A DNA stretch of 61,806 bases, counting the filler, from Sphacelaria rigidula (taxonomy: Eukaryota): assembly GCA_964200075.2 (NCBI GenBank). It is 5 parts of 5 records of this genome, joined end to end, with 100 filler letters (N's around TTAATTAATTAA, not from the genome) between each part and the next. Parts side by side here need not be neighbours in the genome. Positions count along the whole stretch, not along the records: positions 49,527 to 61,806 come from CAXNAA020003929.1; 4 more parts are not named here. One strand, 5' to 3'. Below are positions 1 through 61,806 of this stretch, one piece after another; position 1 is the first letter of the stretch, and each line of letters begins with the position of its first letter. The notes under the pieces were generated by a model that searched no databases, was not told the DNA's origin, and worked only from the letters and a program-made list of their open reading frames with translations. The position numbers and the translations under genes are program-made.

Positions 1-66
1 GCCTAGGGATTGATTCGTCACGAGTCGACTTACCATACTAAAACCAAGTAATTCCCAGACGAATCA
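1..66 (-). repeat. Partial copy of a ~230-bp dispersed repeat (other copies 7340-7602, 12672-12883, 41277-41513)
   Basis: The reverse complement of 1-66 matches TGATTCGTCTGG...AATTACTTGGTTTTAGTATGATGAGTCGACTCGTGACGAATCAATCCCTAGGC at 41277 and 12672. Confidence 0.85.
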
Positions 67-203
67 TTATTTGTCCGACCCTTGGTTACGACATACCACC
101 ACCAAGTGAGACACAACATTATTGGAACCATACATTTTGTATGCCCTCTGTGCCTTTCTGTGTGCACCTTCCATGTATATACTGTCTGTGCATCTATATG
201 TGT

Positions 204-206
<3 letters not shown>

Positions 207-238
<32 letters not shown>
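207..238. repeat. (GA)n microsatellite
   Basis: Direct read. Confidence 0.95.
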
Positions 239-240
<2 letters not shown>

Positions 241-994
241 CAGCGCGCTTGGCGGGAGGCATTTCTGAAATAAAAAAAAGAACGTCAAACAAAACCTTTC
301 ATCTCTCCGACAAAAAAAAAGTCTCTTTTAGACCGTGAACGTACGTGAAAGACACTTCGCTACTATACATAGCTTCATGAGAAGAAAACAAAGGGAATTA
401 AAGAGAAGAAGAAAAAAAGACGATATCGAGTATTCAATTCACGTATGTTCCAGCAAACTAGTCCGCAAGAAAATAGTGCAGGAATATCGCCGTATCGACA
501 CGAGGTCTAAATCCTAAATGCAGCAAGCACAGCAGCATAACATGCTTGAGAGGTGTGCCAGCACTGCCCCGCCAGTGTCCAAGACTGCCCGTGTCGCACT
601 AGTGGTGACAATAAATCATGAAAGTAGACACCCCCACGATAACGCCCTATAGCGGGAACGTACATACACTGGAGTTGGCTCAAGAACCGGTCACGGGTAG
701 GTTGCTCATGTGTTGCTTTCAAGGTAATAAAAAAAATGTTTCAACACCGCAGGTGATCGCTCAAGTAAATTAGACGTGCGCTGTCTGTCCCTTGAACAGC
801 CAACAGTTTGTATATTTTACATTTTTTTCTTCTCTCGATCCTTTCAACCCCCCTTGCCTCCCTTTCTCGGGACGAGTCTGTCTGTAGTTTAAGGTTTCGA
901 CCCATATCTCCCCCTGAACCGGACACACACACATTCAAGGTCGTGTAATGTAGGGTATACCTGCAAGTAGGAGATTTTCGGTTGGGAGCATCGC

Positions 995-1213
995 TACGGT
1001 AGGGGTGCACTTTAGGCGCAAAATCTGGTCTGGTTCAGGGGCTCCTCGCGATTCTATAACAGATGTACAAGAATATGGGTTAGGGCATCCCCGTTTGCAA
1101 ATTCATTCGGGATATCCCTAGCACATCGGGACAGTAATCCTGGCGTGTTTTTGGATGACATGAAGGGCTCCTAGCAATTCTGACTTCAGAAATAGTAGTG
1201 CACCCCTACCGTA
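995..1213. mobile_element. MITE with TACGGTAGGGGTGCACT terminal inverted repeats
   Basis: Perfect 17-bp inverted repeat at 995-1011 and 1197-1213. A partial inverted copy lies at ~28465-28587 and a related element at 42196-42469. Confidence 0.75.
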
Positions 1214-1529
1214 CCGTAGCATCACTATTGGCATACTAAACCATATCGAAATGTGTTTCGAACATCCCGGTACGATTCGGAAGGGCATTTAACGAGAAAG
1301 TACACCTTTTTTTTTACTTCTTTCATGTGGAATAACCCAATTTCAGTTCAGTCGGTATTGTACCCTACTGTATACAGAAACAAATCTTTGCACATTACCG
1401 TCTCAAGCATAGTGTGTAGCGGAACCAACCAGCCTGAACCCCAACCAAAGCATCGCCAAAAACCCATGGTTGACACAACACATACATGGCGACTTTCTGT
1501 TGAAACACCGACCGCAATCGTAACCTCAC

Positions 1530-1810
1530 AGCCCCAGCCGGAGGTAAACCAACAAGTCCCGAGCAGGGAGGTGCGGAGACGGCCCCCTAGGCGAATCGCG
1601 CGTGCGTTGGCAGAGCTCGCGCCTGCGGCGAAGCGAACACAGGCGCTTGAGGGGACTGCCAGCGCTTCTTTCATCAAACCTTTGACCGCCGGGGTAGGTG
1701 GGTGGGTCATGTGGACCCCGCAGCCATTTTTTTGAGTGAACATAATCTCGGTCTGACAGAAAATCCACCCACTCTGGCGGTCGAAGGGTTCCAACATCGA
1801 TGAAAGCAAC
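1530..1810 (-). CDS. Probable further exon of the INTS2-like gene (acceptor uncertain)
   Basis: Open frame ...WVDFLSDRDYVHSKKWLRG...SPLKRLCSLRRRRELCQRTRD...ARDLLVYLRLG ends at a GTGAGG donor (1529). It loosely resembles the next INTS2 helices. I could not resolve the phase link to the 2488-2632 exon. Confidence 0.35.
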
Positions 1811-2027
1811 TATAGTATGCACGCTCAACGAAAGAAATATGTGTTTCGGAATATGATTTTTGTTTTTTGGCGAGGACACGAGTTGGCGTAACGTCAAGTC
1901 TGCTTGCTGGAGAAGGCTTGGAAATCTGTACAGTACACAGTACAGCCGAGCAAGAGCATGCAATGGATGCAACGTACGCCAAGCAAGCACAAAGACCCGT
2001 TCACTTCAACGCCTTGCTCCTGTTCTA

Positions 2028-2061
<34 letters not shown>

Positions 2062-2366
2062 ACAACAAAAACCCCCCCCCCACCCCACAGTCCGGGGACG
2101 ACGATGAGACAAAGCGAGAAAAAAAAAAAAAAAAANNNNNNNNNCCAAGCAAGCACAAAGACCCGTTCACTTCAACGCCTTGCTCCTGTTCTATCCCCCC
2201 CCCCCCCTCCCTTCTCGAAAACTAAAAATAACGGTGCTCCGTCTCCAAAGGGATGCGTGGTCAATGGTCAAATGACGAAGGCAAGAAATACACGAGTATG
2301 CTCCCCTCAAATATCCGAATAAAACACAACGACAAAAAAGCCAGAATAAGGAGGCAGAGGCACCAT

Positions 2367-2440
2367 ACCTACCTACCTACCTACCTACCTACCTACCTAC
2401 CTACCTACCTACCTACCTACCTACCTACCTACCTACCTAC
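2367..2440. repeat. (CCTA)n microsatellite
   Basis: Direct read. Confidence 0.95.
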
Positions 2441-2487
2441 GAAGAATAGAAAAACAGAGGCTCAACAGGACAAAGCTTTGAACTCAC

Positions 2488-2632
2488 CAAGAGGGTGCGG
2501 ACTCTCACGGCCGTGATGTCACCAAGGCTGCACATCCGCATGAGGAGCTCCTCGGCTCGCTGCGCCACGTGACGTGGCGTCCTCGGTGGGTTCCCCGTGG
2601 GAGTAGCGGCATCGCATACGCCCAACACGACA
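2488..2632 (-). CDS. INTS2: Integrator complex subunit 2-like, internal exon (phase 2 to 0)
   Basis: CAG acceptor and GTGAGT donor. Encodes VVLGVCDAATPTGNPPRTPRHVAQRAEELLMRMCSLGDITAVRVRTLL, comparable to the metazoan INTS2 segment VCRGL...ALRFLCKMNPSQALKVRGMV (recalled, not searched). Confidence 0.7.
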
Positions 2633-4509
2633 CTGTCCAACACACAACAAATATATAGGGCCATGAATTGAGACCAATATGTATATATATATTCATGTTA
2701 TTCATGTATATGTTATATGATACAGTAGGAAGTTGACTTGCGATGCAGCATGAATTGGACGTCAAGCTTTTAGTGATACTTTGTGTCTATTTTATATATA
2801 TATATATATATGTGCGTGTCATATTCGTCAGTGTCATATCTTCACGTACTGGACATCGACATTGATCAGCAGCCCCACGCTAGTTTTGTGTCGATAAGTA
2901 TTTTTTATTTGATTGGTTGATGTACAGTATCGATTGATGTATTAATTGATTTATTGTTTGTGACACATCAATTGATGCCCGAGTTATCCAGCCATGGTCA
3001 TTAGATAGACGTACCCAAGGGACCAAAACGGAAAACACTCCACACACATATATATATATGTATATTGTACGTGACACAGTCAACATTGGTGTCAAGACAT
3101 TACGCCGCCGGCGAGCGCATCGGGGGGAGCACCGGGCTCCGGGATGTCGTGGCAAAGCAAGCCTGCCTTGGCCGGCACGGCACCTTCTAGGCCTGTGGAC
3201 AAGGGCGGTGTGGACTGGAGTGGCCTGGGTTATATTTGATGAGGATATTTTGGTACAACGGCTTCACCTGAGGCGGGGGTTGATGCCCCGTCCGGCTCGC
3301 ATCAGGAGACGTAGGTGGTTGATGGGTACATATGTTCATTCTTTGTCTATACCTGCATCAAATTTCTTGTCGTGGATCTCCGCGTATACTGTGACCGACA
3401 CATGGTTCAGAATCGCCGTACAAGTATGCATACCTTCGCGATACAGTAGCGTCGCTTTTTTTTATTAGCTGTATGAACTGTATACTTGTGCCTCACCAAC
3501 AAACAAAAAACAGTGTATTATACAGTATTGTATTGAGAGGTGAGCACATCATCATCTTTCGGAGGTTTTTCCTCTTCCTCACTGTATTGCCGGTTTGCTG
3601 GTTACTGGCACTTTCTCCCCCCCCCACACGCCAAAGTTTTGGAGGTGTCTTCCTTGGGAGTAGGAGCGGTGCTCCGTCTCTAAAGGGATGCGTGATCAAC
3701 GGTCGAACAAACCAGCTCGAGCAACAAATAAGTACGTCGTCCCCCTCCCAGAGATAGCACAGTACAGGAAGAGGTTCACAGATATGCGAAACGCTTGCCC
3801 TTTGGTCACTTGGGCGGCGGCGATCACCAACTAGCCGATTTTGAAGAGATACGAAGCCTAAACAATGCGTACAAAATTCTCACGCCTACCGGGGGACCCG
3901 CTCATCAGCTGGGAAAGGGGGCGGCGGGGTGTACTCATGATTTTGCATGCCGTAGTCATAAGACCATTGACCTCGCATCCCTGTAAGCAGGGGAGGTTGG
4001 AAGGCACGCAAGGGGGGGGAGGACACGGGACACGGGATACGGAATACGGGACACGGGGTGTGTGTAGAATTTCGGGATTTACGCCCTCTCGCCTGGCGGC
4101 TTACAGTCACCGCTACGGCGCCATAGTAAATCACCAGTGCATTCGTTATGATGCATCGATAAAATGGGCACCCACGCCAATCTTTTAGTACACTGTTGTA
4201 ACGGCCGTGCTGGATTAAGACGGGCTGCAGTAACAACCCACAGGATCGCTTCGAACAAACAAGAAAAAAAAAACACGGGATCAGGTGCGGTACTGCAACA
4301 AGAGCACAAAACGGTACGTCGCCAAGACACAAGTGGGCACTCGGCCCGTACACTGACTGGTGCAGAGCACTAGCACACATGAAAAAAAAAAAATACCGTG
4401 TATTCAACTCTCTTGATTGACCCGCCCGAGTGAGGGGGGTCATCCGTTGGATGTGGAAGACCTATAATAAATTATCCACAACGGCGGTCACTGTTTTACG
4501 TAAATTAAA

Positions 4510-4980
4510 CCTTAGATCATCTTTTATGGTAATCAATCTCGATTCTTACAAATATGAGGGCTTCAGCCCGTCTACGGGCAATTTTCTCTGGTGGATTGAT
4601 TTTTCGGACCCCAGTCCGTTGGGCAATGTTTTTCGGCTAGCTGTGAGCAAACCAGATCAACTCTCCGATTCTCCGGACGTTTACTTTTGGAGTACTACCT
4701 CTCTGCTCAAATCGGGAGACTCCCGCATCTCCTGGATCATTTTTGAAAAAGTCGGGGGAAACGTGGGAGTCTCCCGATTTGAGCAGAAAGGTGGTATACC
4801 AAAAGTAAACGTCCGGGTAATCGGAGAATTCGTCTGGTTTGTTCACAGCTCGCCGAAAAACATTGCCCGACGGACTGGGGTCTGAAAAATCAACCTACGG
4901 GAGAAAATGTGTGTGTTGACGGGCTGAAAGCCTCATTTTTGTAAAAATCGAGATTGGATGCCATGAAAGATGGTCTTAGG
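4510..4980. mobile_element. Foldback/MITE, ~470-bp imperfect palindrome in an intron
   Basis: Arms 4510-~4730 and ~4760-4980 are reverse complements, e.g. CTGCTCAAATCGGGAGACTCCC vs GGGAGTCTCCCGATTTGAGCAG. Confidence 0.85.
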
Positions 4981-5991
4981 CTGCGAACTGCGAACCCCCC
5001 AAAGGCGAACTCAGATAGCCTGCTCAGGCTATAGTACTGGCTCCTGTATGAATACCCATGTATGTACGAGCTGAGACAGTTGACAGTGATTTGCGAATGT
5101 ATCCGGGCCAAGCGATGAATAATCCGAAGCGTTGGGCGCTAAAAATTTGACACAACATTTTTATCATCACTACGCACAATCTTCCCGGGGATACCAAGAA
5201 AAAAACACACACACACACAGAAATTTAGGGCGGTTTGAAGTTACTGCAAGAACTATACAACTCCGTGAAAATAAAACGGGGGCATCCCTAGCGTAGTTGT
5301 GCGACCTTGGGTGTAGGAGATCCTGGCGAAATTTTGATAAAAAAATTCCAGACATTTGGCGCAGCGTCCAATTTTTCGTGTGGCACCGCTGCGCCTATTT
5401 GATCCATGTGATACAGGAGACTCCACTTATGGAGATTACGAGTTCGAATCCCGACGGATTCCTTATTTTTGTTCCGTCGGTAAGTTCATACATTCTGCAG
5501 CACACTTGTTTTTCTTTCTTTTTTTTCATTCAGTGGCGGTGCCGTGCGCTACCAGGTTGGTCTGCAGGTCACATCGATATACTCAAGTCGGGCTGAGTTG
5601 GTAAAGTTGGTAAGTTATGGTGTGACATGCAAATGTGGGATTTAGTGCTGGCCCAGCTTGTAGTACTCATGTCAATCTACCAAGACTAAAAAAGAAGGCA
5701 CTTAGTCCATGTTTTGAACATCTCTGGTCCACGGGGCAAACTGGTATTTATCCCATGTTTTGAACATCTCCGGTCCAAAGGCAGGTCCCCCCTCCCCCCC
5801 CCCCGCCCGTGCTTCTTCTCGAAAGGGGTGCATGGTTGATGGTTAGATGACGAAGGCAAGCAAAAAATGAGTACGCCAACCCCCCTGTCCCCTGCCTCAA
5901 ACCTACCAAGCGCCCCGGCTTCAAAGGGATGCGAGGTCAATGGTCTCAACAACGACGGCATGCAATATCATGAGTACACCCCCCATTCTAC

Positions 5992-6147
5992 CTTTCGAGG
6001 CTGAGGGGATCGTTCATGACCGACACGTGGAGAAGGGAAGGCCCGAAGCGAGTACGCAGAAGGGCAGCCGACGCCTCCCTCATCTTGATCCTTGGGGCAT
6101 ACGACAGTAGCACCGGAAGTAGCAAGTGCAACTCGCCTTCCAGGGAC
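5992..6147 (-). CDS. INTS2: Integrator complex subunit 2-like, internal exon (phase 2 to 2, 156 nt)
   Basis: TGCAG acceptor and GTAG donor. SLEGELHLLLPVLLSYAPRIKMREASAALLRTRFGPSLLHVSVMNDPLSLE aligns by eye with INTS2 YLEEAADVLCILQAELPSLLPIVDVAEALLHVRNGAWFLCLLVANVPDSF. Phases match both neighbouring exons. Confidence 0.75.
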
Positions 6148-7339
6148 CTGCACTTCGAGACAGCAGCAATGATTAGCGCACCCCACGCCACCCCACCCAC
6201 CAAAAACACACAAAAAAAACACAAAAAACGAGTATGATGATGGAGGAGCGAGAGCATGCGAACCTCAAGTCTATTTGAACCTCCCTCCTTTCACAGGATA
6301 ATGGGTAGGTACAGTATGGGAGCAGTGGAGCGAACCACGGACATGAGTTGAATCACGGTCTCGTCTTGTGGGGGACTTCGTGCGAGAAAATGACTGGCGC
6401 GGGTGGTCGCGCGCGCGCGTGTGTGTGGATGTATGCAGAAATGAATGCCACTACGATGTGCACTGAATAATTGGACTCTCCATATTTTCGTGTGAACTAG
6501 ATTGTGGGTGGCAGCTTCACTATACAGTAGATGTGTGCAAATCAACGTTATTTTGTAATAATGGACACATGGTATATGTACTTTGTACGGAGGAGCCAGA
6601 ACGAGGATACTAAACACTCAACAACAGAAAAACTAAGAACAGCTATCGATACATTACTCAGTGGTAAATAGTGTACGAGTATAAGCACTCTAGTCCACCC
6701 CCCCATGCACGATCATGAACATCACCCCACGCGCTCCCTCTGACAATAAATAACAATCTCAGTCGAGCTAGTTCACTTGGCTGGCTGACTGGGTTGAGTT
6801 AAGTAATACGTGGGGAACCCTTGTCTTTCACCAAATAAAACAGATTTCTCCGACCGTACGTACAATGCTGCACTGCGCTGCACTGCACTGCTTGAAGGTC
6901 ACACAGACGGGGTTGTAACAACAAGTGCAAACCGAACCACCCTCACACACACAGGCACAAAAGGACAAAGGATCCCAACACACACTCTCTCTATCACACA
7001 CACACACTACTTTTTTGGGGCTTCTATGGTCCACGCACGTACCATGTAGCCAACGATTTTTCTTCCCCTTATTTTTCTAGTTTGTTCTTTCGAGCCGTAC
7101 GTATATATTGTACGTATATTTCTGTGTATTTTCTTTTCTTCGCTCGCTTGTATCTATTGTAGTGTCTATAGTGTGTATAGAACCCCGCCCATCGCGGCGC
7201 CGTGGTTCCTGTTCGTGGGTTCATCAATATTTTTTTCCCCTTCTAGTGTATCTTTTTGTTCCATGGTTTTGTAACCACGGGGCGCAAAAGCTCCGCCCTT
7301 CTGGACGCCGTGATTTCTCGCAAGGGTCGGGCAAATGAA

Positions 7340-7602
7340 TGATTTGTCTGGAAATCAATTGAATTTTAGTGTAATTAATTCATCATGTATGAAAAACTAA
7401 CCCCTTTCTGGCTTTGTTTTCATCGTTGCAACCCGGGTAGGTACACGCAGAGCCCAGGAGGCGCGTGGAAAATAGCGCAAAAATTGCGTGGAGACCTTCT
7501 GACCATCTGTCAACTTGTTTTCTCTCTCTTTCGAGCGAGCAATCAGGCCTGAAAAATCGTGGATTTGGTGATTTGAACCGGCGGTGATTCGTCCGAACCG
7601 TG
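7340..7602 (+). repeat. Diverged copy of the ~230-bp dispersed repeat
   Basis: Shares CGTTGCAACCC...TACACGCAG...GCAATCAGGCC...TGATTCGTCCGAACCGTG with the 12672 and 41277 copies. Confidence 0.7.
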
Positions 7603-7754
7603 ACTTGTTGTTCGTGGGAGTGTTTTATCTATTTTCCTTCTATTCTAGTGCTTTGCTTTTGTTGACCTTCGATTTTTTTTTCCTTCTCCACGTCTTGGTT
7701 TACTACTATGCCGTTCTGTTGGACTTCTTCTCTTCCTTCTTTTTCTTCAGCGAC

Positions 7755-7862
7755 TGTGTCAGTCCTGTTTCGTCTCGGGTACGTCGGTCATGTGACCACG
7801 ACCGGATCCCTGGGGGGTCAGTGTAAGTGCGCCAACCAATCGATCAACCAACCAATCAGTCA
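7755..7862 (+). mobile_element. Short retroposon 3' end with (CAAT)n tail; further copies ~8180-8298, ~9428-9552 (+) and ~2925-3035, ~29422-29520, ~37755-37840 (-)
   Basis: Recurrent core GGGTACGTCTATCATGTGACCACGGCTGGATCCCTGGGGGGTCAGT followed by a tetranucleotide tail, typical of LINE/SINE 3' ends. Confidence 0.65.
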
Positions 7863-8858
7863 ACTATATATTTTTATTGATGGCTTTGTGACCGCGGGCG
7901 CTCGTTTCCGGAAATGAAGGGCTAATTTGAGAAGAAAAAAAAAACAGCAACTACTAGAACTACTACTTCAGGAAATGACACCACACGTAAGATGATTGTA
8001 ACTAAGTAATGAGTTCATGTGGACACGCACCTATTGTAAGCGAGCAAGTCCAGAGTATCCGCTACAAAATAAGACACATCTACTACTGCTGACTGTACAA
8101 TAGTGACACCACAACACCACAGTAGGTGCACCTACTGTACGAAAGCATCCCCACATCAATGTATACCACTTTTTTTCAGCGAGTGTTTCCATCTTGTTTT
8201 TTTTTCATCTCGGGTACGTCTATCATGTAACCACGGCTGGATCCCTGGAGGATCACTTCAAGTGCGACTATCAATCAATCAATCAATCGATCAATCAATG
8301 AGTCCTGTGGATAATAATATCAAGTATGTATCAACCAACTATCAGACCCATACACACATGATGCAAGTACACCTCTCGCGGGTGCTGTACGAGTACGTGT
8401 ACGACTATACCACTTTTTTAAGAACTCTAAATTATTAATTTCTTCATCAATCACGATTATAGCATTCTTATTTCCGTCATACTCGCTCGATCTCTCGGGC
8501 CCGCCGTCAGAAAGTGCAAGGTAATACGCTCTACAATACCTATCTGGTGCACAAGCAAGGGGACAGCCTCTGAACGACACCGTACGTATGACAAGCTACA
8601 ACTAAAATATCAAGCGAATATTTTCTTTCTGGACGCACTTATCATACCTACCCTTCATGTACGAGGACTACCGAAGAACTCATCAGCCATCGACATACCC
8701 CGAAATCATTTTTTTCTGATTTTTTTTTCTTTTTCCCATATTATGTCACAACAACCTGGGGTTCGAGTAACATATTCCCTGCAAAAATTACAACAAAGAT
8801 CCAATTTCTGCAAACCGTAAGAGAGAAAAAAAGAAGCAGTAAACGCAGACCCGCGCAC

Positions 8859-9238
8859 CTGTCACTGAGCAAGTTCAGCGTCTCCGCCGAAGCCCCCCCG
8901 CCTTCTCCTCCTCCGCCGCCGCCACGAAACCCCCCGCCCCCGTCTCCCACCCCCCCTGCAGCGCCACCCCCTTCTACGCCAAACGCAAACCCGCCGCTGC
9001 TCGCTGACAGGCCTGGCCCCCCGAACTGATTACGAGGGCTGTTGTTTTTGTTGGCAGAGTTGTTGCTGTTGCTGTTGCTGTTGCTCTGTGAGTGCTCGAG
9101 AAACGCGCCGCTGCCACCGGGCCCGGAGGGGGATTCAGGTCGAGAAGGAGTATCCGCCGACTGGGGGGCGACGGGGATCACGTCTCCTTTCCCGCGGCGG
9201 ATGGCCGCCATTAGCAGCAGGAATTCCCGCAGAACCGC
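8859..9238 (-). CDS. INTS2: Integrator complex subunit 2-like, internal exon (phase 0 to 2, 380 nt) with low-complexity insert
   Basis: Pyrimidine-rich CACAG acceptor and GTGCG donor. Begins AVLREFLLLMAAIRR (cf. INTS2 LVLSELLAIMNKV), continues through a Ser/Asn/Gly-rich linker and ends AETLNLLSD. Confidence 0.75.
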
Positions 9239-11330
9239 CTGTGGTTGTGAAAAAATACAGCAAACGATGAATTGTGAAAACCACACACACAGAGATACCC
9301 GATCCAATCCAATCCGATCCAAGCCATCTTCATTTTTGTTTCTGTTTTTTTCACGTTTTAGTCTACAAACTACTCTATGTTGTTCTGTTTTACCTTCTTC
9401 TGTTTGTTTTTTTTCGTTTTTTCTTTAGCGAGTGCGCTTCGTTTTGTTTTGCCTCGCGTACGTCTATCATGTGGATAATGACCACTATTAGTGTCCCCGG
9501 GGGGTCAGTTGAAGTGCGACAATCAACCAATCAAGCAGTTAGCCAAATCAATCTTTAGTCCCCACGCACTTGTACTACTCTGCCCTTCACGAGTCCTTCG
9601 TGTTTTCCCACCACAACGCCGCATGCATGAGCCGCTTGCTGGCAGAAAGGACTAACCGACTACCTGGCCAACTAGGTAACTAACTACCTAAATGAAAAAA
9701 AGGGCGACGATACAGTACAGTACAGCGCGTGCAGTATAGAGAATGAAGATTCTCGGACGTCATAACTTGCCAGTGCTACTGTTGTTGTAACCAGCCACGC
9801 GTCGACTTGCTTGCTTGCGCCACATTCTTGCACTTAGTTTACTCGATATGTATCGAGAGATAGGGATACAAAACATAGATATAACGTTTGTTTGATCATC
9901 AAAAAAAGAGGAAGATTTTTTTTCCTTGTTTTCTCGTTTTATGTTTTCATTTTTCAATTTCAGTCTTGACGTTTGGTCAGGACGTGGAAGAGCTCTGATA
10001 AAAGCTCCGGAGAGTGGAAATCGACCACACGTGGGACAGATCATGATCTGCCTGAAATAACCAAAACGAAGGAGGCTCTCGGACCCGTCGGTCCAAAAAC
10101 ACAACATATGTGATCGCGGAGTCAGGAAAGGGGTTGAAAAGATGACAAGAATGATGCATGTATAGTGTGTGTGCTATTATCCGATCCGTTCTGGACAGCA
10201 GTGTTCATCTTTCGGTACATATGGGTGCATCAGCCAGGGTCGCACAGGAGGAAGGCAACAGAGGGCTTTTTTTTTCATCCTGTTTTTAGTACTCTACCTT
10301 CCTTCTGCGGTGCTTGCCTTTCTTACTGTCGTGCAGTGTGCTGAATGTATTTGTCAGTATCAGGGGTAGATAGGAGTACGAGAGTGGTGAAATGGACGAG
10401 GCTCATGATCCAAATTACAGTGTTTTGGGGGGAAGGAGGGTTGATGAAGAGATGGTAGAGTGGAGTATGACTTTTGCGAGAAGAACCTGACATGCATTTT
10501 ATGTTCAAAATGGAATCCAACAGCTACCCCATTCACCCCCGTAAAAGTGCTCTCGAGATGGATGTGTGGTCAATGATCAAACGACTAAGGCAAGCAACAA
10601 ATGAGTACGCACACCCCCCCCCCACCAACCANNNNNNNNNNCCTAAAAAAGTGAGCTCGATTGAGTGCTTGCTCAATATAAAAAAAAAAAACGAAAAAAA
10701 AAAATAAGAAACGCGCCCCCCCCCCCCCCCCACGTAAAAATGAAAGCTTCATTTGCGGAGGAATATTTATCAAGTTTGAAAATTGTTCCTCATATTCTAT
10801 CGTGCCATGACGTCAAATATGACTTGACGTGCGGACTTCAATTCAAGTACACCCCCGTTTGTTTGGCTAAACTTCTTCCGTTCCCTCCCCTCTTTCCCTT
10901 CCCCCCATTTTCAACTGACTTCGGTCTTCGGCATGCAAAACCAAGAGTACACCCCCTCTTCGTTCCTCTTTGTGTTTTCTTTATCCAACAGATCAACGTT
11001 CCATGTGACTTTTTCACGACGATGGATATCGCGTCTGTCTCAGGACGCCGTGGAGAAAGAAAAAATAAGATGAAACGGCCCCTTTTTTCCTATTTTTTTT
11101 CTATTGTGGATAGAGATGGAAGAAAAACGAACGAGAACATCATCTTCTATCTAACCACCACTACTGTCTGCCTGGCTTCATGGCGGACCACCCCACGTGC
11201 GAACGACCCATCCAATGGCCAATCAACCAACCAATCAGTCAAGGCTAGACCAATCAGCGTCGTCCAGCACTGTACCCTGCCGCTGCCGTTTAAACGGTGA
11301 CCGTCCGCAGCGACATTTATCTCTTCTCAC

Positions 11331-11497
11331 CGACATGAGCTGCTGGGGCTCCAACTCTTCCAACAGCACATCTGTCTGCCGCCCGGTACGCCGCGGCATC
11401 GCGATGCCCCCGCCCGTCCCCCCTCGCCCTCCCCCGCCTCCACTTCCCCCTCCGTCTTTCTCTTCACCCTCTCCGCCGCCGTCCATGGCGGTCACCA
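11331..11497 (-). CDS. INTS2: Integrator complex subunit 2-like, internal exon (phase 1 to 0)
   Basis: GTCAG acceptor and GTGAGA donor. Encodes VTAMDGGG...TDVLLEELEPQQLMS and splices in frame to 9238. Confidence 0.7.
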
Positions 11498-11917
11498 CTG
11501 ACAACGAGTGCGCCCACGGTACAAAATACGGGCACAGCCACAACCGCAGCATAGTACAGGGATAGAACCGTGTAGTATTAAGTGTAATATACTGTTGAGT
11601 GCAGTACAAGCATAGTACAGGTTTAGCAAGTATAGCGTAAGTATAGTGTGAGTATGGTGGACGTCAAGTGAAGGTCGAGTATTAGTATAGTGTTAGAATA
11701 AGTATGGTATTAGAAATAGTATAAAGTAAATGAAAAGTATAGTACAAGTAAGTCAAAGCATATAAGCACGGTGTAGTGTGCTGATCCGCTATAGTAATAT
11801 GAATAGCAATTCAAGGATAGGGTAATTCCAACATTTCGGTATTAAAAAAAAAATGGTACTCAACAATAGCCCCATATTCAGAAGATTACTATGATCGTAC
11901 CTAAATCTACCCAATAC

Positions 11918-11988
11918 CTGCGTCGAGTTCGGAGATCAGAGACCATAGCAACACAAAATTCGGGAGAGTAAGCACCCGGGTATCTACC
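11918..11988 (-). CDS. INTS2: Probable upstream exon of the INTS2-like gene (ends phase 1)
   Basis: VDTRVLTLPNFVLLWSLISELDA followed by a G|GTATTG donor, phase-compatible with 11497. The acceptor could be 11988 or 11983. Confidence 0.5.
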
Positions 11989-12219
11989 CTACCCAACACA
12001 CACCGTGTAGCATTTCTAAGCAACTGCACTGTGTGCGGGGATAGCGCGGATCTATCCCCTTCCATGAAGGTATGCGTACTGCAATAGTTACTTTTCGATT
12101 GGTGTACGTACTGTACTCCTGATTTTGTCATCGTTATTCCTCATTTTTTGGGGACTCTTGTCTTAATGCCCAATGAATTTCAGCATCTTCACAAAACTGT
12201 TTCTTCAACGCCTCATCCA

Positions 12220-12221
<2 letters not shown>

Positions 12222-12283
<62 letters not shown>
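12222..12283. repeat. (TG)n microsatellite at contig end
   Basis: Direct read. Confidence 0.95.
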
Positions 12284-12383
12284 NNNNNNNNNNNNNNNNN
12301 NNNNNNNNNNNNNNNNNNNNNNNNNNNTTAATTAATTAANNNNNNNNNNNNNNNNNNNNNNNNNNNNNNNNNNNNNNNNNNNN
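12284..12383. other. Artificial contig linker N44-TTAATTAATTAA-N44
   Basis: An identical 100-nt spacer occurs four times. TTAATTAATTAA gives stops in all six frames. Confidence 0.98.
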
Positions 12384-12486
12384 CCAAATACCCCCCCCCT
12401 ATCGTAGGATGACTCAGTGAATGTCACGAGAACATGAGAGCAAAGCAGTTGAAAACAATTGGACATCGCCTTGGCCTTAGTCACAA

Positions 12487-12590
12487 GGGTGGCCACTGGA
12501 ATGCCTGTAACTTCAAATTTGGACGTTACAGACGTTGCACAAGGTCTATAACGTCCAAATTTGAAGTTACAGGCATCCCGGTGGCCACCC
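12487..12590. repeat. Near-perfect 104-nt hairpin (small MITE or hairpin RNA)
   Basis: GGGTGGCCACTGGAATGCCTGTAACTTCAAATTTGGACGTTACAGACGTTG pairs with its reverse complement with about 4 mismatches over 51 bp. Confidence 0.85.
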
Positions 12591-12671
12591 GAGCAGCAGC
12601 CAACACAAGACCGTGCAATGAGCCATAGGCGAATTGAACAAGGCACACACGTGCAAGAGTCGGACAAACTA

Positions 12672-12883
12672 TGATTCGAAAATTACTTGCTTTTAGTATG
12701 ATGAGTCGACTCGTGACGAATCAATCCCTAGGCTTTATTTCAGCGTTGCAACCCAGGTACACGCAGCCCAGACACGTGGCATGACGCAAAAGTTGTGTGG
12801 ATACCCCTTGGACCAGCGATCAACTTTTGTCTCCCTTTTGGGCAATCAGGCCGAGGTAATCGTGATGATTTGTCCTAACCGTG
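12672..12883 (+). repeat. ~230-bp dispersed repeat copy
   Basis: High similarity to 41277-41513 and to the reverse complement of 1-66. Confidence 0.9.
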
Positions 12884-15282
12884 CACACTTGGGAAAATGT
12901 CCCCACTGCGGGTCACCTGTTGTGTAGGACCAGCGCAGGGGATACCGAAATCCCTGTGGTCATGTAACCCGTAAAAAAGAGTTTCCTCACAGGATGCACC
13001 TGTGAAGTACCGGTGCACGGATGTCCTTGTGACAGGAATTGCAGAGATGTCCTTGTGACAGAGATGCATCCCTACGCAGGTACTTCACAGAGGGAACCTG
13101 AAGAAATGTACGTAAACTGTGGTTGGTACTATGGAGATACCGCCAACCTTAACCCTCAGCCCTAACCCTAACACCGACCAAGGCATACCGAGAACCCTCG
13201 GGCAAGGAGGGTGCAGGGTGTTCCTGAAGTAAAGCGTGCGTTGCGAGAGCTCAAATCGACGCGTTTGAGCCAATTTTGGACCAAAACACGTTGTGCACGA
13301 ATTGGGTCTACTGCTCACCACTGCTCACCAGCCCCAAATCATGAATTTTCTTGGAACTTTCTCCATTCTGAAATCAAGTAAACTCGAGTACCCATCACTG
13401 GTTACGGCCATCTCTTCAGCCAAGTATGATTTGAAACCCGTGCACGCGGGGTGAGGCCGGCATGTAGAGAACCCTGCACAAGTTCACCGTCTACTACCGG
13501 GACGCGACTTTTTTTCAGTAGCGATCACTTGCGATGTGTGCGGTGACGGTTCTCGTGCGTGGTGCTTTTTCCACCTCCGCACACCATCCGTGGAGCGAGC
13601 TTTTCATGATGGAAGTGCCCACCCCTCTTCCCGTAATGTATCTCCACTCTAGGTATGAGACAATTGAAACTGTGGAATATGACAGTATCTACTGGAAGGT
13701 ACATATTCTCCCACACAAATGCCTCCAAAGTATGGAAAAGGAATAACACTGATATATCTTCGACTTGCGTCACCCCTGGGAGGCCGGTACCAACCTCCCT
13801 AAGGGAAACCTTGCATATGTATATGGTTTCGCGGGACTGAATACATATTGCCCGCCCAATATATTCCGATAAAAATGGCACCATGGGATTGTGTACATTT
13901 GTCCCATCAATACATATTAGGGTCATGTGGCCGACGAAAAATTGCATGACTAAGATATGTTGTGGTCGCATAGGTGACAACATATCGGCCGGTTAATATA
14001 TATGGGGGCCTTATGGGTGACAGCATCTTGCCCGGTAAAAGCATATGTCGGCGTAGCGTGTGTGACACAGTATTACCCACCAAATATGCATTGGGCAGGC
14101 GCATCGATGCCGAGTGCATATTTCAACGACTACATAATTCAAGCACCGTACTCTGCCGCGCCCTGGAAGTTATCCCGTCCAACGAATATCTCAATGGGAA
14201 AAAAATATTTTGTTGGCGTGGGGGATGTTCCCCGTGCATCATTATTCCGAATCGTTCGGAGAAAAAAAAGTCAAGAGTTGTTGAGTCGTCCCTTCGAAAT
14301 ATCCCTGTTTCCTAGTTCGTTTTGCAATGATGTTATTGGCAGGAACATACTGTGACAACAAAGGCGACCTGGCATATATGCCTTTCGATACCTATATAGA
14401 CACCGCTGCGGTGACGCTCATCCTCTTCACACTATGCAAAAAGAAATATTTTTATTGATCGAACAGAACGCCGGCAGAAAAACGCGTGTCGATATGCGCC
14501 TCTTGGTACCCCTCTGGTCGCCGGTGCTGTCTCGCTTATACCCTGGACAATACAATATGTTCCAATACGATACCAATACTTGCCATTGAAAACAACGCGA
14601 GTATGGCCCTCGTGACACGTCACGTGTTGACATCTCCTCAGAGATGTTAAAGCGACGAAATGTGAGTACCAGGGTAGTCCACAAGCCTTGCACGTGTCTA
14701 CAACCGCGCCGAGTCCATATCTCCCTCGGCATAATTCCCGAAAATATCTTCTGGATCCCTCCGCTCCGTTTCATGAATGTCCATGTCTACGGCATAGTTC
14801 CGGGAACGTTCCCTCTGGAACACTAGTCTGTCCTCTCGGGTCATTGTCCACCCCGTCCCCGGAATAATAGTCATACTCCAACTGGAGTCGGTGTTTCTTC
14901 CCACACCCCCTGGAGTTTATTCCTCATCTCGACTCTGGAGTCTCCCTCCACACAAGCACGAACTGCCTAAGCACGTCCCACGGCCAAGCCCGTGGCTCCC
15001 GAGACCACACCTTCCACACCAAAGGATAGTAGCCTTATTGGCGTCGACTTGACAAAACAAACCTACTTCACAGGCAGTCCATCTTCTCTAGATTTTGAAC
15101 CCGTTGACACCTATGCCAGAATCCGTAACCGAAGAGTCGAAAGATCCCACCCCCGCTGAAGTACAAGCAGACCACATTCGCCAGCAGCAACACCGGCAGC
15201 GGCGAATCCAACACCGGCGATAGCAACAGCAGTGATAGCAGCAGCTTTCCCCTCAGCTCTTTCTACCGCCCCGTCACCGTCG

Positions 15283-16176
15283 TCACTCCCTTCCACACCA
15301 GGCTTTTGCTGCAGCGCAATCGCCGAGATGTGGCATCGTGTAGGCGTTGAACAGATACCAGGAGTTCCGCATTTTGTGAGGAATTGTGTCCTCGGAGTTG
15401 GCGATAATGTCACCTAGTGTACATGATGATTTGTGATACCGTAGATGCTTTGGCTGACGGGCTATTCTCAGTATGTCCGACACCACAAAACGAGTGTGTC
15501 ACATCACGCCGGCCGACCTCAAACATTATCCCAGCATCCCAAACACCACAAGTCACACAGATCTTCCTGAAGTGTGCAGTAACTACCGTATCAAGTTTGG
15601 CTCTAAGGCCAAATCTGTCAGGCTTGGCGATCCTTGAGTGCACAGCATGGACCTTTGCCACGTGCGTTATCCTCGAGACGCCTCCGCATCTCGGGATCCA
15701 TCGGTTAATCCCCGTCAAAGATATTGCTATAGATACCACAACCGATTCTTCTGTTTTCTCTACTACGTGGTTGAAGTTCCACGAGCGGTTTCCTTTTGTG
15801 CAGTGTATGGTTCGCCGATACATGTCTGTGCTGATTGTCCGAAGTCTAGCATGGGCGTGAAGAGAAAGAAATATCTCAACACGTCAGTAGTACACAATCC
15901 AGTGCCTCACGGCGTATCTCAATATACTCCGTCGTCTACCGTAGATGAAGCTAGTGATGTCCCCACTTGCTCATCAACGGATGTTACGTCCGATTGTGGA
16001 ATATTTTCAACTATTGAATCCCTGCCTGTTTCGAACAAGTCTTGTAGGAAGACTCTAGCCTCAACCATTTCCTCAGTACCCCAAAACCTTTCTAAACGTG
16101 CACGCTGTGAATCTGCAACGACTGTATCTAATACGTCTACTGCTCTTCCCAGTACGAGTGCTACACACGCGGCCAT
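15283..16176 (-). pseudogene. Possible decayed DDD transposase (Sola/DUF7869-like)
   Basis: Fragmented frames. MFEVGRRDVTHSFCGVGHTENS resembles the F..v...Fl.VGHTH..iD motif of these transposases. The catalytic acids are not intact. Confidence 0.3.
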
Positions 16177-18039
16177 TCGGCTACCCCCTTAAAATCCTCT
16201 ATCACGATTTCCATCCTCTCAAGAATAAAGTGACCCTCCGGAGGATGAAAATACCCTCTAGAGGGTATTTCATACTCGGTTCCGGTCATAAAACGAATCC
16301 TCTGAAGGGCATCTGATCCTCCAGCGACTTCTGAGGCCTGAATCCCTCGAGAGTACCAAAAATATGGTGCTCTGGAGCACGTGCGTTACGTGAAAGTTCC
16401 TTAGATGGAAATATGAAGAGCAGAGGGAAATATGAGCATCATTCCTCTAGAGGAGGGACCGCCTATGGCCTCTAAGGCATTTGTTGCGACTCCGGAGGAC
16501 ATAGCCGTGCAGTATCCTCCAGCGTGTACATTTACATTTGTGCACTTGTGTCCTAACTACTTCCACGGCACCTTTGGGACCATCACGCCAGATATACTGT
16601 ACATATCACCCGCCGTTCACAGATTGAATCGCAAACCCGACAACACTTCTTCCCAGCAATAATATCACCACAAAAACCCTGCAGCAAAGAGCACGAGTTG
16701 GGTGCAGAGATACAGATACACACTGCAGTAGTTGGGTATGATATATGTCTTACTGGTATAAGTTTAAACTTAAGCATCTTCTTTCATGGTCGCGGAGTCG
16801 CGCGGTGCCGGAACCATGCGCGGGGTAGGGTGCGGGCTATAACCGGCGGTTTGCTACATACATACCCATGACCAGTGCAGGCAGACAAAGCTGCGCATAT
16901 TGCTCAAGTTCTGTTCACGTCGCACTGAAAGCAGAAAACATACCTATAGTCTTGCGATGTCTGTGCTGTACTATACCCGCTTCCCCTTCACGTTCAACTA
17001 ACTGCAGCGGTGAGCATGTGAGCATGCTGCAAGAACGGGCGTCGTGATGTATACTCAGTAGCTGACGGTGTATAACACCCCCACCCAAAGTTACAGGCAT
17101 CCACTCTCTTTAGCCATACGTGGTGAATATGCCGCGCTAACTCTGCAGTATATTGCTCTGCACGTATATAAACACGATATGGTTCTGTCCTGCACGGTAT
17201 TGTACACTCCAGTATAGCACCAAACCATGATTGTTGTTGTGATTGTTATATCGCCATCAACCTACAGAATAATGCCCAACCACAATTTTTCGCGCGTTTA
17301 CTCAAAATCGCCCTTCACTTTGGTGTTGAAATGGTAGGCACGGGACGACGGGGTTTTCAAAATCTGTATCTATACATATGTGAGGTTCATACACCCTGTA
17401 CACCACAACCACCAGCCAAACCTGTACAGCGCGGCCATGTGGACATACACTCGCAATCAGTGTATGGGATTTGTAACCAGCTGAGACCGTTGAAGACTTT
17501 GATCCCCTTGCCCAATTGATATATGAACTGAGGGGCAAGAGGATGAGTTTTCGACAATTTCTGCTGTCTCTCGATTCTCATCCACTGATACGGTACAGTA
17601 TGTGGGACTTGAACAGCAGAAGCTGCTCGCAAATATGTTTTGCTTTGCCCAATTTCAGGTATTGGCGGGAAAAATGAGGATTTATTTCGAACAGCTTCTG
17701 GTGTACAAACCCCATCTGCGAGTGTATATGCGATTTGCACAGGCTCTGCTGTTCGAAATGAAGCATTTTTGCCCAATCCAATAATTTGGAATTAGACTTT
17801 ATTTCGAACAGCAGAGTCTTTAAAATTCCAGATTTTCATAGCACTTGTGCCTCCAAAAGCAACCCAGGGGATTTAATATCGACACAGACCTTCGAGGGCC
17901 CCAACATTGAAAATCCTCTAGAGGATTACGAATACCCGAAATCCTCTGGGGGGGAATTCAAAACGGACGGAACCCAAGATGACGTTTGGAAATTCCTTTA
18001 CGAGGTGGCCGAGTGGCCGCGCGTGTACCACACATGATG

Positions 18040-19780
18040 AATCCCATCGAGCATGGTATGTATGTTCTTCGCTGGGTCCCGTAGACACTTCATCCTCATT
18101 GTCGTTTTTCTCCCAGCGTGTACGCGTCACTGGCTCAATCAATGGTCAAGTTACACCTGATGTAACGTTAAACACTGCTACTGACGTCATAATGGAATCG
18201 ATTGCACTTCTCGAAAATAATACCGTGCTTCGATCAATTCCACTGCATTCTGATGTCTGTTTCTGCCGTGAATTAACGTGCAGCTAACGGTTCACCCCTA
18301 CAAATCCTGAGGTTCGCCCGTTTCAAACTCAGGCTGGGGATGACAACCTGCTCAATCGAAGCACTAGCCGTCTCTTCAGTCGGTCCTGGCTTGTTGCTAC
18401 TCGAAAATCACTGTATATTGAGTTTGATTCAACCCTTCATTGGGCAAATCAAACACAGTCTTTCCCTCATGATGGCTTTTCTATCCCAGCCATTCGTGTA
18501 AAAATGGTAGCAACCCCTCATCGCAGACTCCAACTGTTCAACAGTCAGAAGAACTCCGACTGTTCAACAGTCAGAAGAAAATTCGGTGGAAGCCATGCAT
18601 AGAGATGCTGACGAAATGCCGGTAATACTACCAGAGCGGGTCACGCTCACACCACAGCATGAGGCAATCGTGAAAGCTTTTAAAGAATATCCGACATCGA
18701 CTGACTGCATAGTGATTGTCGAACCTCGTCGTTGTCTCTCGCGATGAAATGTCACAGCCCGACAGCCCAAAAGTGTTCGAATCACTTGTTCTCACCCGCA
18801 CATTGGCAACTTGGTCCGCTATAGATGGGTCCGTGGCGGTACAAATCGCTAACCTGCCGTCTCAGGAAGTGCCATTGCCTACAAGATTAATTTGTTGTAC
18901 ACCCAGAACATTTACATGTCAACGCTGCAGCAAACGTCCCCCGAACAGTATCTGAAGTCAATAAAGCAATGGACGACCTTCGAAATCCACTGTCCAAATC
19001 TTTCGAAGGCTCCACGTTTGCGACGAGTCGACAAGACAGCCTTGTCAACTTATGCGCGAAATGTCGCCCTGTATTTTCTCTGTCAATAGAAAAGTTGGGT
19101 ACTTGCACTATCACAGAAGCAGATCTCCCACTCAAACCGAACACCCGCCCTGTTGATAGAACCCCTTATTGTCATTGATGTGGTAATTACCATGGAATGT
19201 TTGATTCCATCCCTCATCCGCAAAACATGGCCTCTTCCAAATATCGACATATGCCTCGATTCAGTCGGCGGTGCAAAATGTATCACGGTCATTGATGTCA
19301 TGAGTACGTATTGGCAAATATCAGTAGCTGAAAAAGACACGGCTAAAACTGCTTTCATTATGGGACGCGCGAAGTATGTCTTCCGTCTTCTCCCACTCGG
19401 CGTATTATGTGCTCCATGGATTTTTAGACACACCATGGCCATGGCTCTCAGTCACAAAGGGCCAGATAACATAACTTTATGCTACATTAATGATCTGAAA
19501 TCTCTCGAACGTACATTCGCAGCTTTACAAGCCGCGGGCTCGACTCTCGAGCCCTCGAAAATTCGCTTCGGCCCCAAACAGGTCTCATACCTCGGTCATA
19601 TCATTTCTGCTGATGGTATTTCAGTAGATCAAGAGCACATTCAAGCTATCAACGACTTACCTACTCCGACTTGTATCAAAGATCTCCACTCTGGCCCGGG
19701 CGTGATGAATTTTGTGCGCCAATTCATCAAAGATCACGCCGACATCACGGCACCTGTAGTTGATCTCATCCGGAAAGAAC
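18040..19780 (+). pseudogene. Degenerate Ty3/Gypsy pol (aspartic protease and reverse transcriptase)
   Basis: Protease-like VDTSSSLSF at ~18081. RT motifs WPLPNID, DVMSTYWQI, KTAF, LPLG, YIND (19483-19494, for YxDD), VSYLGHII and LPTP. Multiple stops, frameshifts and deletions. Confidence 0.9.
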
Positions 19781-19904
19781 TCCACACTCTAGACAAATGT
19801 TACAATAATAGTCCATTGCCTCAGCAACAGACATGGGGAGAGAACTATCATACATTTCATCGGACACGATAGATGGTGAATCACATCTATCAATATGTAT
19901 TTCC

Positions 19905-20050
19905 CAATATTGTTTTTTCCCCTAGAACCCCAACATTTTGGATATCGAGTCCAAATTTGTACGGCGTGTAGTAGTTGTCAAAAGCTATCCGTAGGTGAAA
20001 AAATGGAACCACGTTTCGGAGATTTGGTGTGGATACGAAAATTTGTATTT
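19905..20050. repeat. Fragment of the foldback family seen at 43261-43527
   Basis: GGCGTGTAGTAGTTG...AGGTGAAAAAATGGAACCA is similar to 43472-43520. Confidence 0.6.
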
Positions 20051-20844
20051 TCCGGTATTTTCATCCACAACTAAAGATCCACCCCCAATTTGTAAGATCC
20101 CGTGTTTGTTGCGGATTCCTGCAAAACACAAGCGTTCCAAAATTGTAGAAATGTTTGTCATATATTCACAAGTAGTATCATTATATACCCACCGCATGTC
20201 CACCTACGGCTTGTCTACCGTACCTTAACGGAGTATAGTATGCTCTACACGTAGTATGTTGCGATGTAGGTGTGGTGATAGACGACGGAGAATATTCATA
20301 GGTAGACACTGTTTACCACAGTAGGTACATATGTCTTGAGAAACCTGCGATAGCAAACTTCAGGGACGACCGCTAAGCGCAACGAAAGCCAACTCGGGGT
20401 GACGGGTGAGATCGGGCATCGACAGCGGCTCCACCAATCGCAGCCAATGTAGGTTTGCTAGACACCAGAGAAGGTGGTGTAACCATACATCGGTAAAGTT
20501 GTAGCGTGAGGTTAACAAGCTAGACGGCACTCTAAACCGTTGCGCGGCAGGCGTTTCTCCGCTACCATCCCTGCTCAGAGTAAGGTTCCCCCGATGCACA
20601 TAGTTGGATCCGTAATCGTACCGCTCCCTCTGACCCCCACGGGTCCGTAACATACTCGTGGGAGTAGCGGCAGGTCGCCCCAAACACTACAGAATCGATC
20701 TCCCCGAGCAGCACATCCCAACAGTGTCCCTCGACCCCCCCGCTCCGAGGTAAGCGTATCAGACAAATATGAAATAGGTGGGTAAATCAGAGAAACAGGA
20801 GATGGTGGACGTCCTGCTGGGCTCTCTCGGCACTGGATTGTTCT

Positions 20845-21880
20845 CCACGAATCGGGTAAGATGTGTTGACATGCAGTTGCAAGAGGCTCAAGAGATCAAG
20901 CAGTCATCAAACGGCCATGTGGTAGGGGCGTGCGGTAGACCCATGGGACGAGGTGGAGATCAACTTGCCCACGATTGAGGTAATGTTGCATTCACATACA
21001 TACATATGTCGAGCACTTGACCTCGCGTCCCGATTTCCATTTGGTTTTCCACAGCCATCGAAACTAGTCATGGGGTAGTCCGTGCCCCTGCGGAATGTGC
21101 CTAAATTCCTGTGTCCGTCAAAAGATTCGCTGGACAGGGGCGAAGAGTTTAGCGTGGAGGTAGTCACCCATTTCCGCAGGTGACTGAAAGAAGACATCAC
21201 TTTCCGAAGCGTCCGATCTCCCACGCGGTCAGTACGCAATCGTAAGACCAGGAGGATGGCTACTGGACATGTTGTCGGAGCTTTGCAAGTCGTGATGTCA
21301 GGTGGGGTGAGCACCGTTCAGTGACTCTTGAAATCAAGAGCACATTGCTTGACACGCTACTTACCTCTCCGAGTTGCCGTGTCGATGCAAAACCACGCAC
21401 ATCTCTCAGCTGACTTGCACCTATTTCACAAGAAGCAGAACCGAGTATAGTACTGGGCGCTTTCGTGTAACAGCGCAAACACCTATGCGAGGTAAGACTG
21501 TTGATGGATCCGGAGAGTGAGATATCAATGTCGGGACGGCAACGGCAGGGAACTGCAGCACTAGTGCACGATATCTTGAAATTTAAGAAAGATCGATCAC
21601 GGCATGCAGTCTGGAGGTGGTGATGCAAGGACACAAAATACGTACGCGTAAGATAGTTCGCCAGATGTTGCATCACATCTCAATTACCCGTCTCACGTGA
21701 GATATTCAATCGCTGATGGGTTCGCCTAGTTCACTTGAACACTAGACTTCGAGGCGACGCCAACCTTTACCTCGAAACCTCATTTCCTCACCTAGACTAC
21801 CGCGAGTTGATATCCAGGAAACCAATCTGGTGGAATGGCGAGGATTGGTCCAGGATAAAGCAATGTCGGAGCAGCTACCA
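20845..21880 (+). pseudogene. Degenerate Gypsy integrase with possible chromodomain remnant
   Basis: Manual translation gives VLTCSCKRLKRS...PWDEVEINL...ALDLASRFPFGFP...DRGEEFSVEVVTHF...GGWLLDMLSELCKS (zinc-binding and DDE core pattern) with stops, and LVEWRG at ~21827. Confidence 0.7.
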
Positions 21881-23699
21881 GGGAGCAAAGTCATGGAAAG
21901 CCTCACACTTCCACGAGTGGACGAGTTCCACGCCCTTTGGCATCTGCACCACTCAGCCGAGGTATCAAATATGCCATCCCGCCCAAGCATGCCATGTCCC
22001 TCAGTCGCGCAGTGATGCTCTCAACTTGTTCCCCATAGGTTTCGCATTCTGAGAGGCTTTCGACGAAGCTGAGCAAAAAGCACAAGTGTTCGACGGCGGC
22101 AGACACTTCTGGAGAGTGACAGCACGACCGAGACTACGCGGAATCTTCACGTAAAGAGCTCCAACAAGTGGCCCAGACGAGCGAGCCTGTCCATTGAGCG
22201 AACGAAGGCGACAAAAAAAATAATATTGTACGAAGGAGAGAGGATGAGACCGTTTTGTGCTGCACTACAGAAACGAGTAGCGTTTTGTATTTTCTTCCTT
22301 ACTTTTTTCAGGAATGAGCAGTTGTTCAGTACTGTTTGTTTCTTTTTGTTGGAACAGCTGTTCAGTATATCTTTCTTTCCTACTTTCTTCGGGTCTGTAT
22401 TCACTCGTGTTTCCCCGTTGATCATGAGCTCGGTTATATATCTTGTTCTCGTTTCCGTTTTTATTTCTTCATTTTTTAACGTTTTATTTTGACTTTATTG
22501 GGAAATGGGTTACTCGATGTTTTTGCCTCGTTTTTTTTTGGTCAGAATTTGCCCCTCAAGCCCCTATTTGTTCTCCTCTGTTCGGTTCTCTGGTCTAGAG
22601 TCCATGTTTTTCTTTTGCTTTCGTTGGACCTATTCCTCTTTCTCGTGCCAGTTCTTATTTACTTCGATGCCATTTCTCGTAATTTGTTTTCCCGTATCGT
22701 GGACCTGGGATGTTATTTATACTTTTGTTTCATGTTTTGTTTTCCTCTTTCCCTGCTCCGTCTCAAAAGGGATGCGTGGTCAATGGTCAAATGACTAAGG
22801 CAAGCAACAAATGAGTACGCCCCCCCCTTCCCCCCTTCTTCTTGCGGGCCTGGTTTGTCCCTCTAGCACTATTTTTCGGTTTCTCTTTTCCTTTTCACGT
22901 CTCCGCGGGGTTGATTTTGCTCCGCTCTTTGGTATTTCTCCGGTCTTGCATCCCATGGAGATTTATTGTATATTTTTCTCTTGATTGTGTCAGACCTGAT
23001 CCTACCCGTTGTTTCAGGTATCCGGTCCGTTCATCACGTTTCTTCGCCCTCGAGGAACGATTGATCTAACTTCAGGGCGCCCCACCCTTCCCATGTAGAA
23101 ATATTCATGCGTCAGCATTGCACAATAGGGGGGGCGCCGAGTACCTGCTGGGACACTGTATCGTGACTGAACTGTTGATCTACGATATAGTCCCCCAGTG
23201 TCCAGTAGGTTAGCGGGTACTGGTCGATAGGAGATAAAGCGTGCAGCGCTCCTATCAACCAGTTAACGCTTTCTTGAGGTATTTTTTAGTGGGTCAGCTC
23301 TTTGCAAGTCCTACACTATCTGGGATTGATGTAACCAGTCAGGAGTGTCGAAGCGCCGTTACTATCTGAGACGAGTCACATTCTATTTTCGATGATTCCT
23401 GTTCTCCAGTCTAACTGAGATCCCGGGAAAACATGGCACATGCGAAAGCAGTCGCCGTGATCCGAAAGGGCGTGAGAGATTTTTTCCCCAAGTAATGAGG
23501 TTTTTTCCTGAATACCAGGTTTTGCCCATCTTCTGATTTCATGGTGAGTTTTTCCCGCGGTTAACCCTAGCCCCGAAATCTTGCGGTTTTCTCGTCATTG
23601 GCGTGATATCAGGCTGATGGCATAGAGACTTGAGCAAATCACCCCCGCCTTCAATTTAGCTGCGACTTTCCTCATCTTGCATGAGCAGCGTACACAAAG

Positions 23700-24660
23700 C
23701 AAGGGAGGGGGATGTTACGGCGGATATCAGTCGCATATGTAGAAGGCGTTCTCGATGTGCGTGGTATGTGCGATAGGTCGTACTCCATCTGTACGTTATT
23801 CGTGTTATATTCCAGTTGGGGTTTGCAGTACAGCTGTACCACCCTGCCACAGCCGTTTGGCTACCTAGCAGCGCCTGATAACAAACGTCACCAGCCACCA
23901 CTTGGAAACATCTCGCTTGCAAGCAAGTCAGGAGCCTTTCTCTGCACGTGAAATTGGGTCTATGTTTTGTCTTACGATACAGTGCTGGTTCGGACTCAAT
24001 GGTCTACAAGCCACGAGTTTGAGTGTTTCTCTATTCGACTGTAACCGTCCTCTCAGTCGGCTGATTGCACATTGCAACCCCCGACTATACTTGTTCCTCG
24101 AGAGTAATGCCCGTATCACCTCGTGGCCAGACCACAACATATCTTAATATAAATTGCGCACGCTCACCCCGTAGGTATTATGCAAACAATATATTTTGGG
24201 GACACCCGCGAAGGAATGTATCGAGCGTTTTCCGCATTTCGTGACAAATCTTTCAATGGCGTCCGCCGCTAACAAGAAAGTGTCACCATGTTTATTCCTT
24301 CTCACTCTAACATACAGATTTGAACCAGTAGTGCATATATATTGCCCTATCACATGTATTGTGACGGTCAATTCCCTCGTGTGTTGTTCGCCCAATATAT
24401 ACTCGAGGTATGGGCGCACTAAATTAACTATTGAGGCAGCAATATATGATGCCGCTTCGGATGTCGACAATACTGAATCGTCAATATATATTGACCTCGA
24501 GTGGTAGGCAATGTATCACTCGACACATACATATTGACGCCTTACCCCACCAACATATAGTTCGTCCAGTACCTTAGGAGGTGGCGCGTGTCGTGATATA
24601 TCATTAAACAACAAATTGTGAGAATTGAGGTTTAACTTCGAGATGAGGCTCAAGCCTAAA
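23700..24660 (-). pseudogene. Very old LTR-retrotransposon RT relic
   Basis: PPPKVLDELYVGG...AYH...I..D and VRPYLEYIL occur in the order expected for Gypsy RT motifs but are heavily decayed. Confidence 0.35.
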
Positions 24661-24665
24661 ACAGT

Positions 24666-24765
24666 NNNNNNNNNNNNNNNNNNNNNNNNNNNNNNNNNNN
24701 NNNNNNNNNTTAATTAATTAANNNNNNNNNNNNNNNNNNNNNNNNNNNNNNNNNNNNNNNNNNNN
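24666..24765. other. Artificial contig linker
   Basis: N44-TTAATTAATTAA-N44. Confidence 0.98.
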
Positions 24766-24900
24766 AAGCCTACTGATTATCTTGCATTTGGATGACAGCC
24801 TCCGATGAGTTGCTTTATTTTCTGGAATCGCCACTTCCAGAGACAGCCACAGCTCATACACTGCCTCATGGGTGCGTCACCAAGACAGAGGGGAGGGGGG
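24766..24900 (-). repeat. Repeat family copy at contig end, inverted relative to 36861-37000
   Basis: Its reverse complement matches 36885-37000 (GGCTGTCTCTGGAAG...GGCTGTCATCCAAATGCAAG). Confidence 0.85.
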
Positions 24901-25366
24901 AGCGGTAACGCGGCACCACTCATGGTTGATGGATGGATTGATCGATACAGATTGCCACACATTAGGTTGTTCGCTATGAATCCAGTCGTGGTCATTCCTT
25001 TGATCGTACCAATCCGTGACGACATGATGTGCTCACCCTAAGATCTACTTGGTGTGGTCACAGTACTGCAGGTGAGATGCACACCGCTGCCGTTAAATGT
25101 TTTGGTACTCTGATTTGGAAAATCGGCCAGACGACCCTTTGGAGGCGTCTCATTTTGCTTCCGCAGATAGGGTAAGTGAGTATAACCTCCGTGGTCGCTC
25201 GGACCTGCGCTGCCATCGTTATTGGTGTTCATGTGGAGAATGACTGATCTCTGAGGTTTTTGTTATCAAGGGTAACTGCTACCCCACGCTGGTGTTGTGA
25301 ACGATTGACGCTTCAGCTATATACATATGCGCGACTTGCAGTTTCGATATCCGCGACGCACAGCCA

Positions 25367-25580
25367 GTCACCCCGGTGGCGTACTTAGTATCTTCGAAAC
25401 CTTTTGACGGTTGGGGCGTGGGTTCGAATCTCGGTGAGGTCACACAGACTGGGAGTTTTTTGTGTCACATCACGCCCAACGGTGGAGAGCGACTATGTCG
25501 TGCGTACACAATGTTCAACTTCACGGTCGAGTTAGGAAAGGGATCGCTGAACTCTTCTCGCGAAAAAATAAATAAATAAG
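25367..25580 (+). mobile_element. tRNA-derived SINE-like element
   Basis: A-box-like TGGCGTACTTAG (25377-25388), B-box GGTTCGAATC (25421-25430) and a downstream A-rich AAAT stretch. No complete cloverleaf. Confidence 0.55.
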
Positions 25581-26261
25581 GCAAGCATCGCAGAAGGAAG
25601 GTGGAGTGAGCTATTATAAAAAGAACTTCTGTGTTGACCTTTCTTCTGTGTGGCCTCGGCTGATGCGTCCACATGTACCGGAAGGCGTACGCGAGTGACA
25701 AAAATGGATGGGGTGACACCAAACACACATACACACACACACAACACGTGACCGAAAGTCGGGACGCTAGAGGGAGAGCACCCATCTCATCGTCATCGCA
25801 CCGTTCAAATACTGATGTGTACGCCGACAGACTTTGTTCACACCGTTTCAGCACAACTATTGAACTATTTTACAAGCCGCAAACTTCCTACAAATGTTTC
25901 TATCTATGTTTGCCTTGCGATTGAGCTACGACGTTTCCGGTCCGTGGTAAGAAATGGAAATACTTTCGAAACGCAAAAGTCAAACAGCATGCGCGAAAAT
26001 CATTGCCGTTATACTGCAGAGGTAAGGGTTGTGCATTGGTCTTATTTTTCGACGTTTATCGCGGATCGACGAGGCCCACACATTACGCGCTACTGCTACT
26101 GCATTTGAATAATTACCGTTCAGTGGAGGATGACTCAAGAAGTATGTAATTTTGGTAGCGTATTGAGTGCGGGATTTGCATGGACATATTTGACGATTGT
26201 CTTTGAGACGAACACATCGAAACTCATGTATTAGTCCCGACGCACAACGCTACCGTGCCAG

Positions 26262-27772
26262 ATTGGATCTCTAGCCGGAGGGCAGGCGGCTGCACTCCGA
26301 CGGTTGGATGATCTCGCAGCCGACATCTCCAGCGGAGAGAGATCCGTGAAGCAGTTGGAAGCGGCATCTTCTGCGAAGCTTAACCTACAGGCTAATGTAA
26401 GCACCGTCAACCACAGAAGGCGTGCACTGCATCTAATTATTGTACGCACCCCATTTTGATGGATTTGGAATGAAATATCACGTGAATCTTTTGGCACAAA
26501 AGATACATGCCTCGGGCGTGCGAGGGCTTTGACAAACGATTTCATCTTTATATATTGATTCTCCAATTTCGAACAGGTGTCGGTGGTATCCGGAGGTTTG
26601 CCCGCTTGCTTCAGCCAATCTTGCCGTACATAAACAAGTGATTTGCTTGTGGGGGTGCTACGCACATTTCAGTACCGTTCGGATGCATGTTTCACTCTCA
26701 TCCCGACGTCCACCGAGTACATGCTTGTCCCGTGTTTTTTTGGCGTTGTCGCGTCCCACGACAATCGGCCTCTGATGTATACTCAAGGGTTTAGGCCAGC
26801 TTGGCTCGGATGAAAGCTTTTGCGGGAATTTACCCATCGTTGCAGACCGACTGGCACGCGTATCTTTCATCTGTTCTTCTGTGGAGGCGAGTTCAAGATA
26901 AACGCGACTGGAGCGATGCACTGTACCTTATCATGCCTATACGACGTCGTTTTCTTCGCTTGACTTCCTCCAGGAGCTCGGCGCGCTCGTGGAGAGGCGG
27001 GTGTCGCAGTTCCGGTCAGAGGTGAGCATATATGTATACTTCCTCTGTGCCATAGGTAAAGTCCGTTGTGGGGGGCAGATCGTACATCGCCAACGGAGTT
27101 GCCCACGATGCTATTGTTAAGTTTTTTAACAAGCTGTTAATGTGATGGTGCTCGCTAACAGAAAAAAATCGAGCCGAAATCACCGAGAATAAGTGGGTCA
27201 AACATGGCCGAATTTCGACCAAATTTCGCCAATCTGTACGTTGTCGGCCGAATCTCGACGACTTTGTCTTGTTTTGAAGTATTTCAAAGACTGCAATGTA
27301 AACGAGTGGTTTGGGACTAGGCGCAGCTATCGTATGCCAGCGATGGACCGGAGAAAAAGAGCCAGTTATAGTGTTTTTCGCGACCTTTGCCGTTTTTCGG
27401 GTTGCCAGGGTTCTTCTCTGTGTTGTGGAAAATGGGCGAAATATGGCCATTTTCGGGCCGACTGATCGTTTATCGGCCATTCGCGCACGCTGGCTGCTGA
27501 GCAAACAAGGAAAAAAAAAGAAGACGCGGGTCAACTAAAAAAACCGTCAAGATTTCAAAACAAATACCGCCTACGGCATTGGACACGGTCGAGGGTTCTT
27601 GTGATCATAGCGGATTTTACTTCTGGCACAGAGGAATTATATGTATATGTGTGTGTATCGAAAATAATTCGCTGAGTCGAATCGGAGCAACGACGACGAC
27701 GACGACCACCGCCACCACCACCGCCACCACCACCACCACCACCACCACCACCACCACCACCACCATCACCAC

Positions 27773-27843
<71 letters not shown>

Positions 27844-30842
27844 CTGACGGGAAAAAGACATAAATCGCTTATGCTGTCTCTAGTAGCACCGTACACAGCA
27901 TGAAAGCATGAGCTGGTGTTGCTAACCTGTTGTGTGAAGTGTTTATCAGTAACCTTGCCAGAGAGCGTACTCACGATCTTGCATGCCGTAGTCATTTGAC
28001 CGCATCCCTACAAAGCCGGGACGGAGCACGCCGGGTTCTCGCCGGAACAGGCGTGCCAGCAACCAACGAGCGCGAAGCGCCGACATGTGTTGGGCGCGTA
28101 GCACGAAGGAGAAGGAGGGGTGCTTGATTCCACGAAAAAAAGCAGGGGCTTATAGGTGTGTCAGACGACCCTACACTCCCGTTAAGGTCGTGGTATTAGA
28201 ACAGCGTTTGAATGCGGCGATTTAAGCGAGCAAGAGTGAGCTTGCAGCCACGTGACTCAGATGTCGGCATCTTGCGATCGCCCTTTTCGCGTGGCGGCTA
28301 GTTCGGCGCCCGCCGTCATCCTTCGAAGAGTGATGCTGCGGTAAGGGCGTACATATATTTTCTGAGGTTAAACTTGATAGGAGGCCCTTATCTCATCCAA
28401 AACACGACTCATGAAACATGTGGGAGTACGCCAAGATTACTATTATTCCAATGTGATAAGGATATCCCGGATGAATTTGCAAACGGGGATGCCCTGATCC
28501 GTAGTCTTGTGCATCTAGAATCGTTAGGAGCCCCTGAACCAGGCAAGAGTTTGCGCAAAAAGTGCACCCCTACCGTATCATCGCTCCGAGGCTAGTTAAG
28601 AAGCAGCGATACTGGATGAGGTATACAAGTCACCTTGATGAGGTATACGAGTCACCTTACGAGGGGGGGGGCGTACTCATTTGTTGCTTCCTTAGTCGTT
28701 TAGCCATTAATCACGCACACCTTTCGAGACGGAGCACCATCCCTACTTTTGATAGAGACACCTCCAACATCATTTAGGTGCTCAGTACGTTGCTTCCGTA
28801 CATGACACAAAAACCATTTACCTATCTTATCCGATAGGCGGGAGGAGTTTGGTTCCATGACAAACCTGCTTCTGTAGTGGTAGCACCCTAGAAATCAAAG
28901 ACTGATAAATTGATGCAAAACAGGTGTGTATCGCTGTGCTCACAGTGCTGAACCACATTAACACTCGCTGCCGGAAACGTCTGGCAACATGTTGAAAGCA
29001 TGCACAGCGTCTCAAACATATTGCGCATTCTTGCGTCTGAATTTTGGGTTTTCCCTTGCACGCCGCTCTTCCACCGCCGTCCGCTCGCCCTTGCCTCGAA
29101 CTGACCCGGTTTGTCTGCACAGGTTGACGTCCAGCTAGCTCGCGCCTGGCAACTAGTGGGCAGAGGTGTGGCCGCGGGGGGAGGAGACTTGACGGCAGTC
29201 GGTGATGCTGCCCCGAGACTTGCCGGGGGCAGAGTAGGGGCAGGGCTCGTACAAACGCTGACGGACATGGTGTTGGCCGTGCAGCTGCGACTCGGGGAGC
29301 TGGATTGTGACGTCGGCAAAGTGAGAGCAGAGATCACACAAGTAGAGATGGGCGAATGGATGGGGGCGTTTGTATTGAAGGATCGATCAATCAATGGTGC
29401 ACGGCGGTGGGTTCCGTCTTAATTTGATTTTGATTTTACTTGATTGTCGCAATTCAACTGACCCCCCAGGGGTACAGCCGTGGTCGCATGACAGACGTAC
29501 CCAAGGAAAACAAAACTGGAAAAGTCTTTATTTCTGAATTCCGCGAGGTCTTCAGCGCTGTCGGTGCTTTTCAAAGTACGCACAGTCCGGTGTACAAGGT
29601 CCGTTGCACAGCGAACGTCGGAAGGTGCGATTAGGGTATGCCTTGAGCGGAATCTGGCGATGGCCACCTGGGGAGAACTATGGTGCTGCTTTGCTCACCC
29701 AGCGCTAAGCAAAGCACCCTATGCACACTATCTCCATCACACGCATCCAAGAACTACGTGGTCATCCCTCTACCTGGGCACGAGTGCTTGGGTCAGGCTG
29801 GGATTTAATAGCCGGTGGTCGTCACCTGCGCAAATCGCCCCTCTTGTGATCTCGATGCACCCGTTACCAGTAGCACGGAACAAACTGGTGAACGGAAAGT
29901 CACTCGAACTTCGACATTGCACCGGCTTCATTACGATGGGTGGTCATGTAGTATAGCCAACCTTTGGCTTCCCCCCTCCCCCGCCCCGTCTCGAAAGAGA
30001 TGCGTGGTTATTGGTCAAACGACGAAGGCAAGCAACAAATGAGTACGCCCTCTCCCCCCCTTGCGCCCCCCCCCGCCCGCCTCGCTATCGGTGTGATGCG
30101 CCCCGTGCTTGCAATCACCCCTACCATTGGGGTTTATGTCACAACAACCGACGTCTGACGCAACTCGACAGTTACGAGGCCAGGTGAACAGTTGGGAGCA
30201 AACTATTGCCGGAGCTACCGAGCTACATCCGTTCTACCCTGAACCCACCCGCAACCGTGGATATCGGATAACGCCAGCAACACCGTGGGTATCATCGAAC
30301 CTCGGTTGTCTTTTTAGCAGCGGCAAGGACAACAACGCGGGGGCGAAGTGTCGTGGCGAGGAGAACTACAACCGCAACGGGAAGCAGCGACATCACTCGA
30401 TCGGTTCCGTGAACAACAACGAAGCGGTCCACGCAGCAGATGTCGACTCAGACGTCCATCAGGGGCCATCGCATACGGATTATAAGTGTGCAGGACCGAG
30501 TGGAGTAGCAAAGGGGAGCGAGAGACGAGGAGACGTGGAGCGCAGACTACGCGCTCTGGAGGTTGCTACGTTTGAGCGCCAACGACGGTGACACACACCG
30601 TCGTACACTCACGATACCTTCCGGGCTATGTGAGCAATTCTGAGTTCATCGCACAACGACTGAACCGTTTTATACCTTGTCTCTCTGGAAAGGTATCTAC
30701 CCGCTTCTGGAGCATACCTTCAAGCATCCATTTTTTCCCTCTCTGCAGGACTATCAATGCGCATTTGGTGGAAACCTTGTCGCACTCCCTACACTTGAAA
30801 ATAGACAGAGGCACGCGCGCGATTCGAGAAGGACGCACGTAG
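26262..30842 (+). CDS. Multi-exon gene fragment, unknown helical/coiled-coil protein; exons 26262-26396, 26974-27021, 29123-29320, 30184-30587, 30749-(30842)
   Basis: Each exon has a CAG acceptor, the first four have GTRA donors, and the phases are mutually compatible (0,0,0,2). Peptides include AALRRLDDLAADISSGERSVKQLE, ELGALVERRVSQFRSE and DVERRLRALEVATFERQR. No family recognised. Confidence 0.55.
27027..27649. mobile_element. MITE with ~44-bp imperfect TIRs inside an intron
   Basis: TTCCTCTGTGCCATAGGTAAAGTCCG near 27040 vs CGGATTTTACTTCTGGCACAGAGGAA near 27611. Confidence 0.75.
27688..27843. repeat. Compound trinucleotide microsatellite (ACG)n(ACC)n(AGC/AAC)n
   Basis: Direct read. Confidence 0.95.
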
Positions 30843-33562
30843 AATATTAACCGATTGCGATAGGTGTTGACAGCGCCCCCCATCCCCTTAAAAAAGAGTC
30901 TCTCTCAAGAATGGGTGGTTTCTGTGCATTGGACTTAACATCTGTCCCGTTCGACGGTTCCACCGTCTATGGTACCTGTCCGGCTCTGAGAATCCGGTCC
31001 GTGGCTGGTTAAGTAGGTCGAATATCTCCGCCTGCAGGCGGTGGCTGCTTAGTTCTTTAGTTTTTTTGTGAAGGTGACTGATTGACTAGCGGCGGCTTTC
31101 TACTATGTATATCTTTAAAACCCGTTTCGGCTTACTCATAAGGTTGCTGTAGCATAGCACCCTGCAATTTCTACTGGCAGAACCGGTATCTGCTGCCGGC
31201 GCCTAAACTGCTGGTCTCCTCCCTTTCGCGTCGTCAGGGTGCTCTCTTCTGTAGTTTTTATCCAGTAGACCGGAAAAGCTGTCAAGTACGTGAAGTGTTA
31301 CCACGACAGGGCCCACATGCATGCACTCACAGTTGAGCAGGGTGTCAGAGTTGGTGCTGGATTTCTTCCCGAGAAAAAAACGGTTTTATGACGGTATCCT
31401 ACGCCTTTTTAGATCCCCAGCTTCGTTGTCTATCCTACGGTGGGACATCCTATCCTCTCCCCCCCCCCCCTGCGCGCGGCCTCTCTCTCGGGCACTTGCC
31501 ATCGTCTGATTTAATGCTAAAATAGCCCGTCAATAAACGAGCGTTAATTGATAGGAATACGAGCTGTGCCCCGCCTGGGTCTAGAGGCTCTGGTCTGCTC
31601 GATAGATACGTGGAACATACGAAGAAGGTGGGCCGCAACAAAGTAAAAGGGGGGGGGTGTACCTAGTACTGGCGTCGACAGTAGGATACTTCCTTGGTGT
31701 TGTAGGGATTTAGTTTTAGCGGACCCAACGTTGGGTTCTCCTGCTGCGTCGTGGATTGTTCATGTTGTGACTTGGAGCGATGGTACCCCGGTAAAGAGTG
31801 GGACGGACGGCCTTCACGGCAGAATAGTTTTCGCCGTATCCTTGTAGATATTTTTCTTGCTGGTATGTAGAACGACCTTCCCCTCCGTTATGCCTTCGGT
31901 GGAGTGTGCCTTCGGTGGAGTCCACGGAGCGCAACATGTTTTCACCCGAGTGACTTCGTGCAAGTGAAAATATTTTTGTCACGCCTTGTCTGAGTGGGCT
32001 GATGTCACGCAGCTCAGGGGCGGTGCTGAATTTCCACATGACAGAAAATAAGTCATGGCAGTTTTATACACTCTCCTCAGATCCGTGGTCCCCAGTCCTG
32101 CAGATGTACGAGCTGGGTCAGCCTAAAAGCGGCTAAAAGTTGCCCACACCGCAGCTTTTCCGGTTTAACGAATGAACCCGATGTCAGCATATCACTGCGA
32201 ACTGCAGACCCACCTGATGACAAAGGACTGCGTCGCTGATCGATTGGCGTCGTATTGCCGATGACGTTATTGTACTGCATAGGGTACAGGGTGCGTCTGA
32301 TATCATTGGGCGATAGCGTGTTGGAATGCGTTTTTAATCTTTCATGCGATGGGTTCACGTCAGCAATCACCCCGCACTGGGCATATGTGAGGTGCAGCAG
32401 CGTCACGCAAAACGCTGCACGCACGGCCCAATTCGACGACTCTTGAGCTGAAATTTCACCAAGACCTTCTGCACCCAAGGAAATGATCAGCTGCAGATTC
32501 TCATTTTTGCTGGACTCATGGCGTTATCTTATTTTGCTGAAATGTCACACCCCATAACTTCCTTTTTTCCCCTTTTTTCTTCGCTGCTCTCGGGATGTTC
32601 TGCATGTCAATCTTAATCAAGCTGTTGTCAAAATTTCAGCGTCGAACTCCTAATTTTACGTCGTGCGTCGCCTGAGCGACAAAGCTACCCACTGTCGGCT
32701 GGCCCAGCTCGTAACGCCTCGTCATAATTTACGCGTTGGATTTTTTTCCCGGAGGTGCATCCTTTCTACCGCTCTCACTCTCCAGTCTTCTGCACCTCCT
32801 TGTTTGCGGAGGCTATGCATGGATCCGCCTGCGGGTCATGTTTTTAACCTCCACCACGGAATTCCCGCTGGGTGTTCCTCGTGGCTGTCGCAGGCTGATG
32901 CGTAAAGAAACGGGGAATTTCTTTGGATGCTTCCGTTGTTGGGACTTCGCAGCGCAGAGCGCTTTTGGCGCCTACACTAACATACGTATCGCCACCATAT
33001 GGTTTCAGAAATACGCATCGCCGCATTTTGTGTAGGCCCCGTCCATGTTTCCGATAACAAATGCCCCTCGTTTCGCTAAACCCCGTTCTGCCAGAACTCA
33101 AAGTGGGAAAGAAAAAACCTCTGCGTCTGTTGCTGTAATATTTTGCATTCTTCCAGGAGAGTGGAGTATTTGCACAAACAAAGAGTCCTTTCGTCTACAC
33201 TTTCCCGTGGCCATACCGTGCCAACCATGGGAGCAGAGCCTCAAATCAATCCCAGTGCACCCGTAGCAGCGCCACCCACATTTTTCTTCATCTTTTCCAA
33301 AAGTGGTATATTCCTCACAGACCCAACAAAACTGGTCAACACTTCCGTGTTCTCCTGAACATCGTTTCCCACTCTTCTCGTCTCCTTTTTTTTCTGCGTT
33401 TCTCGACGGAGTTTTGACGAGTGACCTTGGGTGACAAGCATTGGAGCCTAGCATATTACAAAGCAGTGAATAGATTCTTGTCAGAGAGGTGACATGAGCA
33501 GTGCCTGAGACAGGAAGTGACGTTTGCTTTGCTCTTTTTTTGTACGGGGGGGGGGGGAGGGG

Positions 33563-35081
33563 GTACTCATTTGTTGCTTGCCTTAGCCGTTTGACAGTTG
33601 ATCACGCATCCCTTTCGAGACGGAGCACCGTTCCCACTCCTGATAGAGACACCTCCAACATTTCGGCTCTCATTACGTTTTTTCCATACATTGTACATAA
33701 GCCTTTTACATATCTTATCCCTGTCCTGTTTCGCCGCTCGTGGCCACCACAACATATCTCCTAGCATAACCATCGTTTTCTCGCTACTGTCTAATGCATC
33801 AAGTGATTTCATGCCACCTTCGTTCACGTTCCGCATTTCCCCCTCTAGCACGTCCCATTCCTCCTTGTATCGTTTACATTCTGCAAGTACATGAGTTTTA
33901 CTCTCCATTGCTTCGCCACAGGGGCAATTCTGTTCATCTACTTCCTCCTTCACACGACGACTGGTATGTGTCTTTCTTCTTTCTGGCAGGTCTAGGTCCC
34001 CCACCCGAAATCGAAAATTCATATTTTTCGCCGCGTCCATGGGGCAGTGCAAATATGCTTCCATCCCTATCCTTTCTCTCAATCACCCGTATATCTTCAG
34101 GTGTTCTCCCTCGTCTACTTTGCGTCTGAGCGCTCGTTTTCCCTTATTTCTATCGTGTCTCTTTCTTTTGCCTTGTACCCCGCGCTTCCACCTATGGACA
34201 GTATTTCGTCTTGTTTTCCGCCTATCTCCTCCCATACTTTCTCGACTTCTCTATCCCACCTTCTTCCAGCCTGCGCTATCGTACTTCTCTTCCATACAGT
34301 CCTATCAACTGTAGCTGGTGATCTCTTTCTCTGCATGTTCTTTACGCTATACTGCAACAGCAATTTCCTCATGTCTCTGTTTGTTTTTAGTGAGTACATT
34401 CCCAACTCTGCTCTCAAAGCTGTGTTACTCGTCGTTTTCGAGCATCCAGGTATTTTCTTCACTGCTGCCATCTGTACTGTTTCCAACGTCTTCAACTTCA
34501 CGTTCCCCTCCCATACTTCTCCTGCATATTCCAGCTTTGTTGCGATCACGTTCATCAGGATACATCTCTTGATCCTAGAGTCTAGATGCGAATCTCTGAG
34601 GACCACGTCCATCATTGATATCTGTGCCTTACCCTTTTCTATTACTTTGTTTATGTGTGCGCCCCAAGAACAGTTTTTTTGAGATCTCCACACCAAGGTA
34701 CGTATACTGGTCTACGATCGGCAATTCCTCTTCTCCCCACTTCCACTTGACCTCTACCGGACTGTTCTTATTATGCTCGTTACAGACAGGTACGCACATT
34801 GGTTAACATTCGCTGCCACTCTTCATTTCCTAGTGTATTCTGGAGTCTTTTCTATTTGTTTTTGTAATCCCTCTGCTGTTCCTGGAATCCCCACAAAATC
34901 ATCTGCGAACATCAAACCTGATATCACATCTTCACCCACCTTGCCTCCTTGATTTTCTGCTTCTATCGCTATCATCAGGTCATCAAGGAATACCTTGAAT
35001 GAAGCGGGTGATGACGTACATCCATGTGCAACTCCTTGAAAAATATCAAAACAATTCGATATTTCCCCGTCTAGCATTTTT
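33563..35081 (-). mobile_element. 5'-truncated, frameshifted non-LTR retrotransposon (LINE) ORF2
   Basis: RT motifs QGVAHGCTSSP and LMFADD (~34898-34909), KLEYAGEVW, ALRAELG and a C-terminal CPCG...ES.THVLAEC zinc-knuckle. Ends KASNK* GTAC followed by poly-C. Confidence 0.93.
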
Positions 35082-35300
35082 GAGGGAGGGGGGGGTGGGG
35101 TGGGGGAGTTCAACGAGAGCTATCGCCGTACTAAAGTCAGAACGTCCATACGGAGTGAGTTCGTTTACGATGGTGGCTACCGTACCATCACATGTCTGCT
35201 TCAGATGACACGTGAAATGTGTATAGCGTCGACGATGCGGACAGCAACAGGACCGACTATGCTCCAGTAAACGGTTTCGCATGGTGTCTGGCCAGCACGC

Positions 35301-35508
35301 TGTAATGCGTGAGAGGACCGCGTGCGTTTTGGACCGCATCGCAGATTACAACACCATAGGATCGACGTTTTTTAAGCCTGCTGGGCCAGTCCCTGCAAGG
35401 ACCGCGCCCCCGACCCTAACCAACCCTAACCCTAACCCCAACCCTAACCATGGGGGTGTTTAAACTTTGATGCTGTCCAAAAAGCACGTGGTCCGCTCGC
35501 GCAGTACA
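35301..35508. mobile_element. MITE with TGTA...TACA termini, ~55-bp TIRs, 4-bp TSD (ACGC) and internal (CCCTAA)n
   Basis: TIRs are shared with 46881-48016. ACGC at 35297-35300 and 35509-35512. Telomere-type repeats at ~35413-35449. Confidence 0.8.
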
Positions 35509-36860
35509 ACGCGCTGCAGTCTCTGTAATCTGCAGATTATCTTGATGCGCTTGTTGTCTGTGTGAAGACATGTCGTCGGCAACGGGTAATGATGTTCCTA
35601 CCAAGAAATAAACGACCGCTGAAGGAACAACGGAATTCCAGGTAGATGACAGTGGTCAGCCTTTAAATGTGGTACTCACTCAATTGGGATTTTGTTTACA
35701 GACGACTTGTCACCTGAACTCGAGCGTTGAAAAGTCGGTTGGCGTCGTAAAATGGTCCACATCGTGCTCGGAACACATTTCCCAATGTTTTGTTGCGGGA
35801 GCAATACGGAGTAAAACCCCGTTTATCGAGGGGGTGTTATTGACCGCATATGTCTGAAAAACACGTTTTCCGGTCGTGCCGCAATGAATATCGCAAGAAT
35901 AGAAAACATGAAGATATAGGATTGTTTATTATACCGATCGGAATCGGGTCGGTCGAGCGAAAATACCAAAGAGAAAAAACCCGGGGTTGCACACTCGCAG
36001 GACCGCCAACGACCGGTGAGCCCGTATCTCGTTTCAAGATTGGTCACAAGTATTTTTTCCTTCCTCGAAACTTGTGCCCGGTATGCATGTCTCTCAATTC
36101 CCCCAAGTTTGGAATCAAACAGAAACCGTGATGAGTCGTGGAAATCGAAAAACGCGAAAAAATCTCTTCGAATCGAAACTGTTTTGTTTCAAGTTTGACT
36201 ACGATGTTTCCTGATGACTTCAAGACGAATCCGTTTCACACACAGGCATAGAAAGTAGGGGCGGGGAAAGAGCTTCTCCGCACCCGCCATGGATGGTCAG
36301 ACGCGAATCCTAGCTTCATACAAGATGTACTGGCTGGTAAAATCTCTAGCACGAAGAAAATTCAACCAGTGTAATGTCCTGCGTGAGTCCGGGTAGTTTT
36401 TTCGAGCCTCAACTGAGAGCCGCCTCGAAGAAACTCACTGTTCCGCAGTGCTCTCCATTCGCAGGTATTCCACGCGGTTTTCCTTCAGACATTGTTTCTC
36501 TAGTAGATCTGTTCTCTTTCGTCAAACTTACATGCTGCTTTCCTATTTCCCACGGGCGTGAAAAAACTTTGCAATATTCCGCCAGAGGGAAATGGTTATT
36601 GATGCATAGAAAGTTGGCATCTGCTACACGCGGTTTGACGCAACGTCAGTCTCGACAATGCACAACACAGTTGCAAACTACTACAACATCAGTCCGGTGT
36701 TAGTAGGAACAGCGGATCAAGCAGCGGCGGATCCAGGCGGCATCATTGAAGACAAACGGTACGCCTTCAACGTTAATTTCTGACAACTATGTACACTACC
36801 CTGCACAACCTCCGGGTAATGGCGGCTCTGGGTTTTCTTTGTCTCCCGCCACATTCTCAT

Positions 36861-37046
36861 TCCCCTCCCTCCCTCGCGACGCGTGGTGAGGCACCCATGA
36901 CGCAGTGGATAAGACGTGGCTGTCTCTGGAAGCGGCGATACCAGACAATGAAGCAACTCATTGTAGGCTGTCATCCAAATGCAAGGTAATCAGTAGGCCT
37001 CGGGCCGAACAATCTTACCAGGATGCAGCTCACCCTTCATGCAACT
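36861..37046 (+). repeat. Repeat family copy at contig end, starts after a C-rich run
   Basis: Inverted homologue of 24766-24900. Confidence 0.85.
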
Positions 37047-37146
37047 NNNNNNNNNNNNNNNNNNNNNNNNNNNNNNNNNNNNNNNNNNNNTTAATTAATT
37101 AANNNNNNNNNNNNNNNNNNNNNNNNNNNNNNNNNNNNNNNNNNNN
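37047..37146. other. Artificial contig linker
   Basis: N44-TTAATTAATTAA-N44. Confidence 0.98.
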
Positions 37147-37217
37147 AAAAAAAAAAAAAAAAAAAAAACGAAAAAAAAAAAGAGCAGGAAGGGGGGGGGA
37201 ATGGGGGGGGGGGGGGG

Positions 37218-37256
<39 letters not shown>

Positions 37257-38884
37257 AGGGGGCTTTGTCTCCGATAACTTTCTGTCGATAGATCCTTGCG
37301 GTCGGAGCCAAATATGACCATGGGTAATATTGGGCGCTCTAAAGAGGACTGGAGATCAAACGATTTGGAGACCGACGACGTACTCGAAGAAATGCACGAG
37401 GACGGAGATCAGGCGGTGGGTCAACAACTGGGAACCTGCGGTTGGACACCGTCGTCCTGTCTGTCCGCGGGTCTGGGCGCGAGCAAAGGGGTATAAGGGG
37501 TGCAATACTTGTGATGAGGAAGCCGAGCCACCTCCTGCCTACCAGCCTGCCTCCTGGTGGAGGGTTGTGAGCTTCGGCCCATCCCACCACCGGTACGAGT
37601 GGATCTCGTGTGCGTGTGGTACTGACATACAATACAGTTTGTCCGTGTTGGGACGAGGCACAGCTTCGCAGATCTTTCAAGGGAAATAAACCCCAAGCAC
37701 AAACGCGCGATAATATAAGCGCACCACACTTGAACACCTGAGTCTAGTCAAGATTGCTTTGATTAATGGCTGTATGTGAACTGATTCCCGCGGAATCCAG
37801 GCGTGGTCACAGGATAAACGTACCCATGGTGAGCAAAACGGAATCTCCTTCCAGGAAGTAGAAGGCGGGGGATAAAAACTGGAATAAGGCGGGTTCTTGT
37901 CGAAGGGGATTTTGCCCCTCATCAAGGCCCCCGTTTCAAGAACGATTTCTCAGGAAGTGCTTCACCTCCTGAAATCCCCTTTTGGAAAGGGGATTTCCGG
38001 ATAACTCGAAGGGGAGCATACGTGTCCCGTTAACAGGGGCACATGCAAACGCTTGCCACACAACTCAACACAATCAGAGGTGCACCTGACGAACTTGGTG
38101 CCCTCGCAAACCAAAAACACAAAGCTCGAGCCGTAGCTACTCATCATCTGATCACATAACGGGGGACCTACTATGGCGGCGAGATGCTCGCGTCATCGCC
38201 ACGGACAGGTGTATCGCCTGCCAACGCTCTGTGCAGGACTGTCGATACTATGCTCGGCATCGACCGTTGAGGGGTACGACGGCTTGGTCTTGCCCGAGAC
38301 ACCCCGTCAGCCAGCCTCGCTCCACAGGACCCGCGAACAGCATCAACGTCACACAACGTCTTTCACACGCTGACATACGACTTATTGTTGTTGTTGTTGA
38401 TGTTGTCTTCACAGTCAAAATTGTTCCGATATCTGCGCGGTACATTCGTACTGGGCATATGATGCAGACGCCTTCCGTGGTCGCAGGCTAACAAAAACCA
38501 AAAAACCAATTGAACCCAGATTATGACTCACAAAACGCGATGCAAGCAGAACAGGGATACACAATAAAGAAGAGAGTACAGATGGCTAACCTCAGAAGAT
38601 CCGGTTTTCCAACTCGACGCGCGACGCCGAGTAGAAATGAACATGAGGTCCGATCACGGGCGAGACTCAAGGCCCCATATGACGCCAACCAAAGAAGTAA
38701 GAATCGCAAGGTTCCATCTTTCGACCTCTCGAGGGATAGCCATACGTACAAGCATACCAGGTGTATCAAGACAAGAGCTGGATGACATAAAGACACCCCT
38801 CATCGGGGGAATTCACCCCTTCCCCCCCCACTTCTCTCGACCGTCGCGACTATGCGACTACGAGAGAATTTCATCGGCTCCCAC

Positions 38885-39010
38885 CTGAATATGCGACAAC
38901 CTCGCACGGTTGTGGAGAGTGGTGGCCAAATCAGGGTGCGCCAGGGCAAGATCCTTTTCCCGGATCGATTGGCACCGCTCGTACAGTCGCGCAGCCTCGT
39001 CAAACTTGCC
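38885..39010 (-). CDS. Single-TPR exon (126 nt, phase 0-0), cassette 4
   Basis: CTGCAG|GKFDEAARLYERCQSIREKDLALAHPDLATTLHNRARLSHIQ|GTGGGA; a 42-aa kinesin-light-chain-type TPR. Confidence 0.85.
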
Positions 39011-39330
39011 CTGCAGAGTCGTGCACGACGCAACAACACCCTGCAACTGTCAACGTCGAATATACTACGGCGGCGTATGGTGAGTGAAGGCTCGACGCTA
39101 TTTCTCTATGTTTCGGGCGACGGGTACGTTCTATAGCTGGCCATCGCTGTCTGTACGGTGACAACCGTACCGCACCTGAAATCGACGGTTCACAGCTACG
39201 ACGGCTTGGCCTCGTCGCTCCGGTGCAACGATGGCGTGCAGAACCAACGCAACAATACCAACATCACACAAAGTTTCCCACGCGCTGACTACAGCACACA
39301 CGACCACGAGACATTTCTATCGGCTCCCAC

Positions 39331-39456
39331 CTGACCATGCAACAACCCCGCATGGTTGTGGAGAGTGGTGGCCAAATGAGGGTGCTCAGGGGCCAGAACC
39401 GCTTCCTGTATCGCCTGGCACCGCTTGTACAGTCGCGCAGCCTCGTCATACTTGCC
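39331..39456 (-). CDS. Single-TPR exon (126 nt, phase 0-0), cassette 3
   Basis: CTGCAG|GKYDEAARLYKRCQAIQEAVLAPEHPHLATTLHNHAGLLHGQ|GTGGGA. Confidence 0.88.
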
Positions 39457-39748
39457 CTGCAGTGCAGTACACCATGCAGCAACACCCTGCAACTGTCACC
39501 GTTGGGTCTACTACGGCGGCGAGACGCGCGCGCCACACCTCGCCAAGGGTATGCAGCTGACCAACGCTGTCTGTACAGGGACAACCGTACCACACCCGAC
39601 ATCGACGTTTCATAGCTACACGACTTGCCTCGCCGCACGAAATCTCTGGGGCGACGATGGCGTGAGGGACCAACGCAACAACATCAGCACTACACAACGA
39701 TTCTTGCACGCTGACATGCCACTACGAGAGAAAGACAATGCTCCCCAC

Positions 39749-39874
39749 CTGAGCTTGTACCACGTTCGCATGATTGTTGAGAGTGGTGGCCAAATCAGAG
39801 TGCGCCGGGCCAAGAACCGCTTCCTGTATCTCCTGGCACCGCTCGTACAGTCGCGCAGCCTCGTCAAACTTGCC
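39749..39874 (-). CDS. Single-TPR exon (126 nt, phase 0-0), cassette 2
   Basis: CTACAG|GKFDEAARLYERCQEIQEAVLGPAHSDLATTLNNHANVVQAQ|GTGGGG. Confidence 0.88.
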
Positions 39875-40168
39875 CTGTAGTGCAGTACACCACGCAGTAG
39901 CACCCTGCAACTGTCGACGTCGAATCTACTACGGCGGCGAGACGCTCATGCCACCGCCCCGCACGGGTGTGCGGCCGGCCAATGCTTCATGTGCAGGGAC
40001 AACCGTACCACACCCGACATCGACGTTTCATAGCTACACGACTTGCCTCGCCGCACGAAATCTCTGGGGCGACGATGGCCCACACAACCGGCGAATAATG
40101 TCAACACCACACGACACTGTTCATGCGTGGAGCACACACAACTATGGGAAAATTCTATCGGCTCTCAC

Positions 40169-40294
40169 CTGAGCTTCCAACACTTTCGCACGGTCGTGGA
40201 GCGTGGCGGCGTGATCAGGGTGCTCCGGGTCAAGCACACTTCCCTTCATCGCCTGGCACCGCTGGTACAATAGTTCAGCCTCGGTCAACTTGCA
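40169..40294 (-). CDS. Single-TPR exon (126 nt, phase 0-0), cassette 1
   Basis: TTGCAG|CKLTEAELLYQRCQAMKGSVLDPEHPDHAATLHDRAKVLEAQ|GTGAGA. Confidence 0.82.
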
Positions 40295-40987
40295 CTGCAA
40301 TTTAGTACACGTCGCACAAGCATGCTGCAACAGTCAAGTTATCTAAAACAGGTACCCTTTTGTGTTGTGAACGAAAAAGGGTCGTGCACTTTACGGTTTG
40401 GAGCGTGGCGGTTCAAGCGGGTTTGGCACGTCCAAACAAGGTTTCAGCCCCTGCGTCACGCCCAACATGCTAGGTCAACATGCCTGACTTCAGCTTCAAT
40501 ATTCAAGTTCGTACGCAAATTACTCAAACTCGGGTAGAGGAAATACCGAGTTTTTCCTAAAGTTGCCCACCCATGATGAGTGTTGATTCAAGCTTCAACT
40601 GTCTTGTCAAACCGACTTGCACTGTTTCCACCGCTGTCTCTCCCATGGAGTCACATATGTGGCCAGTAGAGTCGCTTATTTTGATAATGCCTACTCGACT
40701 ACTCGTCTACTTGATTACTCGATGATGATGAGTGGCCCTCTGTACTGAAAATGATATCGAAGGCGTGACGAGGTATCAAGAATTAACTGCCGTGGGTGGG
40801 GGCTGGTGAGATGGGGCGCTGGGGCAGGTGGGTTCGTTCACCTGCATGCTTCCTTCATTTTCTTATGGCCATCGTTCGCCCGTACTCCTTGTTGGCTGTG
40901 ATGTAACGTCGCCCATCTGACTGATGGCCATCATTCGCCCATGCATTCAACATAGTATGTAAAGTGACGTGACTAAGTCGCCGACTG

Positions 40988-41236
40988 TCAGGGGTACTCA
41001 ACATGCCCAAGGGGTATTTTGTGCTCTAGTACTACTGAGAGTGCCTACTCAATATTTGAGTAGAGTATTTGAGACCATACTCAACGTATTCGAAATTTGA
41101 GTTGAGTATTTGAGGCCGTATTCGACAAACTCGAAAATATGAGTCGAGGATTTGAGGCCGTACTCGATCTACTCAAACGTCGAGTAGAGTAAATACCTGC
41201 GTATTTTACACGAGTACTCAAAAGTACATACTCCCT
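40988..41236. repeat. GAGTA/TACTC-rich element with ~40-bp internal tandem units (probable MITE)
   Basis: GAGTATTTGAG(A/G)CC(A/G)TA recurs about three times at ~41-bp spacing, with many TACTC/GAGTA inverted words. Confidence 0.5.
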
Positions 41237-41276
41237 TCGACCTACCCTTGGAAGGTTCCAAGGGTGTGACAAATAT

Positions 41277-41513
41277 TGAGTCGTCTGGAAATTACTTGGT
41301 TTTAGTATGATGAGTCGACTCGTGACGAATTAATCCCTAGGCTTTAATTTAGCATTGCACACCAGGCACACGCAGCCCAGACTCGTGGAATGGGGCAAAA
41401 GTTGCGTGGATACCCCTTGGACCAGCGATCCACTTTTTTTCCTTTTTGGGCAATCAGGCCGAAGAAGTCGTGAATTTGGCGACTTTGAGTCGTGATGATT
41501 TGTCCTAACCGTG
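41277..41513 (+). repeat. ~230-bp dispersed repeat copy
   Basis: Matches 12672-12883. Confidence 0.9.
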
Positions 41514-42091
41514 GAAGGTTCGACTGCTGAAGGCAGAGGCGACGGAAGCCCTACTGTACCGATGCATGACGTGGGCCCCACGCCGCAAGCACCACAGGTT
41601 GCTGAGGACGGTGCAGCACCGGCTCCTCCTGCGAGTTATCGGATACCACCGCGTGCATGGCACATGCCGACAGTTATCATACGCCCAGGCCCTCAAGAAA
41701 GTCCGATGTTAAAGTGCTGAAGCCATCGTCCGACAACGGCAACTGCTGTTCGGGGGAGCACTGGCTAGACCACCGGACGAACGAGTACCGAAGCGGCTGG
41801 CATTCGGAACACTCGTGGGGGGGGGAGGATCCAGGACCAGGGTGCCCGGAGAAAAACTGGCTGAAGTGCCTGAGAGACAATTTTCAAGCTTTCGGAGCCA
41901 CGAACGGCTCTACGGACGACAGCCGACAGACGTTTGGAGTTGAAAGTGCCCTCTGGCCTTCGGCAGCGACGAAGGAAGGGGAGATACCACGGCACGCGGA
42001 GGTGCTGCAGGGTGCGGATGAGTTCATACCCTCTTGGGATACGAATGAGGAGGAGGCCAGCCGAATACGTGCAATTAGACGGGAGCTTTGA
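41514..42091 (+). mobile_element. 3' fragment of an RTE-like LINE ORF
   Basis: Manual translation gives KVRLLKAEATEALLYRCMTW...HRLLLRVIG...VRQRQLLFGGALAR..DERVPKRLAFG...GCPEKNWLKCLRDNFQAFG, the typical RTE post-RT region, with a stop and a frameshift. Confidence 0.85.
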
Positions 42092-42195
42092 GAAGAGCAG
42101 GGGGGTGATGAACGAATACGTAGCCAGCTTGTATCGAACTGAACATGGCGGATGTGGCAGGAATCCCCGTAATCTCCCCTTGCCTTTTTTTTTCT

Positions 42196-42469
42196 GAGCA
42201 ATGCTACGGTAGGGGTTGCACTCGTTCAGCGAAAACGTTTCTCGGGGCTGCTCGAGGTGTTGCACGGGTCATTTCGAGAATCGGCACCATTTTTACTTGA
42301 AAAAGAAGGTGACGCCGATTCACGAAAATGCCCCTGCATGCACGCACATCATGTTTCTAGGAGTCCGGTCCCTGGAGATTTGGGTTCTAGAGTAAGCCCC
42401 ATACATTTGGGCACCTACAAAAAAGAGACCTAGACACAAAAACTGCAACCCCCTACCGTAGCATTGCTC
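42196..42469. mobile_element. MITE with GAGCAATGCTACGGTAGGGG TIRs
   Basis: ~25-bp inverted repeats at both ends. Related to 995-1213. Confidence 0.8.
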
Positions 42470-43185
42470 CCTAATAATTGCTAACTTTTTATGCGCCACT
42501 TCCCCGAGGTGGTATGTTGTCATATGGTGATTTTCCTGTTATTCCTGGTATATTCGTACACATGGCTGCCCCTCTAAAGGGACGAGATTAGAACCCTGCG
42601 ATTCGTATCGCTATGGTTGGCTATCTTGGTCCCTGAGTTGGGCGGCCCAATAGGTCCTGCCTCCAGCAGCCCGAATGGTCTCATACAGCATCGGGACTTG
42701 AGAGCCTAGCAGTATCATTTTCCCTCCCTTTTCTTTCTAATTTATTTTTCCTTATGTCCCATTCATTTTTTTGTAACGCGTCTGTGTTAATTTTTCTGAA
42801 TACGATTTTATACCTTGTATTCCTTCCACTCCATGTTGGGGTAGTAGGCCTGTGACCATGAAAGGCGTCCATATCAGATGCCCAGTACAGAATACTGCCC
42901 AAATATCGGAACGATTCTTATGTCAAGACAACAATTACAACTACACACACGGCAACAGGCCGAACCGGGCGCGGGAAAGGTCACCTTAATAGAAAATCTG
43001 TTTTATCAACAAACGCGCCAGATATACCCTACTCCCAGCTAAAGCGTTATATTGCGCACTCTTTTGTTCACGTGCGTACTTCTTCATGTTCTTCGACGTA
43101 CACCTGCACGTCTGTTCTTGTTAAAAAGTATGAAAAGTCTTGTCATCACACGCCCGTACATACAACAGCCGATTATCGAGGTCGA

Positions 43186-43247
43186 GGAAATCAAAACCGT
43201 CGCACGGGAAATCAAAACCGTCGCACGGGAAATCAAAACCGTCGCAC
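43186..43247 (+). repeat. 21-bp tandem repeat x3 (GGAAATCAAAACCGTCGCACG)
   Basis: Direct read. Confidence 0.9.
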
Positions 43248-43260
43248 CCACACCAATGCT

Positions 43261-43527
43261 TCTAGATGTGGTTCCATCCCTTCATCTGCTGGTAGCAATC
43301 GACAACTACTACACACCATGAAATTTGGATTCCGATTACCGAAATTTGGAGGTTTTAGGTGAATAAAAAGATCTCGAGAATTCAAGTGGTCTGGCTGGAT
43401 CACCTAAATTCCCAGAATTTGTTTTTTTTCCTCGGACTCCCAAATTTCTGCCATCGGATCCCAAATTCAATGGCGTGTAATAGTTGGCAATAGCCACCAG
43501 CAGGTGAAAAATGGAACCATATCTTGA
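43261..43527. mobile_element. Imperfect foldback element
   Basis: ATGTGGTTCCAT...TTCATCTGCTGGTAGC vs GCCACCAGCAGGTGAA...ATGGAACCATAT form inverted arms. Confidence 0.7.
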
Positions 43528-45524
43528 CGAATTGGCGTGGATCCGACAATTTTTACTATACGGGTTTTCATCCTCAATGAAAAGCTCGATTCTCAATTTT
43601 GATGATCGGCATTCACACGCTATCGTGTGGAGGATCACCGGGCAGCGGGATCTCATGCGGTCGGGTGACAACAAGACTTTCCCTGCTGGAACTGCGCGAC
43701 AACCACCAGCACGCCACGATTTCTTGGTCGTTGGGCTTTGTGGTCAGGGCATACCCTTTTTTGTCTATTCCCTCTCAACATACTCAGAGTGGGGAATATA
43801 CGTCCTACCAATTCTCCACATATAACATCAGATTATAACTCAAACTTGAGGTGACAATCCCAAACTTACACGCTGCGCCAGCCTACAAACGGAATTGTAT
43901 GTTGCAGGCCGTTCACAGCTCAGTTTTGGGGATGTGTGGAAAATTGCAAGGGCATGATAAAAACACTCATTTGCGAAAAATGTTTTTTTCGCGAGTCAAG
44001 GACATATGAGCGTATACTAAAAAAATCACGGGTAACGCAGTTTCGATTCCTCATGGCCCTACGATTCTTCATACTGAAATTTGTCAGCGGAACTCCAAAA
44101 CCGAGCTGAGGACCTGTGTCAAAGCCCAAAAACGAAATTCAGCTTTTACACATACCGAGCTTCTTCCACTTTTGTTTTCAGTATGCGCTTGCGATACTCC
44201 AAATCAAATCTCGAAGCAAAACTCTGAATATTGAGGTGAGGATCCCAGATTAGTTTTTTCGATGCCTCTGCTCGTAATATATCGAAATGGTATCGAACGA
44301 GTATTTACGCCATATCTCGTTAGATGATGGCTTAGTTCAAGAGGGGGATATCCATCGTTACCCCGTCCTCGGGTAATGTATACATCAGAAATCATCATCC
44401 GCTGTACATATCGCTCAGGGTTTCGCATAGATTTCATCATATGGCGTCCATCCCCGTTCGTCGTAGGATTTATTCGTCATGGCGTTTGATCAACGAGAAA
44501 AACTTACCCACGCTGAGGAGAAGATGGGCGTCTGTCCCCTCCATTAGACGAAAAATAGCATGTGCCGACACCGGCTCAATTCGCCCGCGTCGACGAGATA
44601 CGTTCATATGCTGGCTCTGTCAGTGCATTAATCGTTGATACATCCTTCTCCCCTTCCAATCATGCAGCATGTATCATACGTGCAGCGCTTGTGATGCATA
44701 CGAGTTGACTTGAGCTTAGATGTTTCCTACCTATGCGATCCCCATTGCCATTCATGAGGTGCAAGTAGCTCGTACATTATTGGCATTCATGTTATTATAT
44801 TGGCACTTGTTTGTTTGGTACAGGTTTGTCGGTGGACTTTGTTAAATGGGTATGATGAAGGGTTGGGTACAGGTAGCGTATACGTGCGTGTACTACCACG
44901 AAGATATCAAGATAAGGTGCTGCACTTTTTAGCTGGTGTTTATTGCAGTATAGATTCTCTGAGTCTACTGCCTGACCAGCAGACAGCAGCAACTGCCGAC
45001 AGGGGAAGAGCAGCGGGATGAAACCTCTTGACTGCCGGAGGTGTCGATTTACGGAGGTGTCGATTTACTGAGTCCGCATTATTTTCAGTCCTTCATCAAG
45101 TGAAGGTAATGCCGATTCCACGAATAGATACCTCCGGGGTTCAAAATGTTGGTTGTTCATGATTGCCTGCTGCACTGTCGGGGCTGCGTGGTGCTGCCTG
45201 TGTTGTACTGTCTGTACAGCATCAGAACTACACCAAGAAATTGTTCATGGACATGGGCTGTGTTTGCCTCGTGTTCAATGCATTAAAACCTGGAATTGTC
45301 ATGGGAATAATCGAAATCCGTGGATACGTAAAGGCGAACCAGGTCACAACCAATTGCAACTGAGGTCACAACCCATGGGATGGTATACAACACACGGGCT
45401 TATTTTCACATGCAAAGTGAATGCTAGACTCGCAGTAGACTCTACTTGTTATTCCGAAAATGGTCATTTTCGCTGAGGGCAAGTTAGGACTTGGCCTGCG
45501 ATGTGGTGCCTCAACGTGACCGAC

Positions 45525-46680
45525 CGAAAATGAGCTGATGAGCTACGGGTTGGTGGCTAACCTAAGAAAATCATGCGTAGCTCATTCAGCTCTCATAGCT
45601 CACCCAGGAAGAATATGAGTGGATGAGCTTAACTCGATATACCGCCCGAGGCAAACATGTGTAGCTCGGGCAGCTCTTATAGCTCACCCAGGGAAACACG
45701 AGCAGATGACATCCGCCCGGTAGCTCACCCCGGGAACAAACGCTCATAGCTAACCCACGCCATGTGCTTAGCTAAGCCGGTGTCGCTCATCTTGTTCTAT
45801 TCTTGTTCGATTGGACGACGTAAATTATCATGAAGCTGTGGCTTTCTGCCTCGCGTTTTGCGGTGGGGGGACAAGAGCTCTACACGAATCCTCGTTCGCA
45901 TGGTCGACTGGTTCAAAACATGACAAAGATTCGCTGTCTTCAAAAACAGGCCAATTTATCCCTTTTGGCCGCTTGGCCGCGAGGGTACCAGTCCATCTGG
46001 TCATGAACACTTTTTTCAAGTGAAATTGAGGCCGATTCAACACATGACCTATGCTCGCCGTCAAAAGGTTTGAGCAATCGGATATTGAATGCGTGTTCAC
46101 TTTTTCCTCCACATCGGTCGCTTGCTGCGGAGGATGCAGATCCGCGGAACCATTTACGACTGAAGCGCCGCTGGAGCTGCTGACTTCGGCGATCGCCATG
46201 TGGGGCGGGTTGTGTGTGCGTGTGGTGGCTACGGTACTGGGGATGGCTTCTGATACGATCGATGGTGATGTTTACGAACGGCAAGTCCATCCCTGAATCA
46301 AACGAAAAGCAGGTGTCTACACATGCAACCAATTTCATGCATCAGCGTGCATGAGCATCGGAACAGAAACGACTCCAAAATCGGCATAGCTCCCGTAGCC
46401 ATTCAGCTCAACCAGGGTAGACATGCGCGGATGAGCTATGTCCAGCAGCTCATCCAAAGCAATTGTGCGTGGCTCATGTAACTCTCATAGCTCATCCAGG
46501 ACGAACGTGCGTAGCTCATGCAGCTCTCATAGCTCACCCACGGCGAATATGAGCTGATAGGCTACGAGTTGGTAGCTCACCTAGGGCAAACACGCGTAGC
46601 TCATGTTGCTCTTAAAAATCACCCAGGGAAAACATGCGCAGCTCATGCAGCTCTCATAGCTCACGATGGAGCTACGCTGG
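45525..46680. mobile_element. Non-autonomous element with (T)AGCTCA-rich ~40-bp repeat clusters at both ends
   Basis: Units like CATGCGTAGCTCATGCAGCTCTCATAGCTCACCCAGG cluster at 45525-45790 and 46385-46680 around a unique core. Termini not resolved. Confidence 0.5.
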
Positions 46681-46880
46681 AAAAGAAGTTCGAGCTACGA
46701 GTACAGGGAGTTGATCTGTCCGACATGTGGAAACCTTCAAGTAACATTTAGCATGAACAACTACACATCGAAGGACAACGTGCGATTATGCCATTCAGTA
46801 ACGTCAGTTCACAGGACCGCATGGCAGGTTCACCGTGATCCTACAAGCAGGATCATAAGCCGGAAACGCCTAGACAACGT

Positions 46881-48016
46881 TGTAGTGCGTGAGAGGACCG
46901 CGTGCTTTTTGAACCGCATCGGAATTTGAACACCCCAGGACCGAGGTGTCGGGAGGATCGCACGAACGCCGTCGATGCAAGGACCGCGCACCGAGCAAAC
47001 CTGGGCCGCGCATTCATCTAGCCAGGGGTGGCGAGACCAGGCGACGTGATTGGAGCGACACGACGACGACGTAGCGTGCCTCGAGAGGGAGGAAAGCGGG
47101 GATTCCAACACTGTAAACGTCAGGCACCAATAACTCACGGGGGGGTCACTCTTGCATGTGGATTGTGGTAGGAAAGACTTGGCAAGAGTGTATTCAAGTG
47201 ACTTGCCGGCAACCACCACGTCGTCATGACCGCATCGACGAACTAATGCTCGACACTCCAGGGTAACACGTGCCGATACGACCCATTTGCTCGCTGCTTA
47301 CAGGTACCATATACCGAGACGACAGATCTGCCTGGTACTTGCAAGTACTGAAATGAGGTTTACATGCGGTTCACTTTGTCATTCAATGCAGCTGAATCCA
47401 ACGTAAAGACACAAGTGAAGACCAAGTCACTGCGATGTCATCTCCGCGGAGGTGAAGAGGGTTGGTCGTCTTGACTTGGGTATTTACCTTGAAGACGCCT
47501 TGAATGACAAAATGAACCGCATGCAATCCACATTTCAGTACTTGCAAGTACGGAACAGATGGGTCGTCTCGGTATCTGGTACCTGGACGTACGGAGCAGA
47601 AGGGTCGGTTCGGCATGTGATCTCGGTGGATACCGCGCAGACGGGTTGTCTCGGCATTTGGTATTCCAAGTGCCGAGCATCAGCTACAGTCGATACGGTC
47701 ATACTGACGTGACAGGTGCCAACACTTTCCTGAAATAAAGTAGTGTCACCTGTCTCCCACCACAGCTCACATGCGACAGTGACTCTCACGTGAGTTACGG
47801 GATCATCACTAGTACAGTCTTGAAATCCCCGCTTTCCTCCCTTTCGAGGCACGCGACGTCGTCGTCGTGTCGCTCCAGTCAAAATGCACCCCCCAGGTTT
47901 GGTCGGGGCGAGGTTCTTGCATTGACGACGTCCGCGGGGCCCTCCCGACGCGTCGGTCCTGGGGTGTTCCAATCCCGATGCGGTCCAAAAGGCACGCGGA
48001 CCTTCCATGCATTACA
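46881..48016. mobile_element. 1136-bp whole-length foldback DNA transposon derivative, TGT...ACA termini, 4-bp TSD ACGT (Ginger-like)
   Basis: ACGT at 46877-46880 and 48017-48020. The arms are imperfectly complementary to a centre near CTCCGCGGAG (47442-47451). Confidence 0.85.
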
Positions 48017-48531
48017 ACGTGCCGACCACGCACCGCCAGGTGCGTTTACGCTACGGACAATTAGGAATATGAGCACAAGAGCCATTGGTCGGTACTTACC
48101 GTGGCTAGTGCTGCCATGTGCCTCACCTCGTGCTGTGATGATCACTGACTCGAGCGCTTGCTCTCCCGATGCTCTTTTGCCCCGAGTACCTGACGTGAGA
48201 GCTGTTGTTGCTTATTGTGGGAGCAGGCTGTTCAAAATAGTTGTGTCTACGAACAGAAGCCGACAGCATGAGCGGGGGAATTGCGGGGTTTTCGATTATT
48301 CTAGGAAAGTTACTGAGAACGTTTCCCGTGATTGAAAAAAGGTAAATTGTTCCGAGTTCACATTTTCATAACTGTGAGCGTACATATTGCGGATCTTTCG
48401 CCGACAGTAGGTGACAGGGCAGTGTTCTTCGCGCTACTCTCGTACTCGTCTCCCTCATCTCTTTTGACTAAATTTCCTACGTGTGGCCAGTAATCATGAA
48501 TGACTTGAAACACATCTTCTCACTTACTTAA

Positions 48532-49426
48532 CCCTTTTGGGACTGGCAATGGAAAAGTGCTGATTTGGAGGTGCTGGTTTTGAAGGACATATGGTTGATA
48601 GTTTTCAGCTCCTACACAGCACTATTTAGCCCAAGGCGTGTTTTTCAGACCCGCGCAAGTAAAACGTGGAAAAAAAGAAGGTTCTCTATTTTTGACTGTG
48701 CCGAAGAACGTTTTTTGTTCAATCCATCGGACTTTTTCAGCACCGCCAGTATGTGCGGAGGCGTGCTGACCTACAACAAACATAGTGCGGTGACAGTCTC
48801 GTACGACATTGTTCCCCAAGTACTGGGCCCACCCCTCTCAGTCATGCAGGCCATCCACACACAAGCATGGATGCCGCTGAGGAAAATATAGATACCGCTG
48901 AGGAAAATATAGAAATCATATCCGTGGTACAGACAGTGTTCCCGGGACCGCCAAATACAAAACGTGGGTCTGATATCGTGAAAGCGGTAAGCGATGAGGA
49001 CCGGAGCTTCTTTGAGCAGCTTGCACAAGAAGACCGTGGGGCAGCTGAATCGTCCACAACGCCAACGGCTTGGCGCCAAGCTGTGAGACCGTTTGGAAAC
49101 TGCGCTTATGAGTCCTTGTTGACGGCAGCACTGGGCCGCAATACGCCGGTGCCCGATGATGGGCGCATGGCACAGCTCGTCGCGAAGCTGAAAAAAGCCG
49201 TATGCGAGTACATGATGCAATCCATATGCGGTACTGTACTGTACAACACCCCTGACGAGGAGGCAAATCAAGACGGACATGGCATCACGGATTACGGCAG
49301 AAACATGGCGAGGCACCTGTTTCTCACGGACACGTACGAACACGAGCCGGATATCGAGGTGGAGAGGGACACCATCGGATGGTTTAGGAGGCATCTGAAG
49401 TGGGTGGCAGAACGTGAAGGTCTGTG
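48532..49426 (+). mobile_element. Left end of a piggyBac-type element (TTAA|CCCTTTTGG), truncated by contig end
   Basis: TTAA at 48528-48531. The first ~170 bp are homologous to the first ~170 bp of the complete MITE at 59466-59933. Confidence 0.7.
48867..49426 (+). CDS. OTU-like cysteine protease domain protein (3' truncated)
   Basis: Open to the contig end. VRPFGNCAYESLLTA resembles the OTU Cys loop (V.xDGNCxFxAl) and is followed by LKKAVCEYM (cf. LR..v..ym helix). The His motif is not reached. Confidence 0.55.
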
Positions 49427-49526
49427 NNNNNNNNNNNNNNNNNNNNNNNNNNNNNNNNNNNNNNNNNNNNTTAATTAATTAANNNNNNNNNNNNNNNNNN
49501 NNNNNNNNNNNNNNNNNNNNNNNNNN
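49427..49526. other. Artificial contig linker
   Basis: N44-TTAATTAATTAA-N44. Confidence 0.98.
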
Positions 49527-50199
49527 GGCGTGTTTTATAGCGTCATCGCCAACCGGCGCCAACCCCATTGGGGGTCCGCCCTTACAAAGCTAGGATGATT
49601 CCGGGGGGGGGGAGGGTGTTAGTCTAGACATAGCACACCTTCGTGTTTTCTCCCAGAATCGGTACCATTGCCATGCAGTGATACAAAAATAGAGAACCGT
49701 TCATATTTTACTTTATCCTTGGCTTCCATCGCTTCTGCACGTTGGTTCGTCCCTGTTATCTCTTCCTGTCTCTCGCTCCTTCTCACTCGCCTTTTTTTCC
49801 CTTCTCAAGTCTTCGTGCTCATGGTAGCAGTATCTGCTCCTTGCTTCCGTAGGGCAGTTGGATGAAAGCTCGTGCCTATCTGGTGTGGCTCCGAAGTAGC
49901 TGAGCCGCACTTTGCCTCCACGACCATTTTGTTTGTTTCGTGTATCGGTGTACATGCTTTTTGCGCACGGTCTTTTCACCTGAAGCCATGCTGCAGGGGT
50001 GGGCCATTTCTGGTTGATTTTCCATCGGGGCCGGTGTTTGTTTTTCTTCCTAGTTTTGCTTTTGTTTTGACTCTTTCTCTCTCTTTTTTTTCCGCACACC
50101 TTTTTCAGTTCGCTGCTTTTCTTATTGTTCGTTTGTTGTATGTTTGATTTCTTCTTGTCCAGCGTGTGTTTCCGTTTTGTTGGCCCTGGGTACGTCTTG

Positions 50200-51124
50200 C
50201 CGTAAGTTGCTCTGTGATCGCACAGGGCGTGAATTTCGCACAGGGGTTGTGAGGACGCACCCCTGTGCGATCAAAAACACGGTTTGAAATGATTGAATTG
50301 TTTTTTCGCACAGGGGGCGTTGTTTTCACACAGGGGTGTGATCTCAAGGATAAAATGCGTCTCAGCCACCTTCCGGGCGTGAGGACGCGTGCGCGCGGAT
50401 GGGTCTTTGGGGCGGACAGCCTGAGTTGCAACGAGTTCTGTCTTTATTCCACTGGTCGTCATGGGGCTTGTCTGGACTACGCACTTCGGTGTGGCAGTGC
50501 AGACACAAAAAACATACGGAGTGGTTTTTTTTTTCAATTTATTTTACTCCAGTTCTCGTCGTGCACCTTGGATGAAACCACCAAAGCCGAAACCTTTCAC
50601 CAAACGCCAACACCGACGGAAGGAACGAAGCCCGAAAGCAAACGCCTACTGGCACCGAACGATATTTCTTGCAATCAACCTCGTCTCTCTCTTCGACATT
50701 TCGTGTAACGGTCTACCGGTACCACGACAACTACCGTAGGCTCGTGCGGTGTGCTTGATGCTGTCGAGCTGTGGCTGTGTGCCCGTGTGTACTTGCTACG
50801 TTTCAGGCATCTTCAGACCTTGTTCCTACGGGAGTACTGTTGCAGATTGTTCCTTTATACCGGCGAAGACTTACTCAGTATTGCACATGGCGGGGTTATC
50901 GCACAGGGTGAGCGTTCAAAGACCCTGGTGTCATCGAAATTATTTACTCAATATCGCACATTTCGTTGAGATGGCACAGGGCTGTGCGATGGAAAAGCAG
51001 TACCAAATGATTTACTTCGATTTTCGCACAGGGGTCGTGAGAACGCACCCCTGAGCGGAAAAAATCAAGTTCGAAAACTCAAAAAATCGATCGCACCCCT
51101 GTGCGATCACAGAGCAACTTACGG
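50200..51124. mobile_element. Non-autonomous Tc1/mariner-pogo-like DNA transposon
   Basis: Perfect 28-bp TIR CCGTAAGTTGCTCTGTGATCGCACAGGG. Flanks are TG/TA (TA TSD with one change). Subterminal CGCACAGGGG repeats. Confidence 0.85.
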
Positions 51125-52740
51125 TACCTTCTAATCATGGCTATAATAGATCCCTCGGGGATAAGTTGATGTACATCTGTCACGTAAAACAAAACATGTA
51201 CACTCGTATCGAGGAATGGCCATTTTTGACAACTCCCCGTACCGTTTCAATTCCGAAAGTATGATCACTTGCCTGGATACACCGGAATCACGCACACCCG
51301 AAGTTGAATCTTCACGTACTTATTCACCATTGACCCTTTGGCCGCGAGCATATTTCATCTGTTGAGTCAGCATCAATTGAAAATGACTGCATGACCAGAT
51401 GACCTACCCTCGCGATCGAAGGGTTAACCAACACAACGTCCAACCCTACCCTCTCATTTCGGGGAATATTTGCGAGTCTCCCCACACCCACCCCACCCGC
51501 TAGACACCCCTCAACAACCCGCCCCATACACGGGAGATGCGACTTCCCTAAGTTGTATCGTCAGTGTTCACCGGCATGATTGGCGACGTTGACTGTCTCC
51601 TACGCGCCTTGTCTGGGAGTAAACACCACTTTCCCCCCGATGAGTCACGCTATGCAAAGTTGTTCTGCCCGTCGAGCACATTGGCTTTGCCCGTTATGCA
51701 AGCGCGCCGAGCACATATTCCCAGCCGCCGTAGAAGAAAGCACGGTAGACTCTCAGTAGATTATCCTGACTGTGCCCTGATGTCATTTTATTGATGAAGG
51801 TGACCATAATCTGTTCAGATATTACCCATACACTCAAGCATAATGAAAAAAAAGCCGGCACACCTGCGAGAAACGTCATGCAGGTCGAATGCATCAGTTG
51901 GGGACACTTGACATACGTCCCCCTAATATACTCCCACCCCTCCCCTTTTCCCCGCCACGAGCCCGGCGTCTCGAGGGATCCAACCCATCTTTGTTTCATG
52001 CTGTACGTCACATCTTGGTACCGCGGGTTGGATCGGCACTCCCATACAGCGTCTACTCACGTCGTCACACTTTCAACAAAGACAATCACATGATCCTCTG
52101 GAAGAACAGTATCTGCTGGGCTTCGAATCCCAAACTTTGCCCTACCCGGTTTCGAGGTGAAACAGACGGACCACCGGGGCGCGGCGCTGTGCCATGATTG
52201 AAAGTAGCTCAAGATGTATCTTCACACTGCCCGACTGTGAGCTTCTCTCTACAAGTCTGAGGGCCATCACGATGCATCCGCGGGTCATGTGAACCTACTT
52301 CATTTGATGAGCATACTCTTTCTCACAAGCATAGGCTATGGACACAGATGCTCACAACCCATCGCCATTTAATTGCGGTTTTTCTGAACCCTCCACGTTT
52401 CGAAGACTGATTCTCGGAATAAAAAGCACAACAATCGATTTTGTAGCGCCAAAGCACACCCGCGATAAACGACGCGCTCGAGTGAGAAGGTCACGCTTCA
52501 CCTTTCAGGAGCAATGAAAAATTACTCTCTAGTTGCGAGCAAATCGAGCTTGCAAGGGAACCAACCAACAATGTTGTACAGGGAGCAAGCTCTGTTACCC
52601 TGCGCGAGGGTACGCCAACTTGAATTATTGCGGCAAAGGAACACGAACACAGGACGACGCGAGCAGCGGAAATCGGGCAAAACATCACGCCCCACCACTT
52701 CCGCATATGTGTGACACAAGGCACATTATAGGTCTACTAA

Positions 52741-53147
52741 TAGATCTTGGAAATGGTTTGTCTAACCATAAACCCGTTGAATGGTTACGTGTAGCGCACT
52801 CATTAACCAGTAAAATGGTACATAAGGGTTTGGTCACCGCGAGCCAAAAAGCCCCCCTCCCCCGGCAGAGGGGCCCCCGTCGAAGCCGCCCCCGGAGGGC
52901 CCTGCTGAAGGCGCAGGGCCGGAGGCACGTTTTTACACGATCTGGCTTCACTAGAGCTGAAAAATACGTTAAAAATGGGCCAATTTTCAAGGGCTATACG
53001 TAGCATACGAAGCCGGTAACGGCTCACAAAGCCGGAAACGGTAAATAATGGTTTGGAAGGATTATCCAAAGTTTTCATACAACCATTACCATTATGACCA
53101 TTATAATGATAATGGCCAGTTAAAACTGGTACCATTTCCGAGCTCTG
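52741..53147. mobile_element. hAT-type MITE
   Basis: Imperfect TIR TAGATCTTGGAAATGGT / ACCATTTCCGAGCTCTG, 8-bp TSD TCTACTAA (52733-52740) / TCTATTAA (53148-53155), and subterminal AATGGT repeats. Confidence 0.75.
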
Positions 53148-53859
53148 TCTATTAATCCATCGTTTTTTCAAGTGATCAAGTTTCGACTCGCCAGCGACCG
53201 ATTGGGAGCAAGCTCCGTTCACCCCGCGGTATGCGCGCCAGCCACACATGAATCCTTTCAGCATGAGAAGGGCGATGGTATGCCGACGCGACACATCTGT
53301 GTGGATAGGACGAGCACACAGCACGCTCTCCAGACGTTCAGATGAACAGTCAAATCTGCAACGACAGTACTGCGAGCGCTGCTCCATTCGTCATCTTCTT
53401 CACATCTCACAAGCTTTTTGCTACACTAGTCTAGTTCATATTGCCAGTGGTTAGAAACACCATAGTCCGAGGTTGTCTCAATCTGCCGTTTGTAGTAGTC
53501 CTTATAGGCCCACCCTCGTTTCTCCCCGTTGTTGTCTAAAGGTGATGCTGTGGGTGTTTTTCGGTCGACTGTTGTTTTGCACGGCGTGTGTGCAGGTTTT
53601 GTACGGCATTTGTTTCACCCATGATTTCAGGTTCAACCCAAACACATGTAGCATTTCGAGACCGAGAGGGCAAGTGTTATCGGGCATGAATTTTTCCTCG
53701 AGAGCCATGTGATAACTTATTTAGATGAAGGATGGTAGCTCGTCGAAGCATAACATTGATGATTCCAAAAGTTGAAGTTTTCTCCCTGCAGCTGACCGTC
53801 CTCTCTTGTGACAGTTCCTCCCCGATATCCCCATCGTTTGTTTTGGTCTGTCCAGAACT

Positions 53860-56800
53860 ATGCTGTTCAGGATCAAGATCGCATTACGAGAGACACTGGA
53901 GAAACGCGGGGGGGGCATGGAGAATCTCCTTGCACGTACTTCTCTGCCGTCACCAAAGCTTTCTGGAGTGCCAGCGGGTGTTCCAAAAGCGAAGGGCTGG
54001 CATGTCGTGCGCAACGCGGTGGTGGACGACGTATACAATCACTTTGTCGCCGAGGGCAGTCCGTGGATGGCGGGGCTAGTGGGTTGTAGCGGGTCAGGTA
54101 AGACCACCACTGCGGCCATGGTGGTTGGACATACGATGGGTGTGGTCCGATCCCTGGACGGGGAGACACAGCAGCAGGCTCTCGAGCGGCTGAGTCGAGT
54201 GCGGGCCCTGTTCTCAGATGGCGTGGTGTGGCTCCGCGTGGGTAGGGATGCGGCCGAGCGTCTGCCAGGTTTATTGCGGAACCTGGCGCAGATGGTGTAC
54301 GAGAACGTGCTGCGCTGCAGGGGCTATCCCCCCAGGCAGTCGCCGACCGATCCCAAGAACGGCACAGCATATGTCCGAGAGGCTATGGTTACGGGCTTGA
54401 ACCGCCAAGGTCTGCACTGCCTGCTTGTGGCGGACGACGTGTGGGAGTCGGAAGTTGTGCAGGAGTTTCGGAAGACCGGCATGCGGGTGCTGCTCACGAC
54501 CCGAGATTCACTTCTGGTAGATAACGCCGGGGGAAGAGTAACCATGGTGGAGCGGCTGAGGAGGGAGGAGGCGGAGGCGCTGGTGGCCAGTGCCGCCGAG
54601 CTTCCTGAGGGCGCTCATTTGCCTGAACCTGTGCACGAGTTGTTCGAGCTGTGCGACTACATGCCCATGTACGTGGAGTCCGTGGCAAGGTGGACGGTGG
54701 TGAACGGGAGGAACGATGAAGCTTCATGGTCTAAGGTGATTTCTGTCATCCGGGGCCATGTGGAAAACGTTCAGGAAGAAAAACACCGTGGTCATGATGA
54801 TGGTGTCAGCGCATATAGAGACGCCATTGCGAAGAAACGCATGGCGGTTCTCCAAGCCGGTTTCGAGTGCCTTGGGGCCGAGGATTCGCAGAGCCGGTGG
54901 CTCTACCTGGCCTTGGCAGTGTTGCCATGCGATCACGATTTTAAGGTGTATGAGGCTTGCGTGTTGTTGTTCGGCCACAAGGACTCAGAGCACGAACTGG
55001 AGCAGGCTGGGCAGGCGGTGGCAGCTTTGGAGCGGTGGGCGATCATCACCGCGGCAGGACCTGGTCTGTTTCGCATGCACGGTGCTCGTTCAAAATTCGC
55101 TAGGCGGACTTTTGTGGATGCTCGTGAGGATATATGCCGAGACGTTGTGGAGAGATGGCAAAACTATTTATCCACTTTGGAGGTGGTGCGGTCAGTTGAA
55201 GTATACGGCCTTCTGGGTCTGTGGCAGGCGGTTGAGCTCGTCGGGGGGAAACGGATGCGTCAGTTGCAACCGTACGATTCTGTGCTGTTTGCGCTAGACT
55301 CCTCAGATCCGTTGTATTTCCGTTCGGTAGAGGCTGTGACAAAGCTGTATAACGCGGACTATGATCTTAATGGTGCTCAGGCCGTGATGCGGGAGGTATG
55401 GGAACGATGCGAGGGCAACCCGGAGGTGAATTTGCATGCTTCTCTCACTGCCCTCTGGTACTGTGAGCTGTCGGTGAGAGACCGAGATCTAGTGGAGAGT
55501 CAGCGTTTTCGAGATTCAATGGAACCGTTGGTAGACGTCGCAAAAAAGCGGTGGAGATACGATAGCCGAGCCGCTGCTACTTGTGAGTATTGGCAATCCC
55601 TTTACACGCTTGGTTCGTGTTACCATACGTTGGAGCGAGTGGATGAAGCTGAACTGTGGTTGAAGCGGGCGCTGCAGGTAGCGGAGGAAGCGAACCTCGA
55701 TGCTGACTCCGCAAAGGTTTCGGACACACGGTTAATGCTACCGGAATGTGCAAGGGAATCTGGACGATTGCAAGAAGCGGAAGTTTTGTTTCGCCAGTCG
55801 CTGGAGAGCAAAGAGGCTAGGCTAGGGAAGGGTGCTGCACCTGTGACGCTAGGGCTGTATAAGCTGGCGAGTTGTTCGACTCAACTGGACCGGGCGAGAG
55901 ACGCGGAATCATTGTTCCGGCGAGCCCTGGCGATCGCTGAGGCGAGGTTGGGGACGGACGATGTGACGTTGGCCTCCACTTTAACTGAACTGGCCACGTG
56001 TATGACTCAACTGGACCGGGCGGAGGTAGCGGAGGCGTTGTTCCGGCGAGCCCTGGCGATCAAGCAGGGGAGGTTGGGGAAGGAGGATGTGCAGTTAGCT
56101 TCTACGCTGCACGAATTGGCCAGGTGTTTGACTCAACTCGATCGGCCGGGGGAAGCAGAGACATTGTTTCGGCGAGCCCTGGCGATCAAGCAGGGGAGGT
56201 TGGGGAAGGAGGGTGTGCAGTTAGCTTCTACGCTGCACCAGTTGGCCAGGTGTTTGACTCAACTCGATCGGGCGGGGGAAGCGGAGGCGTTGTTCCGGCG
56301 AGCCCTGGCGATCATGCAGGGGAGGTTGGGGACGGAGGATGTGCAGGTAGCGCATACGCTGCACAAGTTGGCCAGGTGTTTGTCTCAGCCGGACCGGGAG
56401 GGGGAAGCAGAGACGTTGTTGAGGCGGGCTCTTGCGATTGAGGAGGCGAGGCTGGGGGAGGAGGATGTGCAGGTAGCATACACGCTGCACCAGTTGGCCA
56501 GGTGTTTGACTCAACTCTATCGGGCGGAAGAGGCGGAGGTGTTGTTCCGGCGAGCCCTGGCGATCATGCAGGGGAGGTTGGGAGAGGAAGATGTGCAGGT
56601 AGCTCATACGCTGCACGCCTTGGCCCGATGTTTGACTCAACTCGACCGAGCGGGGGAAGCAGAGACGTTGTTCCGGCGAGCTCTGGCGATCAAGGAGGCG
56701 ACATTGGGAAAGGAGGATGTGCGGGTAGCTTATACGCTGCACGAGTTGGCCAGATGCCTGACTCTACTCGACCGGGCGGGGGAAGCAGAGGCGTTGTTCC

Positions 56801-57471
56801 GGCGAGCCCTGGTGATCAAGGAGGCGAGGCTGGGGACGGAAGATGTGCAGGTAGCGCACACGCTATACGAGTTGGCCATGTGTTTGACTCTACTCGACCG
56901 GGCGGGGGAGGCAGAGGCGTTGTTCCGGCGAGCTTTAGCGATCAAGGAGGCGACATTGGGGACGGAGGATGTGCAGGTAGCAACTACGCTCTACAAGTTG
57001 GCCACATGTTTGACTGAACAAGACCGAGCGGGGGAGGCGGAGGTATTGTTCCGGCAAGCTCTGGCGATCGCGGAGACGAGGTTGGGGACGGAGAATATGG
57101 GGGTAGCTTATACGCTTCACGCGTTGGCAACGTGTTTGATTCCACTGGACCGGGCGGAGGAGGCAGAGGTGTTGTTTCAGCGAGCTTTAACGATCAAGGA
57201 GGCGACGTTGGGGACGGAGGATGTGCGGGTTGCAAATACGCTGCACGAGCTGGCCAGATGTTTGACTCTACTGGACCGGGAGAAGGAGGCGGAGGCCTTG
57301 TTTCAGCGAGCCCTGGCGATCAAGGAGGCTAAGTTGGGGACGGAGGATGTGCAGGTAGCGACTACGCTGCATGAGTTGGCCATATGGTTGACTCTACTGG
57401 ACCGGGCGAAGGAGGCGGAGGCGTTGCTCCGGCGAGCCCTGGCGATCAAGGAGGCGAGGTTGGGGACATAA
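53860..57471 (+). CDS. NB-ARC-TPR (STAND/NLR-like) protein; the true 5' end may lie in upstream exon(s), with a likely acceptor at 53870/53871
   Basis: 1203-aa ORF with Walker A GCSGSGKTT (54082-54108), VVWLRVG, Walker B LLVADDVW (54421-54444), VLLTTRD, GLPL-like CDYMPM, MHD-like RMHG (MHG at 55075-55083), then about 14-15 42-aa TPRs. Confidence 0.92.
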   Translation: MLFRIKIALRETLEKRGGGMENLLARTSLPSPKLSGVPAGVPKAKGWHVVRNAVVDDVYNHFVAEGSPWMAGLVGCSGSGKTTTAAMVVGHTMGVVRSLDGETQQQALERLSRVRALFSDGVVWLRVGRDAAERLPGLLRNLAQMVYENVLRCRGYPPRQSPTDPKNGTAYVREAMVTGLNRQGLHCLLVADDVWESEVVQEFRKTGMRVLLTTRDSLLVDNAGGRVTMVERLRREEAEALVASAAELPEGAHLPEPVHELFELCDYMPMYVESVARWTVVNGRNDEASWSKVISVIRGHVENVQEEKHRGHDDGVSAYRDAIAKKRMAVLQAGFECLGAEDSQSRWLYLALAVLPCDHDFKVYEACVLLFGHKDSEHELEQAGQAVAALERWAIITAAGPGLFRMHGARSKFARRTFVDAREDICRDVVERWQNYLSTLEVVRSVEVYGLLGLWQAVELVGGKRMRQLQPYDSVLFALDSSDPLYFRSVEAVTKLYNADYDLNGAQAVMREVWERCEGNPEVNLHASLTALWYCELSVRDRDLVESQRFRDSMEPLVDVAKKRWRYDSRAAATCEYWQSLYTLGSCYHTLERVDEAELWLKRALQVAEEANLDADSAKVSDTRLMLPECARESGRLQEAEVLFRQSLESKEARLGKGAAPVTLGLYKLASCSTQLDRARDAESLFRRALAIAEARLGTDDVTLASTLTELATCMTQLDRAEVAEALFRRALAIKQGRLGKEDVQLASTLHELARCLTQLDRPGEAETLFRRALAIKQGRLGKEGVQLASTLHQLARCLTQLDRAGEAEALFRRALAIMQGRLGTEDVQVAHTLHKLARCLSQPDREGEAETLLRRALAIEEARLGEEDVQVAYTLHQLARCLTQLYRAEEAEVLFRRALAIMQGRLGEEDVQVAHTLHALARCLTQLDRAGEAETLFRRALAIKEATLGKEDVRVAYTLHELARCLTLLDRAGEAEALFRRALVIKEARLGTEDVQVAHTLYELAMCLTLLDRAGEAEALFRRALAIKEATLGTEDVQVATTLYKLATCLTEQDRAGEAEVLFRQALAIAETRLGTENMGVAYTLHALATCLIPLDRAEEAEVLFQRALTIKEATLGTEDVRVANTLHELARCLTLLDREKEAEALFQRALAIKEAKLGTEDVQVATTLHELAIWLTLLDRAKEAEALLRRALAIKEARLGT

Positions 57472-60400
57472 AATATGCAGGTGGCACTGACGCTGCACGA
57501 GTTGGCCAGATGTTTGACTGAACTGAACATGGCGAACGAGGCGGAGGCGTTGCTCCAGCGTGCCCTGGCGATCAAGGAGGCGAGGTTGGGGACGTAGAAT
57601 ATGCAGGTGGCACATACGCTGCACGAGTTGGCCAGATGTTTGACCATACTGGATCGAGCGGGTGAGGCGGAGGCGGTGTTCGGGCGAGCCCTGGTGATCA
57701 AGCAGGACAAGTTGGGGACGGAAGATGTGCGGGTAGCAACTACGCTCTACGAGTTGGCCAGATGTTTGACTAAACTGGACCGGGCGGGGGATGCGGGGGT
57801 GTTGTTGTGGCGAGCTCTGGCGATCAACGAGGCGAGGTTTGGAACGGAGGATGTGCAGGTGTCTTACACGCTTCACGCGCTGGCCATGTGTTTGACTCAA
57901 CTGGACCGGGCGGGGGAAGCAGAGGCGTTGTTCCGGCGAGCCCTGGTGATCAAGGAGGCGAGGCTGGGGACGGAAGATGTGCAGGTAGCGCACACGCTGT
58001 ACGAGTTGGCCATGTGTTTGACTCAACTGGACCGAGCGGGAGAGGCGAAGGCGTTGCTCCAGCGTCCCCTGGCGATCAAGATGGTTAGGTCGGGGTCGGA
58101 GAATATGCGGGTAGCACATACACTGCACGAGTTTAACAGATGTGTGACTCAACTGGACCGGGCGGAAGAGGCGGAGGCGTTGTTCCGGCGAGCCCTCGCA
58201 ATCAAGGAGGCTAGGTTGGGGACGGAGGATGTGCAGGTAGCAACTACGCTGCACGCGTTGGCCATATGTTTGACAGTACTCGACCGGGCGGGGGAAGCAG
58301 AGGCGTTGTTCCGGCGAGCCCTGGCGATCAAGGAGGCTAGGTTGGGAACGGAGGATGTGCAGGCAGCTTATACGCTGCACGAGTTGTCCAGATGTTTGAC
58401 TCTACTCGACCGGGCGGGGGAAGCGGAGGCGTTGTTCCGACGAGCCCTGGCGATCGAGGAGTCTAAGTTGGGGACGGAGGATGTGCGGGTAGCATATACG
58501 CTGCATGAGTTGGCCATGTATTTGACTCTACTCAACCGGGCGGAGGAGGCGGAGGCGTTGCTCCAGCGTGCCCTGGCGATCAAGGAGGTTAGGTTCGGGA
58601 CGGAGAATATGCAAGTGGCACTTCCTCTGCAGGAGTTGGCCAGATGTTTGACTCAACTGGACAGGGCGGAAGAGGCGGAGGCGTTGCTCCGGCGAGCCCT
58701 GGCAATCAACAAGGCGGGATTGGGGACGGAGGATGTGCAGGTAGCTTATACGCTGCACGAGTTGGCCAGATGTCTGACTCCACTCGACCGGGCGGGGGAA
58801 GCAGAGACATTGTTCCGGCGAGCCCTGGCAATCAAGGAGGCGAGATTGGGGACGGAGGATGTGCGGGTAGCTTATACGCTGCACGAGTTGGGCAGATGTT
58901 TGACTCAACTGAACCGGGCGGGGGAGGCAGAGGCGTTGTTGTGGCGGGCTCTTGCGATTGAGGAGGCGACGTTGGGGACGGAGGATGTGCGGGTAGCTTA
59001 TGCGCTGCACGAGGTGGTCACATGTTTGACTCAACTGAACCGTGCGGGGGAAGCGGAGGCGTTGTTGTGGCGGGTTCTTGCGATTGAGGAGGCGAGGTTT
59101 GGAACGGAGGATATGCAAGTGTTTTACACGCTTCACGCGCTGGCCATATGTTTGACTCAACTGGACCGGGCGGGGGAGGCGGAGGCGTTGTTCCGGCGAG
59201 CCCTGGCGATCGAGGAGGCTGGGTTGGGGACGGAGGATATGCGGGTAGCAAATACGCTGCACGAGTTGGCCAGATGTTTGACTCAACTGAACTGAGCGGG
59301 AGAGGCGGAGGCGTTGTTCCGGCGAGCCCTGGCGATCAAGGAGGCGAGATTGGAGACGGCGGATGTAGAGGTAGCACATACACTGCACGAGTTTAACCGA
59401 TGTTTGACCCGACTGGACCGGGCGGAAGAGGCGGAGGCGCTGTTGTGGCGAGCTCTGGTTATTAACCCTTTTGGAACTCACAATGGAAAAGTGATAATTT
59501 GCAATTGACGTTTTATGAGCAAGACATGGCTGATGGTTCACGGCTGAGACGCAACAACATTTACCCAACGCGTATTTCTCAGACCCGTGCGAATGACAAG
59601 TGGAACAAAAAATATTTTCTATTCACCGATGTGCCGTACTAAACCCTGGAGCCCATTGCTGTTTTTTCATGGAATGTTTCATGATGTTTGTTCTAATGAT
59701 TGTCGATGGATACAATTGGACACACTCCATCTGTTGCGTGGTATAATTGGACAAACCTCACCCGACCTCTCCAGGGAAGACACCCGCGGCGTGTGCAACT
59801 GGATTCTTCTCCGGTCTTCCATCATAAAATAGTTGGTGCCTGCCTTTTCTGCTTTCATTTTTTTCTCTCTGTGTCAGGACTTCTCATAATGAGGCGTTTG
59901 GCCCGGGGACAGAAGGGGAGGGTTCCAAAAGGGTTGAGGAGGCAAGGTTGGGGACGGAGGATGTGCAGCTAACAACTACGCTGCACGAGGTGGTCACATA
60001 TTTGTCTCAACTGAACCGGGCGGGAGAGGCGGAGGCGTTGTTGTGGCGGGCTTTGGCGATCAAGGAGGCGAGGCTGGGGACGGAGGATGTGCGGGTAGCA
60101 CATACGCTGCACGAGTTGACCAGATGTTTGACTCTACTGAACCGGGTGGCGGAGGCGGAGGCGTTGTTCCGGCGAGCTCTGGCGATCAAGGAGGCGAGGT
60201 GGGGGACGGAGGATGTGATGGTAGTGCATACGCTCTACGCGTTGGCGAGATGTTCGACTCAACTGGACCGGGCGGGAGAGGCGGGGGCGTTGCTCCAGCG
60301 GGCTCTCGCGATCGCTGGGGCAAGCTTGGGGACGGATGTGCGGGTAGCTTACACGCTTCGCGCGTTGGCGAGATACTCGACTCAACTAGACCGGGCGGGG

Positions 60401-61439
60401 GAGACGGAGGCGTTGATCCAGCGTGCTCTGGCGATCAAGGAGGCTAGGTTGGGGACAGAAGATGTGCGGGTAGCTTACACGCCTCACGAGTTGGCTAGAT
60501 ATTTGACGAAACAAGGCCGGGCGGGGAAGTTGAAGGCGTTGCTCCTCGAGCTCTGGCGATCGAGGAGGTGAGGATGGGGATGAAGTATGTGCAGGTAACT
60601 TATACGGTGCACGAGTTGGCCTGTTGTTTGACTCCACGGGTCCGGGCGGGTGAGTCGGAGGCGTTACGTCGGCGAGCAGTGGCGATCGAGGAGGCCAGAA
60701 TGGGGGCGGAGGATGTGCGGGTAGGCGGTATGTTAAACGCGTTGGCCGGAATTTTTACTTCAAGGGACCGGGCGGGGGGGGGCGGAGTTGTTGTTCCGGC
60801 GAGCTTTGGCGATCGATGAGGCAAGGTTGGAGACGGAGGATGTGCGGGTAGCTTATACATTACACGATATGGCGAGGCGTTGTCCCGGCGAGCTCTGGCG
60901 ATCAAGGAGGCGAGATTGGGGATGGAGGAGATACGCTGCACGGGTTGGCCAGATGTTTGACTCAACTGGACAGGGCGGGGGAGGCAGAGGCGTTGTTCCG
61001 GCGAGCTCTAGCGATCGAGGAGGCGAGATTGAGGACGGAGGATGTGGAGGTAGGTCGTACGCTACACAAGCTGGCCAAATGTTGGACTCTACTGAACCGG
61101 GCGGGGTAGGCGGGGGCGTTGCTGTGGCGAGCTCTGGCGATCAAGGCGGAGAGATTGGGGACGGGGGATGTGCAGGTAGCAAATACGTTACACGAGTTGA
61201 CCAGATGTTTGACTCTACTCGACCGGGCGGGGGAAGCGGAGGCGTTGCTCTTGCGAACCCTGGCGACCGAGGAGGCGATATTGGGGACGGAAGATGTGCG
61301 TGTAGCTTATACGCTGCAAGAGTTGGGCATATGTTTGACTCTACTGGGCCGGGTGGGGGAGGCGGAGGCGTTGTTCCGGCGAGCTTTGGCGATCAAGGAA
61401 GTGAGATTCGGGGCGGAGGATGTGCAGGTAGCGTCTACA
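57472..61439 (+). pseudogene. Post-stop continuation of the TPR array
   Basis: Same frame as the ORF, with TAG 57595-57597 and TGA 59293-59295, then a MITE insertion and frameshifts distally. Confidence 0.8.
59466..59933. mobile_element. piggyBac-type MITE (468 bp) inserted in TPR unit 29
   Basis: TTAA|CCCTTTTGGAAC ... GTTCCAAAAGGG|TTGA. Removing 472 bp restores the 126-bp register and the reading frame. Confidence 0.9.
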
Positions 61440-61687
61440 ATCCGGCCACCCGACGCATCATGGATAGCAGGAACATCGACTTCATCTAGACGCCGTCGCG
61501 CCTGGCGCCGACGGGGGAGCGACAGCTTCTGATACACCCTTGAACACGTTGCGGCGCACTTGTATTCCGGTAGCACGGTGTGAAGCAAAATGAGTGAGTT
61601 TTATCTGTATCGGTAACAAGCGCGTCCGAATAACCGTTGCTGCTCACAAACATCATTTGAATGGAATTGCGTGGAAGAAATGGGCCA

Positions 61688-61768
61688 AAATCCCCCCCCC
61701 CCCTCCTGTCGTAGCATGACTTATGCGTCTATGTGAGAGTCATCCTACGATAGGGGGGGGGGGTATTT
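61688..61768. repeat. Small hairpin/MITE with poly-C/poly-G ends; the same end occurs at 12385-12415
   Basis: C-run-TGTCGTAGCATGACT vs AGTCATCCTACGATA-G-run. 12385-12415 is the reverse complement of the right arm. Confidence 0.65.
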
Positions 61769-61806
61769 GATTAAAAAAAAAAAGAGGCTCATAAGTGTGT
61801 CAGATA

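Follow-up and report, generated by a model that had tools for sequence, protein, structure and literature searches.

The window analyzed here is a 61,806-base stretch of Sphacelaria rigidula DNA made up of five pieces of ~12.28 kb each, which are separated by N44-TTAATTAATTAA-N44 linkers (positions 12284–12383, 24666–24765, 37047–37146, and 49427–49526). Four short exons encoding TPRs (t1 to t4) are located on the minus strand of the fourth piece (37147–49426), a 12.3-kb contig, and are preceded by a 120-nt exon (e0) that lies 7,832 nt upstream. The contig continues for 1.2 kb upstream of e0 and for 1.7 kb downstream of t4, and the poly-A and poly-G runs at the downstream end, which open the piece, look like a contig-end artifact. 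A sigma-70 and terminator scan returned nothing and is irrelevant for a eukaryote.

The four TPR exons, here called cassettes, occupy positions 40294–40169 (t1), 39874–39749 (t2), 39456–39331 (t3), and 39010–38885 (t4). Each is exactly 126 nt in length and in phase 0, and its 42 amino acids comprise one TPR and a linker. All eight cassette borders have the expected AG acceptor or GT donor, with acceptors reading ttgcag, ctacag, ctgcag, and ctgcag and donors reading gtgaga, gtgggg, gtggga, and gtggga for t1 through t4, respectively. Because all four start and end in phase 0, any cassette can be included or skipped without a change of frame. The start-to-start spacing is 420 nt between t1 and t2, 418 nt between t2 and t3, and 446 nt between t3 and t4. 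A 206-nt unit occurs in four copies (74–82% identity), and the four-unit pattern is far from chance. Each exon also has a possible second acceptor 30 nt farther upstream (ttgcag followed by GGTG), whose use would yield 52-amino acid exons; this was considered and rejected, as the joints listed below use the 126-nt sites.

Stop-to-stop frames of all four exons matched the Pfam family TPR_12 (PF13424; E = 1.2e-4, 8.5e-9, 1.4e-8, and 3e-7 for t1 to t4). Three of the four passed the gathering cut-off of 30.1 bits (t2, 35.9; t3, 35.2; t4, 31.0), and t1 fell under it at 22.7 bits. The t1 exon is the most diverged copy, with 71–74% identity to the other three, which are 82–85% identical among themselves. 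Exon differences fall evenly on first, second, and third codon positions. Ka/Ks, calculated over 42 codons for each pair of cassettes, ranges from 0.9 to 1.6, which fits either relaxed constraint or diversifying selection. The cassettes also differ in a short variable string, which reads HDRAKV in t1, NNHANV in t2, HNHAGL in t3, and HNRARL in t4.

The cassettes are separated by intron 1 (39875–40168, 294 nt), intron 2 (39457–39748, 292 nt), and intron 3 (39011–39330, 320 nt), all on the minus strand. The three introns align over their length with 77–80% identity; intron 1 is 80% and 77% identical to introns 2 and 3, respectively, and intron 3 is homologous with extra indels. A 25-nt intron-core pattern occurs in all three introns and at no other site in the window (0 expected in 100 shuffles); metagenome contigs contained no match to it. 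Judged from these alignments, the array evidently arose by tandem duplication of whole ~420-bp exon-plus-intron units, which then drifted together. The original prediction had described, without stating the strand, four 126-nt phase-0 exons encoding one TPR each, their spacing of 418–446 bp, homologous introns of 320, 292, and 294 nt with shared motifs, and the four variable residue strings. The exon lengths and borders hold exactly, and the spacing, intron lengths, quoted motifs, and variable strings were all recovered, as was the TPR in every exon, t1 scoring below the cut-off.

The cassette exons contain no stops and no indels in 504 nt, whereas the three introns carry at least six indel events in ~900 nt, a contrast with a rough Poisson P of ~0.03. 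Intact splice sites and indel-free exons are signs of continuing constraint and argue against plain decay. The introns (77–80% identity) are no better kept than exons t2 to t4 (82–85%) and thus show no special conservation; duplication of whole units suffices to explain their similarity. The proposal in the original prediction that the introns are conserved as recombination substrates therefore loses its footing.

Eight public sequencing runs contain the stretch, none of them listed as RNA, and contigs of four of these (X1, X5, X6, and X7) were compared with positions 37260–49426. Run X1 behaves like genomic DNA, with 30 of 30 bins covered. Runs X5, X6, and X7, all from one study, are RNA-like, and we infer that they are RNA because X1 is without their joints. 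Coverage gaps in X5 to X7 (for example, 44162–45379) carry no evidential weight, save where the joint between e0 and t1 spans them. The depth and number of contigs per bin are taken throughout as a hint of repetition, and as a measure of neither copy number nor expression.

The similarity between units ends on both sides of the array. Upstream of t1, unit homology extends ~42 nt into the intron. On the 3' side of t4, an intron begins normally for ~34 nt and is then interrupted by an insertion of ~468 nt (38383–38850, minus strand), which has a CAA-rich tail, belongs to a highly repeated family, and is flanked by a likely 9-nt target-site duplication (38859–38851 and 38382–38374). The insertion is probably a retroposon, and very many X1 contigs match the bins that hold it (38072–38883). 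Homology to the unit resumes at 38382 in the rest of this fourth unit-type intron (38160–38382, minus strand) and stops at ~38160, ~50 nt before the expected acceptor and fifth exon. Because unit homology ends inside both flanking introns, the four cassettes form an array fragment of ~2.2 kb, situated within repeat-rich sequence. The X1 contig over 37609–38413 has a depth of 399, as compared with 64–71 in the seven other listed X1 contigs, which hints that this downstream flank is present in several copies. Within the array, bins 39290–40101 are matched by more X1 contigs than are single-copy bins, and stretches nearly identical to this part may exist elsewhere.

Fifteen of the 44 joints are listed, and every statement on joints in this report applies to those listed; plain joints from t1 to t2 and from t3 to t4 may be among the other 29. 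Four joints were found in the set of X5, X6, and X7, and none of these was found in X1, so that retrocopies in the DNA of that sample do not account for them. The joint from 39455 to 39748 (cut +1), present in all three RNA-like runs, skips 292 nt and removes intron 2 exactly as predicted. A second joint present in all three runs, from 39455 to 40168, skips 712 nt and connects t1 to t3, leaving out t2; a third, from 39009 to 39748, occurs in one X5 contig, skips 738 nt, and connects t2 to a t4-type start with 24 nt on its shorter side, leaving out t3. These two cassette assignments are based on 21–24 nt, a stretch in which a single base separates t3 from t2 and t4. A fourth joint, from 40294 to 48127, skips 7,832 nt between e0 and t1 in X5, X6, and X7; it reads CT..AC on the plus strand, equivalent to GT..AG on the minus strand, and has 120–122 nt on its shorter side. 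Contigs of X5, X6, and X7 show no differences across t1. Those that contain e0 stop ~21 nt into t3. The final 8 nt of t1 and t2 are the same, and with 31-mers the t1-to-t3 and t2-to-t3 paths of an assembly graph would merge at about this point. Where the contigs end thus fits both joints being real.

The cassettes are therefore transcribed, their splicing follows the predicted sites, and some molecules lack t2 or t3. The original prediction had named RNA junctions as a check, with a lack of transcripts using these splice sites counting against it; the joints in X5 to X7 use them, both for inclusion and for skipping. It had also offered two readings of the cassettes, as part of a long-intron gene or as an orphan bank of spare cassettes. 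The first gains from the 7,832-nt GT..AG joint and the joints between cassettes, and a silent orphan bank finds no support, given the transcription and splicing of the cassettes.

That the array is an artifact, either a chance pattern of ORFs or a repeat collapsed or expanded in assembly, is scarcely credible. The homopolymer runs at the contig end and the flanking repeats are the kind of surroundings in which such an error could be suspected, but the copies differ at 15–29% of exon positions and so are not a collapsed repeat. Moreover, X1 contigs of ordinary depth (66.5–67.3) match positions 38987–39474 with no differences and 40032–40516 with three, RNA-like contigs use the splice sites, and the TPR_12 matches are significant.

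The exon joined upstream of t1, e0 (48246–48127, minus strand), is bordered by the acceptor ttcgtag and the donor gtgagg, and has no second copy within the window. In the TPR frame, which is phase 0, e0 is interrupted by two stop codons, one of which lies 15 nt short of the junction. The one frame that stays open through e0 is out of register with the TPRs on reaching t1 and meets a stop three codons later. Hence, e0 is no coding partner of the TPRs. In one X5 contig, e0 is directly preceded by 25 nt that repeat its own 3' end, which implies either one or more additional exons farther upstream, such as another copy of e0 beyond the contig, or back-splicing. The intron between e0 and t1 (40295–48126, minus strand) contains repeat families at about 40914–41725 and 45380–47003 and an imperfect inverted repeat at 46877–48020; its repeat bins are matched by very many X1 contigs and by other pieces of the window. 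Nine ORFs tested inside this intron matched no Pfam family.

The first ATG of a transcript composed of e0 and t1 is located within t1 at 40249–40247, and is in the TPR frame. If the donor of t4 is left unused, this frame continues for eight codons beyond the exon to a TAG at 38860–38858. The predicted ORF from the ATG at 40249 is accordingly 161 amino acids in length with all four cassettes, and 42 amino acids shorter for each cassette skipped.

An NB-ARC partner for the TPRs was sought on the same contig. Thirteen NB-ARC-bearing queries were used: the NB-ARC region of a gene on piece 5 of the window (by tblastn), eight NB-ARC-TPR proteins found with it, and four found with the cassettes. None of the 13 matched piece 37147–49426 outside 38861–40333, and the piece-5 region gave only chance-level matches in piece 4 (E of 7 or more). 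Similarly, none of 10 ORFs upstream on the contig had a Pfam family. The search extended over 9.1 kb upstream, and an N-terminal NB-ARC (PF00931) in frame with the TPRs was not found over that distance, although exons that are short and diverged, or isoforms of another kind, could have escaped the search. The original prediction had likewise reported no NB-ARC exon in the 9 kb upstream. On the visible contig, and in the part of the transcript seen, TPR exons of equal length and phase 0 follow one another, and they are accompanied by no further domain. Because the defining NB-ARC feature is missing from the available evidence, we class the locus as an NB-ARC-TPR-type cassette array and not as a demonstrated NB-ARC-TPR gene.

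The closest repeats to the cassettes are in proteins of the NB-ARC-TPR type. A profile search with the four exons matched 111 proteins among 808 candidates, and the best two of the 111 were P0010 (EukProt) and P0011 (Sphacelaria rigidula), with 74% and 71% identity to t3, respectively. Both have PF00931 along with TPRs, and have a YERCQ motif in common with the cassettes. Brown-algal proteins that have TPRs and no NB-ARC listed, including several from Ectocarpus, are matched as well; P0012, P0014, P0015, P0044, and P0070 are 57–64% identical to the cassettes. A protein search with a single exon had 12 candidates and one match, whose Pfam list combines TPRs and kinase domains; it is uninformative on the cassettes, and the four-exon profile took its place. 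On another contig, the piece-5 gene (53812–61445, plus strand) has an NB-ARC (PF00931, E = 6e-13) whose nearest matches are proteins of Scytosiphon and Ectocarpus (26–39% identity). This gene shares with the cassettes a TPR_12 period of 126 nt or 42 amino acids, but it has no introns between repeats, and its repeats are of another subfamily (~40–48% identity to the cassettes).

The organization of the array closely resembles that described for Ectocarpus. Of 24 Ectocarpus NB-ARC-TPR genes, 13 have 42-amino acid TPR exons (Zambounis 2012, PMC3341825), leaving 11 of 24, by subtraction, without the exon-cassette structure. As described in that paper, and likewise here, the exons are 126 nt in length, in phase 0, and encode one TPR and a linker each; exon and intron form tandem units; and degenerate units lie in introns on the coding strand. 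The assignment of our locus to the shuffling-exon architecture that NB-ARC-TPR genes have in brown algae, made in the original prediction, is borne out by these 42-amino acid exons and by the nearest TPRs being in NB-ARC-TPR proteins. The same source reports diversifying selection on such TPR exons, inactivated TPR exons in Ectocarpus introns, and high rates of birth and death in the family, with five of 24 NB-ARC genes being probable pseudogenes and clusters including pseudogenes (PMC3341825). Unlike the Ectocarpus genes, the locus here has no NB-ARC on its contig, an exon upstream of t1 that is out of frame, and only four cassettes with broken introns on either side.

A rival explanation is that an intact NB-ARC-TPR gene is present and that the cassettes make up all or some of its TPR domain, with the NB-ARC located beyond the end of the contig and e0 being an alternative, poison, or UTR-like exon of some isoforms. 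Several observations are in keeping with this explanation, including the occurrence of the nearest repeats in proteins with both NB-ARC and TPRs, the full retention of exon length and splice sites, and the X5 contig that may place at least one more exon before e0. Genes of this family have been reported to undergo alternative splicing (Teng 2023, cited in PMC11378527), and the joints other than the 15 of 44 listed may include one that replaces e0 in frame. However, the sole upstream partner of t1 among the listed joints, in three of three RNA-like runs, is e0 with its stops in the TPR frame. In addition, homology ends 42 nt upstream of t1, which resembles a former internal cassette rather than a first TPR; none of 13 NB-ARC queries matches the 9 kb upstream; and the downstream intron is broken. 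On balance, we regard an intact gene as possible but unlikely.

The array may also be compared with loci that have no signaling domain. "Other repetitive TPR loci" were found in Ectocarpus through a genome-wide screen for pairs of equal-length phase-0 exons (PMC3341825), and the present locus is similar to these TPR-only loci, and to the LRR-only "reservoir" loci of Saccharina (PMC11378527), in being a cassette array without a signaling domain. LRR-only and TPR-only loci have been proposed as reservoirs, with somatic recombination raised as a speculation (PMC3341825, PMC11378527). By analogy, the locus could be a bank of spare cassettes that donates TPR exons through its homologous introns, by germline gene conversion or somatic recombination, its transcription being incidental. 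Homologous exon-plus-intron units do exist here, and the excess of X1 contigs on 39290–40101 would be compatible with near-identical stretches elsewhere. Nevertheless, this explanation is improbable: the introns are no better conserved than the exons, none of the joints listed for the DNA-like run X1 is a rearrangement within the array, and the cassettes are spliced into RNA and hence are not merely stored. According to the 2024 ROCO paper, brown algae have yielded no report of somatic recombinant loci (PMC11378527).

We most favor, with moderate confidence, the explanation that the locus is a transcribed and alternatively spliced fragment of a cassette array that lacks an NB-ARC, and that either encodes TPRs only or is decaying. 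The fragment would be an offshoot of the NB-ARC-TPR family, in which a piece of a TPR array was put behind an unrelated 5' exon. Its placement behind e0 might have come about through the exon shuffling and gene birth and death that are typical of the family. The transcripts could then give a short TPR-only protein from the ATG at 40249, or they could be noncoding products of a decaying gene. The two outcomes are inseparable on the evidence here, and we consider them about equally probable.

A functional stand-alone gene would go further. The fragment of an immune-receptor TPR array, captured by a foreign 5' exon, would in that case yield alternatively spliced TPR-only proteins of two to four repeats, or regulatory RNAs, that act as decoys or modulators of full-length NB-ARC-TPR receptors, or else its units would be donors for gene conversion into such receptors. 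We think this doubtful. If it were true, the retention of exon length and splice sites despite 15–29% divergence would be due to selection.

Cassette alternative splicing is reported to diversify NB-ARC-TPR proteins (Teng 2023, as cited in PMC11378527 and PMC12879055), and the joints from t1 to t3 and from t2 to t4 resemble it in that in-phase repeat exons are included or skipped. Here, in contrast to the splicing that those sources describe, this occurs at a locus with no demonstrated NB-ARC. The architecture itself has already been published (Zambounis 2012; Teng 2023), and the locus is a further example of the NB-ARC-TPR type, which leaves the published picture unchanged and lends no support to somatic recombination. 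What it provides is an RNA-supported case in which pieces of brown-algal NLR-like TPR arrays can, after exon shuffling, stay spliceable and alternatively spliced, with an unrelated 5' exon driving them. As such, it bears on the birth and death of brown-algal receptor families and on the idea that arrays of this kind serve as reservoirs.

Linkers of the form N44-TTAATTAATTAA-N44, at positions 12284–12383, 24666–24765, 37047–37146, and 49427–49526, split the window into five equal pieces of ~12.28 kb. As the pieces are merely joined by these linkers, distances and synteny across the linker points are meaningless. The contig of the fourth piece, which carries the four 126-nt TPR exons (cassettes t1–t4), opens directly after its linker with A35 and G65 homopolymer runs (37147–37255), which most probably arose as a contig-end artefact of sequencing or assembly.

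The fifth piece carries, on its plus strand, a large intronless-type NB-ARC-TPR gene (53812–61445). The ORF at 53812–57468 (+) encodes an NB-ARC domain (PF00931, E 6e-13, amino acids 69–316), after which come ~40 head-to-tail 126-nt TPR_12 repeats (28.5 + 7.3 + 4.0 copies by TRF). These repeats share only ~40–48% identity with cassettes t1–t4, and the two sets are on separate contigs. The gene has two in-frame stops, near 57469 and 57595, and its reading frame shifts beyond ~59400; because of these stops and the change of frame, it is possibly a pseudogene or a gene with unrecognised introns.

At the far end of the fourth piece, a reading frame (48786–49426, +) stays open for at least 213 amino acids and runs off the contig; a Pfam search of this frame gave no match. 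It is covered by RNA-like contigs with 7–19 differences and overlain by contigs of depth ~1000 from X1, a run that behaves as genomic DNA. Given these differences and this depth, the frame probably belongs to a multi-copy family.

The long intron between the 120-nt exon e0 and t1 contains an imperfect self inverted repeat of ~1.1 kb (46877–48020), just downstream of e0. The ends of this repeat match two segments of the third piece (35283–35368 and 35453–35511), which flank a telomere-like ACCCTA run (35413–35449). Further along the intron, the bins at 40914–41725 have the highest number of X1 contigs of all bins and include a 41–42-nt tandem repeat (41047–41167). Similar copies occur in pieces 1 and 2 (85–1, 7321–7602, and 12680–12872), and the region is probably a very abundant transposable element. 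As for e0 itself, its final 25 nt abut its own first base in one contig from X5, a run read as RNA (donor 48127 to acceptor 48246, −), which implies either that a second, identical copy of the exon lies beyond the contig or that the RNA is circular through back-splicing.

The final 30 nt of each intron flanking the cassettes (39457–39486, 39875–39904, 39011–39040, and 40295–40324, −) are open in the frame of the exon, starting at a second AG (ttgcag|). They encode a helix-like stretch (e.g., GVAAWCTALQ), and in relatives the preceding TPR ends in a segment that tblastn aligns with this stretch. These intron ends may represent either a remnant that became intronic or an alternative 3' splice site; the second AG is unused in the splice joints shown for this piece (15 of 44). 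At residues ~881–900, the gene model of P0011, an S. rigidula protein with PF00931 and TPRs, reads through an apparent intron start (VKGGVTLSWPCVL...). The stretch read through is similar to what the intron downstream of t3 gives when read in frame (VGADRNVSWSCVL, 39330–39292, −); this likeness hints at conservation of cassette-intron 5' ends between the t3 locus and the P0011 gene.

Follow-up and report, generated by a model that had tools for sequence, protein, structure and literature searches.

Does the repeat-bearing gene in this Sphacelaria rigidula sequence encode an intact giant immune receptor that diversifies within one exon, as a preliminary description had proposed, or is it a gene in decay? 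The window (the whole stretch of DNA analysed, 61,806 nucleotides) consists of separate contigs chained via spacers and is not one locus; its contig segments measure 12,282, 12,281, 12,280 and at least 12,280 bp, each about 12.3 kb.

49527..61806, no strand: contig with the NB-ARC-TPR gene (from spacer positions)
12284-12383, 24666-24765, 37047-37146, 49427-49526: inter-contig spacers, 100 nt each (N44 + TTAATTAATTAA + N44)

We favour, with a probability of roughly 0.62, the reading that this was once a single-exon NB-ARC-TPR gene of about 41 units, built by in-register duplication, which is now truncated and decaying and is seemingly transcribed. In all likelihood the gene survives only as a copy that is truncated or dying, not as a functioning 40-repeat receptor. 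Among the runs used below, X1, X3 and X4 are DNA, and X6 is RNA by guess only.

Domains and family placement

53846..53859, + strand: candidate 3' splice acceptor, pyrimidine-rich run with terminal cag, directly 5' of the first ATG (from sequence and X6 depth)
53860..57471, + strand: remaining ORF, 1,203 codons, single exon, with NB-ARC, helical linker and 14.6 TPR units (ORF call, Pfam, collinearity with P0001 and P0002)
54016..54759, + strand: NB-ARC domain, Pfam stretch aa 53-300 (Pfam; invariant columns of alignment A1 retained)
54082-54108, + strand: P-loop GCSGSGKTT
54421-54444, + strand: Walker B LLVADDVW
54490-54507, + strand: LLTTRD motif (TTR)
55075..55083, + strand: MHD motif, here MHG (D408G)

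The remaining ORF matched NB-ARC (PF00931, E 5.8e-13, 49.1 bits; score cut-off, 23.5 bits), TPR_12 (E 6e-101) and TPR_10 (E 3.6e-62). The NB-ARC frame opens at 53812, and a further ATG is present at 53917. The ORF is collinear with P0001 (78.5% over 540 aa) and with P0002, and its closest relative is a partial S. rigidula protein (77-79%). In an NB-ARC phylogeny, the window NB-ARC was nested within the brown-algal NB-ARC-TPRs. The Pfam matches and the tree placement bear out the assignment as an NLR-like NB-ARC-TPR gene, here of brown-algal type; the gene is a structural variant of this known (STAND/NLR-like) family. The X6 depth was 2.2 across 53500-53766 versus 33 in the following bin, and with the candidate acceptor this makes an upstream exon possible. 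The 4.3 kb of contig 5' of the ORF yielded no N-terminal effector domain.

By pattern, an MHx motif was present in 25 of the 38 NB-ARC rows (21 MHD, 2 MHA, 1 MHS and the window's MHG). At otherwise invariant NB-ARC columns, the window had six departures of its own, one of them MHD>MHG, versus one in P0001, and its terminal branch was 2.3-fold longer than that of its sister P0001 (0.18 versus 0.077). The copy sampled by X4 was about 2% diverged; it had lost the ATG, carried an extra base behind 53923 and had G78R in the P-loop, and, of the 22 coding differences among the 40 of 100 differences listed, 18 were non-synonymous. The longer branch, the six window-only changes and this ratio suggest relaxed constraint and were counted for decay. 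The 18:4 ratio, from the 40 of 100 differences listed, may stem from decay of the X4 copy instead. Six departures are not extreme, as P0003 and P0007 are the sole departing proteins at nine and six such columns, respectively.

The TPR array and its relatives

55624..59458, + strand: proximal TPR array (Tandem Repeats Finder, unit alignment)
59936..61438, + strand: distal decayed array portion, about 12 units (Tandem Repeats Finder, frame reading)

The head-to-tail unit is 126 bp or 42 aa long, of TPR_10/TPR_12 type. The proximal array opens with two diverged units (55624, 55750), continues from 55876 with 28 indel-free units of 126 bp and closes with the first 55-60 nt of a 29th; the first 29 units follow each other without spacer. 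At period 126, Tandem Repeats Finder returned 28.5 copies at 55865-59458 (81% matches, 0% indels, score 4015) and, behind an insertion, 7.3 copies at 59936-60858 and 4.0 at 60931-61432; the resulting 39.8 copies agree with the array of about 40 units described before. The units, however, are not near-identical as had been stated. Mean pairwise identity among the 28 units was 0.80 for nucleotides (range 0.64-0.97) and 0.70 for amino acids, and 2% of the pairs reached 85% aa identity.

Identity hardly fell with distance (0.82 at lag 1, 0.79-0.81 at lags 2-14), and neighbours were slightly more alike than in shuffled order (observed mean reached in 1 of 10,000 permutations). The closest partner of a unit often lay 9-17 units off, and one pair at distance 9 was 97% identical. 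These distant best partners, the 97% pair and the absence of indels in 28 units suggest that in-register duplication or exchange produced the array. Synonymous divergence between units (dS) was about 0.40; homogenisation is therefore not recent, nor demonstrably ongoing. Judging from the pattern of the units, tandem duplication in register, together with exchange between units by unequal crossover, slippage or conversion, may have enlarged the array to about 41 x 126 bp, with the NTPase domain and the entire TPR sensor array within one exon; they would have kept the conserved TPR scaffold and left a few surface positions free to vary.

The most variable unit positions were 3, 21, 34, 38 and 41; positions 8, 12, 15, 23, 24 and 31 also varied. 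When 11 units were modelled with AF2 (pLDDT 92.6), helix A occupied unit positions 30-3 and helix B 7-25, and positions 3, 34, 38 and 41 formed one stripe along helix A. TPRs of kinesin light chain bind peptides in a concave groove. They were matched to the array model by Foldseek (29-35% identity, TM 0.57-0.87 on target) and are the closest solved fold by sequence identity (PDB 7AI4, 5OJ8, 3EDT and others); unlike the window gene, kinesin light chain has six units and lacks both an NB-ARC and tandem homogeneity at the DNA level.

Five Ectocarpales arrays, from Scytosiphon promiscuus (CAN0179829.1, P0035), Nemacystus decipiens (P0077, P0094, P0110) and Cladosiphon okamuranus (P0042), have the same 42-aa unit type, and the consensus is shared at 25-28 of 42 positions in P0035, P0077, P0094 and P0042 and at 15 of 42 in P0110. 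Their lag-42 identity was 0.81-0.91 versus 0.79 in the window gene, so internal homogeneity is not peculiar to the latter. Positions 3, 21, 34, 38 and 41 recur as variable in these more homogeneous arrays, and the variability profiles were correlated (Spearman 0.34-0.51, p 0.026 to 5e-4). In contrast to the window gene, these proteins belong to other NB-ARC clades and carry N-terminal regions before NB-ARC that the window ORF lacks, namely similar ones of about 150-190 aa in P0035, P0077, P0094 and P0042; that of P0110, about 240 aa long, differs from these.

The fungal-style homogeneity claimed earlier was not borne out either. In fungal NLRs, high internal conservation means >85% aa identity over at least 100 aa in the available part of Dyrka et al. 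(2014, PMC4986451), whereas the window array averages 70% and reaches 79% in its best 252-aa window, its unit dS is about 0.40, the locus is broken and the lineage (stramenopile) is unrelated. Likeness to Podospora NB-ARC-TPR Pa_2_10340 and HET-E/NWD, as described in the available parts of PMC4986451 and PMC13449251, lies in the NB-ARC with TPR_10-type 42-aa units, the tandem in-register array, variability at few helix positions and the kinesin-light-chain-like TPR fold.

38885..40294, - strand: four 126-bp phase-0 TPR exons on another contig (38885-39010, 39331-39456, 39749-39874, 40169-40294), all bordered by acceptor cag and donor gtg

The premise that Ectocarpus genes hold one repeat per exon was overstated: in the available part of Zambounis et al. 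(2012, PMC3341825), 13 of 24 NB-ARC-TPR genes have a separate 126-bp exon for each 42-aa unit. Like that family, the window gene has an NB-ARC and, C-terminal to it, an array of 42-aa TPR units but, unlike those 13 genes, it has at least 29 consecutive units, and 41 before the insertion, with no intron between them. The four exons at 38885-40294 are spaced 418-446 bp, and their borders agree with the Ectocarpus exon signature GKYxEA...Q (PMC3341825, as available). No NB-ARC was found beside them and, since the window is made up of joined contigs, they sit on a different contig from the gene; the cassette exons exist alongside it in the sense of the same assembly only.

The intron-free state could have arisen from a spliced mRNA of an exon-per-repeat gene, in this gene or in an ancestor of its clade. 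Such retroposition, which bears on origin alone and is compatible with the decaying-gene reading, would fit 7.6 kb of NB-ARC and TPR without any intron, the missing upstream N-terminal domain exon, an A11 run about 245 bp past the ancestral stop and a reverse-transcriptase fragment at 19090-19872, on a different contig of the same assembly. Nevertheless, a good splice acceptor stands right before the ORF, and the nearest relatives begin at the same point, so that any event would be old; we regard retroposition as rather improbable. The array unit border equivalent to a cassette exon junction, CTG/GAC, is neutral on this point.

Stops, insertion and distal units

57469..57471, + strand: first in-frame stop, TAA, repeat codon 28 (GAG/GAA in other units)
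57595..57597, + strand: second in-frame stop, TAG, repeat codon 28 of the following unit
59293..59295, + strand: third in-frame stop, TGA, repeat codon 6
59460..59935, no strand: MITE-like dispersed repeat (about 475 bp, high-copy) within a TPR unit (terminal inverted repeats, DNA-run depth)
61530..61532, + strand: stop closing the TPR-reading frame 3' of the last unit, likely the end of the ancestral full-length gene

The frame had been described as uninterrupted, within an intact giant exon. It is cut by three stops, and the NB-ARC frame ends at a stop at 59506, inside the inserted element. The distal units run through at least four successive different frames (one 3-nt and several 1-nt indels, at least four frameshifts), with larger deletions at 60765-61082 and an additional stop at 61107. 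"Intronless" holds for the TPR units, which lie in one exon, but 59460-59935 is non-TPR DNA.

The element has perfect 14-bp terminal inverted repeats (59464-59477, 59922-59935), the array register carries on through it (between consensus positions 60 and 61), and part of another copy is present at 48528-48690. Over the element, depth across three bins (59374-60174, broader than the element itself) was 7,762-22,808 versus 72-376 in the remaining bins for X1, 1,242-2,141 versus 9-55 for X3, and 3,958-9,876 versus 20-127 for X4; loose ends with unlike flanks occurred at 59458-59462 and 59935. Evidence for the insertion thus comes from three DNA runs of two studies.

If the breaks were instead assembly or sequencing errors, or were spliced out within the array, an intact receptor of about 40 units would remain. 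At 56153, 56161, 56626, 58363 and 58495, all contigs in at least three of four runs contradict the window, so the assembly contains base errors, and the donor-like word AGGTAGC occurs in 11 of 28 units, one being used in X6. However, the insertion has the inverted repeats, the unlike flanks in other copies and the 50-200-fold depth in three DNA runs; contigs of X1, X3, X4 and X6 match distal units, one of them (X1, 744 bp, 60171-60914) crossing indel-bearing units with 0 differences. No difference at 57469, 57595 or 59293 was among the 40 of 100 listed read-contig differences, the stops themselves never being directly seen in reads. No stop-skipping joint was reported. We hold this intact receptor to be barely credible.

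A collapse or chimera of paralogous loci is likewise highly improbable. One contig (X1, X3, X6) joins 60199 back to 59169 with 37 foreign letters, joints 56203>58721 and 56077>58721 have one side of just 30-33 letters, and the contig is short (12.28 kb). Against this, array-specific contigs cross unit borders with 0 differences at single-copy depth (X1, 67 at 56961-57226 and 55.8 at 57615-57933 versus 70-85 on the NB-ARC part), X3 and X6, which represent other samples and a further study, contain the same pieces, 30-letter sides probably reflect the k-1 overlap of de Bruijn contigs, and no protein among the scored candidates was more than 56% identical to the array.

Transcription and the remaining frame

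59371..59877, + strand: GT..AG interval joined out in X6 only (joint 59368>59876, 'cut +2', depth 40.8, one contig, side 28)

X6 covered 28 of 30 bins without the 50-200-fold element excess of the DNA runs, and the joint was absent from X1, X3 and X4. Its donor, GAG/GTAGCA, lies in the last full unit and its acceptor inside the inserted element, after a pyrimidine tract; this sole GT..AG joint fails to restore the TPR frame and leads into TAA TGA. The locus is probably transcribed, as far as X6, guessed to be RNA, indicates.

A splice joint well 3' of a stop makes a message likely subject to nonsense-mediated decay. This bears on a shortened but functional receptor of 1,203 aa, behind which the units would be 3' untranslated and might serve conversion as a reservoir of silent units. 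The frame stays open over 3.6 kb, and its P-loop, Walker B and TTR are intact, so that the remaining ORF could still work; 14-15 TPR units are more than most relatives have (those of the nearest clade measure 685-852 aa), transcription of the locus is probable, and the stop-bearing unit was apparently duplicated after the stop arose, the TAA and TAG neighbours being 90% identical with the stop at the same codon. Still, the joint far 3' of the stop predicts a decay target, MHD>MHG comes with five more unique changes and the longer branch, and the upstream contig yielded no effector domain. We consider this receptor unlikely.

Under the preferred reading of a decaying gene, the MITE-like element would have split the array, frameshifts would then have accumulated behind it, and three nonsense mutations would afterwards have cut the frame to 1,203 codons (NB-ARC and 14.6 TPR units); the product would be no more than a shortened receptor and, more likely, non-functional. 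Among the 11 units 5' of the first stop, dN/dS between units was 0.38, and among the 14 units 3' of the second it was 0.43; these values point to past selection and suggest that the tail, now silent, was coding until recently. The Ectocarpus family, in the available part of PMC3341825, is likewise marked by clustering, birth and death, with 5 of 24 loci called pseudogenes, and the window NB-ARC nests among such brown-algal proteins.

The gene and its brown-algal relatives

The features of the gene and its contig are as follows.

Features of the NB-ARC-TPR gene and of its contig
49527-61806: contig carrying the gene, last of the chain
53860-57471, plus strand: open reading frame (ORF) of 1,203 aa, NB-ARC plus 14.6 TPR units in the open frame
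55865-59458: period-126 array, 28.5 copies, 81% matches, 0 indels, score 4015 (Tandem Repeats Finder)
59460-59935: MITE-like element of approximately 475 bp, not TPR, with perfect 14-bp terminal inverted repeats
59936-60858: period-126 array, 7.3 copies (Tandem Repeats Finder)
60931-61432: period-126 array, 4.0 copies (Tandem Repeats Finder)

An NB-ARC domain (PF00931) was recognized by Pfam at residues 53-300 of the ORF with 49.1 bits against a cut-off of 23.5 (E 5.8e-13), and the TPR part matched TPR_12 (E 6e-101) and TPR_10 (E 3.6e-62). The NB-ARC motifs are the P-loop GxxxxGK[ST], the Walker B motif hhhhDD and the TTR motif, and all three were present in the ORF, as GCSGSGKTT, LLVADDVW and LLTTRD. 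In the window ORF the MHD motif reads MHG; a motif could be recognized in 25 relatives, and 21 of them have MHD. The 42-aa TPR units of the window protein begin at 55624.

For the N-terminal 600 aa, the best database relative was P0001, an incomplete protein of Sphacelaria rigidula with 77% identity (78.5% over 540 aa), followed by Logan proteins (59-39%) and then by Ectocarpus and Scytosiphon proteins (36-39%). Thirty-eight NB-ARC regions were placed in a maximum-likelihood tree (LG+G4, quick search, support from SH-aLRT only), in which the window came out as sister to the Sphacelaria protein (79%) with an SH-aLRT of 100. Both belonged to a 12-member clade, whose other members are short (685-852 aa) and have TPRs that are few and diverged; proteins of Ectocarpus, Scytosiphon, Nemacystus and Cladosiphon occupied the neighbouring clades. 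The tree thus groups the window with brown-algal members, and its placement beside a Sphacelaria protein makes a contaminant origin unlikely. With an NB-ARC fused to C-terminal 42-aa TPRs and with this grouping, the gene falls into the brown-algal NB-ARC-TPR family. Scanning the metagenome contigs with the NB-ARC alignment yielded just one locus, L001, which is distant at 31% identity.

The contig holds only 4.3 kb of sequence 5' of the gene, and the N-terminal regions of 14 relatives had no match there by tblastn (best E 0.098, on a different contig). P0012, an NB-ARC-TPR relative from Ectocarpus sp. 12, resembled MLKL_N (PF22215) at residues 49-152 (E 7.5e-6; 26.0 bits, just below the Pfam cut-off of 27), so that some members of the brown-algal family may carry an executioner-like domain of the four-helix-bundle type. 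The window ORF has no region equivalent to this N-terminus.

When the TPR part of the protein served as the query, the matches were dominated by generic TPR proteins of bacteria and eukaryotes, and the window's own annotated proteins were absent from the matches. Among the 8,000 candidates with most shared words that were scored in each search, no paralogue with the same units was found; the array was at most 56% identical to proteins of 661-2,106 aa and 50% to shorter ones. Repeat homogeneity in the relatives was measured as the identity at lag 42, taken from the best stretch of 252 aa. The values were 0.91, 0.90 and 0.84 for three Nemacystus decipiens proteins, 0.87 for the Scytosiphon promiscuus protein CAN0179829.1, 0.81 for a Cladosiphon okamuranus protein and 0.79 for the window, the five Ectocarpales arrays being a biased sample retrieved with the window repeat as the query. 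These five proteins were spread over several different NB-ARC clades. Homogeneous arrays are therefore not unique to the window gene, and more homogeneous ones are present in published proteomes.

The TPR array and its breaks

The preliminary description had reported an NB-ARC-TPR gene with approximately 40 units of 126 bp and no introns between the units, and this was borne out by Pfam and Tandem Repeats Finder. The TPR units abut without any spacer at 55876-59458 and 59936-61438, which is different from a layout of one unit per 126-bp phase-0 exon. The array register continues over the element, from consensus position 60 to 61, indicating that the three arrays were once a single array of approximately 41 units.

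The reading frame, which had been described as uninterrupted, is broken in several places. In the assembly sequence, the NB-ARC frame is closed at 59506, after in-frame stops at 57469 (TAA), 57595 (TAG) and 59293 (TGA), and only 14.6 units are open. The distal units, beyond the element, change their reading frame at least four times; they carry one 3-nt indel, several 1-nt indels, two larger deletions and a stop at 61107. Two antisense ORFs on the minus strand (57394..58380 and 58528..59568) were set aside as probable by-products of a stop-poor periodic sequence.

Nor are the units near-identical. Over 28 units, the mean pairwise identity was 0.80 for DNA (0.64-0.97) and 0.70 for protein. According to Dyrka et al. 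(PMC4986451), fungal repeats with high internal conservation (HIC) are those with >85% amino acid identity over at least 100 aa. Compared with such fungal NLRs, the window array stays below the threshold, since only 2% of its unit pairs reach at least 85% amino acid identity and its best 252-aa window reaches 79%.

The element at 59460-59935 has no coding capacity, every frame being closed. In the three DNA runs X1, X3 and X4, the three bins spanning it (59374-60174) had a depth 50-200 times that of the gene bins, and reads left it at 59458-59462 and 59935 into many unlike flanks. A partial, weaker copy was found at 48528-48690. Together with the 14-bp terminal inverted repeats, these features identify a short, noncoding, high-copy MITE-like element. 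No clear target-site duplication was seen at 59459-59463 or 59936; approximately 5 nt at the left edge deviate from the unit consensus.

Assembly support and probable decay of the locus

Short contigs of four sequencing runs from three studies were compared with the window. The contigs of X1, X3 and X4 covered all 30 bins. Array-specific contigs with zero differences bridged the unit borders, and their depth equalled that over the NB-ARC part, which argues against a gross chimera. At 56153, 56161, 56626, 58363 and 58495, three or more of the four runs had a letter other than that of the window in every contig covering the position, and the letter changes at four of these five array positions would alter the amino acid. 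These positions are likely assembly base errors or misplaced contig ends, so that errors at the base level do exist in the assembly. The joints 56203>58721 and 56077>58721 were rejected as evidence for deletions of 20-21 units, because they comprise only 30-33 letters on one side and are 3 nt out of register. In X1, X3 and X6 (two studies), a contig runs from 60199 back to 59169 by way of 37 unrelated letters; it may derive from another locus whose TPR units are related or from an alternative arrangement of this one.

The spacer blocks at 12284-12383, 24666-24765, 37047-37146 and 49427-49526 each consist of N44, TTAATTAATTAA and N44 and contain stop codons. The pieces between them are sorted by length (12,282, 12,281, 12,280 and at least 12,280 bp). 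Because the window consists of separate contigs joined by spacers, claims about neighbours across the blocks are unsafe. On the other contigs, two successive homopolymers at a contig start (37147-37255), of A (35) and then of G (65), look like an assembly or library artefact. A telomere-like hexamer, ACCCTA, was present in 6.5 copies with 81% matches at a contig-internal position (35413-35449), and a 260-aa open frame at 19090-19872 (plus strand) matched the reverse transcriptase profile RVT_1 (E 7.4e-11) and represents a retroelement fragment.

Apart from the breaks, the coding part of the gene also differs from its relatives. The terminal branch of the window was 2.3 times longer than that of its sister (0.18 versus 0.077). 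At columns that do not vary among the 11 remaining members of the clade, six changes, including that of the Asp of the MHD motif, were peculiar to the window, compared with one in the sister. Against a copy in X4, an algal metagenome run, that is approximately 2% diverged, 18 non-synonymous and 4 synonymous differences were counted in 40 of the 100 difference rows. Read from the sequence, the branch length, the unique changes and the X4 differences can be taken as signs of decay beyond the breaks. However, the frame is still open over 3.6 kb and the NTPase motifs are intact, which speaks against decay. Moreover, the X4 copy has no ATG at 53860 (A>G), an extra base behind 53923 and a G78R change in the P-loop (54091). 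The locus thus appears to be damaged in the X4 strain or relative too, and the relaxed constraint may belong to the X4 side.

The assignment of runs X6-X9 as RNA is a guess. X6 covered 28 of the 30 bins and had no depth excess over the transposon, unlike all three DNA runs. A joint with GT..AG ends occurred in X6 only, with its donor, GAG/GTAGCA, in the last complete unit and its acceptor within the element, after a pyrimidine tract; the spliced form reads directly into TAA TGA. Based on the coverage, the absence of transposon excess and this joint, the array is probably transcribed through. Overall, the preliminary description is right in part, and its interpretation has support in part. The window gene is a single-exon-array structural variant of a known receptor-like family, probably caught in decay.

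Two TPR layouts and the history of the array

TPR units of the exon-per-repeat kind were found on another contig.

TPR exons of 126 bp, phase 0, with cag acceptor and gtg donor
38885-39010, minus strand
39331-39456, minus strand
39749-39874, minus strand
40169-40294, minus strand

The four exons are spaced by 418-446 bp and matched TPR_12 with E values from 1.2e-4 to 8.5e-9. Exon and intron are repeated jointly over 38885-40294, as direct repeats of 206-300 nt that are 63-85% identical. The exon borders, G-K-F/Y-D-E-A ... Q, agree with the signature that Zambounis et al. (PMC3341825) quote for Ectocarpus exons. No NB-ARC was found on this contig with the queries used. The exon cassettes that had been placed alongside the array are therefore real, but they lie on a different contig; both TPR layouts occur in the same assembly, and adjacency is not shown.

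The preliminary description had taken the Ectocarpus genes to be described as one repeat per exon. The abstract of Zambounis et al. (PMC3341825) states that each repeat is an exon, and the results give this for 13 of 24 genes, in one clade, so that the rule holds for part of the family. In a 2026 paper on fungal NLRs (PMC13449251), 'a sort of weak HIC' is mentioned in brown-algal receptors, and the exon route is set against the fungal one. Among the papers listed in literature searches, the 2023 survey of Teng et al. being set aside, none was seen to describe intron-free TPR arrays in brown-algal NB-ARC-TPR genes, and PMC3341825 and PMC11378527 contain neither 'intronless' nor 'single exon'.

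The relationship between unit identity and distance was nearly flat (0.82 for neighbours, 0.79-0.81 at lags 2-14). The excess between neighbours was small but real, being reached in 1 of 10,000 shuffles. The best partner of a unit was often 9-17 units away, with one 97% pair at distance 9, and no indels occurred among the 28 units. This is the pattern expected from in-register duplication and exchange. Since the synonymous divergence between units was approximately 0.40, the bulk of the duplication and exchange must be old. The fungal-style exchange of the preliminary description is thus supported in its pattern, but as a mostly past process, in an array below the HIC threshold.

Units ahead of the first stop had a dN/dS of 0.38 between them, and units beyond the second one of 0.43, indicating that the now untranslated units were once under purifying selection and that the array is much older than its stops. 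Those at 57469 and 57595 occupy the same codon in adjacent units that are 90% alike, which suggests that a stop-bearing unit was duplicated and that exchange would have continued past the truncation.

We speculated that one brown-algal genome might use two architectures for the same 42-aa TPR unit. In the first, exon-per-repeat cassettes would be shuffled by splicing and exon exchange. In the second, intron-free tandem arrays would behave like those of fungal HIC NLRs, where unequal crossover or conversion lets an array grow, shrink and swap its units, with stop-bearing and frameshifted units kept as a transcribed silent donor store for the translated part. We consider this scheme improbable as a whole, at roughly one chance in eight.

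Brown-algal NB-ARC-TPR genes have been discussed as receptors diversifying via one-repeat exons, exon shuffling and alternative splicing. With approximately 41 units once in a single exon, the exon-per-repeat layout is not obligatory for the family, and plain DNA-level duplication can also generate long tandem arrays in it. Comparison of the two layouts thereby becomes testable over the many available brown-algal genomes. The value of this case is limited by the broken copy, the moderate homogeneity and the more homogeneous arrays already published.

The most variable unit positions were 3, 21, 34, 38 and 41, followed by 8, 12, 15, 23, 24 and 31. The entropy profile of the window correlated with that of each of the five arrays from Ectocarpales, at Spearman coefficients of 0.34-0.51. 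Since piN exceeded piS solely at some sites, e.g., 3, 15, 21, 27 and 40, positive selection on the variable sites is not demonstrated by these sequences. In an AlphaFold model of 11 units (pLDDT 92.6), helix A comprises positions 30-3 and helix B positions 7-25, and positions 31, 34, 38, 41 and 3 form a single stripe on helix A. By our own alignment and textbook numbering, positions 34, 38, 41 and 3 would be the canonical TPR positions 2, 6, 9 and 13, on the putative groove-lining, concave side. Dyrka et al. (PMC4986451) found the variability of Podospora NB-ARC-TPR repeats on that side, which would be matched by the window under this position mapping. The nearest fold in sequence was that of the kinesin light chain TPRs.
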